Source: an uncultured Nitrospiraceae bacterium
GTDB taxonomy: Bacteria; Nitrospirota; Thermodesulfovibrionia; Thermodesulfovibrionales; SM23-35
NCBI GenBank assembly: GCA_963727775.1
Contig: CAVSHB010000003.1
Coordinates: forward strand, 416,001 to 480,000
Direction of reading: 5' to 3'
DNA length: 64,000 nt
A model generated the notes under the pieces. It worked only from the letters and a program-made list of their open reading frames with translations, ran no database searches and was not told where the DNA came from. The translations under genes were made by a program, and so were the position numbers. Shown here in pieces: positions 1-64,000 of this stretch (positions within the stretch are counted from its first letter, which is position 1; the number at the start of each line of letters is the position of its first letter).

Positions 1-1569
1 CCATTTCTCGAAATCAAACACTTCCGACCATCCGTCGAGCCTGCACCCGAGAGACCAGGCCTTCTCAATCAACAAGGAAAGCCCCTCATCACCACGGGCG
101 AAGGCGGCCTCCAAAAGGCTCATTTCCACACTATGACCCTTAATATTAAAGCCCCTTTTTATCAGCACATCCCTGAGATACTTCTTCTTTCTTTTCAGCT
201 CGTCGGAAGGGTTTTGCCCATACCATTGAAATGGTGTATGCGCTTTGGGTACAAAAGGAGAAACGCCCACATTGATATTAACAAACCTCTTTGTATACTG
301 TTTTGCGGTTTTGAGAGCTTTTAAAGCCATTCCTGGGATTGCCTCTATGTCCTCCCCGGTTTCGGTCGGCAAACCAATCATGAAATAAAGCTTGAGATTA
401 AGCCATCCTTCTTCGAATAATATCTTGAGTGATCGTTCATAATCCTCTCCGGAGAAGTTTTTATTAATAACTTTTCTAAGTCTTTCGGTACCTGCTTCAG
501 GCGCGATAGTGAAGCCGGTTTTGCGCACAGAGCGTATCTCTTTGAGGAGATCGGCGTTTATCGACGCGACTCTTAAAGACGGCAGTGAAAGCCCGATTTT
601 ATCTTTGGAAAATCGTCTATTAACTCCCTTTACCACCTGTAACAGGCAGCTGTAGTCCCCGGCGCTCAGTGAGGTGAAAGCGATCTCTTCGTAGCCCGTA
701 TTTCTCAGAGCTTTTTCCGCAAGCTCTAAGGCCTTTCCGGCGCTTCTTTCGCGGACCGGTCTGTATATCATGCCGGCCTGACAAAATCTGCAGCCCATAG
801 AGCATCCCCTTGATACCTCAATGTTTATCCTGTCATGGACGATTGCTGTATAAGGAACAATCGGGTTATCCGGATAAGGGGCGTCGTCCAGAGATTTGAT
901 GAAGCGCCGTTGGACCGGCCTGGAACCTGGGGCATGGAGTTTGAAGTTCCCGGATGAATTGTGGACCAGAGGGACATACATCCCTTCAATCTCAGAAAGT
1001 GCGCGGAGGAGCGAACCACGTTTTCCATCTCCGTCGGATTTCCACGCTTGGAATATGTCCAATATCTCTCTTATGACTTCCTCGCCGTCACCAATCAGGA
1101 ATGCATCAATAAAAGGGGACATAGGCGCAGGATTCACAGTGCAAGGGCCCCCGGCAATGACCAGAGGATAACGGCGACCGGATACCGAATTGTCCCTGTC
1201 TTCAGACTTAATGGGGATTCCGCCGAGATCCAGCATGTTAAGGACCGTTGTATATGAAAGTTCATACTGCAGGCTGAAGCCGACAATATCAAAATCTCTT
1301 AATGGAAGATTTGATTCCAAAGACGAGAGCAATGCTCCCCGCGCCTTCATCTCGGCTTCAAGATCGACCCATGGAGAGAACGCCCTTTCTGCAGACGCGA
1401 AAGGAAGGTCGTTAATTATCTTGTAAAGGATTTTGAGTCCCAAATGGGACATCCCGATTTCGTAAATGTCCGGGAAGGCAAGGGCAACTTTCACAGGAGT
1501 TTCCTTGTAAATGGAATTGATCTCTCTGTTTATGTACCTGCTCGGTTTTTGTAAAGAAGATAGATTCAC
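1..1569 (-). CDS. B12-binding radical SAM protein (TIGR03960-like), runs off the window edge
   Basis: Manual translation from GTG at 1569: VNLSSLQKPSRYINREIN...AFPDIYEIGMSHLG...FDIVGFSLQYEL...IAGGPC; the radical SAM CxxxCxxC motif (RGCSMGCRFC) is near 780-810. Not in the ORF track because it is open at the edge. Confidence 0.85.
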   Translation of the reverse strand, partial: MNLSSLQKPSRYINREINSIYKETPVKVALAFPDIYEIGMSHLGLKILYKIINDLPFASAERAFSPWVDLEAEMKARGALLSSLESNLPLRDFDIVGFSLQYELSYTTVLNMLDLGGIPIKSEDRDNSVSGRRYPLVIAGGPCTVNPAPMSPFIDAFLIGDGEEVIREILDIFQAWKSDGDGKRGSLLRALSEIEGMYVPLVHNSSGNFKLHAPGSRPVQRRFIKSLDDAPYPDNPIVPYTAIVHDRINIEVSRGCSMGCRFCQAGMIYRPVRERSAGKALELAEKALRNTGYEEIAFTSLSAGDYSCLLQVVKGVNRRFSKDKIGLSLPSLRVASINADLLKEIRSVRKTGFTIAPEAGTERLRKVINKNFSGEDYERSLKILFEEGWLNLKLYFMIGLPTETGEDIEAIPGMALKALKTAKQYTKRFVNINVGVSPFVPKAHTPFQWYGQNPSDELKRKKKYLRDVLIKRGFNIKGHSVEMSLLEAAFARGDEGLSLLIEKAWSLGCRLDGWSEVFDFEKW

Positions 1570-1729
1570 AGAATAAGGATACCATCTCAAATGGTTATTT
1601 ATCAAGGCATTACAGGCGACCTGCTGCATTATACCGCTTTGTTCTTCAGAGATATCCCGGGTGTCCTGATCAAAGCGAACAAACACACCGGTATGAATGA
1701 ATTCCTGTAACATGCTATAATACACGGCA

Positions 1730-2494
1730 ATGGAAAAAAGGAAGAGTTTCAACATATTTTTAGTTTTTTTAATTCTGTTCATACTTTCATGTTCTACGAA
1801 ACAGACGATCAAACCTTCAGAAAAATATGATCCTGAAAAAGAATTCGCGACTGCCAATGAACAGTTGGATAAGAAAGAATACGACCAGGCAAGGGCAGGC
1901 TTTCTTGAGGTTAAGAACAGGGATACATCGAAAAAATTAGCCCCTTTGGCCCAGCTAAAGATTGCGGATTCCTATGTCAAAGAGGAAGAGTTTGAGCATG
2001 CCGTTTCCGAATATCAAAAGTTCCTCGAAACATATCCCGACAATCAATATGCATCATATGCCCAGTATCAGATCGCGATGGTATATTTTAATCAGATAGA
2101 AGGTCCTGAAAGGGGATATGGGGGGGCGGCTAAGGCCCTCGAAGAATTCGAGAAGCTGAAGAAGATGTTCCCGAGGAATCCATACAAGGATGTTGTGGAA
2201 CTCAGGATCGAAAAATGTAAAAATACGATGGCCGAATATGAATACCTCGTCGGCAGTTTCTATTATAAAAAAGGTTCCTATAGCGCGGCGATTGGAAGGT
2301 TTGAGGGTTTATTGAAAAAGTATCCTGAATACAAAGGAGAGGCCGATGTCCTTTTTCTTACCGGCGTTTCTTATAAGAAACTGGGGCAGAAGGAAAAGGC
2401 CGCGGAGTATCTTGCCCGTCTCATTGAGAAGTATCCCAATAACAAATTCTCTAAAGACGCCAGGAAAGAACTTGCTTCTATTAAACCAAAGTAA
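1730..2494 (+). CDS. bamD: Outer membrane protein assembly lipoprotein BamD
   Basis: Lipobox (ILSC), TPR repeats, AQLKIADSY / FLETYPDNQYASYAQYQIA / YYKKGSYSAAIGRF motifs. Confidence 0.85.
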   Translation: MEKRKSFNIFLVFLILFILSCSTKQTIKPSEKYDPEKEFATANEQLDKKEYDQARAGFLEVKNRDTSKKLAPLAQLKIADSYVKEEEFEHAVSEYQKFLETYPDNQYASYAQYQIAMVYFNQIEGPERGYGGAAKALEEFEKLKKMFPRNPYKDVVELRIEKCKNTMAEYEYLVGSFYYKKGSYSAAIGRFEGLLKKYPEYKGEADVLFLTGVSYKKLGQKEKAAEYLARLIEKYPNNKFSKDARKELASIKPK

Positions 2495-2499
2495 ATCAA

Positions 2500-3165
2500 A
2501 TGCCGGAAAGATCCTTTGCCCCTGAAGTAACCAACGTCTACTATCCTGCATTCCTTAATCTCAAAGGGAAAAAAGTAATTGTTATCGGTGGCGGTAAGGT
2601 TGCGGAAAGAAAAATAGCTGCCTTACTTAAGACCGGTGCGGATGTAACGGTCATCAGCCCTGAAATTACACGAAAGATTGAGAAAGAGAAACAGAGAGCC
2701 GGGCTAAAACATATCCATAGACGGTACAGGAAAGGCGACCTGAAAAACGCATTTCTTGCGATTGCCGCCACTGATTCTCCAGGTGTCAATGACAAAGTAT
2801 CAAAAGATGCTTCCTGTCTTGTTAATGTAGTGGACACCCCTCATTTATGCAATTTCATTGTCCCGTCCGTTATAAAAAGAGGTCCTCTGACCATTGCCAT
2901 ATCAACCAGCGGCGTCAGCCCTGCCCTTTCGAGGTCAATTCGCAAGGAGCTTGAAAAAAGTTTTGGCCCTGAATTTTCAGATTATTTGAAAGCATTGAAG
3001 GCAATTCGTTCCGAAGCAGTCAAAACAATTCTGGATAAAAGACAAAGGGAAGAATTTTTAAAAGCTGTTGCGTCGGAAAAAATGATCCAGATGCTCAGAG
3101 AAAGAGGATTTAAAAAAACAAAAAAGGTTGCAACCGATTTATTCAGAAAAAAGAGGGCCACTTAA
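2500..3165 (+). CDS. Precorrin-2 dehydrogenase / sirohydrochlorin ferrochelatase (CysG N-terminal/SirC type)
   Basis: YYPAFLNLKGKKVIVIGGGKVAERK, VNVVDTPHLCNFIVPS, AISTSGVSPALS. Confidence 0.9.
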   Translation: MPERSFAPEVTNVYYPAFLNLKGKKVIVIGGGKVAERKIAALLKTGADVTVISPEITRKIEKEKQRAGLKHIHRRYRKGDLKNAFLAIAATDSPGVNDKVSKDASCLVNVVDTPHLCNFIVPSVIKRGPLTIAISTSGVSPALSRSIRKELEKSFGPEFSDYLKALKAIRSEAVKTILDKRQREEFLKAVASEKMIQMLRERGFKKTKKVATDLFRKKRAT

Positions 3166-3225
3166 TTCTCCATAAGCATTGCATTTGATATGGCTTAAAC
3201 AGTACAAGTATGGTAATATTTTGAA

Positions 3226-4119
3226 ATGGATATCCATCAGCTTAAAGTATTTGTCTCGGTTTTCAAGAACAAAAGCTTTTCAAGGGCCTCTGAAGAGATT
3301 CACCTTACACAGCCGACCATAAGCAATCATATTAAGGCGTTGGAAGCTGAGTTTGATTGCAAGCTGTTCGACAGGCTCGGCAGGACTATTATCCCAACAA
3401 AAGAGGCCGAGGTTTTATATAGCCATTCGATTGAACTCATCGAAAAAGCCAATGCCTTAAGAGAGACCATAGGGCAGTTTAAAAAGGACCTGTCAGGGAA
3501 GATAGTCATCGGTGCAAGCACAATCCCTGGAGTTTATTTAATGCCCCGTATTATGACGGAATTCCAAAAAAAATATCCTTCGCTTTCCTTTCAGATTCTT
3601 ATATCCGACTCCACGGGAATTACTGACAGCGTATCAAAGCACGAATTGCTTCTGGGTATTGTCGGCGCAAAACTTACCAATGAACAGCTAAACTACATAC
3701 CCTTTGTTGAGGATGAACTCATTGCCGTGTCATCGCCGGGATTAGGAAAGAATAATATAATGACGCTCAAAGAATTAATAACATTGCCTATGGTTTTACG
3801 TGAAGAAGGCTCGGGTACCCGGAAGGTGGCCGAAAAATTCCTGGAAAGCAAAGGGATCTCCCTCGATAATATTAAGATTGCCGGTATCTTCGGTTCTACT
3901 GATGCAGTAAAACAGGCAGTAAAAGCCGGTCTGGGGGTTTCTATCCTGTCGAAGTTTTCTGTGGCTGATGAGTTGGAACACAAGATCCTTAAAGAGATAA
4001 AACTTTCCGATATCCAGATGAAAAGAAGGTTCTACATAGTGACCCATAAGAAAAGGACTTTGCCCCGTGCCTACGATACTTTTCTGAAGTACATCATGTC
4101 TGAAACGAAGAACCTGTGA
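3226..4119 (+). CDS. LysR family transcriptional regulator (CysL/selenium-metabolism-associated type)
   Basis: N-terminal LysR HTH (SFSRASEEIHLTQPTISNHIKALE); GASTIPG and LREEGSGTR motifs. Confidence 0.9.
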   Translation: MDIHQLKVFVSVFKNKSFSRASEEIHLTQPTISNHIKALEAEFDCKLFDRLGRTIIPTKEAEVLYSHSIELIEKANALRETIGQFKKDLSGKIVIGASTIPGVYLMPRIMTEFQKKYPSLSFQILISDSTGITDSVSKHELLLGIVGAKLTNEQLNYIPFVEDELIAVSSPGLGKNNIMTLKELITLPMVLREEGSGTRKVAEKFLESKGISLDNIKIAGIFGSTDAVKQAVKAGLGVSILSKFSVADELEHKILKEIKLSDIQMKRRFYIVTHKKRTLPRAYDTFLKYIMSETKNL

Positions 4120-4179
4120 TGAGTTCCATCAATTTATAGTTTCCAAAGGGAATACGGAAAGCCTCTCATAGAGAAATAG

Positions 4180-6990
4180 CTATTTCATCTGATTAAGGGT
4201 CCTGCCGAGTTCTTCGAGGGCCTTTCCTGCTTCTTCGTACTTCCCTCTGCCCATGAGATTACGGTAGTTTTCGAAGGCCTTTGCCGCAGCGGCAGCGAGG
4301 TCTTTTCTTTCCGCTTTCTTTTCCTCTTTTGTTGCTGATGGTTTTGGTGTGGTGTAGCTTGCAGAACCCGCTATCTGCGGGAAGAATTTGCCGAGGGCCT
4401 CTTCAAAGGACGCGCCGTAGGCAAGCTGGTCGCCAAACACCACCACGACCCTTCTCAATTCAGGCATTTTCCCTACGGCTGCCTGGATATAAATAGGCTG
4501 TACGTACATGATGCGGTATCCGGACAATGGCACTGCGAGGAGGTTTCCGAACCTTACCTGGCTTCCTTGCTGGTTCCAGAGAGTGAGGTCCTTGCTTATA
4601 GTCTCGTCCTGATTAATGCGGATGCCGATCTGGAGCGGGCCATAGACCTGGCGGTCTTTAGGGAATTTGAAGAGCATCAGCTTTCCGTATTTATCGCCAT
4701 CGCACCGCGCCATGATCATGGATACCATGTTGTTCCTCGGACTATTCTTGTCAGTGCTGTAAGGGGAGAACGGGAGCGTAAGGACAAATTCCTCCTTGTC
4801 GGAATCGGGCAGTTTGGAAATCAGGTAATAAGGTGTGATGGGCTGCGCTTCCTCCGTCATTTTTGCGACCTTAGACACTTCCCAGGCGTCCTCGCGGTTA
4901 TAGAAAACGCCGGGGTCTGCCATGTGATAGATCGCATAAATGTGGCTCTGAATAGTGAGCAGGTCCTCGGGGTATCTCACGTGCGTCTTCAGTGATTCAG
5001 GCATGGCGTCAAAAGGTTTAAACATGGCCGGGAAGGCCTTTGCATAAGCCTGGATAACCGGATCGGTTTTATCGGCAACGTAGAAGTCCACCGAACCTTC
5101 ATAGGCATCCACCACTACCTTCACGCTGTTTCGTATATAGTTTGCATTTCCCATGGTAGGTTGGGAATAAGGATAGGTCGCTGCAGTCGTATAAGCGTCC
5201 CAGATAAAATAGATCTTTCCTTCGGCTATTACATGGTACACATCGCTATCGAAGGAGAGAAAAGGTGCGATCATTCGCACCCTGCGATTGATGTCCCGCG
5301 TGAAAAGAATGCGGCTTTCGGAAGTGAGTTCCTGGGTAGTGAAGAGCCTCAGTCCGTCGAAACGGATAGCGACGGCGAGTTTCTTCAGGAAGTTGTCGAT
5401 CTTAACGCCTGCTTTCCCTCCATAGGTATTCTGCGCGTTGGTGTCGCCTTTCGGAAAATCGAATTCTTTCAGCATGGTCTTGACGTAGACATGGTTGTAT
5501 GTCTCTTCGCCGAAGTAGATGCGCGGCTGGTCTATCTTAAGTTCGGGATAAGAGGCGACCGGCGGGATGTCCTTGATGTAGTATTCGGGCAGCCCTTCAT
5601 GAGTGAACTTGTTTACGGGAGCAGCGACATCTCCATAGCCATGTGTATATATCATTGTCTCATTCTGAAATGTCCTTGACTGGGCCGCGAGGCGTCCGAT
5701 ATTCAGCTCGCGCAGGGACAGCATGAGCTGGGTCAGTTTTCCGTTGATTATGTAGCGGTCGACGTCCACATCAGGGAAATTGTAGTAAAGGCGTATGAAC
5801 TGCGTCTGGTCGTTCACCGATTTGAGGATATCCGGCGCCCATAGTCGTATGCCGCCGATGATAGCCAGATCGCTTTGGGCGAGGACCCCGGTGGGCGACG
5901 GGTTGATGGGATAATCTATCTCGGTCACGTTCGTGAGTCCGTACGCTTCTTTTGTGAAATTGATGTTTCGTTCGAGGTATGGCTTTTCGAGCGGGAGCTC
6001 GTTCGGCGCGACCCTGAAGTGCTGGATTATCTCGGGGATTACCTTAAAACCGATAATCCATATCCCTCCGAGCAGAAGCGCACTTGCGAAATAGATCCCT
6101 ACGGTCCGTCTGGTGGAACTCGTGAACGATGCGTAGAGGAACAGAATGAGGCACCCTGTTAGAGCCGCGAGAGCAACAGTATAAGCAGGCAGCTGCGCGT
6201 GCAGGTCCGTCCAGCCCGCCCCGAATACAACGCCGCGATGGGAATAGAGGAGTTCATAGCGCGCGATAAAAGTGCCGGCGATAAAGACGAAGGTGCCGAA
6301 GAAGAAATTTGCGGAGATCTGTGTGACGAGACGGTGGATATAAGAGTTCCGGTCAAGGGTGTCCAGGTTAAATCCCTGGAATGTACGAAGGAGGGTATTC
6401 TCGACTGCATAGAGGCCGCCGACGAGAAAAAGAGAAAAGGAGAAGAGGCTGCCGAGCGAATCGACAATGAACTTCAAAAAGGGGAGCCTGAATATGTAGA
6501 ACCCTATATCTTTGAAAAATACAGGGTCTTCTTTTCCGAAGGGTACCGCGTTGAAGAAAAGGAGCGCCTCGTCCCAGTGTGCGGAGCTGATCGTGCCGGC
6601 AACAATAAACAATGGTATCTGGATGAGAAGGCCGGCGAAGAGTATGAACCTGGAGCGGTTATCTTTTACGGGCCATGGCCCTGTCTGTTTTTTTACACCG
6701 TGGTACCAGAAAAAGACATTTGCCAGGCCGAAGGGTATCGCGACAAATCCGCCGGCCAGAAAGAGCTTCGCCTGGAGAAACAGCACGCTCCAGTAGCGGC
6801 TTGCGTATCCAAGATTGTCAAACCAGAGCGATGTAAGGTAGACCTCACTGCCGATGTAGATGCCGGAAAGCACTACGACTCCGAGCAGTGCGAATGTGCC
6901 GGCTTTCTTGTAACGCCTTTGCTTCAGGTTGCGTAAGGCGGGTAGAAAGAAGATAAGGCCTATGAAAAGAAATATAAGAAAATTGAGCAT
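4180..6990 (-). CDS. UPF0182 family membrane protein
   Basis: 936 aa with N-terminal TM helices; DPVFFKDIGFYIF, YTHGYG, NYIRNSVKVVVDAYEG, FYNREDAW motifs. Confidence 0.9.
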   Translation of the reverse strand: MLNFLIFLFIGLIFFLPALRNLKQRRYKKAGTFALLGVVVLSGIYIGSEVYLTSLWFDNLGYASRYWSVLFLQAKLFLAGGFVAIPFGLANVFFWYHGVKKQTGPWPVKDNRSRFILFAGLLIQIPLFIVAGTISSAHWDEALLFFNAVPFGKEDPVFFKDIGFYIFRLPFLKFIVDSLGSLFSFSLFLVGGLYAVENTLLRTFQGFNLDTLDRNSYIHRLVTQISANFFFGTFVFIAGTFIARYELLYSHRGVVFGAGWTDLHAQLPAYTVALAALTGCLILFLYASFTSSTRRTVGIYFASALLLGGIWIIGFKVIPEIIQHFRVAPNELPLEKPYLERNINFTKEAYGLTNVTEIDYPINPSPTGVLAQSDLAIIGGIRLWAPDILKSVNDQTQFIRLYYNFPDVDVDRYIINGKLTQLMLSLRELNIGRLAAQSRTFQNETMIYTHGYGDVAAPVNKFTHEGLPEYYIKDIPPVASYPELKIDQPRIYFGEETYNHVYVKTMLKEFDFPKGDTNAQNTYGGKAGVKIDNFLKKLAVAIRFDGLRLFTTQELTSESRILFTRDINRRVRMIAPFLSFDSDVYHVIAEGKIYFIWDAYTTAATYPYSQPTMGNANYIRNSVKVVVDAYEGSVDFYVADKTDPVIQAYAKAFPAMFKPFDAMPESLKTHVRYPEDLLTIQSHIYAIYHMADPGVFYNREDAWEVSKVAKMTEEAQPITPYYLISKLPDSDKEEFVLTLPFSPYSTDKNSPRNNMVSMIMARCDGDKYGKLMLFKFPKDRQVYGPLQIGIRINQDETISKDLTLWNQQGSQVRFGNLLAVPLSGYRIMYVQPIYIQAAVGKMPELRRVVVVFGDQLAYGASFEEALGKFFPQIAGSASYTTPKPSATKEEKKAERKDLAAAAAKAFENYRNLMGRGKYEEAGKALEELGRTLNQMK

Positions 6991-7271
6991 GGGGTCTCCT
7001 TTTAAGAGATTATAATCGATAACTTAGCATAGACCTAAGCTATTCCTGCAGTCAATGGCCGTTTGACACAAACTGCATTTCTTGTGAGGATACGTGAACC
7101 GGATATGCAGGAAAATTGTGTTGCTTCCGAGCGCTGTTGCAGGCCGTATTAGAGAGGCATTTCTGCTTCAGCCCCATTACTCTCCAGCGGCCCTCCTACT
7201 CGTAATTAATGACTCTCTGTTTTGAATCTTATCAATTTGTGTGATAATGTGTATACATTTACAGGTTTATT

Positions 7272-7739
7272 ATGGAGATATATCAATTAATAAAAGGATG
7301 TCTCGTTGTCGAGCTCGCTGTTGCCTCTATTTACAGCAGTCTCATGCACTTATTTCCTCAAGAAAAGGATTTTTGGGGCGACCTTTATAAAGATGAAAAA
7401 AGACATATATCCTTTTTGATCGAAGCTGCTGATAGCGGAAGATTTGATGAAATGCATACAGCAGATTTAGGATTTTCAATGCCTCTGTTAGATAGGACTG
7501 AAAAATTTATTGCGAACATAAATAACCACATTGGGAATAATCCTGTTTCGCTTGAAGAAGCGTTAAATATGGCTTTTCAAATTGAAGAGACCAAAGTGGA
7601 AGCTTTTACCAACGAGTTAATAGCTAATTTATCAGCTGCTGATAGCAAAGCATTTCTTCAACTACTGATGGAGGAAAAAACTCATATTGCCAAAATAAAA
7701 AATATGATGATCGAGAAAGGGTTCTTAAAATTATCGTAG
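7272..7739 (+). CDS. Ferritin-like (rubrerythrin-type) helical protein
   Basis: Two ExxH-type motifs (DEKRH, EEKTH) in a four-helix pattern. Confidence 0.6.
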   Translation: MEIYQLIKGCLVVELAVASIYSSLMHLFPQEKDFWGDLYKDEKRHISFLIEAADSGRFDEMHTADLGFSMPLLDRTEKFIANINNHIGNNPVSLEEALNMAFQIEETKVEAFTNELIANLSAADSKAFLQLLMEEKTHIAKIKNMMIEKGFLKLS

Positions 7740-7806
7740 CTTTTCAGAGATAAACTTTTTAATATTCCTTAATCGATGAAGATTACTTATTGTATATATA
7801 ACAACT

Positions 7807-7977
7807 ATGTCTAAGAAACCTAACGGGAAATTAGATAAACCAGAAACCGATATCAACAAGATATGGTGTCCCGACAGGGAAGCGTTTCACTACGTAGAGG
7901 CTTGCGAGAAAAACTGTAAAAAGAAAGACAGATGTACGGCTTATAGAAATTATCTTGAGCCGGGCTTATTCTCATAA
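7807..7977 (+). CDS. Small Cys-containing hypothetical protein (56 aa)
   Basis: Manual ORF below the track cutoff: MSKKPNGKLDKPETDINKIWCPDREAFHYVEACEKNCKKKDRCTAYRNYLEPGLFS; fills the intergenic gap. Confidence 0.55.
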   Translation: MSKKPNGKLDKPETDINKIWCPDREAFHYVEACEKNCKKKDRCTAYRNYLEPGLFS

Positions 7978-7994
7978 ACTATAGGAGGATTGTC

Positions 7995-8702
7995 ATGAAG
8001 AAAATATCATTTACAGCCACAGCCCTGGCCGCAGCCCTGGTGTCGTCCATTTTACTGACCTGTGCCACTTCAACATTTGCTGCAGAGCTTAAGCCAATCC
8101 AGCTCTTGAAACCGCAAACAGACGGCGGCAGACCCTTAATGCAGGTTTTAAAGGACAGAAGTTCTTCTCGTTCATTCGGGAAAGAGAAACTTTCTATGCA
8201 GGCACTTTCAAATCTTCTCTGGGCAGCCTTCGGGATGAACCGGACAGACACAGGGAAGCGCACTGCGCCTTCTGCGATGAACCGGCAGGAAATCGATATC
8301 TACGTTGCCATGGCTGAGGGCCTTTACTTATATGATGCGAAGACCCATTCGTTGCTTCCGATTCTCTCAGAAGACATCCGGGCTTTGACGGGCAGCCAGG
8401 ACTTTGTGAAAGATGCGCCTGTTAACCTCATCTATGTGGCGGATTATTCGAAGATGGGTTCTGCAACTAAGGAGGATAAAGATTTATATTCAGCTGCTGA
8501 TACGGGCTTTGTTAGCGAGAATGTTTATATGTATTGTGCTTCCGAAGGATTGGCAACTGTCGTACGCGCATCAATTGACAGGCAAGCCTTAGCAAAGGTG
8601 ATGAAGCTGCGCCCGGATCAGAAAATTGTCCTTGCACAATCGGTGGGATATCCGAAATTAATAGCCAAGCTCTCCGGGTATCACGACAGCGATACTAAAT
8701 AA
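7995..8702 (+). CDS. Nitroreductase family protein (SagB/ThcOx-like) with signal peptide
   Basis: RSSSRSF, LLWAAFG, RTAPSAMN, SENVYMYCASEGLATV; AGGAGG RBS. Confidence 0.85.
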   Translation: MKKISFTATALAAALVSSILLTCATSTFAAELKPIQLLKPQTDGGRPLMQVLKDRSSSRSFGKEKLSMQALSNLLWAAFGMNRTDTGKRTAPSAMNRQEIDIYVAMAEGLYLYDAKTHSLLPILSEDIRALTGSQDFVKDAPVNLIYVADYSKMGSATKEDKDLYSAADTGFVSENVYMYCASEGLATVVRASIDRQALAKVMKLRPDQKIVLAQSVGYPKLIAKLSGYHDSDTK

Positions 8703-8708
8703 AAGCCT

Positions 8709-9671
8709 CTAAACAGTAAGGCCGCATGCTTCAATAAGACGGAGGTCGTCTGCGGGACTTCTGCCGAGAGTGGTCAGGTAATTGCCGGTGATCATGCCGT
8801 CAGCCCCTGCCATAAATACCAGAGAATGAAAATCACCGAGAATCTGCAGCCTCCCGCCGCAGACTCGGATTTCTTTCTGTGGGAGGATGTGTCTGTAGAG
8901 GCTGATAATGTTCAAGCCTTCAAAAGGGTGTAGTACCCCTCTGATATCCAAGGGTGTGCCTTTGATCGGAACAAGAAAATTTACAGGGATAGAATCGACA
9001 TCGAGTTCCTTCAGAGAAAAGGCCATATCAATTCTGTCCTGCCATGTCTCTCCCATGCCGAAGATTCCACCGGAACATACTGATAGACCTGCAGACCTGG
9101 CTGCCTCTATAGTTTTGATTTTGTCGGTATAACTATGTGTTGTACATATCCTGCGGAAGAAAGCTTCAGAAGTTTCAAGGTTATGATGGTAACGTTCAAG
9201 CCCTGCTGACTTAAGTATGGAGAGCTCATTTTCATTAAGCAATCCGAGGCTTGCGCAGGGGACAAGGCCGATCTTTCTGATCTCTGATATCATATCGGCA
9301 ATGTCTGCCAAGGTTTTTCCGGAAACCTTTCTACCGCTTGTAACAATGGAAAATCTTTTTATCCCTGATTGTTTCGCATCAATTGCTTTTTGAATAACAA
9401 CCTCTCTATCGAGCAAGGGATAAATATCTATCTCCGCCTTACTCCGTGACGATTGGGCACAAAAAGAACAGTCCTCCGGGCAGGCGCCTGATTTTGCGTT
9501 GACGATAGAACATAAGCCTACAGCATTTCCCCTGTAACGCTCTCGTATTTTATTTGCAGATGCAAAGAGAGAAAAAATGTCGGGTCCTGATATTTTTGAA
9601 ATAAAAAGGGCGTCGCTTTTTGAAAGGGTTTTGCGTTCTGCTATCTTCTCGTTTAGACGGTTAATGTCCAC
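8709..9671 (-). CDS. bioB: Biotin synthase
   Basis: NAKSGACPEDCSFCAQS, YHHNLETS, CSGGIFGMGE, GNYLTT. Confidence 0.95.
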   Translation of the reverse strand: MDINRLNEKIAERKTLSKSDALFISKISGPDIFSLFASANKIRERYRGNAVGLCSIVNAKSGACPEDCSFCAQSSRSKAEIDIYPLLDREVVIQKAIDAKQSGIKRFSIVTSGRKVSGKTLADIADMISEIRKIGLVPCASLGLLNENELSILKSAGLERYHHNLETSEAFFRRICTTHSYTDKIKTIEAARSAGLSVCSGGIFGMGETWQDRIDMAFSLKELDVDSIPVNFLVPIKGTPLDIRGVLHPFEGLNIISLYRHILPQKEIRVCGGRLQILGDFHSLVFMAGADGMITGNYLTTLGRSPADDLRLIEACGLTV

Positions 9672-10251
9672 CGCCTGCTCCAGCGTCGCCTCCGGGAATC
9701 TTCATTTTTTCAAGTTCCGGAACGAGCCTTATTGTTATCTTAACCTTACCTTTCTCTTTAAGCCAGTAATGAACATCCAACACATCGCTGACAGCATATG
9801 TAGTGGGCAGGTAAAGGGGCCTGACCTCATAACCAACTATATTTCCTTTATGATCAGTGATCTTACTAAGCTGCGTCCTCCAGAAGGAATTATGAAAGTT
9901 GACGAACTTCTCTGCCCGTTTCAATGCTTCTTGTGCAGGTACTCCCTTAATGATTCTGAAATCAAAATCGGGTGCAAAAGGCTCAAATGTATACTGGTCC
10001 CCTTCATAATCAAGAAAGGCAATAGTTTCTAAGTCATCTGAATAACCTCCACCATAAAGTATTAGAGTGAAGGTACCGGTGACCTCAGATGCTTTCGCGG
10101 CTTCTGTCTTTAACGGTTTTTCAAAGGCGAAAGCATAAGGCAGTGACAAAATGAGAACCGTAGCGGATAGGACGACTGTTAAAGCATAACGCAATATCTT
10201 ATTGTGTAAAAGTTTCATAGTGACCTCCCTATTCCCCTGTAGTATGTGCAT
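9661..10251 (-). CDS. Hypothetical exported protein
   Basis: Signal-peptide-like N-terminus; overlaps the bioB start, so probably co-transcribed; true start likely the ATG at MKLLH. Confidence 0.6.
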   Translation of the reverse strand: MHILQGNREVTMKLLHNKILRYALTVVLSATVLILSLPYAFAFEKPLKTEAAKASEVTGTFTLILYGGGYSDDLETIAFLDYEGDQYTFEPFAPDFDFRIIKGVPAQEALKRAEKFVNFHNSFWRTQLSKITDHKGNIVGYEVRPLYLPTTYAVSDVLDVHYWLKEKGKVKITIRLVPELEKMKIPGGDAGAGGGH

Positions 10252-10322
10252 TTAAATAAACATAGCATCAATATTAATAGTTTGTAAATGAAGGCTTTTT
10301 CAAAGTCGTGATATAATTTTCT

Positions 10323-10979
10323 ATGGCGATTAAGCTTGTGATGTTTGATCTTGACGGTACCCTGGTCGATACGAGCAGGGATATAACGAATGCTTTGAAT
10401 TATGCATTGAATTCAAGCGGGCTTCAAAGTGTTACTGTAGGGGATACAATAAGGATGGTTGGTGAAGGCGTTACAAGGCTTATAGAAAAAGTTCTTGGAA
10501 AAGAGAAGATCCATGCCAAAGCAAAGGTAATCAAGACGTTTCTTGAATATTACTCGGCGCATCTGACAGACTATTCCAGTGTATACCCTTATGTGAAGGA
10601 GACGCTGGAGATACTCAGCGGGGTCAGGAAAGCAGTAATATCCAATAAAAGAGAGGACCTTTCAAGGAATCTCCTCAATAAACTGGACCTCCTGAAATAT
10701 TTTGAGATTGTCGCCGGCGGAGACACTACTGCTGAAAAAAAACCCTCCGCTATGCCGATCATGTATATACTCGATAAACTCGCGGTTAGGGAACAAGAAG
10801 CAATAATGGTAGGCGACACCAACTATGATATTGATGCAGGCAAAAAGGCAGGGGTAAAAACAGTAGCTGTTACCTATGGTTTCCGGGAAAAAAAATATCT
10901 TGTAGGTGCGGATTATATGGTAGACAGCATGAAAGATATTCTGGGTATTCTTGACATTGATTATTCTAAATTCATATAA
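10323..10979 (+). CDS. HAD-IA hydrolase (phosphoglycolate phosphatase-like)
   Basis: FDLDGTLVDT motif I, KKPS, MVGDTNYDIDAGKKAG. Confidence 0.9.
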   Translation: MAIKLVMFDLDGTLVDTSRDITNALNYALNSSGLQSVTVGDTIRMVGEGVTRLIEKVLGKEKIHAKAKVIKTFLEYYSAHLTDYSSVYPYVKETLEILSGVRKAVISNKREDLSRNLLNKLDLLKYFEIVAGGDTTAEKKPSAMPIMYILDKLAVREQEAIMVGDTNYDIDAGKKAGVKTVAVTYGFREKKYLVGADYMVDSMKDILGILDIDYSKFI

Positions 10980-11031
10980 TTTCAATTCGAGCTAATTCCG
11001 GAAATATCCATAATTGGATAAGTTTTTATTT

Positions 11032-11105
<74 letters not shown>

Positions 11106-11119
11106 CTGGAGAAAAAAGT

Positions 11120-11196
11120 GGTGAGTGTAGCTCAATGGTTAGAGCACTGGACTGTGGCTCCAGTGGTTGGGGGTTCGAGTCCCCTCACTCACCCCA
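11120..11196 (+). tRNA. tRNA-His (GTG)
   Basis: G-1, CTGGA-CTGTGGC-TCCAG anticodon arm, GGTTCGAGTCC, encoded CCA. Confidence 0.95.
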
Positions 11197-11319
11197 GATA
11201 AATTTTGCTTGGCGAAATTTGCAGTTAAGAGGTTGCTAAGTAAAGTTATAAATTAATGGATGAAATTATAATCATTAAGTCCTTAAATCTTAATTTTCAA
11301 GTTTTAACTTTTGTAACAT

Positions 11320-11393
11320 GCGCCTGTAGCTCAGTGGATTAGAGCATCGGCCTCCGGAGCCGAGGGTCGGAGGTTCGAATCCTCTCAGGCGCG
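11320..11393 (+). tRNA. tRNA-Arg (CCG)
   Basis: TCGGC-CTCCGGA-GCCGA anticodon arm, GGTTCGAATCC. Confidence 0.95.
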
Positions 11394-11407
11394 CTTTCAT
11401 AGCATGT

Positions 11408-11485
<78 letters not shown>

Positions 11486-11505
11486 TAAAATCAAGGGGTT
11501 ACGCA

Positions 11506-12345
11506 TTACGTGTTTCCCCCGTTTTCAAGTGAACTGTCACCCTGTCTGTCTTTTTTCCCCAGATCGGTCAACCTCTCGATAGCCTCCTTTTCAAACTCCT
11601 CGGGAATCTGCACGTAGTATTTCATTGTCGTTTCAATATTGCTATGACCCATCCATTTCTGAAGAGTCTTGGGAGGTACCGCCGCCATAGCACATCTTGT
11701 TCCAAACGTCCTTCTCAAATCATGAATCCGTGCGTCTTCGATACCAGCACGCTTGCACGCACTCTTGTAGGCCCGCTTAAAGTCTCGGGGCGGTTTCATA
11801 CCTTTACCAAATATATACCCTGCTTTCCCGGTTCGCGCCTTCACGCGTCTTTCGAAAATTTCTCGTGCCCTCTTGTTCACGGGCACGAACCTAGTTTTGC
11901 CGCCCTTTCCCAAAAGTCGCAGCATACCAGTTTCAAAATTGATATCTGCGACTCGAATGTTTAAAAGCTCTTTTTTCCTCGGCCCACAGTTCAACGTAAT
12001 CTCGATCTTATCCTGCAAATCGATAGCCTCTGTTTCGGTCAGCCCGGTGGCCTTTTTCGGGATCTTTGGCGTTTCATCCGGGTAAAATTCTTCTATCGTG
12101 ATGCGGTTAAGTCTTATCAAGTCGACCTTCTCCCCTGTTTCTTCATATTTTTTTCTGAGTGCTTTGAGGCGTCTTGTAGGTTCTACCTTGCCACTGTACA
12201 TTTTGATGACTTTATCATATAGGTGAACTCCCAATAAGATGTTATTCAGCCACTCTATGGTATTTGTACTATGAGTCTCTGGTCCAAACCCACCGCTCAA
12301 CAGAGCCTGACAGATCTTTTCAATACTATGTTTCTTCAAATTCAT
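11506..12345 (-). CDS. Tyrosine recombinase/integrase, catalytic half
   Basis: R (GPRKKELL), K (GKGGK), HDLRR, MGH and TMKYY catalytic residues all present. Confidence 0.85.
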   Translation of the reverse strand: MNLKKHSIEKICQALLSGGFGPETHSTNTIEWLNNILLGVHLYDKVIKMYSGKVEPTRRLKALRKKYEETGEKVDLIRLNRITIEEFYPDETPKIPKKATGLTETEAIDLQDKIEITLNCGPRKKELLNIRVADINFETGMLRLLGKGGKTRFVPVNKRAREIFERRVKARTGKAGYIFGKGMKPPRDFKRAYKSACKRAGIEDARIHDLRRTFGTRCAMAAVPPKTLQKWMGHSNIETTMKYYVQIPEEFEKEAIERLTDLGKKDRQGDSSLENGGNT

Positions 12346-12946
12346 CCTCTCGAAATTCTCCAGAGCCCCTCTTGCATTCGCTGAGAAGTCTGTCGATTTC
12401 GGCCGTCGTGAAAATGCGTAAGCGTGCCTCTTCTTTTTTCAGCTTCATTTTCTCTCCATTATTTTGAGCCTTGCACGGATTCGAGCCTTTTCTGCGAAAT
12501 CCCCAGCTCTCAGCTTTCGTAAAAATGCCTTTGAGGACTGCAAACTCCCTATTTGCCATATATACCGAAACCTGGCCGTATCGACGAGTCAAATAGTTGT
12601 CGACATTCAGACGTTCAACCGCTTCCATAGATATTTGACCGAATTCGGCAACAAGCTTTTTGCATATGCTTTTGTAATCAAATTGTGTTTTTTCCCGCAA
12701 TGACTTAGCATGCTTTGGAAGGTAGTACTCGTTCACGAATTCGCCAAAAGCGGCCTGCTTAATTTTTCGTTCAGGGAATATTTTCCATTCGCGAATTTGC
12801 TCTTTGAGTTTTGCCTCATACTCGCGGGCAAGAGTCTTACGAGTAGTGCCGCAAGTGAAATACTGCATTTTACCGAACTCATTTCTCAAACGCACATCAA
12901 ATATCCCTGTCTTTTTCCCATTTTTGTCTCTTCGCTCTACTATCAT
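12326..12946 (-). CDS. Tyrosine integrase N-terminal half (arm- and core-binding domains)
   Basis: ANREFAVLKGIFTKAESWG...NP...RLRIFTTAEIDRLL is typical of the core-binding/catalytic junction; overlaps the next ORF by 20 nt in another frame. Confidence 0.8.
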   Translation of the reverse strand: MIVERRDKNGKKTGIFDVRLRNEFGKMQYFTCGTTRKTLAREYEAKLKEQIREWKIFPERKIKQAAFGEFVNEYYLPKHAKSLREKTQFDYKSICKKLVAEFGQISMEAVERLNVDNYLTRRYGQVSVYMANREFAVLKGIFTKAESWGFRRKGSNPCKAQNNGEKMKLKKEEARLRIFTTAEIDRLLSECKRGSGEFREDEFEET

Positions 12947-12949
12947 TTA

Positions 12950-13156
12950 CTAATTGAACCCGCCGGCTTCTTCAATCGCAACAACGTAAGATAATGGAAA
13001 ACGCACAATTCGGCCGAGTTTGAGCGGTTTTAGTTTCCCTTTCATAACATGAACCCGTAAGGTATGTACTGGCATCTGCCATCTATGGGAAAGATCCCCG
13101 TATGTTAGGTGAGGCTCACTTGCGGCCACTATTTTTGTGTCAGTTCTAATATCCAT
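12950..13156 (-). CDS. Excisionase-like HTH protein
   Basis: 68 aa, HLTYGDLSHRWQMPVHTLR...GKLKPLKLGRIVRF; directly upstream of int. Confidence 0.75.
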   Translation of the reverse strand: MDIRTDTKIVAASEPHLTYGDLSHRWQMPVHTLRVHVMKGKLKPLKLGRIVRFPLSYVVAIEEAGGFN

Positions 13157-13185
13157 AAAGACTCCTTAAGTGTGTTTAATTAATC

Positions 13186-13275
13186 TAAGTTAACATAGCT
13201 GAACCCTCTATGTCAAGCGAGTTTAATTTAACACTATAATAAATCTTGAGTTATGGATTAAAACATGTTAACTTA
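13186..13275. promoter_or_regulatory. Candidate operator pair in the xis/repressor divergent region
   Basis: TAAGTTAACAT (13186-13196) and its perfect inverse ATGTTAACTTA (13265-13275). Confidence 0.5.
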
Positions 13276-13296
13276 AACTGAATTGACGAGATCGAT

Positions 13297-14205
13297 ATGG
13301 TTATTAACTATGAAAACATAATGAGAAACTTGAAACGTATTCGCAGAGACAAGAAATTATCTCAGCAGAATGTGGCTCAAAGATTAGGTGTGACTAAGGC
13401 TACAATAAGCTTGATTGAGTCTGGTAAGCTGTTTCCTTCTTTTGATATCATCAGCAATATTCCAGCTGCACTTGGGTGCCACACTATTGAGATACATGCT
13501 TTCGATCCTGAAACAGTAAATGCCTTTGAAAGTGTAATCGGAAGAGTACAGGACAGCTATGAGGTTGTGCTACCGCATGAGCATATATTGTCAGCAATTG
13601 CTAAGCATATTGGCGATATTCAAAGCCTTGGCAATAGATCTATGTATATCTATTTCAGAATCGAGTTCTTGAATAGGATACTGAAATTTTTTTCTTGGTT
13701 AAGTCAAGAGACTATTGAACGAATATTCGCCAAAGAAAGACCTGTTGCGAGGGACATTGCAATTTTCTTGGATTCGCTGCCGGATAATATCCTTAAAGAG
13801 GCCATTGGCAATAGAAAACTATCTGCATCGAAAACAGATGAAAACACCGGTAAAATGCTATTGAATTATATCAAAGATGAAAAATGCCTAGATTTGGAAG
13901 AGTCTCCCCCCTTGGAAGGTAACTACATTGCACCTATAATAGGAACCTATCTGGGTTTTGAGATACTTCCTAAGAATAGGCTGGAGCGATATTTAGATTT
14001 AATCACAGACATCCTCCGCAATAGGCCCGATCTTCTGCCATTGTTATACGTCACTATCAAGAAATTAAGCGAGGCACCTCGCATAGATAATCAGGACATG
14101 AATGATCTTAGGCACTATAAAGAATTGCCGGGAGACAAAATGTTTTTCGAAAGCAGGGTTGGAATTTATAAGACCATTGAGATCGACCCTCTTCCAGAGA
14201 ATTAG
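13297..14205 (+). CDS. XRE-family HTH repressor with long C-terminal domain
   Basis: LKRIRRDKKLSQQNVAQRLGVTKATISLIESGK; divergent from xis-int. Confidence 0.8.
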   Translation: MVINYENIMRNLKRIRRDKKLSQQNVAQRLGVTKATISLIESGKLFPSFDIISNIPAALGCHTIEIHAFDPETVNAFESVIGRVQDSYEVVLPHEHILSAIAKHIGDIQSLGNRSMYIYFRIEFLNRILKFFSWLSQETIERIFAKERPVARDIAIFLDSLPDNILKEAIGNRKLSASKTDENTGKMLLNYIKDEKCLDLEESPPLEGNYIAPIIGTYLGFEILPKNRLERYLDLITDILRNRPDLLPLLYVTIKKLSEAPRIDNQDMNDLRHYKELPGDKMFFESRVGIYKTIEIDPLPEN

Positions 14206-14611
14206 CCAACTCCGTGCCCTGAAGGCCCTTCGCTTCCTAATGATATATGGAAATTCCGAAGTAGTTCGGACACTACCAAGACCGTTTTAGATGTCGTAGT
14301 TATCTTGTGGCATGGCAGAGAATCACAATTAGCCCTAAACACAGAAGTTCACCTGACGAACCCTCACTCTCATGGAACAGAAACTTTATAATTGCATTGG
14401 AATAAAACACCATCGGAAAAACCTGAGGGCGTGTAGTACAGCCACAAAGTGTTAAAAATAGATCAACTTGAGGATTCAAGATTTCTTCCTGCTACTCCGC
14501 ACACTCGATATTTTCCAGAAGATGCGAAGTACCGCATACAAAGAGTGAGCATCGTGGCATGATGAATCTGGTTATTACCGATGGAAACGATTATATAACG
14601 AACGTCTTATG

Positions 14612-15142
14612 TCATTCTGCCTCAAATGCCACGTTCACCCAATAGTTTGCGGATTGGTAAGTATTGACCGTGAAACCGACAGGTCCGAACAAATAGACAC
14701 TATTGCTGCCGTCCTCTCCATTAGCCAGGAAGCAAAGCGCTCCGTTGTTCACAGCTGTTGCGAAATACCCTACCGTATAGACAAATATGTTCGTGTGGTA
14801 AGAAGCAATGTATGTGGTATTGGCAGTGACAGATACAGGAGTTGCGAAATCCACCTGCTGCCATCCTCCTGAGGTCTCATTGGTGAATGTAGCTGACGCA
14901 AGAAGATTGCCACTTCTATCCCATAAATGAGCGCTATGCGTGCCGGTTGTCAACATTGACTTTATAGAACCGAATGCCCGTAACAATGCCGCTGAGACCG
15001 AAGCCCCGAACTTAACGCTAACACCAAGCTCAACCTTATTGCATGCTGTACTGGTCTGATACTGGGGCGCTAAATTGCCCCACATTGTGTAGGAAGGCGC
15101 GGGGGATACGATTGTTACGGTAAGAGCGGACGAAGGAGTCAA
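14612..15142 (-). pseudogene. DUF4082-like domain fragment
   Basis: VELGV.KF, HLWDRSGNLLASATFTNETSGGWQQVDF, YIASYHT, ANYWVNVAF; TTG start, no signal peptide. Confidence 0.6.
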
Positions 15143-15244
15143 CCTTGATGGCCTCTCACAGAGTCAGAATAAACCAATGGATGCATTAGATCCCGCAGGA
15201 TGGGTTTCGCGTCTGAATTTCTCTCTGAAGCCGTTCAATTATAA

Positions 15245-18200
15245 TTAATGAATATGGTTCACGGTACCAGTAACTATCGTGTACGACGCGTTTGGAGTGG
15301 CATCGTTAAAATGGAAAGTGTAACTCACAGGCAAAAGTTGCATATCCTGAGTGAATGTTCGCCAAGAACCCGCGTAGTATTGAATACAACTGCCACTGTC
15401 GGAATGAACATCACCCGTCTGGAAGACGACCGTTGAATTAGTGGCGACGTTCTGAGATACCTGCTGCGTGGCTCCCCCATAGGTCATGCTGAAGCTGTAA
15501 GTGAGCGGCAATAGCTCCTTTGTAACTAAACCGCCTGAAGTATTGCCGATATTTAGCCACGATCCCGCATAGTACTGCACCGTGCCCGTATCCATCAGAT
15601 TGTTGGCGCTATTCAGGAGTTCTACCGTAACTTTCGTGGTCTGGAAGACGACTGTTGAATTAGTGGCGATATTCTGAGATACCTGCTGCGTGGCTCCCCC
15701 ATAGGTCATGCTGAAGCTGTAGGTCTGCGGCAACAGCTCCTTGGTAACCACGCCGCCTGATGTGCTACCAATATTTATCCACGATCCCGCATAGTACTGC
15801 GCCGTACCCGTATCCATCAGATTGTTGGCGTTATTCAGGAGTTCCACCGTTACCTTCGTCGTCTGGAAGACAACTGTTGAATTAGTCGCGATGTTCTGGG
15901 ACACCTGCTGCATGGCTCCTCCATATGTCATACTGAAGCTGTAAGTGAGCGGCAACAGCTCCTTTGTAACTAGGCCACCCGAGGTGCTGCCTATATTTAG
16001 CCACGATCCGGCATAGTACTGGACCGTACCGGTATCCATCAGATTGTTGGCGCTATTCAGAAGCTCCACCGTGACCTTCGTAGTCTGGAAAACGACTGTT
16101 GAATTAGTGGAGACGTTCTGAGATTTCTGCTGGGTCGCTCCCCCATAGGTCATACTGAAGCTGTAGGTAGTGAGAGACGACAACACTTGAGTAACCCGAC
16201 CAGTTGCGTCCGTCGTTCCAAAGGCTTTCCAGCTCCCAGAGTAATACTGTACTACGCCGCCGCTAAGCGGATTGCCCTGGCTATCCATAAGCTGAACGGT
16301 TACCGCATTGGGGTTTCTTGTAAAGGTCACAGTGACGGTTTGAGCAGCAGTGATGTTCGGTATAGTCCAAGTGCTGCCCGACAGGGTGCCCTGAGAAACG
16401 CTAGCCGTATAGCCGGTGTTCGTAGTAACCGTAAAGGTGGCCGTCCCTCCGTAACTGACGGACTGGCTTGATGGGGTCACCGTGCCGCCCGTTGGATCAC
16501 CCCCAACCGCAGCCGTAACTGTGTAGGTGCCGGTAACAAATGAAGCTGATACCGTACAGCCCAGTGTGATCGGTCCCGTCGTGTAGGTGCTGCCGGAAAG
16601 CGTTCCTCCACATCCGCTTACCGCCGCTATTTGGTAGCCTAGGTTCGGGGTAACTGTAAACGCTGTGGTAGCATTGTAATTCACAGTCTGCGGTGTGTTC
16701 GGACTTATGCTCCCATTGCTCCCTGCAGACGGCGTAACAGTGTAAGTATTAATCGCAGAGCTTGCACTGATGGTGTGATTCGCTGTCACATAGCTGAAAG
16801 TGTAATTCGCAACCGCTCCCACAGATGCGCCATCTACGAGCACGCTTGAAATATGATATCCGGTATTCGGTGTAATCGTAAAAGCCTGATTAGCACCGTA
16901 GACAACTGACACAGGTCCCGAAGGTGAGATACTCCCGTTTGCGTCTGAAGACGCGGTGATGACATACGCATTGACCGTAAGGCTTGCCGTTGCCGTCTTG
17001 CCACTGTACGTGCCAGTCACTGTGTGTGCCCCTGCCATGGTCGCCGTGCAGGTGGCTCCCGTGCATGAACTATCCGGCGAGATCGAGAAAACCGTCGAAC
17101 CCGTTACGTCCCCAAGGCTGTTGCCGTATTGATCGAATGCCTGGGCTGTGTAACTCTGGGTGCCTCCTGAATTTATCGTTGCGGTTGCAGGACTAATCGA
17201 GATGTGATCCAAAGCACCGGGTTGCACCGCAATGCTTCCGCTCGTGCCATTTATCGCCGGCATTGCACTGTCCGTTGCGGTTACAGTTTGACTGCCTGTC
17301 GTCTTTAACGTCGTCTCAGCGCTGAATGTGTGGCTGCCATTGTCTACAGGCTGGAACACATAGTTCACAGGCACTACCGCCTGCGCATCGGTGCTCGTGA
17401 ACTGCACCGAGCCTCCATAAACGGTAACGGTATTGCCATAGGCGTCCTTAGCGGTAGCTGTTATATCGAAGGCTACCCCCGCTGTTGCACTGGCAGGTGC
17501 CGTCACGCTGAACTTCGTAGCTACATTGGGACTTACCGCAATGCTTCCGCTCGTCCCGGTAACCGAAGAGATGACCGTGTCTATCCCGGTCACTGTCTGC
17601 GTACCAGATGTCTCAAGAACCACACCGGAGGCAAAGATATGGCTGCCATTGTCACTGGACTGAAAGACGTAATCGCCGGGCAACACGACACCGGCGTGCA
17701 AGTCCGTGCTCGTAAAGTGCACCGTCCCAAGGTAGTCGGCTACTATGTTATTGTAGTTATCTTTCGCCGTTACCGTAAGATCGAAGGCTTTCCCCGCCGT
17801 TGCTATGACCGGTGCAGTTAAACTAAAGGCAACCACAGCACCGGGATTGATTGTAAGACTGCTTGTAGCAGTGACGCCGCCATTGGTACCCGTAACCGTG
17901 TGTGCCCCAGCCACTGTTGCCGTGCAGGTGGAACCCGTGCATGAACCATCCGGGCTAATTGTGAAAATCGTTGAGGCGGTTACATCACCCAGACTGTTTC
18001 TATATGTATCAGAACCCTGCGCGGTATAGCTTTCGCTCGCTCCCGCAGAGATCGTTGCAGTCGCAGGGCTAATCGTCATGGAGCTAAGAGCTCCCGCATT
18101 CACGGTGAGGCTTGCCGTTGCCGTCTTGCCACTGTAGGTGCCTGTAACCGTATGTGCCCCTGCCATGGTCGCCGTACAGGTGGAACCCGTGCATGAACCG

Positions 18201-21200
18201 TCAGGACTGATCGTAAAGGTCGTCGAGCCGGTCACGTCCCCCAGGCTGTTGTTGGACACATCAAAGCCCGTTGCCGTATAACTCTGGCTGCCCCTTGGAC
18301 CAATCGTGGCCATTGCGGGGCTGATTACGATGTGATCAAGGACGGACGTCATGGTTACGATATTTACAGTGGTACCTGCCGAGGGACTTTCTACGTTACC
18401 AGTGTTATCCACTGCGCTGCTCATGATGGTAAAAGGCCCCGTCTGCGTCGGCGTCCAGGTGTAAGACCAGCTAGTTGTTCCTGTTGCTGCCTGCCATGTC
18501 ATTCCTCCATCTGTTGACACCTTAACCTGTGTGACGACTCCCCCCCCTGTATCTGCGGCAGTGCCCGTGATTCTCAATGGACTGCTTACCGGCAGTGTAG
18601 CCCCGCTTTGAGGTGACGTTATATCAGATACCGGCACCGTCTTACTAGGAGAAATCGTATTAATATTGAACGTGGCTATGACATAACTTGGTGCATCTAT
18701 TGTTACTGTGCATGTGCCTGTCCCCGAGCATCCCCCACCTGACCACCCAGCAAAAGCTGAATTAGCACCAGGTGCCGCCGTTAGGGTAACCAGTGTGCTT
18801 GAATTAAAGGACCCGACACATGCCGCGCCACAATTTATGCCGGATGGGTTACTGGTCACCGCGCCTGTACCCGTACCCATATTTGTAACTGCCAGCATAT
18901 ACTCCTGCGAACCGGTACATACACCCCCACCTGAAACATTTGTGCCTGCTGCAACTGCGCTACTTGCTTGTGGAGTAACGGAGGTGTCAACTCCTATCAC
19001 GCTGGTATTAGTTACAGTCGCATTCGTAGCAAACCCTGATATATTTGTGCCCCCTATTAGCCCCGCCGTACAGCCGGACATATTTCCATATAAGTCAACC
19101 TTTAAAACATCTATATTCGTAAAACCTAGGGCCGAGGAATTGGTATCCCCCGCGACGATGTATCCACCATCGGCAGTCAGCTGGGCAGAAATAGGCCATA
19201 TATAACCTGCCCCGCCATAGATATTCTGCCAAGTGCCGGGGAAACCCGGACCGACATTACCGCTACTGGCAAGTTTCATGAGCAATAAGTTATCACCACC
19301 GTTGCCAAATGACTCGGTATCAATTGCAACAACGTATCCACCATCTGTGGTCTGACGGATGGAATTCGCGGCATCATAAGTTGCACCGCCATAGGTATTC
19401 TGCCATGCAATAGTCCCGTCAGTATTGAGCTTAATTACCCAGGCAGTGGTATTGCCTGCACCAAATGAATCGGTATATCCAGATGTTATATACCCCCCGT
19501 CTGCCGTCTGCTGGATGGAATTGGCCCAATCACAATTTGCACCGCCATAGGTCTTCTGCCATGCGATAGTCCCATCCGCATTGAGCTTAATTATCCAGGC
19601 ATTGCAATTGCCTACACCAAATGAATTCGTCCCACCAGCTACAATATATCCTCCGTCCGTCGTCTGTTGGATAGAATTGGCCCAATCATAATTTGCACCG
19701 CCATAGGTTTTCTGCCATACGATAGTCCCGTCCGCATTGAGTTTCATTACCCACACATCGCCATTACCTGCACCAAACGAACTGGTTCCACCACCTACAA
19801 TATACCCCCCGTCTGTGGTCTGCTGGATAGATTGCGCTTCGTCATAAATCGTGCCGCCATAGGTATTCTGCCATGCAATAGTCCCGTCCGCATTGAGCTT
19901 TATTACCCACGCATTGCCATTGCCAGCACCAAATGAATCGGTATATCCGGATGCTATATACCCTCCGTCTGTGGTCTGCTGGATGGAATCGAACCACTCA
20001 TCGCCAGGGCTGCCATAGGTTTTCTGCCACTGCACAAACCCAGTTGAATCAAGTTTCATTACCCATGCATCCAAACCCCCTGCACCAAATGAATTGGTAT
20101 TTCCAGCCACAATATATCCCCCGTCCGTCGTCCGCTGGATGACACTGACACTCTCATTATCTGCCGCGCTGCCATAGGTCTTTGCCCATGTGCTCTGGGC
20201 ACCTGAAGAATTTGACAGTGGAACACTTGTCGTCGGGTTAACGGGATCATTTGAACTTATCGTAAATGTTGAATTGAAGATACCCGTTGATTGAGGGCTG
20301 AACGTCACGGTTACTGTGCAACTGGCGCTCGGCGAAAGAGTAGCCGTTGCGCTTCCGCATGGATTTGATCCGCCATTTATATTTAAGGCATAATTTACAC
20401 TATCCGATAATGTCATGCTTGTGATGTTCAAGTTCGCCGCGCCACTATTGGAAATAGCTATTGTCACAGGCAATGAAGTTCCCACCGGTGCATTTCCAAA
20501 GTTGAAGCTTGCGGGAGATACTGATATTTGAGGCTGAATCGGCATAAATACCGCGGTAACATTTGCGCCATTATTCATTGTTATTGCACACGTTCCTGAA
20601 CCGCTGCACACACCTCCTGACCATCCTACGAATACTGACCCGGCATCTGGAGTTGCCGTCAGCGCTACGGTCATATTGTTTCCATAGTAATATGTGCAGA
20701 TAGATCCGCAGTCCATGCCAGAGGGAGAACTCGTTATAGTTCCACTTCCTGAGCCGGACTTCGTCACTGTTACAGGAACTTTCTGATTAAACGTAGCGGT
20801 GAGGCTTGTATCAGCATTCATTGTGACTGTGCATGTATCCGTACCACTGCAACCCCCGCCCGACCATCCTGCAAAGGTGGATATCAAATCCGCCACAGCT
20901 GTCAGTGTCACATGCTGACCCTGAAGATACAATGATGAGCAGGTGCTGCCGCAATTTATTCCTGACGGATTACTTGTTATGGTTCCAGTTCCGAGACCGG
21001 GCTCGTTTAAGGTTAAGGTATAAGTTTGATTAGATGTGGACACGTTAGTACTGTTTCCATTGATTCTTAAAACCAGCACATCGCCTGCATCCCCGTTAGA
21101 CCTTTCGCCAACAACCACTATTTTCCCGTCAGGCTGCAGGGCCATCCCCTTACCCGAATCTCCTCCAGATACCGCGTCATTATAGGTTATGATTCCGTTT

Positions 21201-24200
21201 ACCCCGAAAAGACTGTCGGAAGTTCCATCGGCGTTATACCTCATAACCAGCACACTATTAGAAGAACTCCCGGCAACTACAATCTTACCGTCAGGCTGTA
21301 TGGTTAAAGCGGCGGCACGGTCCCCTCTATCGGGAGTGCCGTTAAAGCTGATTAGTCCGTTTACACCAAAGGTATTGTCCGGGGTCCCGTCAGTGTTATA
21401 CCTCCACACCAGTATACCGTTAGCGCCCCCACCCGCGGCTATAATCTTTCCATCGGACTGAACAGCAACCGCATCGGCCGAAGCCGCGTTGGCAGCGGAG
21501 ACTATGCCCCCATCATTGTCAAAGAGTACGCCATTAGTACCAAAATTGGTGTCCAAAGTTCCATCGGGATTATACCTTAGAATCAAGCTAACTGAATCTT
21601 GATATCCTGCAACCACAATTTTACCATCCTGCTGAATGGCTGCAGCGTATATGACAATCTGGTGTGTGCCTATTGGATTATAGGTCACAACCCCGTTTGA
21701 GCCGAAGGAGGTATCCAGCGTCCCATCAGAATTAAACCTTAAACTCAGCGCAGTATCGTAATTATGTGAATTAGTATTTATGCTAGTCATTCCCTCAATT
21801 ACAATCTTACCGTCCTGCTGTATCGCCACTGCTTGAGCAGCGCCATTGGGATAAGTGACAACCCCATTAGATCCAAAGGTATCGTCTGGTGAACCATCTC
21901 CATTGTATCTAAGTACCATCACATTCCCACCTGATTCACTGCCATACGAACCTGCAACCAACATCTTCCCATCTGCTTGAATGGCCACCCCGCCGACTGC
22001 ATCGTCGTTATCACCCGTCCCTTGATAAGAGGTGACGACTCCGTTAGAACCAAAGGTATTATCCAGAGTTCCATCGGTGTTATATCGCAAAACCAATATT
22101 TCCAAATAATTGCCGCTGTAGGTCTCACCGACAACTACAATCTTCCCATCCGGTTGTATAGCAACTCCCTGACCCCAATCTTCGCCATTCGCCCCGTCAT
22201 ACGTAACAACGCCACTCGGCGCATTGAATGTAGTATCGAGCCCGCCTATGCCAGTAAACGCACTTTGAGTGATCATAACATCCCGCCCGCCAACAGTAAT
22301 CATACCTGTCTGCGATACTATGTTTGTACTTAGCGGTACCGTATATCCTACCTCTCCGTTGCCCATACCGCTTGCACCCGAAACGACCGTTAGCCAAGGG
22401 ACATTGCTTCCGGAGCTTACGGCTGTCCAAGAACATGCGGCTGGCGCCGTTACTGTGATACTCCCTGTCCCACCGTTGTATGTAAATAACTGAATACCGG
22501 CATTCAAGGCAACGGCAGAGCTAAAATTAGCAGTTACTGTTCTGGCCGCATTCATTAATACTGTGCAGTTAGCACCCTCGACGCCATCACATCCCGACCA
22601 GCCCAGAAAAGTTGAGCACGCATCCGCAGTTGCTGCAGTCAAAGTTATGGGCGTATTATATCCATGGTAATATGTGCAGATAGATCCGCAGTTTATTCCA
22701 GCGGGAGAACTCGTTATAGTTCCACTCCCCACGCCGGTATTCGTCACTGTTAGGGGATACCCCTTATTAAACATGGCGGTCACGCTTGTATCAGCATTCA
22801 TTGTTACTGTGCAGCTACCTGTTCCACTGCAGCCGCCACCAGACCAGCCCGCAAAGGCGGAAGTCGCATCCGGCACCGCTGTCAGCGTCACCTGCTGATT
22901 CTGAGCATATATTGTTGAGCACGTCGTGGTGCAGTCCCCACCTGACGACTCTGACCTGTTATGCGGCTCATCTGTCACAGCTGCCCGAATCATCCGATAG
23001 TTTTGCTGTTGGGGAGGCGACAAGCAACCGCAGTCTATTCCGGACGGAGAACTCGTTACGTTACCACCACCGACGCCAGACTCGACCACAGTTAAAGTAT
23101 GAGCTTGAGCAAATGTGGCGGTCACGCCTGTATTGGCATCTATTGTTACTGTGCAGCTACCTGTTCCACTGCAGCCGCCACCAGACCAGCCTGTAAATAT
23201 CGAATTTGCATCCGCCACTGCCGTCAACGTCACTTGCTCATTCTGAGGATATATTGTTGAGCACGTCGTGCCGCAGCTTATACCTGTAAGGTTGCTATTT
23301 ACTGAGCCCGTTCCCGAGCCAGACTTCGTTACCGCAAGCTGAAAAATCGGTATCGTACTTTGCAGTCTAAAGAGAATCACATGAGACGTTGAGCCCCATT
23401 GTGCCTGCCCGGTAACCACTACCTTTCCATCTGGTTGGATGGCAAGGCCATCGCCCTCGGCCCAAAGCCCCGTGGCATTCTCACCCGGGCTTCCGTTATA
23501 GGTAATCGAACCACTCATGCCAAAGGTATTGTCCATTGATCCATCGCCGTTAAACCTGGACACTATCACCTCGGATCCTGTACCTCCGGCAACCACTATT
23601 TTTCCGTCCGGTTGAATCACGGCCGCTTTTAAATAGTCACCGCCGCCGGGAGTGCTGATAGAACTTGCTGCTCCATTGGTGCCAAATGTGCTATCGGGCG
23701 TCCCGTCACCATTATATCTGGCAACCGCTGTTATCTGGCCGTTTTGGCCGGTGCCCGCACCCGCCACGACTATCTTCCCATCCGACTGAAGGGCAACTGC
23801 TGCACCATTCATAGGGATCAGATTGGCGACAATACCATTTGAACCGAAAGAGCTGTCTATGGTTCCATCCGCGTTGAATCTGAAGATCAATACGCCTCCG
23901 GTTGCCACAACTACTATCTTGCCATCCGATTGAATAGCCACTCCATTAGCAGAAGCGCCATCCCAACCACCCATCGCACTTCCAAATGTGATGGCGCCGC
24001 TCGTGCCGAAGCCGTTGTCCAATGTTCCATCAGTGTTGTACCTCACAGCCAGTGCAGCCGCGTTTGATGCCCCCACAACTATGATTTTACCGTCTGGTTG
24101 TATAACCACAGAAGAAAAAGAAGAGCCTGCTTCATATGTAACCGCGCCGTTGGTACCAAACGTACTATCGAGGACCCCCTGCCCGCTGTATCTTAAAACC

Positions 24201-25645
24201 AAGCCAACTCCCGCATGATAATCGCTCGCTGCGATTACGATCTTGCCGTCCGGCTGTATGGCAACTGAGTTACCTCTGATCCAATTACCTTCTGCAATAT
24301 GATACGTAACGACACCGGATGACCCAAATGTATCATCCAAAGTCCCGTCGGGATTGTCTCGCAACACAAACATATCGCGAGTCGCGCCGTCCACCGAGGT
24401 TACGCCTGCAACTATAATTTTTCCATCCGGTTGAACAGCCACCGCGTTACCAGAATCGCTTCCATTCACGACGCCGTTACTATAAGTCGCAGATCCGTCC
24501 GGATTACTAAATGTAGTGTCAAGACTGCCCATGCCCGTGCGCTTAACTGTAAATGACCGTCCTACAGCCGTCACGGTGCCAACGAGATCCGGGCCGGCAG
24601 CGGCCATGTAGCCTACCGTGGCTTCGCCTGTACCGCCGCTGGCAGATATCGTTATCCACGGCACGTTGCTCATGACGAGCCACGGGCAGGACGGGCCGCC
24701 AGTCACATTGAAATTCCCGGCTCCCCCATAAAAAGGAACTGTCGCGCCTGTCGGTGTTATCATTAAACTCCCGTGGCAACCCTCGATCTGCGGAGTAATA
24801 GTTACAGTGATACCCGCAGAGGGACTTTCGACGTTACCAAGATTGTCCACTGCCCGGCTCATAATAGTATAGGCTCCCGCATGAGCCGGCACCCAATAGT
24901 AGAACCAGCTATTTGTCATTGTTGCGGGCTGCCATGTTGCTCCCCCATCGGTCGAGACATTGACCTGTGTGATGACCCCTCTGCCGGTATCGGATGCAGT
25001 GCCATATATCCAGATAGGAATACCGGCCGGCTGGGTGTATCCATTTGCAGGTGATGTTATCTGCGAGGATAGTATTTGCGAGGTCGGCGGCGGCGTTGTA
25101 CCGGGTTGCACAATTCCTGTGCCACTTAAAGGTACTGTGGTCGTGAGGGTATTGGGATCACTGAATGAGATAGAGAGATTTGCGCTCTTGCCACCAAGCG
25201 TTACCGGGGAAACTGTGACCTGCAGCGTGCAGCTTGTTGACGGCGCAAGTGACGTTCCCGTACAATTATCATTCGCTATGTTAAATGCAATAACATCATT
25301 GCCGTTGAAACCGGTTGTGCCAACTTGCAAGGTGTCTGTTCCAGTATTGGTGACCGTGAATGTTTGTGTTGATGATGTGCCGATAATGATATTTCCGAAA
25401 TTATGAGAAGCGGGAGTCGCCGATGCCGTATAGAGCTCCTTCTGAATCAGATTGCCAACTCCATCATAGATATATTTAACAACTGCCCCGTTACTGCTCA
25501 CCTGTATGAGGCGATTCACATCATCATAGGTGTAAATGAGTGGGTCGGCAGAGGAAATAGAGACGGTTAACTGCATGATTGATAGAACCAATGATAAGGC
25601 CAACAAAAAGCTTCTTACCAGCTTACAATTTGTTTTCAATTGCAC
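15245..25645 (-). CDS. Giant secreted multidomain surface protein (3466 aa): YD hairpin, choice-of-anchor-D/Ig, BACON-like, two delta-60 propellers, InlB-B-like repeats, WQKTYGG propeller, Ig repeats
   Basis: Signal peptide; repeated [16 protein letters not shown] (delta-60), [13 protein letters not shown] (InlB-B-like) and [21 protein letters not shown] motifs. Confidence 0.85.
15270..16300 (-). repeat. Four tandem 222-bp (74-aa) repeats plus a degenerate terminal copy at the C-terminus of the giant protein
   Basis: Anchor motif recurs at 15481, 15703, 15925, 16147 (period 222); peptide QYYAGSW...[17 protein letters not shown]. Confidence 0.9.
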
Positions 25646-25819
25646 TAGCCACCCCCGGTATTAGGTTTTTCGACAATATCAACGTACTCGTAAAAGTTAA
25701 CCGAACCTCCGTTAAACCCAATTGCATCTTCGGAGACGAATCCCGACCGACCCTCTTATGGCTATTTAAATTTACCACCGTTATGAAATGGTCTCCTGTT
25801 TTAAAAACTTATGGTGGGT

Positions 25820-26506
25820 TTATAAAACATTTTGTCCTTTTTGTGGTTTATCACCACTTTTCTCGATTTTTCTAATTTCCTTCTCGGCATATTTCTTATT
25901 TCGCTGATTTGTTGTTAGTCTTAATCCTTTTTGAAATTCATCCCTTGCATCTTGTAACTGTCCTTTGCCCAGATAAACATACGCCATATTAAAATGAGCA
26001 CCATCAGCATCTGGATACTCTTTCAGTATTTCTCTACAATAATACTCTGCCATGTCATACAAATTAAACATGCGGTATAGATTTGCAAGCTCATTATAAA
26101 CACTCAGCAAATTGTTATCAAAAAATCTAAGTGCTTCTTGGATCGCCTTTCCCGACAAGGAATCGTCATACAATAACTTATAAATCAAGCTTTGAAGAAT
26201 AAACCGTGGGCCACTTGGTTTAATTGAAATTGCTTTATTGCAGGATTCCAGGGCATCTCTAAATAATCCTTCTTTGATTTGCGCTGACGCAAGACCTGTA
26301 TAAGCATAAGGATTGTCAGGTTTCAATCTGATAGCCATATTATTAAACCTTATTGCTTTTTTGTAATTCTTTCTTTTGACATTTAAGAAATAGGCATAAT
26401 CAGTAAAACATAACGATTTTATATCACTGATTTTTTCACCAGCCATAAACATAGAAAAAATCCTTTCAAGTATGCTTAAAAAAACAAGTATTCTTTCCAC
26501 AATCAT
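25820..26506 (-). CDS. TPR-repeat protein (candidate RHS immunity/partner)
   Basis: TPR motifs (AIRLKPDNPYAYTGLA, AHFNMAYVYLGKG); AT-rich; directly downstream of the RHS gene. Confidence 0.75.
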   Translation of the reverse strand: MIVERILVFLSILERIFSMFMAGEKISDIKSLCFTDYAYFLNVKRKNYKKAIRFNNMAIRLKPDNPYAYTGLASAQIKEGLFRDALESCNKAISIKPSGPRFILQSLIYKLLYDDSLSGKAIQEALRFFDNNLLSVYNELANLYRMFNLYDMAEYYCREILKEYPDADGAHFNMAYVYLGKGQLQDARDEFQKGLRLTTNQRNKKYAEKEIRKIEKSGDKPQKGQNVL

Positions 26507-26605
26507 AACGCTAAAAACCTCTCCGGAAATCGACGCCGCAGATCACCAGTAATAGCTTATTTCTGAGCGCCAAAAATAAGCCGATGGCTTTTTGCTTTAG
26601 AACCT

Positions 26606-29600
26606 TTAACTTGCGCACCTCTTATTAGGAGGTTCCGTATGAGGATGGGGTGGTTCCGGGTGACTCCACCAATTCCAAGGCCACCACGGATTATCATACC
26701 ATTGAGGTGGAGGTCGAAGCGGATCGCTCACTCCTGGCTCCCATCTAGGATTCCATTCGCTCCAGCCAGGGTCATCTGGACTTATTGGCCGGAGTCTAAA
26801 CCATTTTGTCTCTCCCAGTAAAACCGGGTCAATGCCGATAAAGACTAACCCCAAAGGATCGATTCTGTTTATGGGACTATTTGCCGCATACGAATAAAAG
26901 TTAATCGAACCTCCTGCCAACCCTATTGGGTCTTCGCTCACGAATCTCTGTAACTCGGGGCTATAATACCTAGCTCTGTAGTAATAAAGCCCTGTCCCAT
27001 CATTTTCTCTACCTGTGTATTGAAAAGGATTGTCAGAAACCTCCCCTATTATAGTGACCTTTCCAAAGGGGTCATAAACATACTGTGTCATAATTGCCCC
27101 ATTTTCATCAGTCAGCGCTATTACCGAACCTAATGCATCTCTCTGATAGAACCTGTACCTTATCAGCCCGTTCGATTCTATCCTTGCCAGCGGCTCATCA
27201 ATATTAAGCGTCCTGATGTAATCAACCGTGGGAAGCCCATTCTCGATCTCCTGGACGATATTTCTTCCATCATAGACATACTGGATAGTACTGCCATTAA
27301 TAGTTTTATGTATCCTTCTGCCCAACGCATCGTATATGAACGACGCAGTGAGTGCCGAACAATCTGTCTTGAACCCATTGATACCAGTTAACCTATTCCT
27401 CGCATCCCATGCGTAGGTAGTCGTCCCGCACCCGTTTATCCGGGAGGTCATATTGCCGTTGGCATCATAGGTAATATTATCTGTATCAAAGGTCAGCATT
27501 TGATTAGCAGCATTATACAGAATATTTGAAACGGGGAGAGTAGGTATAGGCGGACTTACTGAAAGCCTATCCGTAGTTGTCCTGTTTCCATTCGCATCAT
27601 AGGAGTAGTTGATAGACTCTAGTACAGCCTCAACGGGATTAAGATGCTGAAGATTTAAGAGACGACTTCCGTTATCGTAGCTATAGGTTGTCATTACTCC
27701 GTTTGCCAGTGTCAGCGTCGCACGTCTGCTGAGGGCGTCATATCCAAGAATGAAGTTCAGAGCATTTCCGCTGATTGTGGTGTTTATCTCGGTCAAACGG
27801 CTGTCTCCGTCATAACCGTAGTTGACTGTCGGCTGTCCTGCTACAGTCATGCTTGCCCTTCTGCCCGCCCTGTCATAAACATAAGAGACGCTTCCGAAGG
27901 GTGTTGTCTCACTGGTTATTTTATCGGTAGTACCTGCGCTACATCCTGTGTCGCAGCCGGTTATAGTATAAGCGTAGGTTATCACCCCGGATACGCTGTC
28001 GTTGATGGTAGTCAATCTGCCCAGCATGTCATAGGTATAGGTTGTGTAGCTTCCGTCCGCATAGGCCGCATTTATCACTCTGTTCAGCGAATCGTATGTA
28101 TAGGCGGTCATCTGTCCTTTCCTGTCCGTTACGGTATGGAGGTTGCCGAACTGGTCATAAGTATAGGATTCGATATTTCCCAGTTGATCGGTCATCTTCA
28201 CGGGTCTTCCCAGATAATCATAATCATACCGTATGGTGTCCTGTTTTGCGTCGGTCACTGTTGCGATCTGGTCGTCAATTGTATAGGTATAGGCGGTGGT
28301 GCCGCCGAGAGCATCAGTAACCGTTGCTGGTCTACCCATGGAATCATAGATATAACTGGTGGTTTTCCCTTTAGGGTCGGTTATGGTTAAGAGCTTTCCA
28401 GTGGTGTCGTAAGTGAAAGTGGCAGTGTTTCCCAGTGGGTCTGAGAAGCTCAGGAGATTGCCTTTTGCGTCATAGGTAAGGCTGGTCACGTTACCCGCAG
28501 CGTCGGTTATGCTAGTCGCCTTTCCCCACGTATTGTAAGTATAGTAAGTTGCATTGTTCATAGGATCTATCATGGTGATCATATTACCGTTATTGTCGTA
28601 GCCGTAGTTGGTGGTATTGCCCTCTGGATCTGTCTTTGAGATAACATTCTTGTAATAGTCGTAGGCATACTTTGTCTCGGCACCATTCGGTCCTGATATA
28701 TCAGTCAGTATGGCAAGATTGGTGTCATACGTGTATTTCCATGTGCCTTCGCTATCTGTAATGGTTAATTGGCTAGTCTGCAATGCCGGGTTAGAATAAC
28801 TATAGGTTTTGGTGCCGTAAGGGCCGATGGATGCGGCAAGTCTCGCGCCCGTGTCATATTTATATGACGTGACATTCCCCTTCGGGTCTGCCTTTGCTAG
28901 CATCAGCCCATCGTAATTCCAGGCATTGCCCGCAGGGTCAATTATCGAGGAGAGATTGCCTGTTGTTGGATCGTAGCTTATTACAGTCACCCTAGAGGCA
29001 GGATCCACTACTGCGACGATCTTACCATCTTCGTAAGCCAGACCAATGGTTCTTCCATAAGGATCAGCGATGGATGTAAGAAAGCCTGCCGTATAAGTGA
29101 GCGTGACCGTGTTGCCGTTTCTGTCGGTGATACTCAGAAGTTTCCCCGAAGTTGAATCGAAGAGATAGATTGTCCCGTCTTTCTCCGTAAGTTGATATTG
29201 TACTCCATTCGTACTGAGAGTAGAGTAGTCTCCCGGCTGAGAGGTGTAAAGGTTGCCGACCCGGGTATATAACCTTTTCGTGCCGGTTCCTTCGGTTACC
29301 GTTATTGAATCATCGCCATTTTTGACAAGGTATGTATAATATGAATGGCTCCAATTTCTCCCAAGGGGGCCCGTGATCGGACCGGCACTGCTGTAATACA
29401 AAGTCATACCCGGCATAAGCCCCGTGCCACTTATGGAGAAAAGGTTGACACTGTCGGAAAGGTTGCCGCTTATTGCGTTGACCATAGAATTAGCCGGCTG
29501 ATTGCTTCCGCAACATGAATCTGCGCTACCACAACAAGAGTCGGTGCTACCTAGGCAAAGAGGAGGAAAACACTCACACTCAAGACAACACGAGGCCCAA

Positions 29601-29848
29601 ATATCCCCAAAATAACCCGACGCCCAAGTACATGTCTGACTATATCCTGGCCCACACAACCCAGAACGACAAGAATCAGGCTCATTATAATTACCTAGAT
29701 AATCACAAGGACAACCAATATCACACCAACCCACAGCATGAGCCTTCGTACAACTCCCATGAAAAAAACCGATAAGCATGACGAAAAAAAACAAGATGAT
29801 AATGAACTTCACACGAATCCGATCACTTTTCTCATCCTTTTTATACAT
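26606..29848 (-). CDS. RHS/YD-repeat protein with N-terminal signal peptide and Cys-rich region
   Basis: DUF6531-like PLGRNWSHSY, many YD repeats, RHS core FQYTGRE..GLYYYRARYYSP...RFVSEDPIG...YAANSPINRIDPLGL. Confidence 0.92.
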   Translation of the reverse strand: MYKKDEKSDRIRVKFIIILFFFVMLIGFFHGSCTKAHAVGWCDIGCPCDYLGNYNEPDSCRSGLCGPGYSQTCTWASGYFGDIWASCCLECECFPPLCLGSTDSCCGSADSCCGSNQPANSMVNAISGNLSDSVNLFSISGTGLMPGMTLYYSSAGPITGPLGRNWSHSYYTYLVKNGDDSITVTEGTGTKRLYTRVGNLYTSQPGDYSTLSTNGVQYQLTEKDGTIYLFDSTSGKLLSITDRNGNTVTLTYTAGFLTSIADPYGRTIGLAYEDGKIVAVVDPASRVTVISYDPTTGNLSSIIDPAGNAWNYDGLMLAKADPKGNVTSYKYDTGARLAASIGPYGTKTYSYSNPALQTSQLTITDSEGTWKYTYDTNLAILTDISGPNGAETKYAYDYYKNVISKTDPEGNTTNYGYDNNGNMITMIDPMNNATYYTYNTWGKATSITDAAGNVTSLTYDAKGNLLSFSDPLGNTATFTYDTTGKLLTITDPKGKTTSYIYDSMGRPATVTDALGGTTAYTYTIDDQIATVTDAKQDTIRYDYDYLGRPVKMTDQLGNIESYTYDQFGNLHTVTDRKGQMTAYTYDSLNRVINAAYADGSYTTYTYDMLGRLTTINDSVSGVITYAYTITGCDTGCSAGTTDKITSETTPFGSVSYVYDRAGRRASMTVAGQPTVNYGYDGDSRLTEINTTISGNALNFILGYDALSRRATLTLANGVMTTYSYDNGSRLLNLQHLNPVEAVLESINYSYDANGNRTTTDRLSVSPPIPTLPVSNILYNAANQMLTFDTDNITYDANGNMTSRINGCGTTTYAWDARNRLTGINGFKTDCSALTASFIYDALGRRIHKTINGSTIQYVYDGRNIVQEIENGLPTVDYIRTLNIDEPLARIESNGLIRYRFYQRDALGSVIALTDENGAIMTQYVYDPFGKVTIIGEVSDNPFQYTGRENDGTGLYYYRARYYSPELQRFVSEDPIGLAGGSINFYSYAANSPINRIDPLGLVFIGIDPVLLGETKWFRLRPISPDDPGWSEWNPRWEPGVSDPLRPPPQWYDNPWWPWNWWSHPEPPHPHTEPPNKRCAS

Positions 29849-29859
29849 ATATATTCTCC

Positions 29860-30012
29860 TCAGAAGTCCCTTTTAGGTACCGAAAGAGCATCAGGAGACT
29901 TCAGACAGCCGGAAGATGGATCCATAGCCTTCGCACAATCTCCTGCGTACGCATCATGAACTAACGATACCAAGGAAAAGAGCAGAATAAAAAGTAAAAA
30001 AAAGAGTCTCAT
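29860..30012 (-). CDS. Small secreted peptide (50 aa, 2 Cys)
   Basis: MRLFFLLFILLFSLVSLVHDAYA signal with AYA cleavage site; ends 11 nt before the RHS start. Confidence 0.5.
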   Translation of the reverse strand: MRLFFLLFILLFSLVSLVHDAYAGDCAKAMDPSSGCLKSPDALSVPKRDF

Positions 30013-31050
30013 TAGCCGTAAGAGATGTCCTGGCGTGATTCTAAAAAGTTCGGTTATACCTGAAATCAATTAGCCCCTCCTGAAAGACAACTCGAAACAA
30101 TGGCTAAGCCGCCGCCATATCGGGAGATCCAGCCACGTTCTGCTTTTGACTATAGTACATCAAGTTCACCAGATAACCTGCTTTTCATCCCCTGTTTTTC
30201 CTGCTGTCTCCTTGGACTTCCACACAGTCCCTTCTTCTTGAAGAAGACTCCTCGCCCCACACGAAAGCGGTATCTCCCTGTACGCTGTCAGCAACAGAAT
30301 GTCAACAATTCATAACCTTTTCCAGGCGTTGATATTTAACTGTAAATCGCCACATTTCAATAATAATGGGATGAGGATTTCGTTTTTCCAGTTTTTATCA
30401 TTAGCTAAATATCGTCGTCAGTTTACGGGTTATGCACCCATATGACCAATTTATAATATTTATTGATTCATTAAGTAATTTGATGCGTTTCCCGTTTTAT
30501 GAATAAGATTCAGCATTACACAGATTCGTTATATCCGGTTTTCACTGCCCCACGAGAAGGTCCATAGGAGCACCGGCTTAAGTTTCAAGACAATTGACAT
30601 AGTATCCTCAAGAATAATCACACTCCTCAAATTCATACTCCCGCTCTGAATGATCAAAATTAAGACAAAGAATAGCACGAACTCTGAGGGCTTGTCTGTA
30701 GGGAGAGTTTGACTTTTTTTGTAAGGGAAGTTTGACATTAAAAAAATTATTACGAAGGAGCAAGAAGAGATAATCTTTCGCATCGTTGACAGAAACAGAT
30801 ATTTATCTGCTAGGTTCCAAAAGAAATCATTGTAATCGATAAAGAAACTTTTTCTTATGTTTCGAAACGAAATGTTTATATGCAGGAATTTATCGGAGGA
30901 GGATTTCTACGTGAAAGGTTGCGCTCAATGGAAAATCCGACAGGAGTTTAGTATAGGGAGGAATGAACATCCGCTCTCATTTTCCGAAAGTGTTGAGTAG
31001 GAACGGTACTCATCAAATCTCAATAAAGGATTAAATCTTCCTTATCTGCT

Positions 31051-31314
31051 TTATCCTTTTAACTTCTTGTATACTTCGGCATCGTTGCGTTTACCGACAA
31101 GAATGAGTCTTAACGTGTCTACTTGGATGTCATAGATTATCCGGTATTCTCCAACGTCGTTCCTCAGGAAAGGATAGCCTCGCAATTCCTTTGAATCATG
31201 GGGCCGAGGGTCATCGAGAAGATCAAAGATTTTGTGGACGATCTGACGAAATTGCTTCGCGGGCAGGTTATCGAGAAACTTGTGTGCCTCCCTACTTATC
31301 TGCAGTTTCAGCAC
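31051..31314 (-). CDS. RelE/ParE family toxin
   Basis: PRPHDSKELRG..RNDVGEYRIIY...GKRNDAEVY. Confidence 0.85.
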   Translation of the reverse strand: MLKLQISREAHKFLDNLPAKQFRQIVHKIFDLLDDPRPHDSKELRGYPFLRNDVGEYRIIYDIQVDTLRLILVGKRNDAEVYKKLKG

Positions 31315-31564
31315 TAAGCTTTCCTTTTAACCACTTAGTTGTTTCTTTTTGGGTCAAGAACCCACCTTTCAGGGACTTCGCGGCTCTTTCACCCCAATAG
31401 CGGTCTTCAAGCTCAGTTAGTCTTTGATATTCAGCAACTGACATAAGCACTGCGACAGGTCTGCCTTTTTTTTCGATGGCTACTGGTTCAGTCATCGCCA
31501 TTTCTATCAGATGCCCAAATCTGTTTTTCGCTTCTGTTGCTGCTGCTTCTTTCACTATAATCAC
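31292..31564 (-). CDS. Phd/YefM family antitoxin
   Basis: ATEAKNRFGHLIE...EPVAIEKKGRPVAVLMS; overlaps the toxin; imperfect palindrome upstream (31575-31595). Confidence 0.88.
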   Translation of the reverse strand: MIIVKEAAATEAKNRFGHLIEMAMTEPVAIEKKGRPVAVLMSVAEYQRLTELEDRYWGERAAKSLKGGFLTQKETTKWLKGKLSAETADK

Positions 31565-31864
31565 CTCTCAGCTAATATGGCTATTTTAGCTATATGATAT
31601 TAAATTTAAACAAACTAGTCAATATAGTATTTTTTGTAAAGTGCGGGTGGGATGTTTTATCTCGCCAAAAAATCTTTATTTCCGGAAATAAGACCGGGGC
31701 ATATGAGAAAATGGTTGAGAGATTTAACAAATGGCCGTTCGATCCAATGAACGGCATAAGAGGCATACCAGATGGGTTTTGAAGTCACTGAATATTGAGC
31801 GACGGCTTCAAAATTCAAGGCGACCAGGTGCATGCCGATTCACAAATTATCCACTATAACCTTT

Positions 31865-32191
31865 TTACCACAGCTTTCTGGTTCCTGCCACCGTATACCG
31901 CTTCACATTTGTGCCAGGCTCTCTCAGCAAAAATCCTTTTGTGAAGCCAAGCAGCGCACCAAGCTTGTAGATATCGACTGCCTGCGCCTCCACGTGAATC
32001 AATTTAAGTCCGCCTGCAATCCACGTTCCTACGGGTGATAGCCCTAAAAGCCAACCGCCTATACCGCCGATGATTGAAAACATGATGATGCCGGTGAGGT
32101 TGTTAGGAATCATGGCCAAGGTATTGAAAACCGCTAAGACAATAAATTCAGGCCAAGTGACATATTCTTCATTTTGATAGCGTTCTCTCAT
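31865..32191 (-). CDS. Small membrane protein
   Basis: Hydrophobic Gly-rich segments, AGGAGG RBS. Confidence 0.55.
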   Translation of the reverse strand: MRERYQNEEYVTWPEFIVLAVFNTLAMIPNNLTGIIMFSIIGGIGGWLLGLSPVGTWIAGGLKLIHVEAQAVDIYKLGALLGFTKGFLLREPGTNVKRYTVAGTRKLW

Positions 32192-32276
32192 GTGTCCTCC
32201 TTATCCTATGAAGCTAACTCAGTGTTTATTCTTTGTCTATAAAACATTTCTTTTATGAACAGAAGGAACGCTCCTG

Positions 32277-32933
32277 CTAAAACCCTTCTCTGTCTATCTT
32301 TCCTGCGCTAAAAAGTGATAGGGTTTTGTGAACAGTGCTGGGCTTTTGCTTTGTCTGCTTAGCAATCTGCCGAACTGATAGTTTTGGATTCTGCTCATGG
32401 ACCTCGATGATCTTGCGACGTTCTATCGGAGCGATTCCTTTCCTGCCGATCTGCTTTCCCTTTGTCCTTGCGTTTGCAATGCCTGCACGAACTCTTTCCC
32501 TGATTAATTCGCGTTCAAACTCGGCCATTGCACCAATAATGTGAAACATAAGCTTGCCCACAGGAGTCGTAAGGTCAATGTTCTCCTGGTAGGACACAAA
32601 TCCAACTCCCAGGCTATTAAGCTCATCAACGGATGCAATAAGATGCTTCAGAGATCTCCCAAACCGGTCCAGTTTCCATACAAGGACAACATCGATCTGT
32701 CTCTTTCTTGCAGCGTCCATGAGCAAGTCGAGCTTGGGCCTGCGGTCCTTGACGCCGGTAATATAATCAACATACTCCCCCTCAAGTTCCCATCCCCGTG
32801 CTAAACGATATTCCCGAAGAGGTTTCATTTGCATTTCAGGGTCTTGCCCCTTGTCTATAGTGCTGACTCTCCCGTAAATAGCAACTTTCAAGTTCTCTCC
32901 TCCATCAATCCCATTTCGATTATAATCTGACAA
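32277..32933 (-). CDS. Serine recombinase (resolvase/invertase)
   Basis: YGRVST catalytic motif, VWKLDRFGRS, GAMAEFERELIRERV, C-terminal HTH. Confidence 0.92.
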   Translation of the reverse strand: MSDYNRNGIDGGENLKVAIYGRVSTIDKGQDPEMQMKPLREYRLARGWELEGEYVDYITGVKDRRPKLDLLMDAARKRQIDVVLVWKLDRFGRSLKHLIASVDELNSLGVGFVSYQENIDLTTPVGKLMFHIIGAMAEFERELIRERVRAGIANARTKGKQIGRKGIAPIERRKIIEVHEQNPKLSVRQIAKQTKQKPSTVHKTLSLFSAGKIDREGF

Positions 32934-33062
32934 TCGTTATAGGGAAGAACGTGCCAATTATCGCCAACGATCTTGTGAATAGACAGTCTATCCCGGTAAA
33001 TAGCTTTTCTGAGAACACCTCCGCAACTGCTCACGCATCTGCCTCCCTGACCCGGGCCACAG

Positions 33063-33191
33063 ATTTCTTTTTTCGGTTTCCTCTGATAGATTTCCGAGGC
33101 AAGGTATTTCTCGCAGGTACGCCATACCCTTCTTGGGTCGGAGTCCTTCAAATGGCAGAATAGGTGGTTCATTTTGGCGTCCGTGTTTTCA
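33063..33191 (-). repeat. Diverged 129-bp copy of the 3' end of the YhaM-like gene (partner 33506-33634)
   Basis: Colinear alignment; both copies encode ENTDAKMNHLFCHLKDS...YLASEIYQRKPKKEI. Confidence 0.85.
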
Positions 33192-33476
33192 GCATATTTT
33201 ACTGGCAGTCATGATTTCTTTGACGCGCTCCATTCTTTTTTCTGCCTCAGACGCAAGACGCAGCAAAGTTCGCCCTTTAATCTCAAGATTCCCACAGAAG
33301 GTACCCATTACACTGATTGCATCCAGAACAGCAATGGCAAAACTCACATTACCACTGATCTCGTCGATCTGATCTATGTTCAATCGCCAAATCACTTCCG
33401 ATCTATTTTCCAGCATACCTTTCGCATTCACCTTTCTCATTGTCACCTTACCCTGCTCTCTGCCACGACTACTCAT
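33189..33476 (-). CDS. Hypothetical protein
   Basis: 95-aa ORF overlapping the upstream gene stop, GGAGG RBS. Confidence 0.45.
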   Translation of the reverse strand: MSSRGREQGKVTMRKVNAKGMLENRSEVIWRLNIDQIDEISGNVSFAIAVLDAISVMGTFCGNLEIKGRTLLRLASEAEKRMERVKEIMTASKIC

Positions 33477-34461
33477 ATGCGCCTACCTCCCTTAACCGGT
33501 CAGCTATTTCTTTTTTCGGTTTCCTCTGATAGATTTCTGATGCGAGGTACTTGTCATAGGAACTCCATTCTCTTTCTGGGGCAGAGTCCTTCAAATGGCA
33601 GAAAAGGTGGTTCATCTTAGCATCCGTGTTTTCAATATGATGAAGTGCAAGAGCCTCCGGCGTTGCCGGCCTGACGGGGCTACCGAACTCAAGGCTTCCA
33701 TGATGAGAAAGGACCATATGCCTAAGGAGCAGCCCGAGATCCTCCGGGAATCTTTTAATAAGACGCAGCTTATTATCAAGGATCATGATCCCCAGCGGTA
33801 TATGCCCCAGGAGCCTGCCTTCCGTCGTATAAGACCTTGTTATTCCCGGGGTTAACTCCCTTGTTTTACCGATGTCATGCAGGAGGGAACCTGTCAGAAG
33901 TAGGTCCCTGTCCAGCAGCGCGGGATACTTATCAGACATATATGCTGCATGTGACATGGTGTTCACTGAATGTTCCACTAACCCGCCCACGTAATTGTGG
34001 TGCACGGTCATCGCGGCCGGCGCGATTTTGAAGTCTTCCAGGAATTTTTGATCTGAAAAGAGCGATTCCAGAAGCAACCGGCAATTCATATCTTCGATCG
34101 TCTCGATCTTCTCATGCAATGAGTTCATCCAAAGATCCACCCCACCCGGTACCACATCCAAGAAATCTGCCATAACAATTTCCTTTTCGCGAACGGACCT
34201 TATCGCTTCTATAGTCAATATCAATGCCTCGTTATACATTTTCGTCTTTCCCTCAACATGTACGTATGCCACGCCCCTCAGATATTCCGCCTTCTCTTCG
34301 GGCTCATTCCAGATGTATCCCTTGAGCTGCCCGCTTTTGTCAGACAAGGTCAGAACGAGAAAGAACCGTTGATCTCTGGTCTTCCTTGTTTCGGCGGATT
34401 CAAGCGCAAAGAAAGTATTGACTTGCTCATTAGGTTTAAGGTCTGATTTCATCTGTTTCAT
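33469..34461 (-). CDS. YhaM/Cbf1-like OB-fold plus HD domain nuclease
   Basis: LTLSDKSGQLKGYIW (OB), APAAMTVHHNYVGGLVEH, LLHDIGK, ILSHHG-like VLSHHGSLEFGSP. Confidence 0.88.
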   Translation of the reverse strand: MKQMKSDLKPNEQVNTFFALESAETRKTRDQRFFLVLTLSDKSGQLKGYIWNEPEEKAEYLRGVAYVHVEGKTKMYNEALILTIEAIRSVREKEIVMADFLDVVPGGVDLWMNSLHEKIETIEDMNCRLLLESLFSDQKFLEDFKIAPAAMTVHHNYVGGLVEHSVNTMSHAAYMSDKYPALLDRDLLLTGSLLHDIGKTRELTPGITRSYTTEGRLLGHIPLGIMILDNKLRLIKRFPEDLGLLLRHMVLSHHGSLEFGSPVRPATPEALALHHIENTDAKMNHLFCHLKDSAPEREWSSYDKYLASEIYQRKPKKEIADRLREVGAYE

Positions 34462-34605
34462 TCTTCTCCCTCCTTTATTTATTAGTTATCTTTATCGATA
34501 TCCATTGTAATCCCCTATACTGACAATAATGCTATCCATCGTCCCATCAGGGATAAGACTAAAAGTAAAACCACCACTACCATGAGGATCACGCATGGTA
34601 TTCTT

Positions 34606-35199
34606 TTAAGCCGCCCTCTTTGATTTATTGATCAGGGTGCCCAGACTGAGAGGGTAACTCTCCGCCGCCACTCCGTAAGATCTTGCAATATTCCTCATAT
34701 TCCCATCGTTGGTCGCAAGGATTACATAATCCCCGGTATCCTGTTTTAACAGGATTACCGTGCCCACAATCCTGTTGTCGGCGACACTTGCAAGGTCATC
34801 GATTGCTGCGTGACTGTTGCATATTCTCACAATAGAGCCTGCAGATGTTATGGCCCCCAATTTAATGTCCTGGCGTCTGCTCAGCCTGTCGAGAATCCTT
34901 ATGACCTGTCTGGCGGGCTTCGCCCTTTCGGGATCCCAACTTCTCTTTAGACCGTCAAGCTCCTTAATGACCGCGCCGGGGATAACAATCTGACTTTTGC
35001 CGAGCTTGTAAAAAATATCCGGATCATCGATCAAAACGCACGTATCAAGCACATATGTCTTTCTATTCACCTGCAAGAGTCTCCTTTCTTTTCTTATGAG
35101 GGCTATGCACGGTATCAAGGCTTTTTTCTCTTCCCTCTGCATCCCTGGATAGATTTGCCTCTTAACTGAGCCTTCATGGTGTATCTTTTCTATGTCCAT
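34606..35199 (-). CDS. Stand-alone PIN domain protein (PhoH2-type PIN)
   Basis: YVLDTCVLIDDP, VIKELDGLK, ADNRI, LATNDGNMR. Confidence 0.8.
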   Translation of the reverse strand: MDIEKIHHEGSVKRQIYPGMQREEKKALIPCIALIRKERRLLQVNRKTYVLDTCVLIDDPDIFYKLGKSQIVIPGAVIKELDGLKRSWDPERAKPARQVIRILDRLSRRQDIKLGAITSAGSIVRICNSHAAIDDLASVADNRIVGTVILLKQDTGDYVILATNDGNMRNIARSYGVAAESYPLSLGTLINKSKRAA

Positions 35200-35658
35200 T
35201 AGTCCTTACTGTATATAAATTCGGACAGGCAATTTGTCAAGTTACTTACACCCAATTTTTTTCAAGAATGAAAATTTATTTTGGATGGACAGATTCTGAT
35301 TGAAATGGCCAAGGATCTCTCGGTTTGAAAACTCGATTTCAAGGGAATAATTTTTTGAGGTAGCACAGGTTAGTTGATATTCGTGTTGCAGCAGCGGACA
35401 GGCGCCGGGAAATTCGGGGGGGGGAATAGTAGGTGCGTCTGTTGTCTTATAAAATATCTATAAGATAAAGTATCGAATTATGGCGCGGTGGTGGCTAAAT
35501 CGTTCCTCACAGTAACCGATATATTAGGGGATACGGATTACTATGAGGAGTACGATCGGTATTTATCATGCAGGGTCCAAGATCATGGAAAACACCTCAG
35601 CAGGATTAAGGCCGTCCCCTTGTACCAGATGTCTGTCTTGTAATAATATAAACGCCAG

Positions 35659-36270
35659 ATGGAATTTAACGCCTCAGCACACATTTTTAAATCACCAAAA
35701 GTTAAAGCCATAATCAATGAGGCGATAGACTTTTTAAATAATACTCCTGCCCATGAACTACCTCCGCCAGAGTCGTTTATAGGGACCGGAGTTTACTGCT
35801 TGTATTATCTCGGCGGGCTTGAAATATACAATAAAATTGCCTGCGAGAACATCAAAGAATGTACAAAGCCGATCTATGTGGGTAAAGCTGTCCCAAAAGG
35901 ATGGAGGACAGCACGAGTGGCAAGTGATACTGATTCTACACTATACGGCAGAATACGACAGCACGCAAATAACATTACACAGGGGGAAGGACTAGAGATT
36001 AAAGACTTCCGTTGCCGGTTCATGATTTTGAAAGGCGACGAAAGCAATATGATAACAATTGTTGAAGCCGAGTTAATACGAAGGTATATGCCCCTATGGA
36101 ACACTGTTATTGATGGATTTGGCAACCACGACCCGGGAAAAGGAAGATACGATCAAGCGATCTCGGAGTGGGACGTATTGCACCCAGGTAGACCGTGGAT
36201 AAAGAGACAGAAAGGTCAACCACCGGATCTTACAAAAATCAAAACCAAGATAAAGGAAGCCTTGAAGTAA
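35659..36270 (+). CDS. Eco29kI-family GIY-YIG restriction endonuclease
   Basis: GVYCLYY...PIYVGKAVPKG, WNTVIDGFGNHDPGKGR, SEWDVLHPGRPW. Confidence 0.9.
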   Translation: MEFNASAHIFKSPKVKAIINEAIDFLNNTPAHELPPPESFIGTGVYCLYYLGGLEIYNKIACENIKECTKPIYVGKAVPKGWRTARVASDTDSTLYGRIRQHANNITQGEGLEIKDFRCRFMILKGDESNMITIVEAELIRRYMPLWNTVIDGFGNHDPGKGRYDQAISEWDVLHPGRPWIKRQKGQPPDLTKIKTKIKEALK

Positions 36271-37659
36271 TTACGGTTTTCTAAGGACTACTACTGCCTC
36301 ATAAAGCTGGTTTGAAGATTTAGTTTTTCCAACCCTTACCTCGGATTGAATAATACTATTGCCAACACGAGTCGCTCGCGGTATATCAATATTCACCAAT
36401 TCTAAGCCTGCGAATTCTGCGATCTTGCCGAAGTATTCATCTGTAGGAATCATCATGCCCTGCAAAATACTATTCCCTATAACGACTAAAGCCGTGCCAT
36501 TACGCTTTAAGACATAAAGGATCCCCTCCGCAAACTTTAGGCAATCGTTAAAATACGCAGCGGCATAGTTAGCCCAACCATTACCACCATAAACCCCTTT
36601 CCCCTTATTCAATTTTCTGAGTGCTTCAAGACGATCACGAATATCCGTTTCAGGCAAGGTAAAGGACAAATCAAGCCTCTTCATATCCCGAACAGTCTGC
36701 CAGAACTTACCAAAATTCATATTTTCAAGTTTCTTCAAATCCTCAGGTTTCTCGGCAAGCCCAAGCCAATAAAGCTGTGGGCGAGTATTCCTGTTGTAAT
36801 GGTAGTTATTCAAATAAGGCGGCGATGTAATAAGGAGATCTACAGATGCGGGCTGGATATGTTTTTTACATTCAAAAAAGGAATCATTGATAATTTTAGC
36901 ATCAAGTTTATGCCTAACCATATGCGATTGTAACCATGAAATATCTTCTGCGATATCGATTAACTTATTGGTTATGGCTCTAGCCACAGGAAAATCAAGG
37001 ATTTCATCCCTGCCAGCACTTACTCGCCGACCAAGGCTGGGTTCATAAGAATAGTTTGAATAACTTACCATGGTTGACGCAAATGCAAGCCGGAATAGTT
37101 CTCGAATTTCCTTTTTTTCAATATTCTGTATGAAGTCTTGCGCAACCAGAACCCTATGAAGAACCTTAGGACTATAAAAACTCGCCCTCGTCTTAAAGCC
37201 TTTAGGTGGTTCGCTATGCGGTTTATAATGCACTAACATTCTCTCCCTGAAGAACTCGCGAAAATCATCTACACTGGAAGAAAAAGTGTCTACATCAATC
37301 TTATGTGCATTTGCCTTTGTATGACTTGCAAGGAAGGCATAAGGATTGATTTCAAAGCCTATAGCATTATGCCCGCTAAGAATTGACTCAACAACCGTTG
37401 TACCAACACCGCAAAAAGGATCGAGAACCGTCCCTTTCTTCTTATGAAGGTGTCCTTCTATAGCACTTTTTACAAATTCGCTTGAAAAGCCAGCGATCCA
37501 AGGAACCCACCTATGCACAGGAAGCGTTTTATTGCTGGCAAAATTGGGATCGCTAAAGCCGGAACCATTACCTTTGACAGATGGCGAACCGTCATTAGAA
37601 GGAATGGCAGGCAATTGTAATTGTGCTACGAATTTACTCTTTATCTTTGTTGCTGCCAT
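36271..37659 (-). CDS. Amino-DNA methyltransferase (SPPY, probably N4-cytosine)
   Basis: VLDPFCGVGTT (motif I) precedes ITSPPY (motif IV); convergent with the endonuclease. Confidence 0.85.
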   Translation of the reverse strand: MAATKIKSKFVAQLQLPAIPSNDGSPSVKGNGSGFSDPNFASNKTLPVHRWVPWIAGFSSEFVKSAIEGHLHKKKGTVLDPFCGVGTTVVESILSGHNAIGFEINPYAFLASHTKANAHKIDVDTFSSSVDDFREFFRERMLVHYKPHSEPPKGFKTRASFYSPKVLHRVLVAQDFIQNIEKKEIRELFRLAFASTMVSYSNYSYEPSLGRRVSAGRDEILDFPVARAITNKLIDIAEDISWLQSHMVRHKLDAKIINDSFFECKKHIQPASVDLLITSPPYLNNYHYNRNTRPQLYWLGLAEKPEDLKKLENMNFGKFWQTVRDMKRLDLSFTLPETDIRDRLEALRKLNKGKGVYGGNGWANYAAAYFNDCLKFAEGILYVLKRNGTALVVIGNSILQGMMIPTDEYFGKIAEFAGLELVNIDIPRATRVGNSIIQSEVRVGKTKSSNQLYEAVVVLRKP

Positions 37660-37777
37660 ATTAAGTGTATCTATTTTCCCTCAAAAGACATCAATAAATC
37701 TACAACGTTGACCCTTTTCTCGCATTTACGCATGTAATGTTGTTCTCCAAGCGACAGATCGCTTTCCCATCGGGCGT

Positions 37778-38608
37778 TCATCGATATGCAACGGCTGCAA
37801 TTTTAGGATCAACGAGCTTGATCGTCTCGCCCGGTCTTAGGCCGGTCAACTTGCTGAACGCATCGGCTCCTATTCTTTCCGACAGGGAATTCTGAAACTG
37901 TATGGCAGCCTCATTGATTTTATTGGCCAACTCTGCTCCCTTCAGCCTCGCGTTGATTATAGAATGCTTTTCCTTCAGAAAATCAAGGTGGATATTCTTT
38001 ATATTTTGAGGATCAATATTTAGGAGCGAATGTCTTATCAACAGTGCCGCCTCCTCATGAATCAATTCATGACTGGGAATTTTAAGTTCTTTGACGGCGG
38101 ATTTATACAGCTGCTTTATGTCCTGAAAAAGCACATTGCCGGAGTCCCTATTTTCTTCTAAGTACTTTGCGTAGCACTTGTTGTATACCGTAGTTTTCCA
38201 TAGATCAAGAAACGCCTGTTGAAGGGGAGTATCGAGGGGATTGAAGTCCCCGTAAGTTCCGTAGGCAAGGCTGCTCAACCCGTAACCCTTGACACCATCG
38301 TCGATGGTTATCGTCCGGCCAGATGAATAAAGGAACAAATTCGCAGTCTGGTGGCAAACTCCGTTGACAGCGTATACTCCGATACCAGCTGTGTCCTTGA
38401 TATTGAAGATATTCCTCCTGTAGCAATCCGCAACGTCATAAATTGCTGCGCATGAAAACCTCAGAGTACCGGGCGTTTCCGTAGAGGATTGATGATCCCC
38501 CCAGCAGTTGAAATAGGTATTCTTGTCAGGACACCTAATGTAAGTATGCTGGGCATATTCTCCCAGATCCCCTTTGACATCGTACGACCACAACTCGAAT
38601 GTTTCCAT
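37778..38608 (-). CDS. Hypothetical protein (possible permuted papain-like His...Cys fold)
   Basis: ATG with GAGGAG RBS; QHTY...CWG...GVCHQTAN pattern. Confidence 0.6.
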   Translation of the reverse strand: METFELWSYDVKGDLGEYAQHTYIRCPDKNTYFNCWGDHQSSTETPGTLRFSCAAIYDVADCYRRNIFNIKDTAGIGVYAVNGVCHQTANLFLYSSGRTITIDDGVKGYGLSSLAYGTYGDFNPLDTPLQQAFLDLWKTTVYNKCYAKYLEENRDSGNVLFQDIKQLYKSAVKELKIPSHELIHEEAALLIRHSLLNIDPQNIKNIHLDFLKEKHSIINARLKGAELANKINEAAIQFQNSLSERIGADAFSKLTGLRPGETIKLVDPKIAAVAYR

Positions 38609-38856
38609 GTTTCTCTCCTCTTGATTTTTTCGATACATCCTATTTTTTCGTTTGATAAATGCGCATCTGTCTTCGTGACATCTTGTCTCACGTCATCAAA
38701 CAATTGTCGCGGCAGTGATAGAGATGCTTCGCATCATCTACCATCAACGCCAGGAGTACATTCTAAACAGCATGCCACAATTCCTATTGAATCAAAAGTC
38801 TTCCTGAGAACATTAACTGCAAAGTAGTGATACTGCTTTCCCACTTCCTTTCGTAT

Positions 38857-39912
38857 TTATAGTTGTATGAATTCCTCCTGCATACTTGCCGGTTGCATGT
38901 TGTTCTGATCCCAAGTTTTGACTCTGACATAATGCTTCGCATCGTCCTCATTCTTTTCAGTCTCGACAAAAGTAAAATCCTTTCCCTTATCATACTCACA
39001 CCATGTTCCAGTATTCGCATATATATACATATCTTCGCTCTCTTCGTTCATTTCATCAACGCGCAATTTATTGAGATCCTTATTGTGGGTATGGCCGAAA
39101 ATGATGATTCTATTCCGCTGCCTCAGATTCCATACTACAGGCCAAAGATTGTTTAGTTCCGCTTCAGCTGCCGATTTGCGTGGAATTAGATCATCATTCC
39201 ACTGACTATAGAGATTGCTATATCTTGTCCTAACATCTTCAATAGTAATGCTATCGGAAATGGTCTTTTCAACAGCAGTATTTACATTCAACCCGGCCTC
39301 ACGGGCAGCGGTGTCAAAGACATCCAAGACTGTTCCCTCTGAAATATTTTTTATGAATGTTCCCAGGTAACTCATTAGACTGTTATCACTTCCCGTTCGG
39401 GTAGCATTTGTAGCGGCAACACGTGATATGTAATATCCGATAGGCAAACGATCTGTCACGTCATTGATGGGATCCGCCGCGCAAAACATTGTATGTTCGC
39501 TCCCATGTGCGGCTAAAATATCATCTTGCCGGTATTCGTTTTGAAAACCAATATGCGGGAAGGTGGCCCGCAAGAAAGTCTCCGTAAGCGCCATATCGTG
39601 ATTTCCCGGAACATAAATTGTCTTCTTATTGTCGGAAAGATTTCTTAGATTTCGGATGATTTTTCCGTTGATGCCTGCGGCGATAATATCTTCAAAAGTT
39701 GGAGGAGGCGTATCGACCGGGCAAACCCAGTTGTCCATGATGTCGCCAAGTAAGATTATCTCATCGACATCCGAGTCGTTCAAATAATTTAAGAAATCTG
39801 CAAAGGCAGAGGCTTCTCTTTCACTGAGCCAATCATATACATGTCCGACATAACCCGGTTGAAAACTCTTCCCTGCTCCCATATGCACATCACTCACAAA
39901 GATGCGTTTCAT
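38857..39912 (-). CDS. Calcineurin-like metallophosphoesterase
   Basis: SDVH, LGDIMD, GNHD, AHG and FGHTH motifs; start at MKRIF. Confidence 0.88.
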   Translation of the reverse strand: MKRIFVSDVHMGAGKSFQPGYVGHVYDWLSEREASAFADFLNYLNDSDVDEIILLGDIMDNWVCPVDTPPPTFEDIIAAGINGKIIRNLRNLSDNKKTIYVPGNHDMALTETFLRATFPHIGFQNEYRQDDILAAHGSEHTMFCAADPINDVTDRLPIGYYISRVAATNATRTGSDNSLMSYLGTFIKNISEGTVLDVFDTAAREAGLNVNTAVEKTISDSITIEDVRTRYSNLYSQWNDDLIPRKSAAEAELNNLWPVVWNLRQRNRIIIFGHTHNKDLNKLRVDEMNEESEDMYIYANTGTWCEYDKGKDFTFVETEKNEDDAKHYVRVKTWDQNNMQPASMQEEFIQL

Positions 39913-40297
39913 CTTTCCTCCTTTTCCGCCATTGCTTGTCACAGAACTGTGGAAGCCATCCGGATCCCGTGTCTGTGCCAGATTTCCGGCTGTCGATACT
40001 CGAAATGTCTCCTGGTGATCTTGCACCACCTATGCTTTCCAATGACATTTTTGCAAACCTCCTCTGAGCCGCCATGGTCTCTTTCTACTATAAGCAACGC
40101 TATATTGTTTGTCAATATAAGTTACAATCATATCTGTTCTTCTTTTACTAACATTTAAATGCTGCGAAATCAGCATCTTATATTGCGTTCATTTCTTTTT
40201 CTGAAATTGTTTTATATAATTATATAAATAGTCAGTGGGCATGTTACTTTAAGTAGCTCTTGATATTTTGTTAATAACAGTGTAAGATGGCGTCAAA

Positions 40298-40636
40298 ATG
40301 ATTGACAAGAACTTCGGGAATCTTATCTATATTCTCATAGGCAGGAAAATCAAGGCACTACGTGAGAAAGCAGAATATAACCAGGAAGATCTGGCAACCG
40401 GCATTAAGGTCTCCCGGGCATCAATTGCCAACTATGAAAGTGGAAAACAAGCTATCTATATTGATGATCTTTATAGGGTAGCCGACTTTTTCAAAGTTGA
40501 AGTACATTCACTTTTGCCATCATTACAAGAGATAAGGTCTCAGTCGTTGCCTGAAAAGATACTCGATACGGCGAAGAATCTCAAAACGAGCGAAAAACAA
40601 GAAATAAAAGATTTTATAAAGAAAGTACAGTCTTAA
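40298..40636 (+). CDS. XRE-family HTH regulator
   Basis: IGRKIKALREKAEYNQEDLA...SRASIANYESGKQ. Confidence 0.88.
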   Translation: MIDKNFGNLIYILIGRKIKALREKAEYNQEDLATGIKVSRASIANYESGKQAIYIDDLYRVADFFKVEVHSLLPSLQEIRSQSLPEKILDTAKNLKTSEKQEIKDFIKKVQS

Positions 40637-40652
40637 TGGAGGTCATTGCAAA

Positions 40653-41180
40653 ATGAGAGGTAAAAGGCATGCGAAGATGAAAGCCAAGAAGCTCCTCCAA
40701 CAGTCTCGGTTTAATGTTGACAAAATTGACGTCGAGAATAACGACTTGTCTATCAAGGTGGAAGAGATCGCCGATTCATTGAGAATCAAAATTATCCGAC
40801 ATTCTTTTTCAGACGACGTTTCCGGTGTGTTCTTTAAGAAATCTGATCAACTTTATTTAGGGGTGAATGAACGTCATCACTCTCACAGACAGAGATTTAC
40901 GATTGCTCATGAAATTGGACACTATATATTGCATTCCGGCGAAATTCTGCATTACGACGTTAATAAGCATGACTTAGAGAGGGTCTATTTTCGCGCTGAT
41001 AATATTTCAGATCTGAGCGAAATTGAAGCAAATCATTTTGCTGCTGAACTACTTATGCCAGAGGACTTGATTTACAAATGCATAAATCACGGTATCCAAA
41101 AAATAAAGGATTTGGCTGACAAGCTAGACGTCAGTGAAGATGCTGTAAGATACCGTTTAACAAACCTTGGACTTCTATAA
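40653..41180 (+). CDS. ImmA/IrrE family metallo-endopeptidase
   Basis: RQRFTIAHEIGH (HEXXH), EIEANHFAAELLMP, C-terminal VSEDAVRYRL. Confidence 0.92.
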   Translation: MRGKRHAKMKAKKLLQQSRFNVDKIDVENNDLSIKVEEIADSLRIKIIRHSFSDDVSGVFFKKSDQLYLGVNERHHSHRQRFTIAHEIGHYILHSGEILHYDVNKHDLERVYFRADNISDLSEIEANHFAAELLMPEDLIYKCINHGIQKIKDLADKLDVSEDAVRYRLTNLGLL

Positions 41181-41215
41181 ATTGCTCTTGATATATTGTA
41201 ACGTGAACCAAATTT

Positions 41216-42532
41216 ATGTCTAAACATTACCATGAGGTAAGAGATCCTATCCATATTTTTATAAAATATGACTCGTACGAGCGTGACGTTTTAGACTCTA
41301 AGCCATTTCAAAGACTTCGACACATACACCAGCTTGGCATGACCTATCTTTTATATCCGGGAGCAACTCACAAGCGATTTGAGCATTCATTAGGCGTCAT
41401 GGAACTAGCAGGTAAGGTCTACGATGTGATAACGCATCCTAACAATCTTCTTCCAGAAATCAAAGACATCCTGCCCGAAATTGAACATAAGAAGGACTAT
41501 TGGCGTGATGTGATTCGTATGGCTGGGCTTTGTCACGACATGGGGCATCTCCCATTTTCGCACGCTGCGGAGGATCTTCTTCCAAAAGGTTGGGACCATG
41601 AACGCTTCACTGTAGAATTGATTTATTCCGATGAAATGCAGAAGATTTGGAAAAAGATGAAAATCGCGCCCGAAGATGTGGCAAAGCTCGCCGTGGGACC
41701 TAAAATACTGAAAATAAAGAAGGAGCAGTTCAGCACGTGGGAGGCATTGCTATCTGAAATCATCATAGGAAATGCGTTTGGAGTTGACCGCATGGACTAT
41801 TTACTTAGAGATTCCCGCCACGCTGGAGTTTCTTATGGCAACTTCGATCTCAATCGTCTTATTGAAACTTTAAGAATACTTCCAAAAAGTGAAGACGTTC
41901 TCGAGCCAACCCTAGGAATAGAATATGGTGGTATTCATGCAGCTGAGGCCCTACTGTTTGCGCGCTACTTCATGTTTACTCAAATGTATCTTCACCCTGT
42001 GAGAAGAATTTATGACCTTCACCTGAAAGATTTTTTATGTGAGTACTTGCCTGAGGGGAAATTTAGTACTGATCTTAACAGTTTCGTTCATCTTTCTGAT
42101 AACCAACTCATGTCTGATATGATGTCTGCAACTGAAGGACCGGCCGGTAATCTCCGAACCTTTGCAAAAAGAATTATTCATCGAAATCATTTTAAGGTGA
42201 TGTATCAGAAAAATCCTGCTGATGCTCACTTTCGTGTTTTTGCTCCAGGGCGCGTCATTTATGAAGCAGCAAAAGTTGAATTTGGTGAGGACGCTGTGAG
42301 ATACGATACATATTCAAAAGAAGCAGGTGCAATTGATTTCCCCGTCCTTTACGACGACAGGAGGATTGTATCATCTCTTTCTGCGTCAGATGCATTATCA
42401 AGAATTCCTGATGCAATGATTGACTTTGTCTTTATCGATCCTTACAAGAGAGAAGCAGCTCAAAAATGGCTCACAAAAAATAGAGAAGCAATATTTAAGA
42501 AAGCCAAAGAAAGAGAAGAGGAGGAGGAATGA
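41216..42532 (+). CDS. HD-domain phosphohydrolase (SAMHD1/YwfO-like dNTP triphosphohydrolase family)
   Basis: RDPIH, FQRLRHIHQLG, YPGATHKRFEHSLG, CHDMGHLPFSH, DRMDYLLRDS, RYFMFTQMYLH. Confidence 0.9.
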   Translation: MSKHYHEVRDPIHIFIKYDSYERDVLDSKPFQRLRHIHQLGMTYLLYPGATHKRFEHSLGVMELAGKVYDVITHPNNLLPEIKDILPEIEHKKDYWRDVIRMAGLCHDMGHLPFSHAAEDLLPKGWDHERFTVELIYSDEMQKIWKKMKIAPEDVAKLAVGPKILKIKKEQFSTWEALLSEIIIGNAFGVDRMDYLLRDSRHAGVSYGNFDLNRLIETLRILPKSEDVLEPTLGIEYGGIHAAEALLFARYFMFTQMYLHPVRRIYDLHLKDFLCEYLPEGKFSTDLNSFVHLSDNQLMSDMMSATEGPAGNLRTFAKRIIHRNHFKVMYQKNPADAHFRVFAPGRVIYEAAKVEFGEDAVRYDTYSKEAGAIDFPVLYDDRRIVSSLSASDALSRIPDAMIDFVFIDPYKREAAQKWLTKNREAIFKKAKEREEEEE

Positions 42533-42535
42533 ATT

Positions 42536-43087
42536 ATGGGTACTATGGAGGGCTTGAAAAGAAAAGCTGTCTTATTATCACTTATTGAAAAGATGGATAA
42601 AAATAATAGTTGGTGTGGTGAAACCCATGTTCAGAAATGTTCTTATTTCTTACAGGAAGGTCTTGGCATACCAATGGGTTATGATTTCATTCTTTACAAG
42701 CACGGACCTTTCTCTTTTGATCTTAGAGACGAACTCTCAGAAATGCGATCAAATAGTTTTCTTATTCTTCAACCACAGTATCCCTATGGATCATCTTTTT
42801 CATTCGGTTCACTGGCGGATGATTTAAAGAAACAGTTCCCAAAAACGATCGCAAAATATGAACCAGCTCTAACTTATGTTGCAGAGAACATATCAAGAAA
42901 CAAGGTTTATGAATTGGAAAAGATTGCTACAGCTCTGTACGTTGTAAAAGAGGAGCGAATTGACAAAAAAAGAGCATGTGCAAAACGCATGAACGAGATT
43001 AAGCCACACATTTCCGTAGAAGATGCCAAGGTCGCGTGCGAGCGGGTTGATGCATTACTGAGAAACTGGGAGATGTCTAGATCCTAA
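42536..43087 (+). CDS. YwgA/Panacea-like small protein
   Basis: THVQKCSYFLQ...YDFILYKHGPFSFDL motif; starts 3 nt after the HD stop. Confidence 0.6.
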   Translation: MGTMEGLKRKAVLLSLIEKMDKNNSWCGETHVQKCSYFLQEGLGIPMGYDFILYKHGPFSFDLRDELSEMRSNSFLILQPQYPYGSSFSFGSLADDLKKQFPKTIAKYEPALTYVAENISRNKVYELEKIATALYVVKEERIDKKRACAKRMNEIKPHISVEDAKVACERVDALLRNWEMSRS

Positions 43088-43265
43088 CCTTCTCAGAACT
43101 GACGTCCTCACAGAAGTCCTCGCGAAAGATGAGACTGAGAATATTGAGGGATACAAACAGAAATTCTTGCTCAGATGTGATTAGAATAGGTTGGACAAGT
43201 TGATTGATTCATCAACGTCCCTAGCCCAGCGTTATGTAAAGTCTGCGAATTGCCAGAAAACATTC

Positions 43266-45110
43266 TTAATCTGCTTCCTCAGAAATGTAATGGTCTAAAT
43301 AATTAGCAATAGTCATTTTTTGCCCTCTAATATCAATGCCAACCCGATTTATATAACCGTTCCAATCCCTTCCAAGATCATCTTCTATATACGTACGTTC
43401 TAGCTCCTCCTCATATTTCAGAAAAGCAACAAATTTCTGTGCACTTTTTTCACGGTTCTTCTGAGCATCAGCACCCTCCAATGACGGTCTGATTGGGATA
43501 TACTTTTCCTGAAGAGGCACAATAAATTCCTCTGGCATAGGCGTATCTTCGCAGACAAATCGAAGGTAACGTTTTGGTAATATACGAAAGTACATTTTTC
43601 CGCTCGATGATATGGAGAGAAGGCTATCAACAGTTAGATGTCCCGTATGGCGACCATGTTCGCTTTGCACAAGCCCATACTCAATGCATTTATTTATAGC
43701 TTTGTCTATAAGTTCCTTCTCATAACCATACTCTCCTAAAATATTGCAAATCTCAGAATAGGATACATTTTCAGAATTATTGACAAAACCAAGAAGTCTT
43801 AGTATCGAGAGCGTATTCCGAAAATTATTTGGTGCCAGTGACCCAGTTAAGTTAAATACATTGATGATATGACTTCCTGAAACATCATAGAAGGGGTAAT
43901 GTACGCACATTAAACACTCTAACGCTAAATTGGATGAAATTCGTTCGAATACCCCGGAAATCTTTACACTACCATCTGTTGGAGTGAAGATCGCCCTGAA
44001 TAGAGATGTCAAAGGTAATTTGCAACTATGGATAAAATTGTATAAGTTGCCCACTAAGAATTTCAAATTTCCACCAGCCAAGTCAACTATTAAATCTCTA
44101 AAATCGTGCTCTTTTTCAGAAGTAATATAAATTGAAAGCGCTTTTAAGAAGTCACAGGCTCCGTCCTTGGTTATCGTAATTCTTTTTGACATATCAGATG
44201 GTGGTGGTGGCCGATAGCCACGAGGAACGTAATCTACCTCCTGGCTATATTCTTTTGCAATTTTTGGAATTTCGTCGCGAGCATGATCAAGTTTCGAGCA
44301 CATAACACTCGCAGCTGATAGCGGTCTAAGTGCCTTGTGAGCAAAATGATCCTGATCCATAAATCTCTTGACAGTGTATTCTCTTACAGTAAGAAGCACT
44401 GTAAAAGGCATATTCGCAAATCCCCGCGCATGTTGTGCTATCCTAATCCCAAACCGAATCGCTTCTCTAATTGTTGTATCCGATAGTTCATCTATATTAT
44501 CTATTATGATCACTATACACTTGAAGCGTTTAAGATTTATTAAAGCCTCAATCAGATGTTCAGCACTCAGATCTCTTGCCATTCGATAGGCTTCTTCACT
44601 ACTTGCGGGAGGAAATCCCAAGGCAGAGAATAGTGTCTTGTAAAAGGCACCCTTGTCCTCATAAAGTTTAAATCTCTGAACAGCCTCAAAGGTGGCATCT
44701 TTCAGCAAATCGGTCAGAACGGTTTGATCACCACCTACTTCTTCGCGAGGCCAGATGTCTGCTCGAATAATGAGTACGTCTCCCGAAAATGAAGCAGGAT
44801 GCTTTTCGGCGAGGTATCTACAAAGTGTTGTCTTCCCTGATCCGACACAGCCATGTAATACATATACCTTGCCAATAGAGTTACTATGTTCAGCCGTCAA
44901 AATTCCTAGTAGCTCGTCTTCATAGGTAGTGCCGCTCGATTGGTCGCGAGTGATATAATAGTCAAGATCGGCAGCAACACCTCGATCAAACGCACTGTCA
45001 AAAGCTGAAATATATGAATGAAATAAGGGGTTATAGATTAAATAATCATCTATGTTCTTCTTAACACCGTCCAGTACACGAATTCTTTGAAAACCGGTGT
45101 CCGCATTCAT
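43266..45110 (-). CDS. P-loop NTPase with helical/winged-helix-like C-terminus
   Basis: Walker A HGCVGSGKTT, Walker B IIIIDNIDE, LAGGNLK. Confidence 0.75.
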   Translation of the reverse strand: MNADTGFQRIRVLDGVKKNIDDYLIYNPLFHSYISAFDSAFDRGVAADLDYYITRDQSSGTTYEDELLGILTAEHSNSIGKVYVLHGCVGSGKTTLCRYLAEKHPASFSGDVLIIRADIWPREEVGGDQTVLTDLLKDATFEAVQRFKLYEDKGAFYKTLFSALGFPPASSEEAYRMARDLSAEHLIEALINLKRFKCIVIIIDNIDELSDTTIREAIRFGIRIAQHARGFANMPFTVLLTVREYTVKRFMDQDHFAHKALRPLSAASVMCSKLDHARDEIPKIAKEYSQEVDYVPRGYRPPPPSDMSKRITITKDGACDFLKALSIYITSEKEHDFRDLIVDLAGGNLKFLVGNLYNFIHSCKLPLTSLFRAIFTPTDGSVKISGVFERISSNLALECLMCVHYPFYDVSGSHIINVFNLTGSLAPNNFRNTLSILRLLGFVNNSENVSYSEICNILGEYGYEKELIDKAINKCIEYGLVQSEHGRHTGHLTVDSLLSISSSGKMYFRILPKRYLRFVCEDTPMPEEFIVPLQEKYIPIRPSLEGADAQKNREKSAQKFVAFLKYEEELERTYIEDDLGRDWNGYINRVGIDIRGQKMTIANYLDHYISEEAD

Positions 45111-45673
45111 TTTATCAACCTCCTTTTATAGTATTTAATGCTTGCAAATCGGATATATAAAGGATTGCGCACACGAATCCTCCTTTCTTTCATTTTAGAA
45201 CGAGCAGAATCCCGATACCGGAGGTTTAACATAAGAAAGCGCGGAGTCACATAGGGAAGTTGCTCTTCTACGCTAGGAGGAGACATTTCCGTACCGAGTT
45301 CAACAACCGTGGTCGCCTTAGCTAGCGACTCAATTGCCTCTGGAGGCGGCTGGATTATCCTCGATGGTGAAAAAAGAGCCTCGATAGTAATGTCATGTAG
45401 CGGCTGCGCGCATAAATTTACAATAGTAATGCGGACTCGGCTTCTCCACTCGCTACCTGTAGCAACAGCGTACACGTCGATTACCTGTCTTGGTCTTAAT
45501 AGAATGATTGAGATAATTGCTACAATTACTGACAGCGCAGATGGTACGCTAGTTGTCAAATTTTTTAGTAAATCCGTATTTGAGACCCCAAATTTAGAGG
45601 CAATAAAGAAGGCTGCAGAGTATAAAAAGACTACAACCAAACTTAATAATAAACCTGTCCATGCTCTGCTCAC
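45107..45673 (-). CDS. Two-TM membrane protein
   Basis: Two N-terminal hydrophobic helices; ATGA overlap with the NTPase gene. Confidence 0.65.
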   Translation of the reverse strand: MSRAWTGLLLSLVVVFLYSAAFFIASKFGVSNTDLLKNLTTSVPSALSVIVAIISIILLRPRQVIDVYAVATGSEWRSRVRITIVNLCAQPLHDITIEALFSPSRIIQPPPEAIESLAKATTVVELGTEMSPPSVEEQLPYVTPRFLMLNLRYRDSARSKMKERRIRVRNPLYIRFASIKYYKRRLIK

Positions 45674-46232
45674 TCTATTAGTCGCCCTAAAATATGAGAA
45701 GGTGCAGTAAAATAGCGGATTCTAAGGCATTTGCGAATAGAATTAACCTGAACCTTTGGAGTTACATGCCTTTTAACCATTTCCCCCCTTCTTAAATGGC
45801 TCTGATCATAGCGGCTAATAAGCATTATGACAGCTAAACGATATGTCATTGATGGACAAAATGTCAATGATATTACAAATGTTGCGCTTCGAGAACACAA
45901 CAACCGTTATGCCATCCAACGCCCTCTTCTTTTAGCACTGTTGTTTTCGCCGTTTTTGCACTAATAAGGACTGAAAGCGAAGTTCTTATAACATAGGAAA
46001 TTTGTCTGGCGATTTTCGATAGAATTCGATGGTCTTTGCCCCCATTGCTTCGGCGTGATTTACAGAGAGTTAGCGAGAAGCAGGGACGCTCTTGTTCGGC
46101 GGTTATTTCCGGAAACAAACGGTTCCGCTGAAATAGCAGGGGTGTTTGTTATCAGCGCCCCCAACCCGGCTGAACCGGGACTGCGGTATAAAGAAACATG
46201 CGGCGTGCTGCGCTTTTGTGGCAAGCTATAAT

Positions 46233-46385
46233 ACCGCGCCGGCAAGACCGAGTTCACCAATGGTGCTCACTTGCCCGTTTATCAGCGTGGTCCTGGGTCA
46301 CGTCTGCGACATTGGTGAGTGCGACTATGGCCGCACATCCCGTTTGAGAGAATGATCAGAGATGACGTACCCATACCGGCGCGAT
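46233..46385 (+). ncRNA. Candidate IS110 bridge RNA
   Basis: TATAAT at 46227-46232; closing stem CGCGCCGG/CCGGCGCG; internal stem TCACCAATG/CATTGGTGA; contains TTGAGAG matching the element right end. Confidence 0.55.
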
Positions 46386-46412
46386 AATCTGATGAGATGA
46401 TTGGAGGAAGTT

Positions 46413-47750
46413 ATGAAGAAGAGCAAGGGTGGTCTGAGCTTGACGCATCCCAATGCTGCCGGTATCGATGTAGGCTCAGAAAGTCATTTTGTTGCGGTAC
46501 CGCCTGATCGGGACGATGAACCTGTGCGTGAGTTCAGGAGTTTCACTGAAGATTTGCACCGCATAGCGCAATGGTTGTCCTCTTGTGGGGTAGACACGGT
46601 GGCAATGGAATCAACAGGGGTTTACTGGATACCGTTGTATGAGCTTTTGGAGTCAAAGGGCTTTACTGTATATCTGGTAAATGCCCGACATGTCAAGAAT
46701 GTTTCTGGCCGTAAATCCGACGTACTGGATTGTCAATGGCTACAGCAGCTGATGAGTTATGGGTTGTTGTCGGGTGCATTTAGGCCAGCGGATGAAATAT
46801 GCGCGTTGAGAGCGGTATCGAGGCAAAGAGAGATGCTTCTGAAGTATCAATCTCAACACGTGCAGCACATGCAGAAAGCGCTTACACAGATGAACATTCA
46901 GCTTGCCAATGTTATTTCTGATGTTGTAGGCGATACTGGGCAGAGGATAGTGCGGTCAATAATCGCTGGAGAGCGGGACCCTCAGAAGCTTGCAAGTATG
47001 AGAGACGGCAGGATCAAAGCAAGCGAGGAAGAGATAGCGAAATCACTTCATGGTAACTGGCGGCAAGAGCATCTGTTTGCACTTAAACAGGCCGTGGCAT
47101 TGTTTGATGCTTATGCAGAACAGCTTCGTCAATGTGATCATCAACTTGAGCAGATGCTTCGGAAACTGAAGCGGCATGAAGTGAAAGCTGCAGATAAAAA
47201 ACGACGGTCTAGCAATAAGAATGCTCCGCAGTTTGATTTGCGGTCTTATTTGGTAGGGATGTGCGGGGTGGATTTGACCCGCATCGACGGAATAGAAGTA
47301 ACCACTGCATTAAAGGTAATTTCTGAGGTAGGGACGGATTTGTCCAGATTCCCTTCCGTAAAGCATTTTACCTCGTGGTTAGGGTTATGTCCTGGCACCA
47401 AAATATCTGGTGGAAAGAAATTATCGGGAAAATCCCGGTCTGGGGCTAACCGTGCGGCGCAGGCATTACGATTAGCCGCTCAGGCATTACGGGCAAGCAA
47501 GTCGGCACTGGGAGCCTACTACCGTCGTCTATGTGGCCGTCTGGATAAGGCAAAAGCTATCACTGCAGTAGCTCACAAATTGGCGCGACTGATTTACGCA
47601 ATGCTCACGAAGGGAACAGAATATGTAGACAAGGGACAGGAGTACTACGAAGAACGATATCGGCAGCGTGTAGTCTATAACTTGAACAAAAAAGCTGCCG
47701 CCATGGGTTTCGTTCTCAGGCCAGCGGGAGAAAGGACTATTGAAATATAA
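46413..47750 (+). CDS. IS110 family transposase/recombinase
   Basis: DEDD residues (GIDVG, AMESTG, KSDVLD), C-terminal KISGGK serine motif, AVAHKLAR; ATG after GGAGG. Confidence 0.95.
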   Translation: MKKSKGGLSLTHPNAAGIDVGSESHFVAVPPDRDDEPVREFRSFTEDLHRIAQWLSSCGVDTVAMESTGVYWIPLYELLESKGFTVYLVNARHVKNVSGRKSDVLDCQWLQQLMSYGLLSGAFRPADEICALRAVSRQREMLLKYQSQHVQHMQKALTQMNIQLANVISDVVGDTGQRIVRSIIAGERDPQKLASMRDGRIKASEEEIAKSLHGNWRQEHLFALKQAVALFDAYAEQLRQCDHQLEQMLRKLKRHEVKAADKKRRSSNKNAPQFDLRSYLVGMCGVDLTRIDGIEVTTALKVISEVGTDLSRFPSVKHFTSWLGLCPGTKISGGKKLSGKSRSGANRAAQALRLAAQALRASKSALGAYYRRLCGRLDKAKAITAVAHKLARLIYAMLTKGTEYVDKGQEYYEERYRQRVVYNLNKKAAAMGFVLRPAGERTIEI

Positions 47751-47818
47751 TTGACATCTGCGGCCCCAAGAGTTTGTTTCTTGAGAGGTGTTAGAAACGT
47801 TTTTTTGGTCAGGTATAT

Positions 47819-48283
47819 TCATGAAAGCTCCTGCACCCCGGTTTTATGTTCTTCTAACTCGTAGATCCCGTCCCTTTTTGCTTTGACGATTGAATCCGCG
47901 ATCTCTTGTCTTTTTTCAAGACGTTCCACAACGGACTTGCCAACTAGCTTAATAAGTGCCTCTCTCTTTTTCGAGGAAATAGGCAGTGATTCGATCTTAA
48001 TAAAAGCACACAGCTGTAGTGGTGTGAGCTTTTCAAATTCCTTTATTTGGGATTTTATCATATGCCTGGGGGCATTAAAGAGAAACTTTCTTGCAAACAT
48101 TATAGCCATATAAACACTATACTCAGGCTGGTTCAATACCAGATCCTTATATATATCATAAGGCACGACAATAACAGACAGCCTGTCCCCACTTGTAATT
48201 ACAACTGGCTCATCAGTTGTTGAAACCTGGTGCACAATTCCTTTGATGCGATCTCTTGCTTTTGATATATTGAGTTGAATCAT
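47819..48283 (-). CDS. Phd/YefM-like protein with C-terminal extension
   Basis: LNISKARDRIKGIVHQV...EPVVIT...VIVVPYDIY. Confidence 0.55.
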   Translation of the reverse strand: MIQLNISKARDRIKGIVHQVSTTDEPVVITSGDRLSVIVVPYDIYKDLVLNQPEYSVYMAIMFARKFLFNAPRHMIKSQIKEFEKLTPLQLCAFIKIESLPISSKKREALIKLVGKSVVERLEKRQEIADSIVKAKRDGIYELEEHKTGVQELS

Positions 48284-48477
48284 ATAAATAATGTTCTCTA
48301 ACAAATAACCATAAAAGCCCGCTGCCAGTTATCATCATGGGAGAATGGTGTGCCATTTCCCCCGGTGCCGTTGAAACCGAATTACAGCAGGACAACTGGA
48401 AAACCGATCAGGGAATTAATTACTACAGAAGTTTTCCAAGGTTTTTCTTTATCTATCAAATCTTCTCCTCTAAGTCT

Positions 48478-49242
48478 TTATTCATCTCTATGAATATTGC
48501 AGCCGAGGCCTGAGTATCTCGGATCGAATACCTCTTTGGGACCTATATCGGGAAGCCCATACTCTGGCTTATTCTCTCCTGTGGTAGGGGACTTAAGAAA
48601 GAAATAGTAGCCGCCCCACCAAAATGTACTGCCAAGCGATATAACTAATAGTGGGTCAAAGATACTGTGCCGAGGAGGAATATGAGCAAGATAAAGTAGC
48701 ATAATAACAAGAGCACTAATCCCTGACGTAATTGCTATTACGCCCGCTCTCTTTATTCGCCTCTTAAGGTTATTTGCTTTATTAACCATTTCCATATCAG
48801 TATCCTCTCTTAACACAGAGCCGCAATCAGGATTCTCCGGCTTAATTCCGTACACCCTCGCCACTGTCCTCATGTTGATATCAGTTGTAACCAATTCTAC
48901 GTCGCCACCCGTTTCCTTCTTTAATGCCAGGGCAGCGCCTACTATCCTGTTGTCGCCCTTGCTGTTAAGATCATCTATCTCTACATAGTTGGTGTAGACC
49001 CTGAGCACACCACCGGTAGAAAGCCGGACTCCGACTGAGAGATCTCCGTAACTGCCGAGTCTGTCGAGAGTCCTCGCCACTTTTCTCGCCGCTTTGGCGG
49101 CATCCTCTTGATCGTTGTTCTTAAGGCCGTCTATTTCCTTAATGACGGCTGTAGGAATAACAAATATACCTTCGCCCCGATACATGTAGTCGGGGTTTTC
49201 GATTAGAACCGTTGTGTCAAGAACATATATTTTAGTTGCCAT
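48478..49242 (-). CDS. PhoH2-type PIN domain protein with C-terminal TM helices
   Basis: YVLDTTVLIENP, VIKEIDGLK, GDNRI, LVTTDINMR, then two hydrophobic segments. Confidence 0.8.
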   Translation of the reverse strand: MATKIYVLDTTVLIENPDYMYRGEGIFVIPTAVIKEIDGLKNNDQEDAAKAARKVARTLDRLGSYGDLSVGVRLSTGGVLRVYTNYVEIDDLNSKGDNRIVGAALALKKETGGDVELVTTDINMRTVARVYGIKPENPDCGSVLREDTDMEMVNKANNLKRRIKRAGVIAITSGISALVIMLLYLAHIPPRHSIFDPLLVISLGSTFWWGGYYFFLKSPTTGENKPEYGLPDIGPKEVFDPRYSGLGCNIHRDE

Positions 49243-49616
49243 TTTATCACTCTTCTCCTTTCTTTCATTATATGTAAGTAAAAAGAGGCGGGCAGTTTGT
49301 CAAGTCGCAACGGAGCTTTTTTATAATTTTCTTGCCGTACTTCGGCAATTGTGCGCATTATCGAATCGTCAATGTCTGCTCTTGCGCTCAGTTTCTATAT
49401 TGCCACTGCGACAATGCCTATATGGGATCGTTCTTTGGCACGCTCAAAACAGGGTGGGTCTATGAGAGGTGCCACCGGACGAGGCTTTAATAGTTTTCTA
49501 TTTTGTATATTACTTTTTGCTGAAATGTCTCCGTCCATTGATCGTGCCTCACGTTTGTCTAAGCCGCTGCACCATGCATGGCAATTCACTTAAACACCTG
49601 TCATCGACATCGTTTG

Positions 49617-50417
49617 TTATCCCTTGCTGTATTTAAGCCCTCCGGTAGGTTGGCCATCCGACCATACCCACTTGGTTTTGAACAAACCATTTTCGATGAA
49701 ATCGTCGACATGCCCAAAATGAGCGTTATCTCCCACATATATACGAGTGTCCGCGAGATCTCTGATGAGCTCGCGGTTTCTGTATAGCACCAGATTGTTA
49801 CGTGTCTCATGTAGCTTTTTGGCAAACTCTTCTATCCTGTCGCGGCTGCGCTGTACTTCTATGCGGAACGAGTACTGATCCCCGGTTCTGACTCTAAGAC
49901 TTAGTCTGAGATCGGGATACAAATCTCCTTTTCTTGCTTTTTCGGCGGCACGTCGCAGAGCGAATTCGTCGTCGAATCCGTAATGGTACGAATATATCGG
50001 ACCATCCCGTTTGATGGTCCGTACTACTTTAGTAAGATCCATGTCATGCCCGAAGGCAAATCTGCCGGGTAGATAAGGGCTTCGGATGTGGTTGCGTCGG
50101 TAAGCTGATGACCTGGTAAGCACTTCTATCGAATCTTCTGTGTTTGCATAAAGAGTAAAATTCTTACGCGTCTTTCTGTCGAAGTATCGGGCCGATTGGA
50201 TGAGTTTGTTCTTTCTCAGTTGAGACAACGATTTGAACAGCGACTCATCATTCAGCCTTGACGTGGGCTTTTCATCCGGATTATCAGTTTTCGTACGGTC
50301 TCCGAATTCGACAGTTAGAAAGTCTTTAATTTCGAGGTATGTGGCACATCCGCTTGCCAATAAATCGAATATGGCCAGTTCCATCTCACGGGGACTGATA
50401 TCATTTTTTGAACTCAA
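49617..50417 (-). CDS. Replication-relaxation (Replic_Relax-like) protein
   Basis: wHTH-like N-terminus, GHDMDL, YPDL and RIEVQR (H...PD...EVxR) motifs. Confidence 0.6.
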   Translation of the reverse strand: MSSKNDISPREMELAIFDLLASGCATYLEIKDFLTVEFGDRTKTDNPDEKPTSRLNDESLFKSLSQLRKNKLIQSARYFDRKTRKNFTLYANTEDSIEVLTRSSAYRRNHIRSPYLPGRFAFGHDMDLTKVVRTIKRDGPIYSYHYGFDDEFALRRAAEKARKGDLYPDLRLSLRVRTGDQYSFRIEVQRSRDRIEEFAKKLHETRNNLVLYRNRELIRDLADTRIYVGDNAHFGHVDDFIENGLFKTKWVWSDGQPTGGLKYSKG

Positions 50418-50689
50418 AAGAAACTTACCTTTAGCAATGTGGTAACCGGAGCATTGACCGTTAAACCATGCTGAGTTGCCGGCACTTTTCCGGTCGTATC
50501 AATAAAAATCAAAGTTATGGTAGAAATAGAGGGTAATCGGAACGCCAGTATTTGCCATAACATCTTATTTTTTAAAGATATATCCGCAAATCCCCAATTT
50601 TTCATCTGAACATTACCTGAACTCAAGCTGACATCAACCTGAAATCTTCCTGACTGATCCGAAGATGCCCATTTTTTACTGAGATCCAT
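50414..50689 (-). CDS. Hypothetical protein
   Basis: Tightly packed between co-oriented genes, RBS present. Confidence 0.4.
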   Translation of the reverse strand: MDLSKKWASSDQSGRFQVDVSLSSGNVQMKNWGFADISLKNKMLWQILAFRLPSISTITLIFIDTTGKVPATQHGLTVNAPVTTLLKVSFF

Positions 50690-50699
50690 AACCCTTCCA

Positions 50700-51083
50700 C
50701 TATTGCACGAGTTTCAGCTTAACCAACTCTGCTGACTCTGCGATTAATCTGCGCTGAAGCGACCAGCCATTCTTGATGGATGATGCACGTTTCTTGCCGA
50801 CGCCCTTTACCGTAAGAAGCTCATTTGGGGTGGTTTCTATGACTTGAGCTGTTTTGACACCAAAAACCTTCACTATCTTTCTTGCAGTCACCGGTCCAAC
50901 GTCGTAAAAAACAGATGAACTCAAGTAGCTCCTTAAGTCGGCAAGCGTTGCAGCTTCAGATGATCTGATTAACATCTTAGTCTTTGCAGTTTTGTCATCA
51001 TCAATCTTTATAACCTTCTCTGACCTTTTTACGCCAATATTCTGTGCACTGCTGTTTAGTGTTATAGCGCTTGTCGTTCCCAA
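50700..51083 (-). CDS. Helix-hairpin-helix protein resembling the RecD2 N-terminal HhH region
   Basis: YLSSSVFYDVGPVTARKIVKVFG...LLTVKGVGKKRASSIKNGW. Confidence 0.7.
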   Translation of the reverse strand: MGTTSAITLNSSAQNIGVKRSEKVIKIDDDKTAKTKMLIRSSEAATLADLRSYLSSSVFYDVGPVTARKIVKVFGVKTAQVIETTPNELLTVKGVGKKRASSIKNGWSLQRRLIAESAELVKLKLVQ

Positions 51084-51181
51084 CTTATCGCCTCCTTTGA
51101 TTTGTCATCTTCTCCGCAAATATCCGCTCAAATTGAATAGATAATTGCAAAATTTCTTACCAAAGAGATCTCTTTGTTCCA

Positions 51182-52057
51182 TCATCTTTCCCTCGTCAAT
51201 TGTTCTACAAACTCTCTCAATTGTTTACGAGGAATCCTCTCTTTCCAATCCTGTATGCTTTTCTTGCGACGGAATGCAGCCTTCATCAATATGGCCTTTT
51301 CTTCCTGAGCTTTTTCCTCAGGAGACTTATATCCAAGAGGTCTATTCATGCCTCGGAGAGTGAGGTTTATAAAATGCCCAGTGGGATTTTTCGGAGGTTC
51401 AGACTTATGTTCAAGCTGGTGAGCTGTCTGACGGGCGGTTGAAAGGACGTGTTCTATGCCTTTCTTCTCGATAAGATCTGCGATAACAGTGTCCGGGATT
51501 TCCAGATAGATGGGCGCTAGCGCCTCTTTTATTCTTGTGATTTGTCCTTCATCTACAACAACACCTCTTGTTGTTGTCTTAAATGAATCTCTTATCTGAT
51601 TCTCTTTGGCGGACGCGGGTGACCGCTCTTGATGGGACGGCTCTGTCCGCTCCGGAACGGACGTATGTGTCCGGTCCGGCTGATCTTTTCTTTTTTCACT
51701 TTTTCCAGACGGTTCTTTCTTTACTTCTTTTTCATCTTTCATTTCCATCCACAAGTGCCAGAGAAAACGATACCGATTTGGCTTGTTCAATCCAGCATGG
51801 ATAGTCTCAATCAATCCTTGTTCCTCAAGCTCGCTTATATATCTCCTGACTTGGCGCTCACCGGCTCCGATCTCTGCGGCGAGAGTAGGCTGGGAGGGAA
51901 AACACTCGCCGTCCTGGCCTGCATATTGCGCGAGACGTGCGTAGCAGAGTTTCGCACCCTGTGAGACCTCGCTTCGTTTTAACAGCCAGTTCGGAATGAA
52001 ACTTCCGACGAACAGTTTGTAGGGATTTATGTATTTCCTTATGCTATTAGCACTCAT
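51182..52057 (-). CDS. HTH replication-initiator-like protein
   Basis: AKLCYARLAQYAGQDGECFPSQPTLAAEIG..ERQVRRYISELEEQGLI...NRY; low-complexity linker; KNPTG C-terminal motif. Confidence 0.75.
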   Translation of the reverse strand: MSANSIRKYINPYKLFVGSFIPNWLLKRSEVSQGAKLCYARLAQYAGQDGECFPSQPTLAAEIGAGERQVRRYISELEEQGLIETIHAGLNKPNRYRFLWHLWMEMKDEKEVKKEPSGKSEKRKDQPDRTHTSVPERTEPSHQERSPASAKENQIRDSFKTTTRGVVVDEGQITRIKEALAPIYLEIPDTVIADLIEKKGIEHVLSTARQTAHQLEHKSEPPKNPTGHFINLTLRGMNRPLGYKSPEEKAQEEKAILMKAAFRRKKSIQDWKERIPRKQLREFVEQLTRER

Positions 52058-52228
52058 AACTTATCTAACTCCAGGAATAATCCCATCTGTCATTCTGTCT
52101 GCGATTTCTTCCCGAATTTACAGGAATGTAAATCAACATAGACAAATGTTATGGAATAATTTGTTAATTAAATCGAGGGGTTGTTAACTGCGGGAAAAAT
52201 ATGAGGAATCCGAATAAGTGCAAATTCG

Positions 52229-52277
52229 GACTCTTAATCAGCGGGTCGCAGGTTCGAATCCTGCACGGCTCACCATT
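52229..52277 (+). repeat. attR core, 49-bp direct repeat (3' fragment of tRNA-Lys)
   Basis: Identical to 11437-11485. Confidence 0.95.
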
Positions 52278-52398
52278 ATTATCAAGGGGTTGTAAGCCAT
52301 TCCCATTAAGAATTGAATCACCAGTTGCCCGATAGTTGCCACCTAACCTCTTAATTGCCTCTATGACCTCGGATGTCAATAGTGGACACCAAACCCTT

Positions 52399-53259
52399 TC
52401 ATGCTGCCAGCTCTCGTGCATAGAATTGATACTCATAAGCAACTGGGGATAGATATCCAAGTCTTGCCTGTCGGCGCTGCCTGTTGTAGAAGATCTCGAT
52501 ATATTCCGTGATATCCTGCACTGCCTCTTGTCTGTTCCTGTAGCGTCTGTGATGGACAAGCTCCTGCTTCAGCGTGCCCCAGAAACTCTCCATCGGGGCA
52601 TTGTCGTAGCAATTCCCTTTTCTACTCATTGATGCCGTCATGCCGAACTGATTAAGAAGCTTCCGATAATCATGAGCACAATATTGGCTCCCGCGATCCG
52701 AGTGATGAATCAGCCCCTTCCCTGGACGCTTCGCTGCAACGGCACGGAATAAAGACTGACTTACAAGGCTCTTCGTTATCCGTTCTCCCATTGCGTATCC
52801 GACTATCTCACCGTTAAAAAGATCCTTGTGCGCGGCAAGGTACAGCCATCCTTCATCGGTCCAAACATATGTTATATCGCTCAACCATGCCATGTTCGGC
52901 CTGGATACTTCAAACTGCTGGTCCAGTAGGTTCTCAGCCACCGGAAGCGTATGTTTTGAGTCAGTTGTAGTTTTGAATTTCTTCGTCTGCTTACAGCGTA
53001 TACCGAGCTTCTTCCTGAGTCGCTTGATCCGGCAAACACCCACTGCAATACCGTTGTCTGCCAAATCCTTCTGTAATCTCTCAGCGCCGCATACCCGCCG
53101 TGTCCTCTTATGTGCAGCCTTAATCTCAACCTCCAAGCGGGCGTCTTCCTGCCCCCGCTTAGAAAGCGGCCTTGTCACGTGTGCATAGTATCCGCTTGCC
53201 GATACGTTATATATCCGGCACATCAGCGGCACTGAATATTGAAGTCGCATTTCTTTCAT
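52399..53259 (-). CDS. IS3 transposase OrfB (DDE)
   Basis: WLSDITY, HHSDRGSQY, GNCYDNAPMESFWG, FYNRQR. Confidence 0.95.
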   Translation of the reverse strand: MKEMRLQYSVPLMCRIYNVSASGYYAHVTRPLSKRGQEDARLEVEIKAAHKRTRRVCGAERLQKDLADNGIAVGVCRIKRLRKKLGIRCKQTKKFKTTTDSKHTLPVAENLLDQQFEVSRPNMAWLSDITYVWTDEGWLYLAAHKDLFNGEIVGYAMGERITKSLVSQSLFRAVAAKRPGKGLIHHSDRGSQYCAHDYRKLLNQFGMTASMSRKGNCYDNAPMESFWGTLKQELVHHRRYRNRQEAVQDITEYIEIFYNRQRRQARLGYLSPVAYEYQFYARELAA

Positions 53260-53594
53260 TAGCGCGTACCGGGCAGCGACTCCTTCGCAAAGTACGCGGC
53301 AGCTTTTTTTAGCAGATCACGCTCCATTCTCGTCTCTACCAGCTCTTTCTTTACCCTTGCCAGTTCCATCTCTAGCTCCGTCAGTGGCTTCTGTGTCTTG
53401 CCTATATCTTCCAGCTTGCCAGCTTTATGCGCCTTGACCCAGTTCCCTAACGTCGAGGGCGGCAATGACAGCCGGTGAGCTGCCTCCAGCAACGATATAC
53501 CCCCGGCTAACACCATCTTCACTGCCTCCCCACGAAACTCCTTCGTGTAACGTCCCTGCGGAATCCCTTTCATTCTGACACCTCCGTCTTTCAT
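53259..53594 (-). CDS. IS3 transposase OrfA
   Basis: YTKEFRGEAV, MERDLLKKAAAYFAKE. Confidence 0.92.
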   Translation of the reverse strand: MKDGGVRMKGIPQGRYTKEFRGEAVKMVLAGGISLLEAAHRLSLPPSTLGNWVKAHKAGKLEDIGKTQKPLTELEMELARVKKELVETRMERDLLKKAAAYFAKESLPGTR

Positions 53595-53638
53595 TTATTT
53601 TATCTGACTTTGGTGTCCACTTTTTCCATCCTACATCA

Positions 53639-54082
53639 GTTTATCTTCAGACGCAATTTAGGTGCACTTATCTTTACGAATCCCAGCCTCCACGAATGAG
53701 CTATATCCTCCGCGCTTGGAAATACGTAAGGTTTAGAATAAATACAGAGTATGTGATAATGGATTGCTCCCCTCTCCTGCAATTCCTTAACAGCCACGTA
53801 TTTAAAATCAGAATCTTCACGCGTCAACCGCTTATGAATCATCTGTAAAACTCGATGGAGGTGCTTAAAATCAACCTCAGCAACGTTTTCGGCCACAGTT
53901 AACGTAACATGCGCGACATAAAATTTCCTAAAATTGTAGTAGATATAATTAACCAACTTCTTAAGAGTATTTTTGAAATTTCCATACCTACCCGCCTCCA
54001 AATAACAGACCTGGCCTGTTTCTTTGTGCCTGAACTTTCTAAATCCGATCCATGGAAAGATCGTAAATGAAGCAAAAAGTGC
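53639..54082 (-). pseudogene. Rolling-circle (HUH) replication protein fragment, truncated by IS3
   Basis: HVTLT (motif I) and ELQERGAIHYHIL (HUH); frame ends at the IS3 boundary before any catalytic Tyr motif. Confidence 0.7.
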
Positions 54083-54083
54083 T

Positions 54084-54247
54084 TAGCCCACATTATTCAT
54101 AAGATTGCCGACAGATACAGTATTTAAGCGGCTTTAAATTCTTTCGAAGAAAGAATTTACCTCGGAGGCCCGATTTGCACCGGGACGAGAATGAGCGCAA
54201 ATACTGTATCTGTCGGCATACGCAAATTTTATGAATAAAGTGGGTTA
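54084..54247. repeat. Palindromic MITE-like repeat, copy A
   Basis: TA-flanked TIR CCCACATTATTCATAA / TTATGAATAAAGTGGG; inner stem GCCGACAGATACAGTATTT / AAATACTGTATCTGTCGGC. Confidence 0.85.
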
Positions 54248-54304
54248 GATCAAGATAAAATGCTTATTTTGTTGTCTTCATCCTTGAATGTCTGAACGTT
54301 ATTC

Positions 54305-54727
54305 CTATAACTCGGCAATTCCGCAAAACTCTTTCGGCGTTAAAATTCTTATCCCCTTATAACTCACCAAATTCAAAAGATGTGAGTCCCCCGAAATAAT
54401 ATAATCTGCCTTGCCCTCTATCGCAGCAGCCAGGATATTGTTATCTGCAGGGTCCTCTTTTATAACATTTAATTTGGGGGGATCATTGATAAAGATGGAA
54501 TATCGCATAAGGTTTAGAAGAACTTGTTTTATCTCTTCATCTTTTAAGGAATATCTAACCCGGATTTTCTCATGGTGTAAAACTTTACCCACCTCATTAA
54601 TTAAAAACTCAGAAGCTATAAGAATCAAATCGTCATCTTCCCAGGCTTTGACAACTTTATAAGGGAATCCCTTTTTCTGAATGATACCACTTACCAAAAC
54701 ATTGGTATCAATTACAACCCTATGCAT
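54305..54727 (-). CDS. PIN family TA toxin
   Basis: RVVIDTNVLVSG, DPADNNILAAA, IISGDSHLL. Confidence 0.9.
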   Translation of the reverse strand: MHRVVIDTNVLVSGIIQKKGFPYKVVKAWEDDDLILIASEFLINEVGKVLHHEKIRVRYSLKDEEIKQVLLNLMRYSIFINDPPKLNVIKEDPADNNILAAAIEGKADYIISGDSHLLNLVSYKGIRILTPKEFCGIAEL

Positions 54728-54992
54728 GTTTCCGGGCCGCCCTTACTGCCTCCTGCACATCTGCCTCGATTTCCTTTGACGGAATTCCTTTTGCTCTTTC
54801 CCTGATCTTGTCGAAAACCTGCATATCTTTCAGTCTTTGTTTTTTGAAGTTGTCAAACTCAATAACTGGTATCAAAACAGCCATAGGTTTATTACCTCTT
54901 TTGATGATATACTCTTCACCCCGGTAATAAACCTCTTCAAGGATCTCCCCAAGACTCTTTCTTACTTTTAAAGCAGTTAACTCTTTTGCCAT
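54720..54992 (-). CDS. Phd/YefM family antitoxin
   Basis: ALKVRKSLGEILEEV...IIKRGNKPMAVLIP; overlaps the toxin. Confidence 0.85.
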   Translation of the reverse strand: MAKELTALKVRKSLGEILEEVYYRGEEYIIKRGNKPMAVLIPVIEFDNFKKQRLKDMQVFDKIRERAKGIPSKEIEADVQEAVRAARKHA

Positions 54993-55027
54993 AAAATACC
55001 TCCTTGTTGTTAATGTAAGAATATAAC

Positions 55028-55062
55028 AACTATGATAGTTATGTCAATTATGATAGTTATGT
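55028..55062. promoter_or_regulatory. Candidate TA operator
   Basis: Palindrome AACTAT-G-ATAGTT; TATGATAGTTATGT repeated at 55031 and 55049, upstream of the antitoxin. Confidence 0.55.
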
Positions 55063-55201
55063 AGATTTTTAAGAAAAGGACGATTTTTTTCAAGGGGTTG
55101 TGTACATTTCCCTTGTCTTGCCAATTAATCTTGCATTAAATTTATGGCGTGCTATACTTTTTATCAATCTATCAGTCTCATAAAATTCAGGGAGGTAATT
55201 T

Positions 55202-55732
55202 ATGGCAAAGTGGGTTATCGATCCCGATCATTCTGTTGCGGCATTTTCCATAAAGCATATGATGGTCGCAAATGTTCGCGGCCAATTCAATAAGCTTAAT
55301 GGTACAATTGAGTTTGATCCAGCAGACATAATTAAGTCATCTGTGGAAGCGTCTATAGATGTTTCCGGGATTTATACAGGCATCAAAAAGCGTGACGACC
55401 ATCTCCGTAGTCCTGATTTTTTTGATATTGAAAAATACCCAATGATAACCTTTAAGAGCACTAATATAGAAAATATCATAAAAAACCGGTTCAATGTCAC
55501 TGGAAATCTGACTATTCGTGGAATCTCAAAACAGGTTATTCTTAATGTGGAATATTCAGGTCCTGAAAAAAGTCCTTTTGGGGAAACAAGCCTGGGGTTT
55601 TTTGCGACCGCACATATCAATTGTGAGGATTATGGATTACTGTGGAATATGCCACTGGAGAGTGGTGGATTTATGATTGGAAAAGACACCCAAATTACTC
55701 TGGATATAGAGGCTGATCTCACCACTGAATGA
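55202..55732 (+). CDS. YceI family protein
   Basis: WVIDPDHS, FSIKHMM, RDDHLRSPDFFD, GNLTIRG. Confidence 0.92.
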   Translation: MAKWVIDPDHSVAAFSIKHMMVANVRGQFNKLNGTIEFDPADIIKSSVEASIDVSGIYTGIKKRDDHLRSPDFFDIEKYPMITFKSTNIENIIKNRFNVTGNLTIRGISKQVILNVEYSGPEKSPFGETSLGFFATAHINCEDYGLLWNMPLESGGFMIGKDTQITLDIEADLTTE

Positions 55733-55779
55733 TCTTGAGTTGTAATGTGTTGATAAATAAGGATAATATTACGCACAAC

Positions 55780-55972
55780 TAACCCACATTATTCACAAAA
55801 GATCTTGATCAGTACACCGGATACAGAGTATTGGAGCTCATTCTCGGTCGTTCCGACCTGCGAGGTATTTGCCTCTTCACCTTACAGACCGTTTTTTGAC
55901 TATCGGTAAATAAATCCGCTCCAATACTCTGCCTCCGGTTGCTTTTTCCTGATTTATGAATAATATGTACTA
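55780..55972. repeat. Palindromic MITE-like repeat, copy B (inverted, diverged)
   Basis: CCCACATTATTCAC / TTATGAATAAT ends; stem CAGAGTATTGGAGC / GCTCCAATACTCTG; GCTCATTCTCG is the inverse of the conserved CGAGAATGAGC. Confidence 0.75.
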
Positions 55973-55977
55973 ATCTT

Positions 55978-56138
55978 TAGCCCACATTATTCATAAGATT
56001 GCCGACAGAGGCAGTATTTAAGCGGTTTTTTTCGCTGATAAGCGAAACCCTCGGAGATCCCGAAAGCTTTCGGGACCGAGAATGAGCGTAAATACTGTAT
56101 TTGTCGGCACCCGAATATTTTATGAATTCGGGGGGTTA
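55978..56138. repeat. Palindromic MITE-like repeat, copy C
   Basis: Near-identical arms to copy A (GCCCACATTATTCATAAGATTGCCGACAGA...GAGAATGAGCG.AAATACTGTAT.TGTCGGCA). Confidence 0.85.
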
Positions 56139-56659
56139 GTGGTCGGACATTTTATGCCTTCAAAGGCATAAATTATTCTTTTTTCTTTTTCAAGCCTGTT
56201 AATTGGACAAGGTATTTTCTTGAATTTTTTCATTACATTTAGCGCTTCCTCCAAGGTGAAAAATTCCTGCATAGAGTCCCCTATTTTAGACCCGGCAATA
56301 ATGTTGATTATCCGAGCTTCATCGCCGTTTGTTACCATCGCATAGGGTATCTGATAGTCTTTTGCAGCCCTTGCAAAGGCAGTAAGATATCTTTCCCATG
56401 ATTCTAATCCAGAATTTGTGCATTTAATAACTGCAAAATTCGTTGATGATAAATTAATAATAAAATCTATGCTGACCGTAACTTTGCAATCACTTAATGT
56501 TAGCTCGATCTGTGGATCATTTTCTATTTCTTTCGGATTGAATCCCTTTTCCTTTGTGAGTTTTTCCCAGACTACCAATTTCACTCCTCTGAGTTGCATC
56601 ATATCGAAAAAATCCTCCTCTTTAATTTTTTCCTCTATCATTTTTTCTCTATCTTCCAT
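56120..56659 (-). CDS. Stand-alone HsdR N-terminal-like (PD-(D/E)xK) domain protein
   Basis: LTKEKGF, IDFII, AVIKC, YAMVTNG pattern. Confidence 0.65.
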   Translation of the reverse strand: MEDREKMIEEKIKEEDFFDMMQLRGVKLVVWEKLTKEKGFNPKEIENDPQIELTLSDCKVTVSIDFIINLSSTNFAVIKCTNSGLESWERYLTAFARAAKDYQIPYAMVTNGDEARIINIIAGSKIGDSMQEFFTLEEALNVMKKFKKIPCPINRLEKEKRIIYAFEGIKCPTTNPPNS

Positions 56660-56895
56660 GAAAATATCCCCTTTTATTTATTATCCGAAAAATGCATTTA
56701 TTGAATAAACAGAAGACATATGGGCAGCAAAAGCTTGATGGCAGCACCTTTGTGGGTGATAAGATATCGGCATGGGCCTGCATGTTTTATTCTCTACGCT
56801 GCAACACCTCAAAAACTCAAGTCCTGCATTATCAAGGTTTTAATGTCCATATGTCTGACGATCATCCCATCCTTCAAGTGTATTTTGCGGGTTAA

Positions 56896-56911
56896 TGTTC
56901 CACGTGGAACA
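56896..56911. promoter_or_regulatory. parS site
   Basis: Perfect palindrome TGTTCCACGTGGAACA matching the bacterial parS consensus. Confidence 0.9.
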
Positions 56912-56958
56912 TTTCATGATACATTATATATAAGCCGGTATGTGAATAGTCAACGTAT

Positions 56959-56974
56959 TGTTCCACGTGGAACA
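56959..56974. promoter_or_regulatory. parS site
   Basis: Second identical TGTTCCACGTGGAACA. Confidence 0.9.
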
Positions 56975-57053
56975 ATCGTATCGGTTGTTCTATAGACATT
57001 AGTAACAAATATCTCTTGTCAGCATCATTAGTATAAGGTATATTATTTAATCT

Positions 57054-60000
57054 ATGCGTATTGATAAGATCGAACTGATAGGATTTAAATCCTTCGGAGA
57101 AAAGACCACTTTTAGCTTGCACCCCGGCATTACCTGTGTTGTAGGTCCAAATGGTTGCGGCAAAAGCAATATCGTTGATGCGTTCCGGTGGGTTTTAGGA
57201 GAACAAAGTGCCAAAAGCCTTAGAGGCGAAAAAATGGAGGAAGTTATTTTTAACGGATCTACATCCAAAAAACCCAGGGGGATGGCTGAAGTAACAATAG
57301 TTATTTCAGGAGTGAACAGTTTACAACAATCTGATCAAGAAGCTGACAATGGCGAAAGCTCGGCAGATTTTATTTCTGTTACGAGAAGGCTTTATAGATC
57401 CGGTGACAGTGAATATATGATGAATAAAAGTCAGTGCAGGTTAAAAGATATAAGGGACCTATTTCTTGATACAGGTCTTGAAGTGAAAAGTTTTTCGATA
57501 CTCGAACAGGATAGAATAGCTCAAATACTTAATGCAAAACCTTTGGAGAGAAGGATTTTAATAGAAGAAGTTGCAGGCATAATGAAATATAATGTCAGGA
57601 AAAAGGAAGCCCTATCCAAGCTCGAATCATCAAGGACGAATCTCCAAAGAATAAATGACATTATCATTGAGGTAAAGAAACAGATCAATTTTCTGGACAG
57701 GCTGGCAAAAAAGGCTGAAAAATATAAAAAACTTACTTCCGAACTGCATGCAATAGAACTGAAGATAGCAAAACGTGATTATAAGTTACTCAAGGAATCA
57801 TATGAGAAAATAATTTCAGAATATGACACGTTAAAAGAAGATGAGTCATTGAAGAAGGCAGACCTCTCAACAATAGAGAATGAGACTGAAACAAAAAGGA
57901 TTAGACTTCTTGAAAAAGAAAAAATGCTGGAACAAGTCCAGGACAAGTTTCAGAGCTTAGAGAAGGAGATTGCAGAGTTCGAAAAGAGTATCGCAGTGGC
58001 AAGGACTGAGAGGGACAACCATAAAGAATATCTCGAAAAGCTTTATCAGCAAGATAATGAATTCAATAATAAGAAAGCAGACGTATTAAATAGGCAAAAA
58101 GAATTAGATCAAACTGAAGCAGATCTGATGTCCGAAATAGAAATACAGAAAGAATTTCTCAGGGAAAAGGCCGATATTTTAAGGAATATGGAAGAGGAGC
58201 TGACTGAAAGTGAAGATATGCTCGAAACACAAAGGAGAGATATCTTTAAGGTCTCTGAGGAACTCAGCAATTCTAAAAATTCATTGGGCAGGCTTCAGTC
58301 TTCCCTTGATGGTCTGACACAAAGAGAAGCCGCATCCATAAAAGATTCTGAAACTTTGAACAGGGTATTATCGGAGATTGATGATTCGTTAAAGGATTTA
58401 GAATCAAATCTTCTGGGTAAAAATAATGATATTTTGCTTCTTAATGAGAAGAAAGGAATAATAGTAAGCGAACTGTCGATAAGTAAAAAGAAAATCGACA
58501 ATCTTAGAGAGACCCTCTCAAGGCTTAAAGAGGAGCTTGCATCAAATATATCCCGGACGGATTCTTTGAAAGAAATATTGTTTGACGAATCAACAAAAGA
58601 GCTTTTATCAGGAGACCTTAACTTTAATCTTATTGCATCAATCTCTGATGCCGTCGAAATCGACGATGAATACGAAAAGGCCATAGAGAGCGCATTGTCG
58701 GAGAAGGTTAACTCATTCATTCTCCCGTCATTCGATGATATCGAGATTGCCATCGCGTCATTAAAAGAAAAGGGGCTCGGCAGGACTGCCTTTGTCCCTC
58801 TGAATCCGCCTTCTGATGGGGAACAGATAGAGGTGCCCGAAGGCGCCATAGGAAGGGCATTGAATTTTATTAAGACTAAAGATGAATTTACAGGGATCGC
58901 GAAGAATCTTTTCGAAAATATATTTATAGTTAAGGATCTGAAGACAGCTCTCAATCTTATCGCTACCGGCAAAAACTTATTTTTTGTAACACTTGATGGT
59001 GAGGTCATTGAGCCTTCGGGTACGATTATCGCCGGAGAAGTAAAGGGTGTATTCAGGAGGAAGAGAGAGATTAGAGAACTCGAAGCTTCTATCGAGAATA
59101 ACAAGGGAGCAATAAACCGCGTTCAGTCTGAATTGAGCGCAATCCAGCAGATGATCGAAGCAAAAGAAACTGATCTGAAAAATATCGAAGCCGGGATTGT
59201 AGAAAAGGAGAAGGAAGTTTCATTGCTGAAACTGACATCTGAAAACTATGGGGACGAAAAAGACCGAAGGAACAAAAAACTGGCTTATCTTGCTTTAGAA
59301 ATAGAGCAGATAATAATGGAAAAGGCATCAAATGAAAGGCAGATAAGCGAGAAGGAAGCAGAAATCCGGTTAATTGACGTAAAAAAGTTGGAACTGGAGC
59401 AATATGGCACATCTCTGCAGGAAACAATATCGCAGCAAAAGTCACGGTTAGAAGAATATCGGACGGAAGTGACGGATATCAGACTTACCATAACCTCTCT
59501 TAAAGAGAGACTTGAATCAGTGAATAAGGAAAAAGAAAACATTGTTAGAGAGATAACGGAAAATACCCGGAAAAAAGAATTCTTATCCGAAGAAATATCG
59601 TCGATAACGGCACGAATTTTCCAGCGCGAGAAAGAAATGGAAGAAAACGAGGAGAAAGTTAAGTCACTCGTATCCGTGGCAGATGATTTCAGAACAGAAA
59701 TAGCTGAGAAGAAGGAAGTGATAGACTCTGAAAATCAGGAACTTATCACAACAGAACAAGGGCTTAAGCTGCTCAGAAATCAAATAGACACTGTCTCTCA
59801 AAGGCTGTCCGAACTCGATATTCAAAGGGCGGAACATAAGTTAAGAATGGAAAGCCTGTCCGATAATATAAGCCAAAATTACGGATTGGCGCTCGATGTA
59901 GTTGAAGTAGAACAATTAACAGAAGAAGACGAGAACCGACTGATCGAACTCAAAGAAAAGATGCAGGAACTTGGACCGGTAAATCTTGGGACATTGGAAG

Positions 60001-60572
60001 AATATGAAGAACTGCGGTCCCGCTATGAGTTTCTCAAGAACCAGCAGGAAGACCTGAATAAATCTATTGCGGAATTGGAAGAGGCGATAACAAAAATCAA
60101 TGTTACCACAAGGAAAAAACTCAGGGAAGCGTTTGAGGCCCTGAAGACAAAATTCTCGGAGGTATTTATAACGTTATTCGGCGGAGGAAAGGCTGAACTG
60201 ATCATGACTGATGAGAACAATATCCTCGAGACAGGTATTGATATAATAGCTCAGCCTCCCGGGAAAAAATTTCAAAATATAAACCTTCTTTCAGGAGGAG
60301 AAAAAGCTCTTACCGCATTATCATTGCTTTTTGCAAGCTTTTTAATTAAACCGACCCCACTATGTATTTTGGACGAAGCGGATTCGGCCTTGGATGATAT
60401 GAATACCGACAGGTTTGCCAAAACAGTGCAGGAACTTTCAAAAGGCACCCAGTTTATCGTTGTAACCCACAACAAAAGCACAATGAGTGTTGCCGATTAC
60501 ATATATGGAATAACAATGGAAGAGGCGGGTGTATCCAAGGTTATTTCCATGCAGCTTGTCGAGGCAGCTTAA
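57054..60572 (+). CDS. smc: Chromosome segregation protein SMC
   Basis: GFKSF, GPNGCGKSN, coiled coils with hinge, LSGGEK, LDEAD. Confidence 0.97.
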   Translation: MRIDKIELIGFKSFGEKTTFSLHPGITCVVGPNGCGKSNIVDAFRWVLGEQSAKSLRGEKMEEVIFNGSTSKKPRGMAEVTIVISGVNSLQQSDQEADNGESSADFISVTRRLYRSGDSEYMMNKSQCRLKDIRDLFLDTGLEVKSFSILEQDRIAQILNAKPLERRILIEEVAGIMKYNVRKKEALSKLESSRTNLQRINDIIIEVKKQINFLDRLAKKAEKYKKLTSELHAIELKIAKRDYKLLKESYEKIISEYDTLKEDESLKKADLSTIENETETKRIRLLEKEKMLEQVQDKFQSLEKEIAEFEKSIAVARTERDNHKEYLEKLYQQDNEFNNKKADVLNRQKELDQTEADLMSEIEIQKEFLREKADILRNMEEELTESEDMLETQRRDIFKVSEELSNSKNSLGRLQSSLDGLTQREAASIKDSETLNRVLSEIDDSLKDLESNLLGKNNDILLLNEKKGIIVSELSISKKKIDNLRETLSRLKEELASNISRTDSLKEILFDESTKELLSGDLNFNLIASISDAVEIDDEYEKAIESALSEKVNSFILPSFDDIEIAIASLKEKGLGRTAFVPLNPPSDGEQIEVPEGAIGRALNFIKTKDEFTGIAKNLFENIFIVKDLKTALNLIATGKNLFFVTLDGEVIEPSGTIIAGEVKGVFRRKREIRELEASIENNKGAINRVQSELSAIQQMIEAKETDLKNIEAGIVEKEKEVSLLKLTSENYGDEKDRRNKKLAYLALEIEQIIMEKASNERQISEKEAEIRLIDVKKLELEQYGTSLQETISQQKSRLEEYRTEVTDIRLTITSLKERLESVNKEKENIVREITENTRKKEFLSEEISSITARIFQREKEMEENEEKVKSLVSVADDFRTEIAEKKEVIDSENQELITTEQGLKLLRNQIDTVSQRLSELDIQRAEHKLRMESLSDNISQNYGLALDVVEVEQLTEEDENRLIELKEKMQELGPVNLGTLEEYEELRSRYEFLKNQQEDLNKSIAELEEAITKINVTTRKKLREAFEALKTKFSEVFITLFGGGKAELIMTDENNILETGIDIIAQPPGKKFQNINLLSGGEKALTALSLLFASFLIKPTPLCILDEADSALDDMNTDRFAKTVQELSKGTQFIVVTHNKSTMSVADYIYGITMEEAGVSKVISMQLVEAA

Positions 60573-60838
60573 TCCGAAAAATGCAGATATTGTTCAAAAA
60601 ATTATTTAACTCGATGAATTTATTGAGAATATTGTTATGTTTGTTATCAAAAAATATTCTCGGGACCATCTGTTAAAGGTACAGTAAGGTATCGAAAAAT
60701 AATTTTTTTCACAACACCCGCATTTTTCTAATTGCAGTTTTTGGGTTAGTCGGCGTTTGAAGTTTTTCAGTTACGTGTGCTATAACTCAAATAAAGACAA
60801 TAACCTTTGAATTTATTCCCTCTTATAAGAGTCCCATT

Positions 60839-62203
60839 ATGAAACAGATTATAGGCAAATTGCCAGGTATAAAAATATCTACGGCCCCGGAAGACCTCAT
60901 CTGCTATGGCTTCGATGCATCAGGCATTGAGAAGTCCCCTTCTGCTGTTGTCTGGCCGCAATGTACAGAGGATGTCGTAAAAGTAATGAAATATGCCTAC
61001 GAACTTAACATCCCTGTTGTTCCCCGGGGCGCCGGCACGGGTATGACTGCCGGGGCAGTGCCGTCAAAAGGAGCAATAGTCCTCAGCTTTGAGAAGATGA
61101 AAAAAATTCTTGAAATAGATACTGAAAATCTTACCGTCTTGTGCGAGCCGGGTGTAATCAATGGAAAACTGCAGAATGAGCTTGAAAGAACAGGCTTTTT
61201 CTATCCTCCTGATCCTGCAAGCATGGACTTCTGCACGATAGGCGGGAATATTGCTGAAAATGCGGGTGGTCCGAGGGCATTGAAATACGGCGTCACAAGG
61301 GATTATGTAATGGAGATTGAGGCGGTACTCCCAAACGGTGACCTAATAACCACCGGCGTCAGAACAGCAAAAGGCGTTGTCGGATATGATGTAACGCGAC
61401 TCCTTGTCGGTTCGGAAGGAACCTTATCTGTATTCACAAAAGCAAGGTTAAAGATACTGCCCATGCCTGAAGAGGTTATTACATTGCTTGCCATTTTTAA
61501 TAGACTTGAGGCATCCGGAGAAGCAGTGTCAAAGATTATTTCTTCAAAGATTATCCCGCGAACACTTGAATTTATGGATCATGAAACTATAAAAGCTGTT
61601 GAAAACTTTAAACCTGTAGGGCTGCCCAAGGATGCGGAAGCAATATTGCTCATCGAACTGGATGGTTATCCGGCCTCTATAAAATTGGATGCCGAAAAAA
61701 TAGCTGATATTTGTGAGCACTTCGGAGCAGAGATAAAGATGGCAGAGGATGAAGACGCAAGAAGTAAGCTTTGGGTATCAAGGCGTGCTATATCTCCTGC
61801 TCTTTATCAGATAAAACCTTCCAAAATCAATGAAGATATTGTTGTCCCGAGAAGTAAAGTAACAGAAATGCTGAAACGTCTAAGGCGGCTATCGGAGGAA
61901 AGTGGTATAAAGATTGTAAACTTCGGGCATGCGGGCGATGGTAATATTCATGTAAATATAATGGTCGATAAGGCCAATAAGGAAGAGTATGCAAAGGGAT
62001 TAAGTCTTGTTGAACGGGTATTTCAAGACACTCTTTCCCTCGGCGGGACAATCTCGGGTGAACACGGAGTCGGGCTTACAAAAGCCGGCTACATAGAGAT
62101 GGAATTATCTGAAAAAGAGATTGAAATTATGGAGTCCATAAAAAAAGTTTTTGACCCGAAGAATATCCTTAACCCGGAAAAGATATTCCCTCGAAAAGGA
62201 TGA
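60839..62203 (+). CDS. FAD-linked oxidase (GlcD / D-2-hydroxyacid dehydrogenase family)
   Basis: PRGAGTG, YPPDPAS, ENAGGPRALKYG, GSEGTL, HAGDGNIH, SGEHGVG. Confidence 0.92.
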   Translation: MKQIIGKLPGIKISTAPEDLICYGFDASGIEKSPSAVVWPQCTEDVVKVMKYAYELNIPVVPRGAGTGMTAGAVPSKGAIVLSFEKMKKILEIDTENLTVLCEPGVINGKLQNELERTGFFYPPDPASMDFCTIGGNIAENAGGPRALKYGVTRDYVMEIEAVLPNGDLITTGVRTAKGVVGYDVTRLLVGSEGTLSVFTKARLKILPMPEEVITLLAIFNRLEASGEAVSKIISSKIIPRTLEFMDHETIKAVENFKPVGLPKDAEAILLIELDGYPASIKLDAEKIADICEHFGAEIKMAEDEDARSKLWVSRRAISPALYQIKPSKINEDIVVPRSKVTEMLKRLRRLSEESGIKIVNFGHAGDGNIHVNIMVDKANKEEYAKGLSLVERVFQDTLSLGGTISGEHGVGLTKAGYIEMELSEKEIEIMESIKKVFDPKNILNPEKIFPRKG

Positions 62204-62232
62204 TAGCTGAAGAAATTTGTGAACACGGAAAA

Positions 62233-62466
62233 TCAGTCAGGGAGTAATGACTGATCTTTGAGCGTTATTACCATCTTTTCAAAATCTTCAGGATGGTGGT
62301 GGCCAAGAGAAACAAGTGCGTCGTACGGTTCGGTTTTTCCATCTTCGTCAACTGCAGTTAAGTATCTGTCAAAAAGTTCCTCAAAGATTTTACTTTTTTC
62401 CTTGTCAAGAGCGAAATCTTCATATGCGTTAAAAATCTTCATAGCCATGTTTTCTAAATCGCCCAT
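62233..62466 (-). CDS. Hypothetical acidic protein
   Basis: 77-aa ORF with AGGAG RBS. Confidence 0.6.
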   Translation of the reverse strand: MGDLENMAMKIFNAYEDFALDKEKSKIFEELFDRYLTAVDEDGKTEPYDALVSLGHHHPEDFEKMVITLKDQSLLPD

Positions 62467-62513
62467 TTTCTCTCCTTGCTCAAATTGAATAATACAAAAT
62501 AGTATTATACCAT

Positions 62514-62561
62514 TTGACAGGAAATAATCTTTTGTTTTAAGATTGAGTGAGCACTCACTCA
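62514..62561 (+). promoter_or_regulatory. Sigma70-type promoter with adjacent TetR-type operator
   Basis: TTGACA (62514) - 18 bp - TAAGAT (62538), then palindrome TGAGTGAG-CA-CTCACTCA (62544-62561). Confidence 0.7.
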
Positions 62562-62658
62562 GTTTTCGATGCAGGATTTAGGCTGCCGACGAGATGAGAA
62601 TTGCAGACATTTAAGATAAACTCGCGCATCCGAAATCCTCGAAACGATAAGTAAAGTA

Positions 62659-63288
62659 ATGTTAGGTAAATCGAATAATAAATCCGTCGACAAGCGCAAC
62701 GTCATTCTGGATGCCGCACTCAGGACATTTGCCAGACGCGGATATACCGATACCAAGGTCGCGGAGATCGCTTCTGAAGCAAGTGTGGCAGAAGGTACGC
62801 TCTATAATTATTTCCAGAGCAAAGAAGAACTCCTCCTTGCGCTTTTTGACGAAAAGTGGGGAGGGATCATCGATGAAATCAAAAAGAAGATCAGCCGTCT
62901 TGATGATCCGAACGATAAATTGAAGGCCGTCTTTTCCCTCGTCGTAATGATGTTCAAGAAGAACCGCCATCTTGCGGACCTCTTTATGGTCGATATGAAG
63001 CAAAGCAGCATTTTTCTGACGAACTATACGATCAACCGCATCGTTGAATTTCTGAACATCATCGAAGAGATTCTGGAGGAGGGAAAAAGAAAAGGGATTT
63101 ACCGCAAGGACCTGGATGCCCGTGTCGCCAAGATGGTGATCTTTGGGGCGGCACAAGGTATACTCTTGAGCTGGGTGTTGAACGAGTCAAAGGCGGTGAA
63201 GGACCGGACCTTCAGATTCTCTCTCTATCGTGCTGCCAGAACGTTAAAGGACATATTCAAATCAGGATTGGTTGGAGAAAGAAAATGA
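62659..63288 (+). CDS. TetR/AcrR family regulator
   Basis: ILDAALRTFARRGY...IASEASVAEGTLYNYFQSKEELL. Confidence 0.92.
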   Translation: MLGKSNNKSVDKRNVILDAALRTFARRGYTDTKVAEIASEASVAEGTLYNYFQSKEELLLALFDEKWGGIIDEIKKKISRLDDPNDKLKAVFSLVVMMFKKNRHLADLFMVDMKQSSIFLTNYTINRIVEFLNIIEEILEEGKRKGIYRKDLDARVAKMVIFGAAQGILLSWVLNESKAVKDRTFRFSLYRAARTLKDIFKSGLVGERK

Positions 63289-64000
63289 TATTTAATGATT
63301 TAAGGGAATTTATAGGCTTTCTGGAAGAGAAAAAAGAGCTTGTCCGCATTAAGACAGAGGTTGACCCAATCCTTGAAGTCACCGAGGTTGCGGACCGGAT
63401 ATCAAAGAAAGGCGGGCCTGCCCTGCTATTCGAAAAGGTCAAAGGTTCGCAAATGCCTGTTGCCATCAATCTTTTCGGCTCTTATCAAAGGATGGCCTGG
63501 GCTCTCGGTCTGGAAGATTTCAATGCCATCGGACAAAAGTTTTCGTCGTTATTAAAAGTCGACCTCGAACTGAAATTGCGTCAGAAGATAGAGGCGTTGT
63601 TCGACCTATACAAACTCAGTACTTCGAAACCGAAGGAAGTGAAAAAGGCGCCTTGCCAGGAGATCGTGAAGGACAAGGATTTTTCGTTGCTCGATTATCC
63701 TGTGCTCAAGTGCTGGCCCGATGACGGCGGACGTTTTATTACATTACCGCTTGTCATTACAAAAGATCCCGAGTCCGGAAAACAGAATCTCGGCATGTAC
63801 CGCATGCAGGTCTATGACGAAAAATCAACAGGCATGCACTGGCATACTCACCATGATGGAGCTGTAAACTTCAGAAAGAATGTAAAGCTCGGCAAGAGAA
63901 CAGAGGTTGCCGTTGCTCTCGGTGGTGATCCGATCACGATATTTTCGGCAACAGCTCCATTGCCTTATGGTATCGAAGAACTTTTTTTCACCGGATTTCT
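63285..64000 (+). CDS. UbiD-family (menaquinone biosynthesis-type) decarboxylase, partial
   Basis: Manual translation MIFNDLREFIGFLEEKKELVRIKTEVDPILEVTE...GGPALLFEKV...KCWPDDGGRFITLP...NLGMYRMQ; ATGA overlap with TetR. Confidence 0.88.
   Translation, partial: MIFNDLREFIGFLEEKKELVRIKTEVDPILEVTEVADRISKKGGPALLFEKVKGSQMPVAINLFGSYQRMAWALGLEDFNAIGQKFSSLLKVDLELKLRQKIEALFDLYKLSTSKPKEVKKAPCQEIVKDKDFSLLDYPVLKCWPDDGGRFITLPLVITKDPESGKQNLGMYRMQVYDEKSTGMHWHTHHDGAVNFRKNVKLGKRTEVAVALGGDPITIFSATAPLPYGIEELFFTGF

What the first reader, a model, noticed from the sequence alone, without database searches (positions are those of the whole stretch)
15245..30012. Candidate new system: Sec-exported RHS capsule, TPR partner and giant YD-capped adhesin in one gene run
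Seen: four co-oriented genes, namely a small secreted peptide, a 1080-aa RHS protein, a TPR protein and a 3466-aa propeller/Ig protein. The RHS protein has a signal peptide instead of PAAR, VgrG or Tc-type delivery domains, and no T6SS/Tc genes are in the window. Established: RHS shells encapsulate a self-cleaved C-terminal cargo, and teneurins combine propeller, Ig and YD-shell modules in one chain. Inference: a two-chain, teneurin-like display or delivery system in which the giant protein is the stalk/receptor-binding part and RHS is the payload, spread on a mobile island.
Basis: partly seen in the sequence, partly recalled or inferred. Interest (0 to 1): 0.85.

Follow-up and report, generated by a model that had tools for sequence, protein, structure and literature searches.

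The report
Notched RHS capsule with plug-in partner
This bacterial toxin capsule lacks one repeat of its wall, and the giant protein two genes away starts with such a repeat and is predicted to plug the gap, a pairing seen across several phyla that would likely let capsules carry exchangeable surface-binding partners.

Summary
The four co-oriented genes are real. They lie on a 40.8-kb element integrated at tRNA-Lys in a likely Nitrospirota genome where no T6SS sheath, PAAR or SpvB gene was found. The conserved unit is not the giant protein but its first ~40 mature residues, a lone YD unit ('cap'). Caps head secreted proteins of very different size and cargo; 34 of 53 had an RHS gene in the fetched stretch (26 of 32 where context was good). 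All 18 cap-flanked shells aligned, including this one, lack one YD unit at the same site and carry a Pro-rich linker there ('notch'). In loci picked by RHS alone with good context, 8 of 12 notched and 0 of 10 complete shells had a lone-unit neighbour. A complex model, run after the site was predicted, places the cap in the notch (0.88, best control 0.00; no YD-unit control). The Trp/Pro-rich C-terminal cargo has two relatives elsewhere, one followed by a 45%-identical TPR gene, suggesting a toxin-immunity pair. Binding, export, toxicity and targeting are untested. It is not a teneurin-like protein. Seven paper searches and four look-ups of earlier scan notes showed no such notch-and-cap system.

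The parts
26606..29848 (-). RHS capsule protein, 1080 aa: signal-like N-terminus, Cys-rich region, DUF6531, YD shell, RHS core with two DPxG motifs, C-terminal cargo
   Evidence: model pLDDT 88; best folds are RHS effectors
27497..27586 (-). Notch: RHS aa 755-784, a Pro-rich linker (762-775) where complete shells carry an extra YD unit; predicted docking site of the cap
   Evidence: alignment; linker is coil; interface
26609..26845 (-). 79-aa Trp/Pro-rich C-terminal cargo after the DPxG site; small family (P0031, L136); likely toxin, activity unknown
   Evidence: no hit
25820..26506 (-). TPR protein, 228 aa, 33% GC; likely immunity protein of the Trp/Pro cargo
   Evidence: 45%-identical homolog directly after the related cargo in L136
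25678..25740 (-). Degenerate RHS-core remnant, a scar of cassette exchange
15245..25645 (-). Giant secreted cap protein, 3466 aa: cap, Ig-like domains, two DUF5122 propellers, a third 52-aa-repeat unit, InlB B-repeats, 74-aa C-terminal repeats; no C-terminal membrane stretch or sorting family found
25430..25546 (-). Cap: lone YD unit (aa 34-72) right after the signal-like peptide; predicted to fill the notch
29860..30012 (-). 50-aa peptide with signal-like N-terminus and two Cys; no match in fetched loci, role unknown
11437..11485 (+). Left attachment repeat (tRNA-Lys CTT 3' end) of the 40.8-kb element
52229..52277 (+). Right attachment repeat, identical 49 bp
11506..12946 (-). Tyrosine integrase lying in two reading frames (likely frameshifted, or an assembly error)

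Best explanation
This RHS capsule lacks one YD unit of its wall, and the lone YD unit at the start of the neighbouring giant protein is predicted to fill that gap, which would likely close the capsule and tie a likely toxin-loaded shell to an exchangeable surface-binding partner. Steps: (1) Inferred: both chains cross the inner membrane by Sec; the genome has secretins and type II pseudopilins as a possible onward route. (2) Shown in sequence: the shell has a Pro-rich linker at aa 762-775 where complete relatives have an extra YD unit. (3) Predicted: the cap's first and last strands pair with the strands flanking the linker, and the cap also touches the neighbouring spiral turn and the protease core. 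(4) From established RHS biology (recalled), untested here: the core cleaves off the 79-aa Trp/Pro-rich cargo inside the shell. (5) Inferred: the TPR protein binds and neutralises that cargo in the producer. (6) Inferred, weakest step: the propeller and Ig domains behind the cap bind a target or surface and so aim the capsule without an injection machine.
For: Co-occurrence: 34 of 53 cap genes had an RHS gene in the fetched stretch, 33 on the same strand; 26 of 32 with good context. In a second phylum 13 of 20 did, and the other 7 caps lie within about 700 bp of a contig end. Notch: 18 of 18 cap-flanked shells span the region in 81-92 aa. Reverse test on 186 loci chosen by RHS similarity only: with at least 4 kb on both sides, 8 of 12 notched and 0 of 10 complete loci had a lone unit; in any context 17 of 68 and 0 of 19. 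Of 301 genomes of the phylum, 37 had a notch hit, 39 a cap and 28 both, 4.8 expected; outside the training genomes 15 both, 2.2 expected. One natural fusion has the cap at the N-terminus of a notched RHS (L339). On a tree of the region after the notch, the joint state changes at least 8 times, 6 forced by starred branches. Complex model: 0.88, best of 3 controls 0.00; the mark was reached by 116 of 157 solved complexes and 2 of 215 mismatched pairs; runs agree in at least 95% of contacts, partner pLDDT at least 84. The interface covers RHS 747-784, the site noted beforehand. None of the 39 solved chains matching the cap profile is a short lone-unit chain. The cargo-TPR pair recurs on another shell type.
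Against: Nothing is measured. The complex controls were unrelated proteins, not other YD units, and closed RHS shells are solved, so the pass may reflect memory of a closed shell. The cap profile ranks the in-cis extra unit first in only 2 of 66 complete shells, so the cap is a generic YD unit by sequence. 4 of 12 well-covered notched loci had no lone unit, and 6 of 32 well-covered caps had no RHS nearby. One cap lies beside a shell scored 'complete' (L352; by eye it lacks the next unit instead). The genome-level overlap is not corrected for kinship or for simply having RHS genes, and only 16-31 candidates per genome were scored. The tree used concordant loci only, some labelled by eye. The cargo similarity to L136 is modest (62 of 5000 composition-keeping shuffles reach it), and no toxic activity is known for it. 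No receptor-binding role of the giant was tested.
Confidence: 0.62

Rival explanations
1. The cap does fill the notch, but acts as a stopper, folding aid or tether on the producer's own surface; the cargo domains do not aim the capsule at a target, and pulling the cap would open the shell to release the payload.
For: The cap contacts the protease core (RHS 927, 967-968, 982-994). Many cap proteins are only 69-215 aa. In L343 a cap gene is repeated three times, each before an orphan core-plus-cargo cassette.
Against: Cap proteins carry very varied propeller, Ig, RCC1, lectin-like and enzyme domains, up to 3466 aa, more than a stopper needs. No membrane anchor or sorting family was found at the giant's C-terminus.
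Confidence: 0.2
2. The notch-cap complex is real but this copy is not a weapon: the short Trp/Pro-rich tail is a signal or a decayed toxin, and the complex serves adhesion or display.
For: The tail is 79 aa, matches no family and has no recognisable catalytic fold. The core remnant and the two-frame integrase show decay. The TLP paper leaves a communication role open (PMC13018210, Discussion).
Against: The tail is conserved on three different shells, and the TPR gene follows it in both cases with known context. Tails of notched shells are hypervariable, as in polymorphic toxins.
Confidence: 0.12
3. The lone YD unit is a recombination vestige of an RHS gene and the giant protein is an unrelated island passenger; no binding occurs.
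For: An RHS-core remnant lies just upstream of the giant gene. The giant's body has a cap-less paralog elsewhere in the genome. YD strands pair promiscuously in models (inference).
Against: Caps sit right behind a signal-like peptide with 4 invariant and 6 near-invariant columns over 54 sequences. They track the notch rather than RHS genes in general (0 of 19 complete loci). The model places the cap at the site predicted beforehand.
Confidence: 0.06

Closest known systems
RHS/YD polymorphic toxins exported by Sec (Zhang et al. 2012, PMC3482391, Table 1 passage seen); T6SS RHS shells RhsA, Tse5, Tse15, RhsP (PDB titles)
   Same: YD shell, DUF6531, DPxG core, variable C-terminal cargo, downstream immunity-like gene, signal peptide as export mark.
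   Different: The shell lacks one unit and is predicted to be completed by a separately encoded chain with variable cargo. The table lists no neighbourhood signature gene for the Sec class. No PAAR or VipB found in this genome.
Bacterial teneurin-like proteins (PMC13018210; abstract, introduction, first results section, passages and Discussion seen)
   Same: Signal peptide, YD shell with a toxin and immunity gene, adhesion domains, no obvious delivery machine.
   Different: TLPs are single chains defined by FN-plug, NHL and YD-shell in one frame, and their shell showed no opening. Here there is no NHL hit, and the adhesion domains are on a second chain.
Streptomyces umbrella toxin particles (PMC11062931; abstract only)
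   Same: Works like it: a repeat-containing polymorphic toxin scaffolds separately encoded, diversified binding modules.
   Different: No homology is claimed: umbrella particles use a ring of repeats with five lectin-tipped spokes; here one YD unit would insert into one notch of a YD shell.
Tc toxin B-C shell (recalled; PDB 4igl title)
   Same: A YD shell built from two chains.
   Different: B and C each supply a large part of the shell end to end and dock on a pore-forming A subunit (recalled). Here a ~40-aa unit fills a gap near the core, and no SpvB match was found in the genome.
Donor-strand complementation in chaperone-usher pili (recalled)
   Same: An incomplete beta structure is finished by the N-terminal segment of another chain.
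   Different: Ig fold and one strand there; a four-strand YD unit in a toxin shell here.

Membership tests
RHS/YD polymorphic toxin | YD repeats forming a beta shell | tested here: met
   13 RHS_repeat stretches; model pLDDT 88, best folds RhsA and other RHS, E ~1e-59
RHS/YD polymorphic toxin | RHS-associated core with two DPxG motifs before a variable C-terminus | tested here: met
   TIGR03696 87 bits at 925-1001; motifs at 973 and 997; tails of relatives differ
RHS/YD polymorphic toxin | C-terminal cargo is toxic and is cleaved off | not testable with these tools
   No family match; two sequence relatives only
RHS/YD polymorphic toxin | Cognate immunity gene directly downstream | tested here: inconclusive
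   TPR homolog follows the related tail in L136; one independent case, neutralisation untested
Sec-exported RHS | Cleavable N-terminal signal peptide | tested here: inconclusive
   Basic start, one hydrophobic stretch and AxA-type site; no SignalP; an uncleaved anchor is not excluded
T6SS-delivered RHS effector | PAAR or VgrG-type delivery domain and a T6SS in the genome | tested here: not met
   No such Pfam or NCBIfam hit on the protein; no VipB or PAAR in the 96.8%-complete genome, controls ring; VgrG not searched
Tc toxin complex | SpvB-bearing B subunit (and A subunit) encoded with the RHS C subunit | tested here: not met
   No SpvB match in the genome; A subunit not searched
Teneurin-like protein (TLP) | FN-plug, NHL propeller and YD shell adjacent in one reading frame | tested here: not met
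   No NHL hit; TEN_YD-shell 37 bits, cut-off 50; definition from the methods passage
Umbrella toxin particle | Ring of toxin repeats scaffolding lectin-tipped spokes | not tested
   No Umb profile was run; analogy only, from the abstract

The most novel reading that the evidence does not exclude
A widespread, undescribed class of modular toxin capsule: the RHS shell is deliberately left open, and a ~40-residue YD plug at the N-terminus of any secreted protein completes it, so that bacteria mix payloads with targeting or tethering modules, and plug removal gates payload release. The notch-and-cap state appears to have arisen or been lost repeatedly across RHS subfamilies and at least six phyla.
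Probability: 0.5. Interest if true: 0.9.

Novelty: new variant of a known kind. Interest (0 to 1): 0.8.

Why it matters
How RHS-type capsules without an injection machine reach a target and open is stated as unresolved for TLPs (PMC13018210, Discussion). The notch-and-cap rule gives a sequence-visible, residue-level hypothesis for one large class: a defined gap, a defined 40-residue partner and a two-protein binding test. It also gives a role to a class of secreted proteins with a single YD repeat that now look like fragments, and a second route, besides umbrella particles, by which polymorphic toxins could recruit exchangeable binding modules.

Tried and rejected
Sequencing runs: no RNA holder listed, and the two DNA holders gave only scattered short contigs; no evidence either way. 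ESM Atlas: the giant's first 180 aa gave only Ig-like hits under 0.8, the tail no usable hit. The word search with the tail found only itself among 9 candidates; its relatives came from local alignment over 281 fetched tails. The library-wide search with the notch profile was dominated by giant multi-repeat proteins and gives no family size. In-cis caps: none at the N-terminus of 60 notched proteins among 268 examined (the 2 flagged are mid-shell repeats), so fusion is rare (L339; L052 is in three frames). The idea that the cap is specifically related to the missing unit was not supported (rank 1 in 2 of 66). In one search, 4 of the 11 'no-cap' rows were under 110 aa: L016 has a lone unit inside the upstream gene, L020 and L037 keep the unit by eye, L121 is 109 aa; L017 (120 aa there) was later classed as notched with a cap. 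The small peptide and the Cys-rich region had no match in fetched loci. Four look-ups of earlier scan notes gave nothing bearing on this. Paper searches for the notch or cap, seen as listings only; subscription papers and supplements were not seen.
Full report
Observation. The four minus-strand ORFs exist as described. The RHS protein has a signal-like N-terminus, a Cys-rich region, DUF6531, YD repeats, an RHS core with both DPxG motifs and a 79-aa tail. The giant protein has one YD hit at aa 40-68, then Ig-like domains, two DUF5122 propellers, B-repeats and C-terminal repeats. The genes lie in a 40.8-kb element bounded by an identical 49-bp repeat of the tRNA-Lys 3' end, next to an integrase in two frames. 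The genome (3.4 Mb, 96.8% complete) gave no VipB, PAAR or SpvB match, but has 3 secretin and 2 clear type II pseudopilin matches. A same-order relative is titled Nitrospiraceae (L001 and G053 are one contig), so the host is likely Nitrospirota.

The partner is the cap, not the giant. Among loci fetched by RHS similarity, several held a secreted protein with one YD unit right after the signal-like peptide. A profile of these (A1) hit 8 of 81 relatives strongly and 43 of 301 genomes of the phylum, 39 after dropping 4 hits that lacked the signal part. Of 53 cap ORFs in the fetched stretches, 34 had an RHS gene nearby, 33 on the same strand; of 32 with good context, 26 did. In 201 genomes of a second phylum, 19 had hits; of 20 cap loci fetched, 13 had an RHS gene, and the other 7 caps lie within about 700 bp of a contig end. 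Caps also flank RHS genes in Methylobacter, an actinomycete and Scalinduaceae, and a Paenibacillus locus has the unit inside the upstream gene. Behind the cap the cargo varies freely: TIG, PKD, RCC1, Big_5, lipase, MopE or almost nothing. A 3896-aa paralog of the giant in this genome (45% over 1218 aa) has no cap and no RHS neighbour.

The notch. Aligning shells showed that between window aa 716 and 800 all 18 cap-flanked shells have 81-92 residues, with a Pro-rich linker. Of 11 shells without a cap seen then, 7 had 110 or more, with an extra YD unit at that place; the exceptions are listed under Tried and rejected. Database relatives split the same way: 35 of 93 at 100 or fewer, 57 at 110 or more. 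The AlphaFold model shows the linker (aa 762-775) as coil between two strands. For a reverse test I classed 186 loci chosen by RHS similarity only, using profiles built from proteins without context: 68 notched, 19 complete, the rest unclassed. With 4 kb on both sides, 8 of 12 notched and 0 of 10 complete loci had a lone unit (Fisher p 0.0017, kin not independent); in any context 17 of 68 and 0 of 19. Two of the eight (L005 directly, and the seeds L024 and L052 through the earlier profile) helped define the cap, so the test is not fully blind. At genome level 28 of 37 notch-bearing genomes had a cap, 4.8 expected; this is not corrected for kinship or RHS content. Other RHS subfamilies beside caps show the same gap by eye. 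On a tree of the 200 columns after the notch, built from 45 notched-with-cap and 19 complete-without-cap loci, the state changes at least 8 times; discordant loci were left out, and RHS modules recombine. One protein carries the cap fused to its own N-terminus (L339); none of 60 other notched proteins does.

The complex. I noted the notch as the expected site before the result. The model of RHS 112-1001 with the 44-aa cap scored 0.88 against a best control of 0.00; that mark was reached by 116 of 157 solved complexes and 2 of 215 mismatched pairs, the three runs share at least 95% of contacts, and partner pLDDT is at least 84. Confident contacts fall on RHS 747-784 (the notch), 493-537 (the neighbouring turn) and 927, 967-968, 982-994 (the core). 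The cap's start pairs with the strand before the linker and its end with the strand after it. Limits: controls were not YD units, closed RHS shells are solved and may be remembered, and the cap is no closer in sequence to the missing unit than to other repeats. None of the 39 solved chains matching the cap is a short lone-unit chain. The model supports binding; it does not show it.

Cargo and immunity. The Trp/Pro-rich tail has no family hit. Among 281 fetched tails the two best are P0031 (score 116) and L136 (82; reached by 2 of 5000 full shuffles and 62 of 5000 stricter ones). In L136 a 45%-identical TPR gene follows the tail directly, on a different shell type. With 33% GC and this position, the TPR is likely the immunity protein. 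A core remnant between TPR and giant points to earlier cassette exchange.

Mechanism. Shown: gene order, notch, cap, their co-occurrence, the island. Predicted: the cap fills the notch. Inferred: Sec export, cleavage, toxicity, immunity, and aiming by the giant's domains. The aiming step is the weakest; a stopper or tether role is the main rival.

Relation to known systems. It is an RHS polymorphic-toxin locus by shell and core; Sec export of RHS toxins is listed in PMC3482391 (Table 1 passage). It fails the TLP definition and shows no T6SS or Tc link. It would work like umbrella particles (PMC11062931, abstract) in recruiting separate binding modules, and like Tc B-C or pilus donor strands (both recalled) in finishing a beta structure in trans. 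Seven searches of the held library (listings only) showed no paper on a notched shell or a lone-YD partner; subscription papers and supplements were not seen.

Verdict. Observation confirmed, interpretation partly supported and sharpened. New variant of a known kind; interest 0.8.

Noticed in passing
L129:4581-13456, L130, L132:7709-14886, L137, L138: Split RHS systems in relatives: a large shell chain without a core, plus separate short genes with their own signal-like peptide, the RHS core and a variable tail. A second kind of shell completion in trans.
   Followed up: no
L343:5477-17800 (G353): A notched RHS followed by three repeats of cap gene plus orphan core-and-tail cassette.
   Followed up: partly
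L001:4471-12799, L115, L125: Conserved four-gene run in same-order relatives: cap protein, a ~460-aa secreted protein with no Pfam hit, a propeller/carboxypeptidase-regulatory protein (fused to RHS in L115), then RHS.
   Followed up: partly
window 33469-49242: The island also carries an Eco29kI-type nuclease with a methylase, a CapH/CapP-like pair followed by an HD protein and a DarG-like protein, PIN and Phd toxin-antitoxin genes, a resolvase and IS110.
   Followed up: no
window 14612-15142: DUF4082 ORF with a TTG start just after the giant gene, possibly a cargo remnant.
   Followed up: no
L352:4871-6012 (G557): A cap protein whose cargo is the same 74-aa repeat as the giant's C-terminus (54% identity), beside a shell that seems to lack the neighbouring unit rather than the usual one.
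   Followed up: partly
window 54083-56139: Repeated 20-60-bp palindromic elements around the PIN and YceI genes, outside the island.
   Followed up: no
L215-L237, L257, L262 (genus g85): Many very short cap ORFs (74-170 aa), several without an RHS gene nearby, likely decayed cassettes.
   Followed up: partly

Follow-up and report, generated by a model that had tools for sequence, protein, structure and literature searches.

The window, a stretch of 64,000 nt from an uncultured Nitrospiraceae bacterium, contains a row of four genes that raises the question whether they form one defence system or which of them belong together. The first-pass annotation had seen four tightly spaced, co-oriented genes among restriction-modification, PIN and toxin-antitoxin genes, and had proposed a four-gene system with a dedicated small regulator.

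Gene anatomy and genomic island

It was verified that the region 40298-43087 contains four intact ORFs, all on the forward strand and separated by gaps of 16, 35 and 3 nt (Table 1). The HEXXH and HD motifs are intact as well: the peptidase carries H86-E87-x-x-H90, which together with E123 is invariant in 42 homologues, and the HD enzyme carries H107/D108. The four genes have a GC content of 0.398, compared to 0.45 for the genome, and lie inside a 40.8-kb island that is bounded by a 49-bp tRNA-Lys repeat. The described surroundings were also found, namely genes for an Eco29kI-type REase and MTase, two PIN genes and ParE/Phd pairs.

Table 1. Positions of the four genes, the control region and the island features in the window
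Feature	Position	Strand	Remarks
Left 49-bp repeat	11437..11485	+	tRNA-Lys 3' end; island boundary
HTH-like gene	13297-14205		neighbouring integrase
Divergent genes	37778..39903	-	possibly under HTH-ImmA; metallophosphoesterase and 286-aa protein
286-aa protein	37778-38638	-	
Calcineurin-like metallophosphoesterase	38857-39903	-	
Divergent intergenic control region	40087..40288		promoter-like sites on both strands and palindrome
Promoter-like site	40115-40087	-	11 of 12
AT-only 18-bp palindrome	40211-40228		candidate operator, weak
Promoter-like site	40260-40288	+	9 of 12; ends 9 nt before HTH start
XRE/HTH_3 repressor, CapH/ImmR-like, 112 aa	40298..40636	+	local add-on regulator; Pfam HTH_3 E 2e-11; PADLOC capH 1.4e-10
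M78 zinc peptidase, ImmA-sized, 175 aa, without GAF	40653..41180	+	local add-on regulator; PF06114 Peptidase_M78 E 6e-24
HD-domain protein, SAMHD1/EF1143/Aquifex 2HEK family, 438 aa	41216..42532	+	predicted dNTP triphosphohydrolase; core gene 1; Pfam HD and HD_assoc_2
ORF4, YwgA-like winged-helix protein, 183 aa	42536..43087	+	predicted binding partner; core gene 2; PADLOC DarG, E 4e-12
Right 49-bp repeat	52229..52277	+	identical to left; island boundary

The HD enzyme

The third gene product had been described as a SAMHD1-like HD enzyme, and its fold, a direct alignment with SAMHD1 and the kept catalytic residues bear this out. The best phmmer matches were 2hek (4e-55), EF1143 (2e-31) and SAMHD1 (1e-29), and the latter could be aligned directly by sequence (E 1e-27 to 1e-29). 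Foldseek yielded TM scores of 0.76/0.89 to 2hek and 0.73 to SAMHD1, and the enzyme has the fold of the family, with values by query length of 0.73-0.76 to 2HEK, EF1143 and SAMHD1. The SAMHD1 residues R164, H167, H206, D207, H210, H215, H233 and D311 correspond to R54, H57, H107, D108, H111, H116, H128 and D191, and the Asp D218 is replaced by Glu (E119); the catalytic residues, E119 included, are invariant in 83 homologue rows. Equivalents of D137, Q142, R145 and R333, which we take to have roles in the nucleotide-activated SAMHD1 tetramer, are kept, and no basic residues occur in the stretch aligning with R352/K354, presumably positions with an allosteric role. The HD enzyme is predicted to be a dNTP triphosphohydrolase.

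None of the anti-phage dGTPase models reached its cut-off on the enzyme, the NCBIfam model NF041026 yielding 16.2 bits at a cut-off of 400. PADLOC assigned no named system to it and reported only partial matches to Cas3-HD and to dGTPase, the latter restricted to residues 23-123. Among 400 other genomes of the phylum, four had a strong match to the HD enzyme.

ORF4 and the toxin-binding domain of DarG

As a stand-alone protein, ORF4 is homologous to the C-terminal toxin-binding domain of DarG, and its family grades into Panacea. This domain is its sole solved relative, and the fold spans the whole length of ORF4: the structure model (pLDDT 94.9) matched the DarG domain 7yk3 with Foldseek TM scores of 0.70-0.72 and in a VIA comparison with Z 17.2 (rmsd 3.9, 167 aligned; next best Z 7.5). 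The sequence similarity to the domain is weak; the PADLOC DarG match covered 164-309. ORF4 itself had no match in Pfam, and none to Panacea (PF13274) at E values up to 1. Close homologues are annotated as YwgA at JGI. A single weak PF13274 match was found among 42 close homologues; 5 of 48 more distant partners passed the gathering score and seven more matched below it. The initial description as a YwgA/Panacea-like, antitoxin-type partner agrees with these 5/48 family members and with the complex model described below. The fold is otherwise found in antitoxins and in fusions to DUF488, and its two characterised relatives are binders that neutralise toxins: Panacea and the C-terminal domain of DarG, the latter of which binds and blocks DarT (PMC11481870). 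ORF4 has a pI of 8.6, compared to a family median of 7.1. In a viral structure library two weak matches to ORF4 were found, both from archaeal viruses.

The HD enzyme and ORF4 form the conserved unit

The conserved unit of the locus consists of its last two genes, the enzyme gene first and the partner gene second. The partner lies directly behind the HD gene in 79/79 close loci with downstream DNA and in 15/15 close-clade loci from four further phyla; it was found at none of the 24 housekeeping-like HD loci of the window's phylum. The pair is spread over many phyla of bacteria and also occurs in archaea of the genus Methanothrix. Distances between the HD enzymes correlated with those between their partners (r 0.83; best of 1000 shuffles 0.37), a value that is inflated by kin.

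The complex model of the HD enzyme and ORF4 scored 0.66, whereas the best of three controls scored 0.00. Of 157 solved complexes 116 attain the mark that it passes, as do 2 of 215 mismatched pairs; these counts hold only roughly here, where our own alignments were used. The contact agreement between runs was at least 89%, and the pLDDT of the partner at least 85. ORF4 is predicted by this model to bind the HD enzyme directly, at the C-terminal domain and nearby loops and away from the catalytic residues; the predicted contacts of ORF4 include E29, Y54, Y84, E128 and K156. The predicted interface is more conserved than the rest on the partner side (0.64 versus 0.50) and poorly conserved on the HD side (0.40 versus 0.67). 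ORF4 contributes six K/R and six D/E to it, a net charge of 0 that is unlike an acidic ssDNA mimic. On inhibition versus activation by ORF4 binding the model is silent.

The HTH and ImmA genes are a rare local addition

The two upstream genes lie outside the core and are a rare local add-on. Upstream DNA of 1 kb or more was available at 116 further partnered loci; at one of them, designated L098, ImmA was found upstream of the pair. HTH-ImmA relatives serve other operons, and the claim of a four-gene system with a dedicated small regulator was therefore abandoned. None of nine HTH-ImmA relatives in the window's phylum has an HD gene nearby, while five face ThiF-containing ubiquitin-like (Bub/Bil-type) operons and two face Tn7-like transposases. 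Viral relatives of ImmA were distant (80 loci, 28-47% identity) and none was accompanied by HD or ORF4, so that a phage-borne role was rejected; 21 plasmid records were all below 40% identity.

It is consequently very improbable that the four genes make up a dedicated, conserved system whose nucleotide depletion is triggered when ImmA cleaves the HTH repressor. Such a system would account for the order at L098, which is that of the window, for the lack of a terminator-like site between ImmA and HD, and for the best database matches of HD (87%), ORF4 (85%) and ImmA (82%), each of which is a singleton on a JGI contig of 3655 bases, probably the same contig for all three. Against it stand, besides the rarity of the upstream ImmA and the neighbourhoods of the nine relatives, the HD enzymes of the window and L098, which are only 32% identical and fall into separate clades, each with support 1.0, and the L098 regulators, which also face a JAB/ThiF operon. 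It is a good deal more conceivable, albeit still the weaker prospect, that HTH-ImmA acts on the divergent operon of the metallophosphoesterase, or on excision of the island, with HD-ORF4 as a passenger under its own promoter, which would be compatible with the other explanations. The best promoter-like site of the control region is directed at the divergent genes, a weaker TG-extended one is located just ahead of HD (41168-41197), and HTH-ImmA relatives face divergent operons; single sites of this kind are weak, because 16 were found versus 9.2 +/- 3.4 in shuffles. For the divergent 286-aa protein no family was found, only Atlas leads below 0.9. ImmR/ImmA typically adjoin the integrase of their element. 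The excision version is opposed by the distance of about 27 kb between the HTH-ImmA pair and the island integrase, which has an HTH-like gene of its own.

Genomic context and proposed function of the pair

The pair is likely a defence module. The suspected defence-leaning context was confirmed in so far as a defence or toxin-antitoxin Pfam family was present among the nearest four genes at 7/20 partnered and 0/20 partnerless HD loci (Fisher p 0.008, an overstatement because the partnerless control spans few clades). Only four of these seven had restriction-type neighbours, and partnered loci without a defence neighbour made up 13/20, and about 57/80 in the first set. The pair was also seen inserted inside SNF2/DUF1156/DUF499 operons. 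Presence was patchy, with 12/281, 7/281, 20/281 and 28/291 genomes, partnerless forms counted too. In Priestia megaterium, a homologous pair occupies a housekeeping locus (pta-lipoyl ligase-rsfA-DUF1450-HD-169 aa), and the 169-aa protein matched ORF4 in hhalign (92%, E 5e-7). Listeria and B. thuringiensis have the same HD locus without the partner, and thus the enzyme is tolerated alone in this branch. The Bacillus counterparts are, we assume, ywfO-ywgA.

As an explanation, which we regard as evenly balanced between right and wrong, it is proposed that HD-ORF4 is a recurring pair of a SAMHD1-like, likely dNTP-destroying enzyme and a DarG/Panacea-like, likely inhibitory binder, to which HTH-ImmA has been joined as a switch. 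The enzyme would destroy dNTPs, and ORF4, predicted by the model to bind it, would hold it off, probably in that it prevents oligomers from assembling or the enzyme from being activated allosterically. Upon infection the enzyme would be released and the phage starved of DNA building blocks. HTH-ImmA would be a transferable switch, likely responsive to DNA damage, which the pair acquired here and, in a separate event, at one other locus; in the window it may control the HD-ORF4 operon. Points against the proposal are the Priestia housekeeping pair and the enzyme tolerated alone in that branch, the majority of partnered loci that have no defence neighbour, the poorly conserved HD side and uncharged partner side of the predicted interface, and the gene order with the enzyme ahead of its partner.

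The pair might instead be a mobile housekeeping enzyme of the nucleotide pool with a tuning or activating accessory subunit, devoid of any anti-phage role and found in variable regions merely by horizontal transfer. The Priestia locus points in this direction, as do 2HEK and EF1143 as the closest solved relatives, the many partnered loci among metabolic or polysaccharide genes and the anti-phage dGTPase models that all remained below cut-off. We consider it unlikely, yet a serious competitor, in view of the patchy presence, the insertions into restriction-type operons, the partner fold being otherwise known from antitoxins and DUF488 fusions, and the lack of defence neighbours at partnerless HD clades. 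Rather improbable is a defence module in which ORF4 acts as sensor and activator, binding a phage product or DNA via its winged helix and turning the bound enzyme on. Its winged-helix fold, the predicted site away from the active site, the non-acidic interface and the partner being nearly always kept, with orphan second copies at L015 and L079, would all suit such a role, but the two characterised fold relatives work as neutralising binders.

Comparison with known systems

The pair has a predecessor in a prediction. Dataset S1 of the PanAT survey (Kurata et al. 2022, PMC8832971) lists as cluster T34/pT33 an HD (CDD YdhJ) gene that, as here, immediately precedes the gene of its partner, there one with a Panacea domain. 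The cluster comprises five rows that are predicted only, from Ammonifex, Desulfofundulus and three Caldicellulosiruptor, with gaps between -17 and +23 nt; two further rows are classed as spurious, and the main-text passages searched do not mention the cluster. Very likely T34 is the branch of the HD-ORF4 family that passes the Panacea cut-off. PanAT and the window pair share the conserved two-gene operon, but a PanAT antitoxin passes PF13274 and ORF4 does not. The notion that no named system is present thus holds for PADLOC and not for this predicted pair. The T34 pair being a prediction, and the homologous Priestia pair lying in a housekeeping locus, defence is likely rather than shown. In the literature no paper describing the pair was found, nor a study of Bacillus ywfO-ywgA, which has the same gene order, in Priestia with housekeeping surroundings unlike those of the window; term searches in Payne 2024 and Ernits 2023 (main text and supplements) gave no matches, and the HD dNTPase survey of Nicastro 2023 (NAR gkad879) may describe the pair.

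The HD enzyme shares fold and catalytic residues with SAMHD1, EF1143 and Aquifex 2HEK, but lacks the SAM domain of SAMHD1 and has a dedicated partner gene. The anti-phage dGTPases likewise are HD dNTPase effectors in defence contexts, but the window enzyme belongs to a different HD branch; the anti-phage enzymes (Tal et al., bioRxiv 2021.04.26.441389) could not be aligned directly to SAMHD1. Clover CloA/CloB resembles the pair in having two genes, an HD dNTPase effector and a restraining partner, but there restraint is by a nucleotide from the nucleotidyltransferase CloB (PMC12265719) and not by a winged-helix DarG-like binding protein. Membership in either group was rejected, given the NF041026 score and the lack of a CloB nucleotidyltransferase.

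CapH and CapP likewise are an HTH repressor and a HEXXH M78 peptidase beside immune operons, and the GAF domain of CapP forms an ssDNA groove (Lau et al., bioRxiv 2022.04.27.489752). The peptidase was not assigned to CapP, as this C-terminal domain is missing and the PADLOC capP match covered only model positions 17-153 of 242. Regulators facing ubiquitin-like operons, like the HTH-ImmA relatives, are also reported for Bub (PMC13373217). The ImmR/ImmA excision switch typically lies beside the integrase. In RosmerTA, HTH and peptidase are fused in one antitoxin, RmrA; the two separate ORFs of the window each matched part of RmrA models, and membership was rejected.

Somewhat short of an even prospect, the pair could represent a widespread toxin-antitoxin-type immune system, its effector a directly alignable bacterial SAMHD1 homologue under a protein inhibitor, and its antitoxin a swappable winged-helix family that brings together YwgA, Panacea and the domain with which DarG binds its toxin. 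It would then be the bacterial defence of the SAMHD1 branch that the work on dGTPases had missed, and would offer a mechanism for Bacillus ywfO-ywgA. The dGTPases of the nucleotide-depleting defences known from bacteria resemble SAMHD1 only distantly. HD-ORF4 provides a clean two-gene test of whether this branch is antiviral in prokaryotes and whether such an enzyme can be switched off by a protein. The link from DarG to Panacea and YwgA would widen the range of toxins neutralised by this fold.

DarTG itself differs from the locus, as neither the ADP-ribosyltransferase DarT nor the DarG macrodomain is encoded by the four genes, and ORF4, despite its common fold, is paired with an HD hydrolase instead of DarT and has a predicted interface that is not acidic. 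At another locus, L002, the HD-ORF4 pair is located directly ahead of darTG.

The Locus and Its Island

The four co-oriented ORFs of the first-pass annotation were recovered with gaps of 16, 35 and 3 nt, and the locus is real and intact (Table). The first three ORFs matched the Pfam families HTH_3, Peptidase_M78 and HD with HD_assoc_2, while the Pfam scan yielded no family for ORF4. With PADLOC the HTH gene matched capH (1e-10), the peptidase only the N-terminal part of capP (4e-31) and the HD gene partially a dGTPase (1e-8). For ORF4, the match to DarG (4e-12) covered the C-terminal half of that protein, and the match to PDC-M19A (9e-9) was to the N-terminus. A search of the host genome revealed a single copy of the HD gene. 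The four genes lie inside a 40.8-kb island whose two ends carry identical copies of a 49-bp repeat and whose left end has integrase-like ORFs. Its cargo includes RHS/YD proteins, a 3466-aa repeat protein, a resolvase, R-M, PIN and TA genes, IS110 and a replication-like HTH_36 gene. The STAND-like ATPase gene that converges with ORF4 is adjoined by a gene for a 188-aa membrane protein.

Features of the locus and the surrounding island
Feature	Coordinates	Strand	Remark
Island	11437-52277		
Left repeat, 49 bp	11437-11485		tRNA-Lys 3′ end
Integrase-like gene	11506-12946	-	split over two overlapping ORFs (279 and 206 aa); may be broken
Metallophosphoesterase and 286-aa protein (no Pfam family)	37778-39903	-	divergent from HTH-ImmA
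HTH gene	40298-40636	+	
ImmA-like peptidase gene	40653-41180	+	
HD gene	41216-42532	+	
ORF4	42536-43087	+	
STAND-like P-loop ATPase, 614 aa (AAA_22, NPHP3_N)	43266-45110	-	convergent with ORF4
Right repeat, 49 bp	52229-52277		identical to left copy

Conservation of the HD Gene and Its Partner

A dedicated four-gene defence system had been proposed; its HD-partner half was conserved in other genomes, but the four genes as a unit were not. The 80 top-ranking genome loci for HD, at 49-58% identity, spanned Bacillota, Desulfobacterota, Chloroflexota, Acidobacteriota, Planctomycetota, Proteobacteria, Methanothrix and others. The partner was located directly behind HD in all 79 loci with downstream DNA, and ImmA was present in none of the 73 whose upstream sequence reached 700 nt or more. 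Even samples of four further phyla yielded 71 additional loci, with a partner in 43/70 overall and in 15/15 of the close clade, and with ImmA in 0/62. The partnerless HD genes grouped in separate clades of their own in a thinned tree of 112 sequences, and none of 24 housekeeping-like HD genes of the window's own phylum had a partner. All sets together comprised 133 partnered loci, a few of them possibly the same genome counted twice; among the 116 with at least 1 kb upstream, HTH-ImmA was found in one (L098). It is strongly supported that HD and its DarG/Panacea-like partner are a two-gene unit.

At L098 the four-gene order is repeated, and its HD and ImmA are 32% and 39% identical to those of the window, with the HD in a separate clade. 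Because of this low identity and the separate clade, the sequences indicate that HTH-ImmA joined the pair in two independent recruitments. An operon with ubiquitin-like/E2, JAB and ThiF genes (235-2796, minus strand) is divergent from the L098 genes (2911-5849, plus strand). In the databases, HD, ORF4 and ImmA each had their closest homologue on a 3655-base contig, which, judged from single-gene matches and not from adjacency, is probably a close sister of the locus.

At one locus (L401, 4596-9122) the pair interrupts a ribosomal operon between trmD and rplS. Pairs of several HD clades occur on viral, prophage-like contigs (L099-L107, L316). Many giant-virus contigs (L108-L177) encode a SAMHD1-like HD protein, and no partner was detected on them.

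The HTH-ImmA Regulators

Among 400 genomes of the phylum, nine others had a close ImmA, eight of them with the HTH gene in front and none with HD nearby. Five of the nine face an operon that contains ThiF together with JAB, DUF6791 or DUF6527 genes, and two face Tn7-like transposases; the genes that follow downstream differ between loci (methyltransferases, HigBA, an R-M pair, a DndB-like gene). These varied operons, and that of L098, are consistent with reports that CapW or CapH and CapP accompany 219/544 Bub operons (PMC13373217) and that CapH/CapP-like pairs serve many different operons (bioRxiv 2022.04.27.489752). CapP has a GAF domain, which is described to form part of its ssDNA groove (bioRxiv 2026.05.16.725639), whereas the ImmA-sized window peptidase is devoid of one. 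The best promoter-like site near HTH-ImmA is directed at the divergent metallophosphoesterase, and this operon may be the one truly under HTH-ImmA control. For its 286-aa protein, the Atlas gave three unnamed clusters at 0.95-0.96, and TseH/IcsB-like papain folds (0.82) came up as weak leads.

The Partner, the Enzyme and Their Predicted Complex

The AlphaFold model of ORF4 (pLDDT 94.9) had one clear match among solved structures, the DarG C-terminal domain 7YK3 (Foldseek E 5e-6, TM 0.70-0.72; VIA Z 17.2, rmsd 3.9 over 167 residues, next row 7.5; profile search E 5e-4). This domain is reported to bind DarT and to occlude its active site (PMC11481870). The window ORF4 itself did not match Panacea, and 5/48 more distant partners passed the PF13274 cut-off, with seven more below it; together with the fold, this upholds the YwgA/Panacea-like label. 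An ORF4-like domain is fused to DUF488 at L191 (10043-10933) and L405 (1815-2678), and by size and match range these fusions are probably PADLOC's PDC-M19A. Based on the fold match, the Panacea-passing partners and the fusions, YwgA-like, DarG-C and Panacea proteins appear to be a single winged-helix family. Orphan second partner copies occur near the pair at L015 (10022-10567) and L079 (7957-8457).

The SAMHD1-like nature of HD was supported by sequence and fold, with Aquifex 2HEK, Enterococcus EF1143 and SAMHD1 as best solved relatives. The SAMHD1 residues named in PMC7311409 were mapped by alignment to 5AO1, with an offset of 92 taken from the full-length 7UJN row. The metal ligands H167/H206/D207/D311 correspond to H57/H107/D108/D191, and R164, H210, H215 and H233 to R54, H111, H116 and H128; the D218 position is E119. 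As these residues are kept and the mapped catalytic positions are invariant in 83 homologues, HD is likely a dNTPase.

Complex prediction on row-matched alignments gave a score of 0.66 for HD-ORF4 (best control 0.00); the score mark was reached by 116/157 solved complexes and 2/215 mismatched pairs, proportions that apply approximately because own alignments were used. The runs agreed in at least 89% of contacts with partner pLDDT of at least 85, and structure and profile searches found no solved HD-partner complex as a possible template. The predicted ORF4 contacts are the conserved residues E29, T30, Y54, Y84, G85, E128, K156 and H158. HD contributes residues 162-177 and 224-232 and its C-terminal domain (337-438), with the catalytic residues outside. 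The enzyme side of the interface is less conserved than the remainder, and the partner side lacks acidic character. The model supports direct binding and leaves out the sign of its effect.

Prior Descriptions

Literature searches, beyond whose reach Nicastro 2023 lay, found no paper describing the pair. In Dataset S1 of PMC8832971, five HD(YdhJ)-Panacea pairs make up the predicted, experimentally untested toxin cluster T34, and two further pairs are filed as spurious. Because every partner that passed the Panacea cut-off came from the phylum sample to which the Syntrophomonadaceae genome L005 belongs, the T34 pairs very likely belong to the same family. Term searches of Ernits 2023 (PMC10440598; text and supplements) and of the Payne 2024 text gave no match on the pair. 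dGTPases are the subject of the Clover report (PMC12265719), Tal 2021 and PMC13519002; the identification of HD as one of the known anti-phage dGTPases was rejected.

Genomic Context and a Probable Role in Defence

When the nearest 273 genes of the first 80 loci were scanned, 16 loci had a Pfam family of defence or TA type (E <=1e-8), or about 23 once BLAST clusters and a further round of annotation were counted. Several pairs lie within SNF2/DUF1156/DUF499 operons; at L002 (2576-11219) darT and a macrodomain gene (darTG) directly follow the pair within an SNF2/DUF1156 operon. A matched test drew 20 loci from the 43 partnered ones of the second set and 20 from its other 27, all extended and scanned in the same manner. 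Defence/TA neighbours occurred at 7/20 versus 0/20 (Fisher p 0.008, overstated because the control represents a few clades), and only four of the seven were restriction-type. Against defence stand the ordinary neighbours at most loci, the 5/20 partnered loci within surface-polysaccharide clusters, a Priestia housekeeping locus with a homologous pair, and the retention of the enzyme without partner in Listeria and B. thuringiensis. On balance, a toxin-antitoxin-type defence module is the likelier reading of the pair. The full inhibitor model has an even chance of being correct, and this model and its activator variant taken together are reasonably probable.

The pair is often located within or beside surface-polysaccharide clusters (L399, L400, L402, L403, L404, L005, L015).
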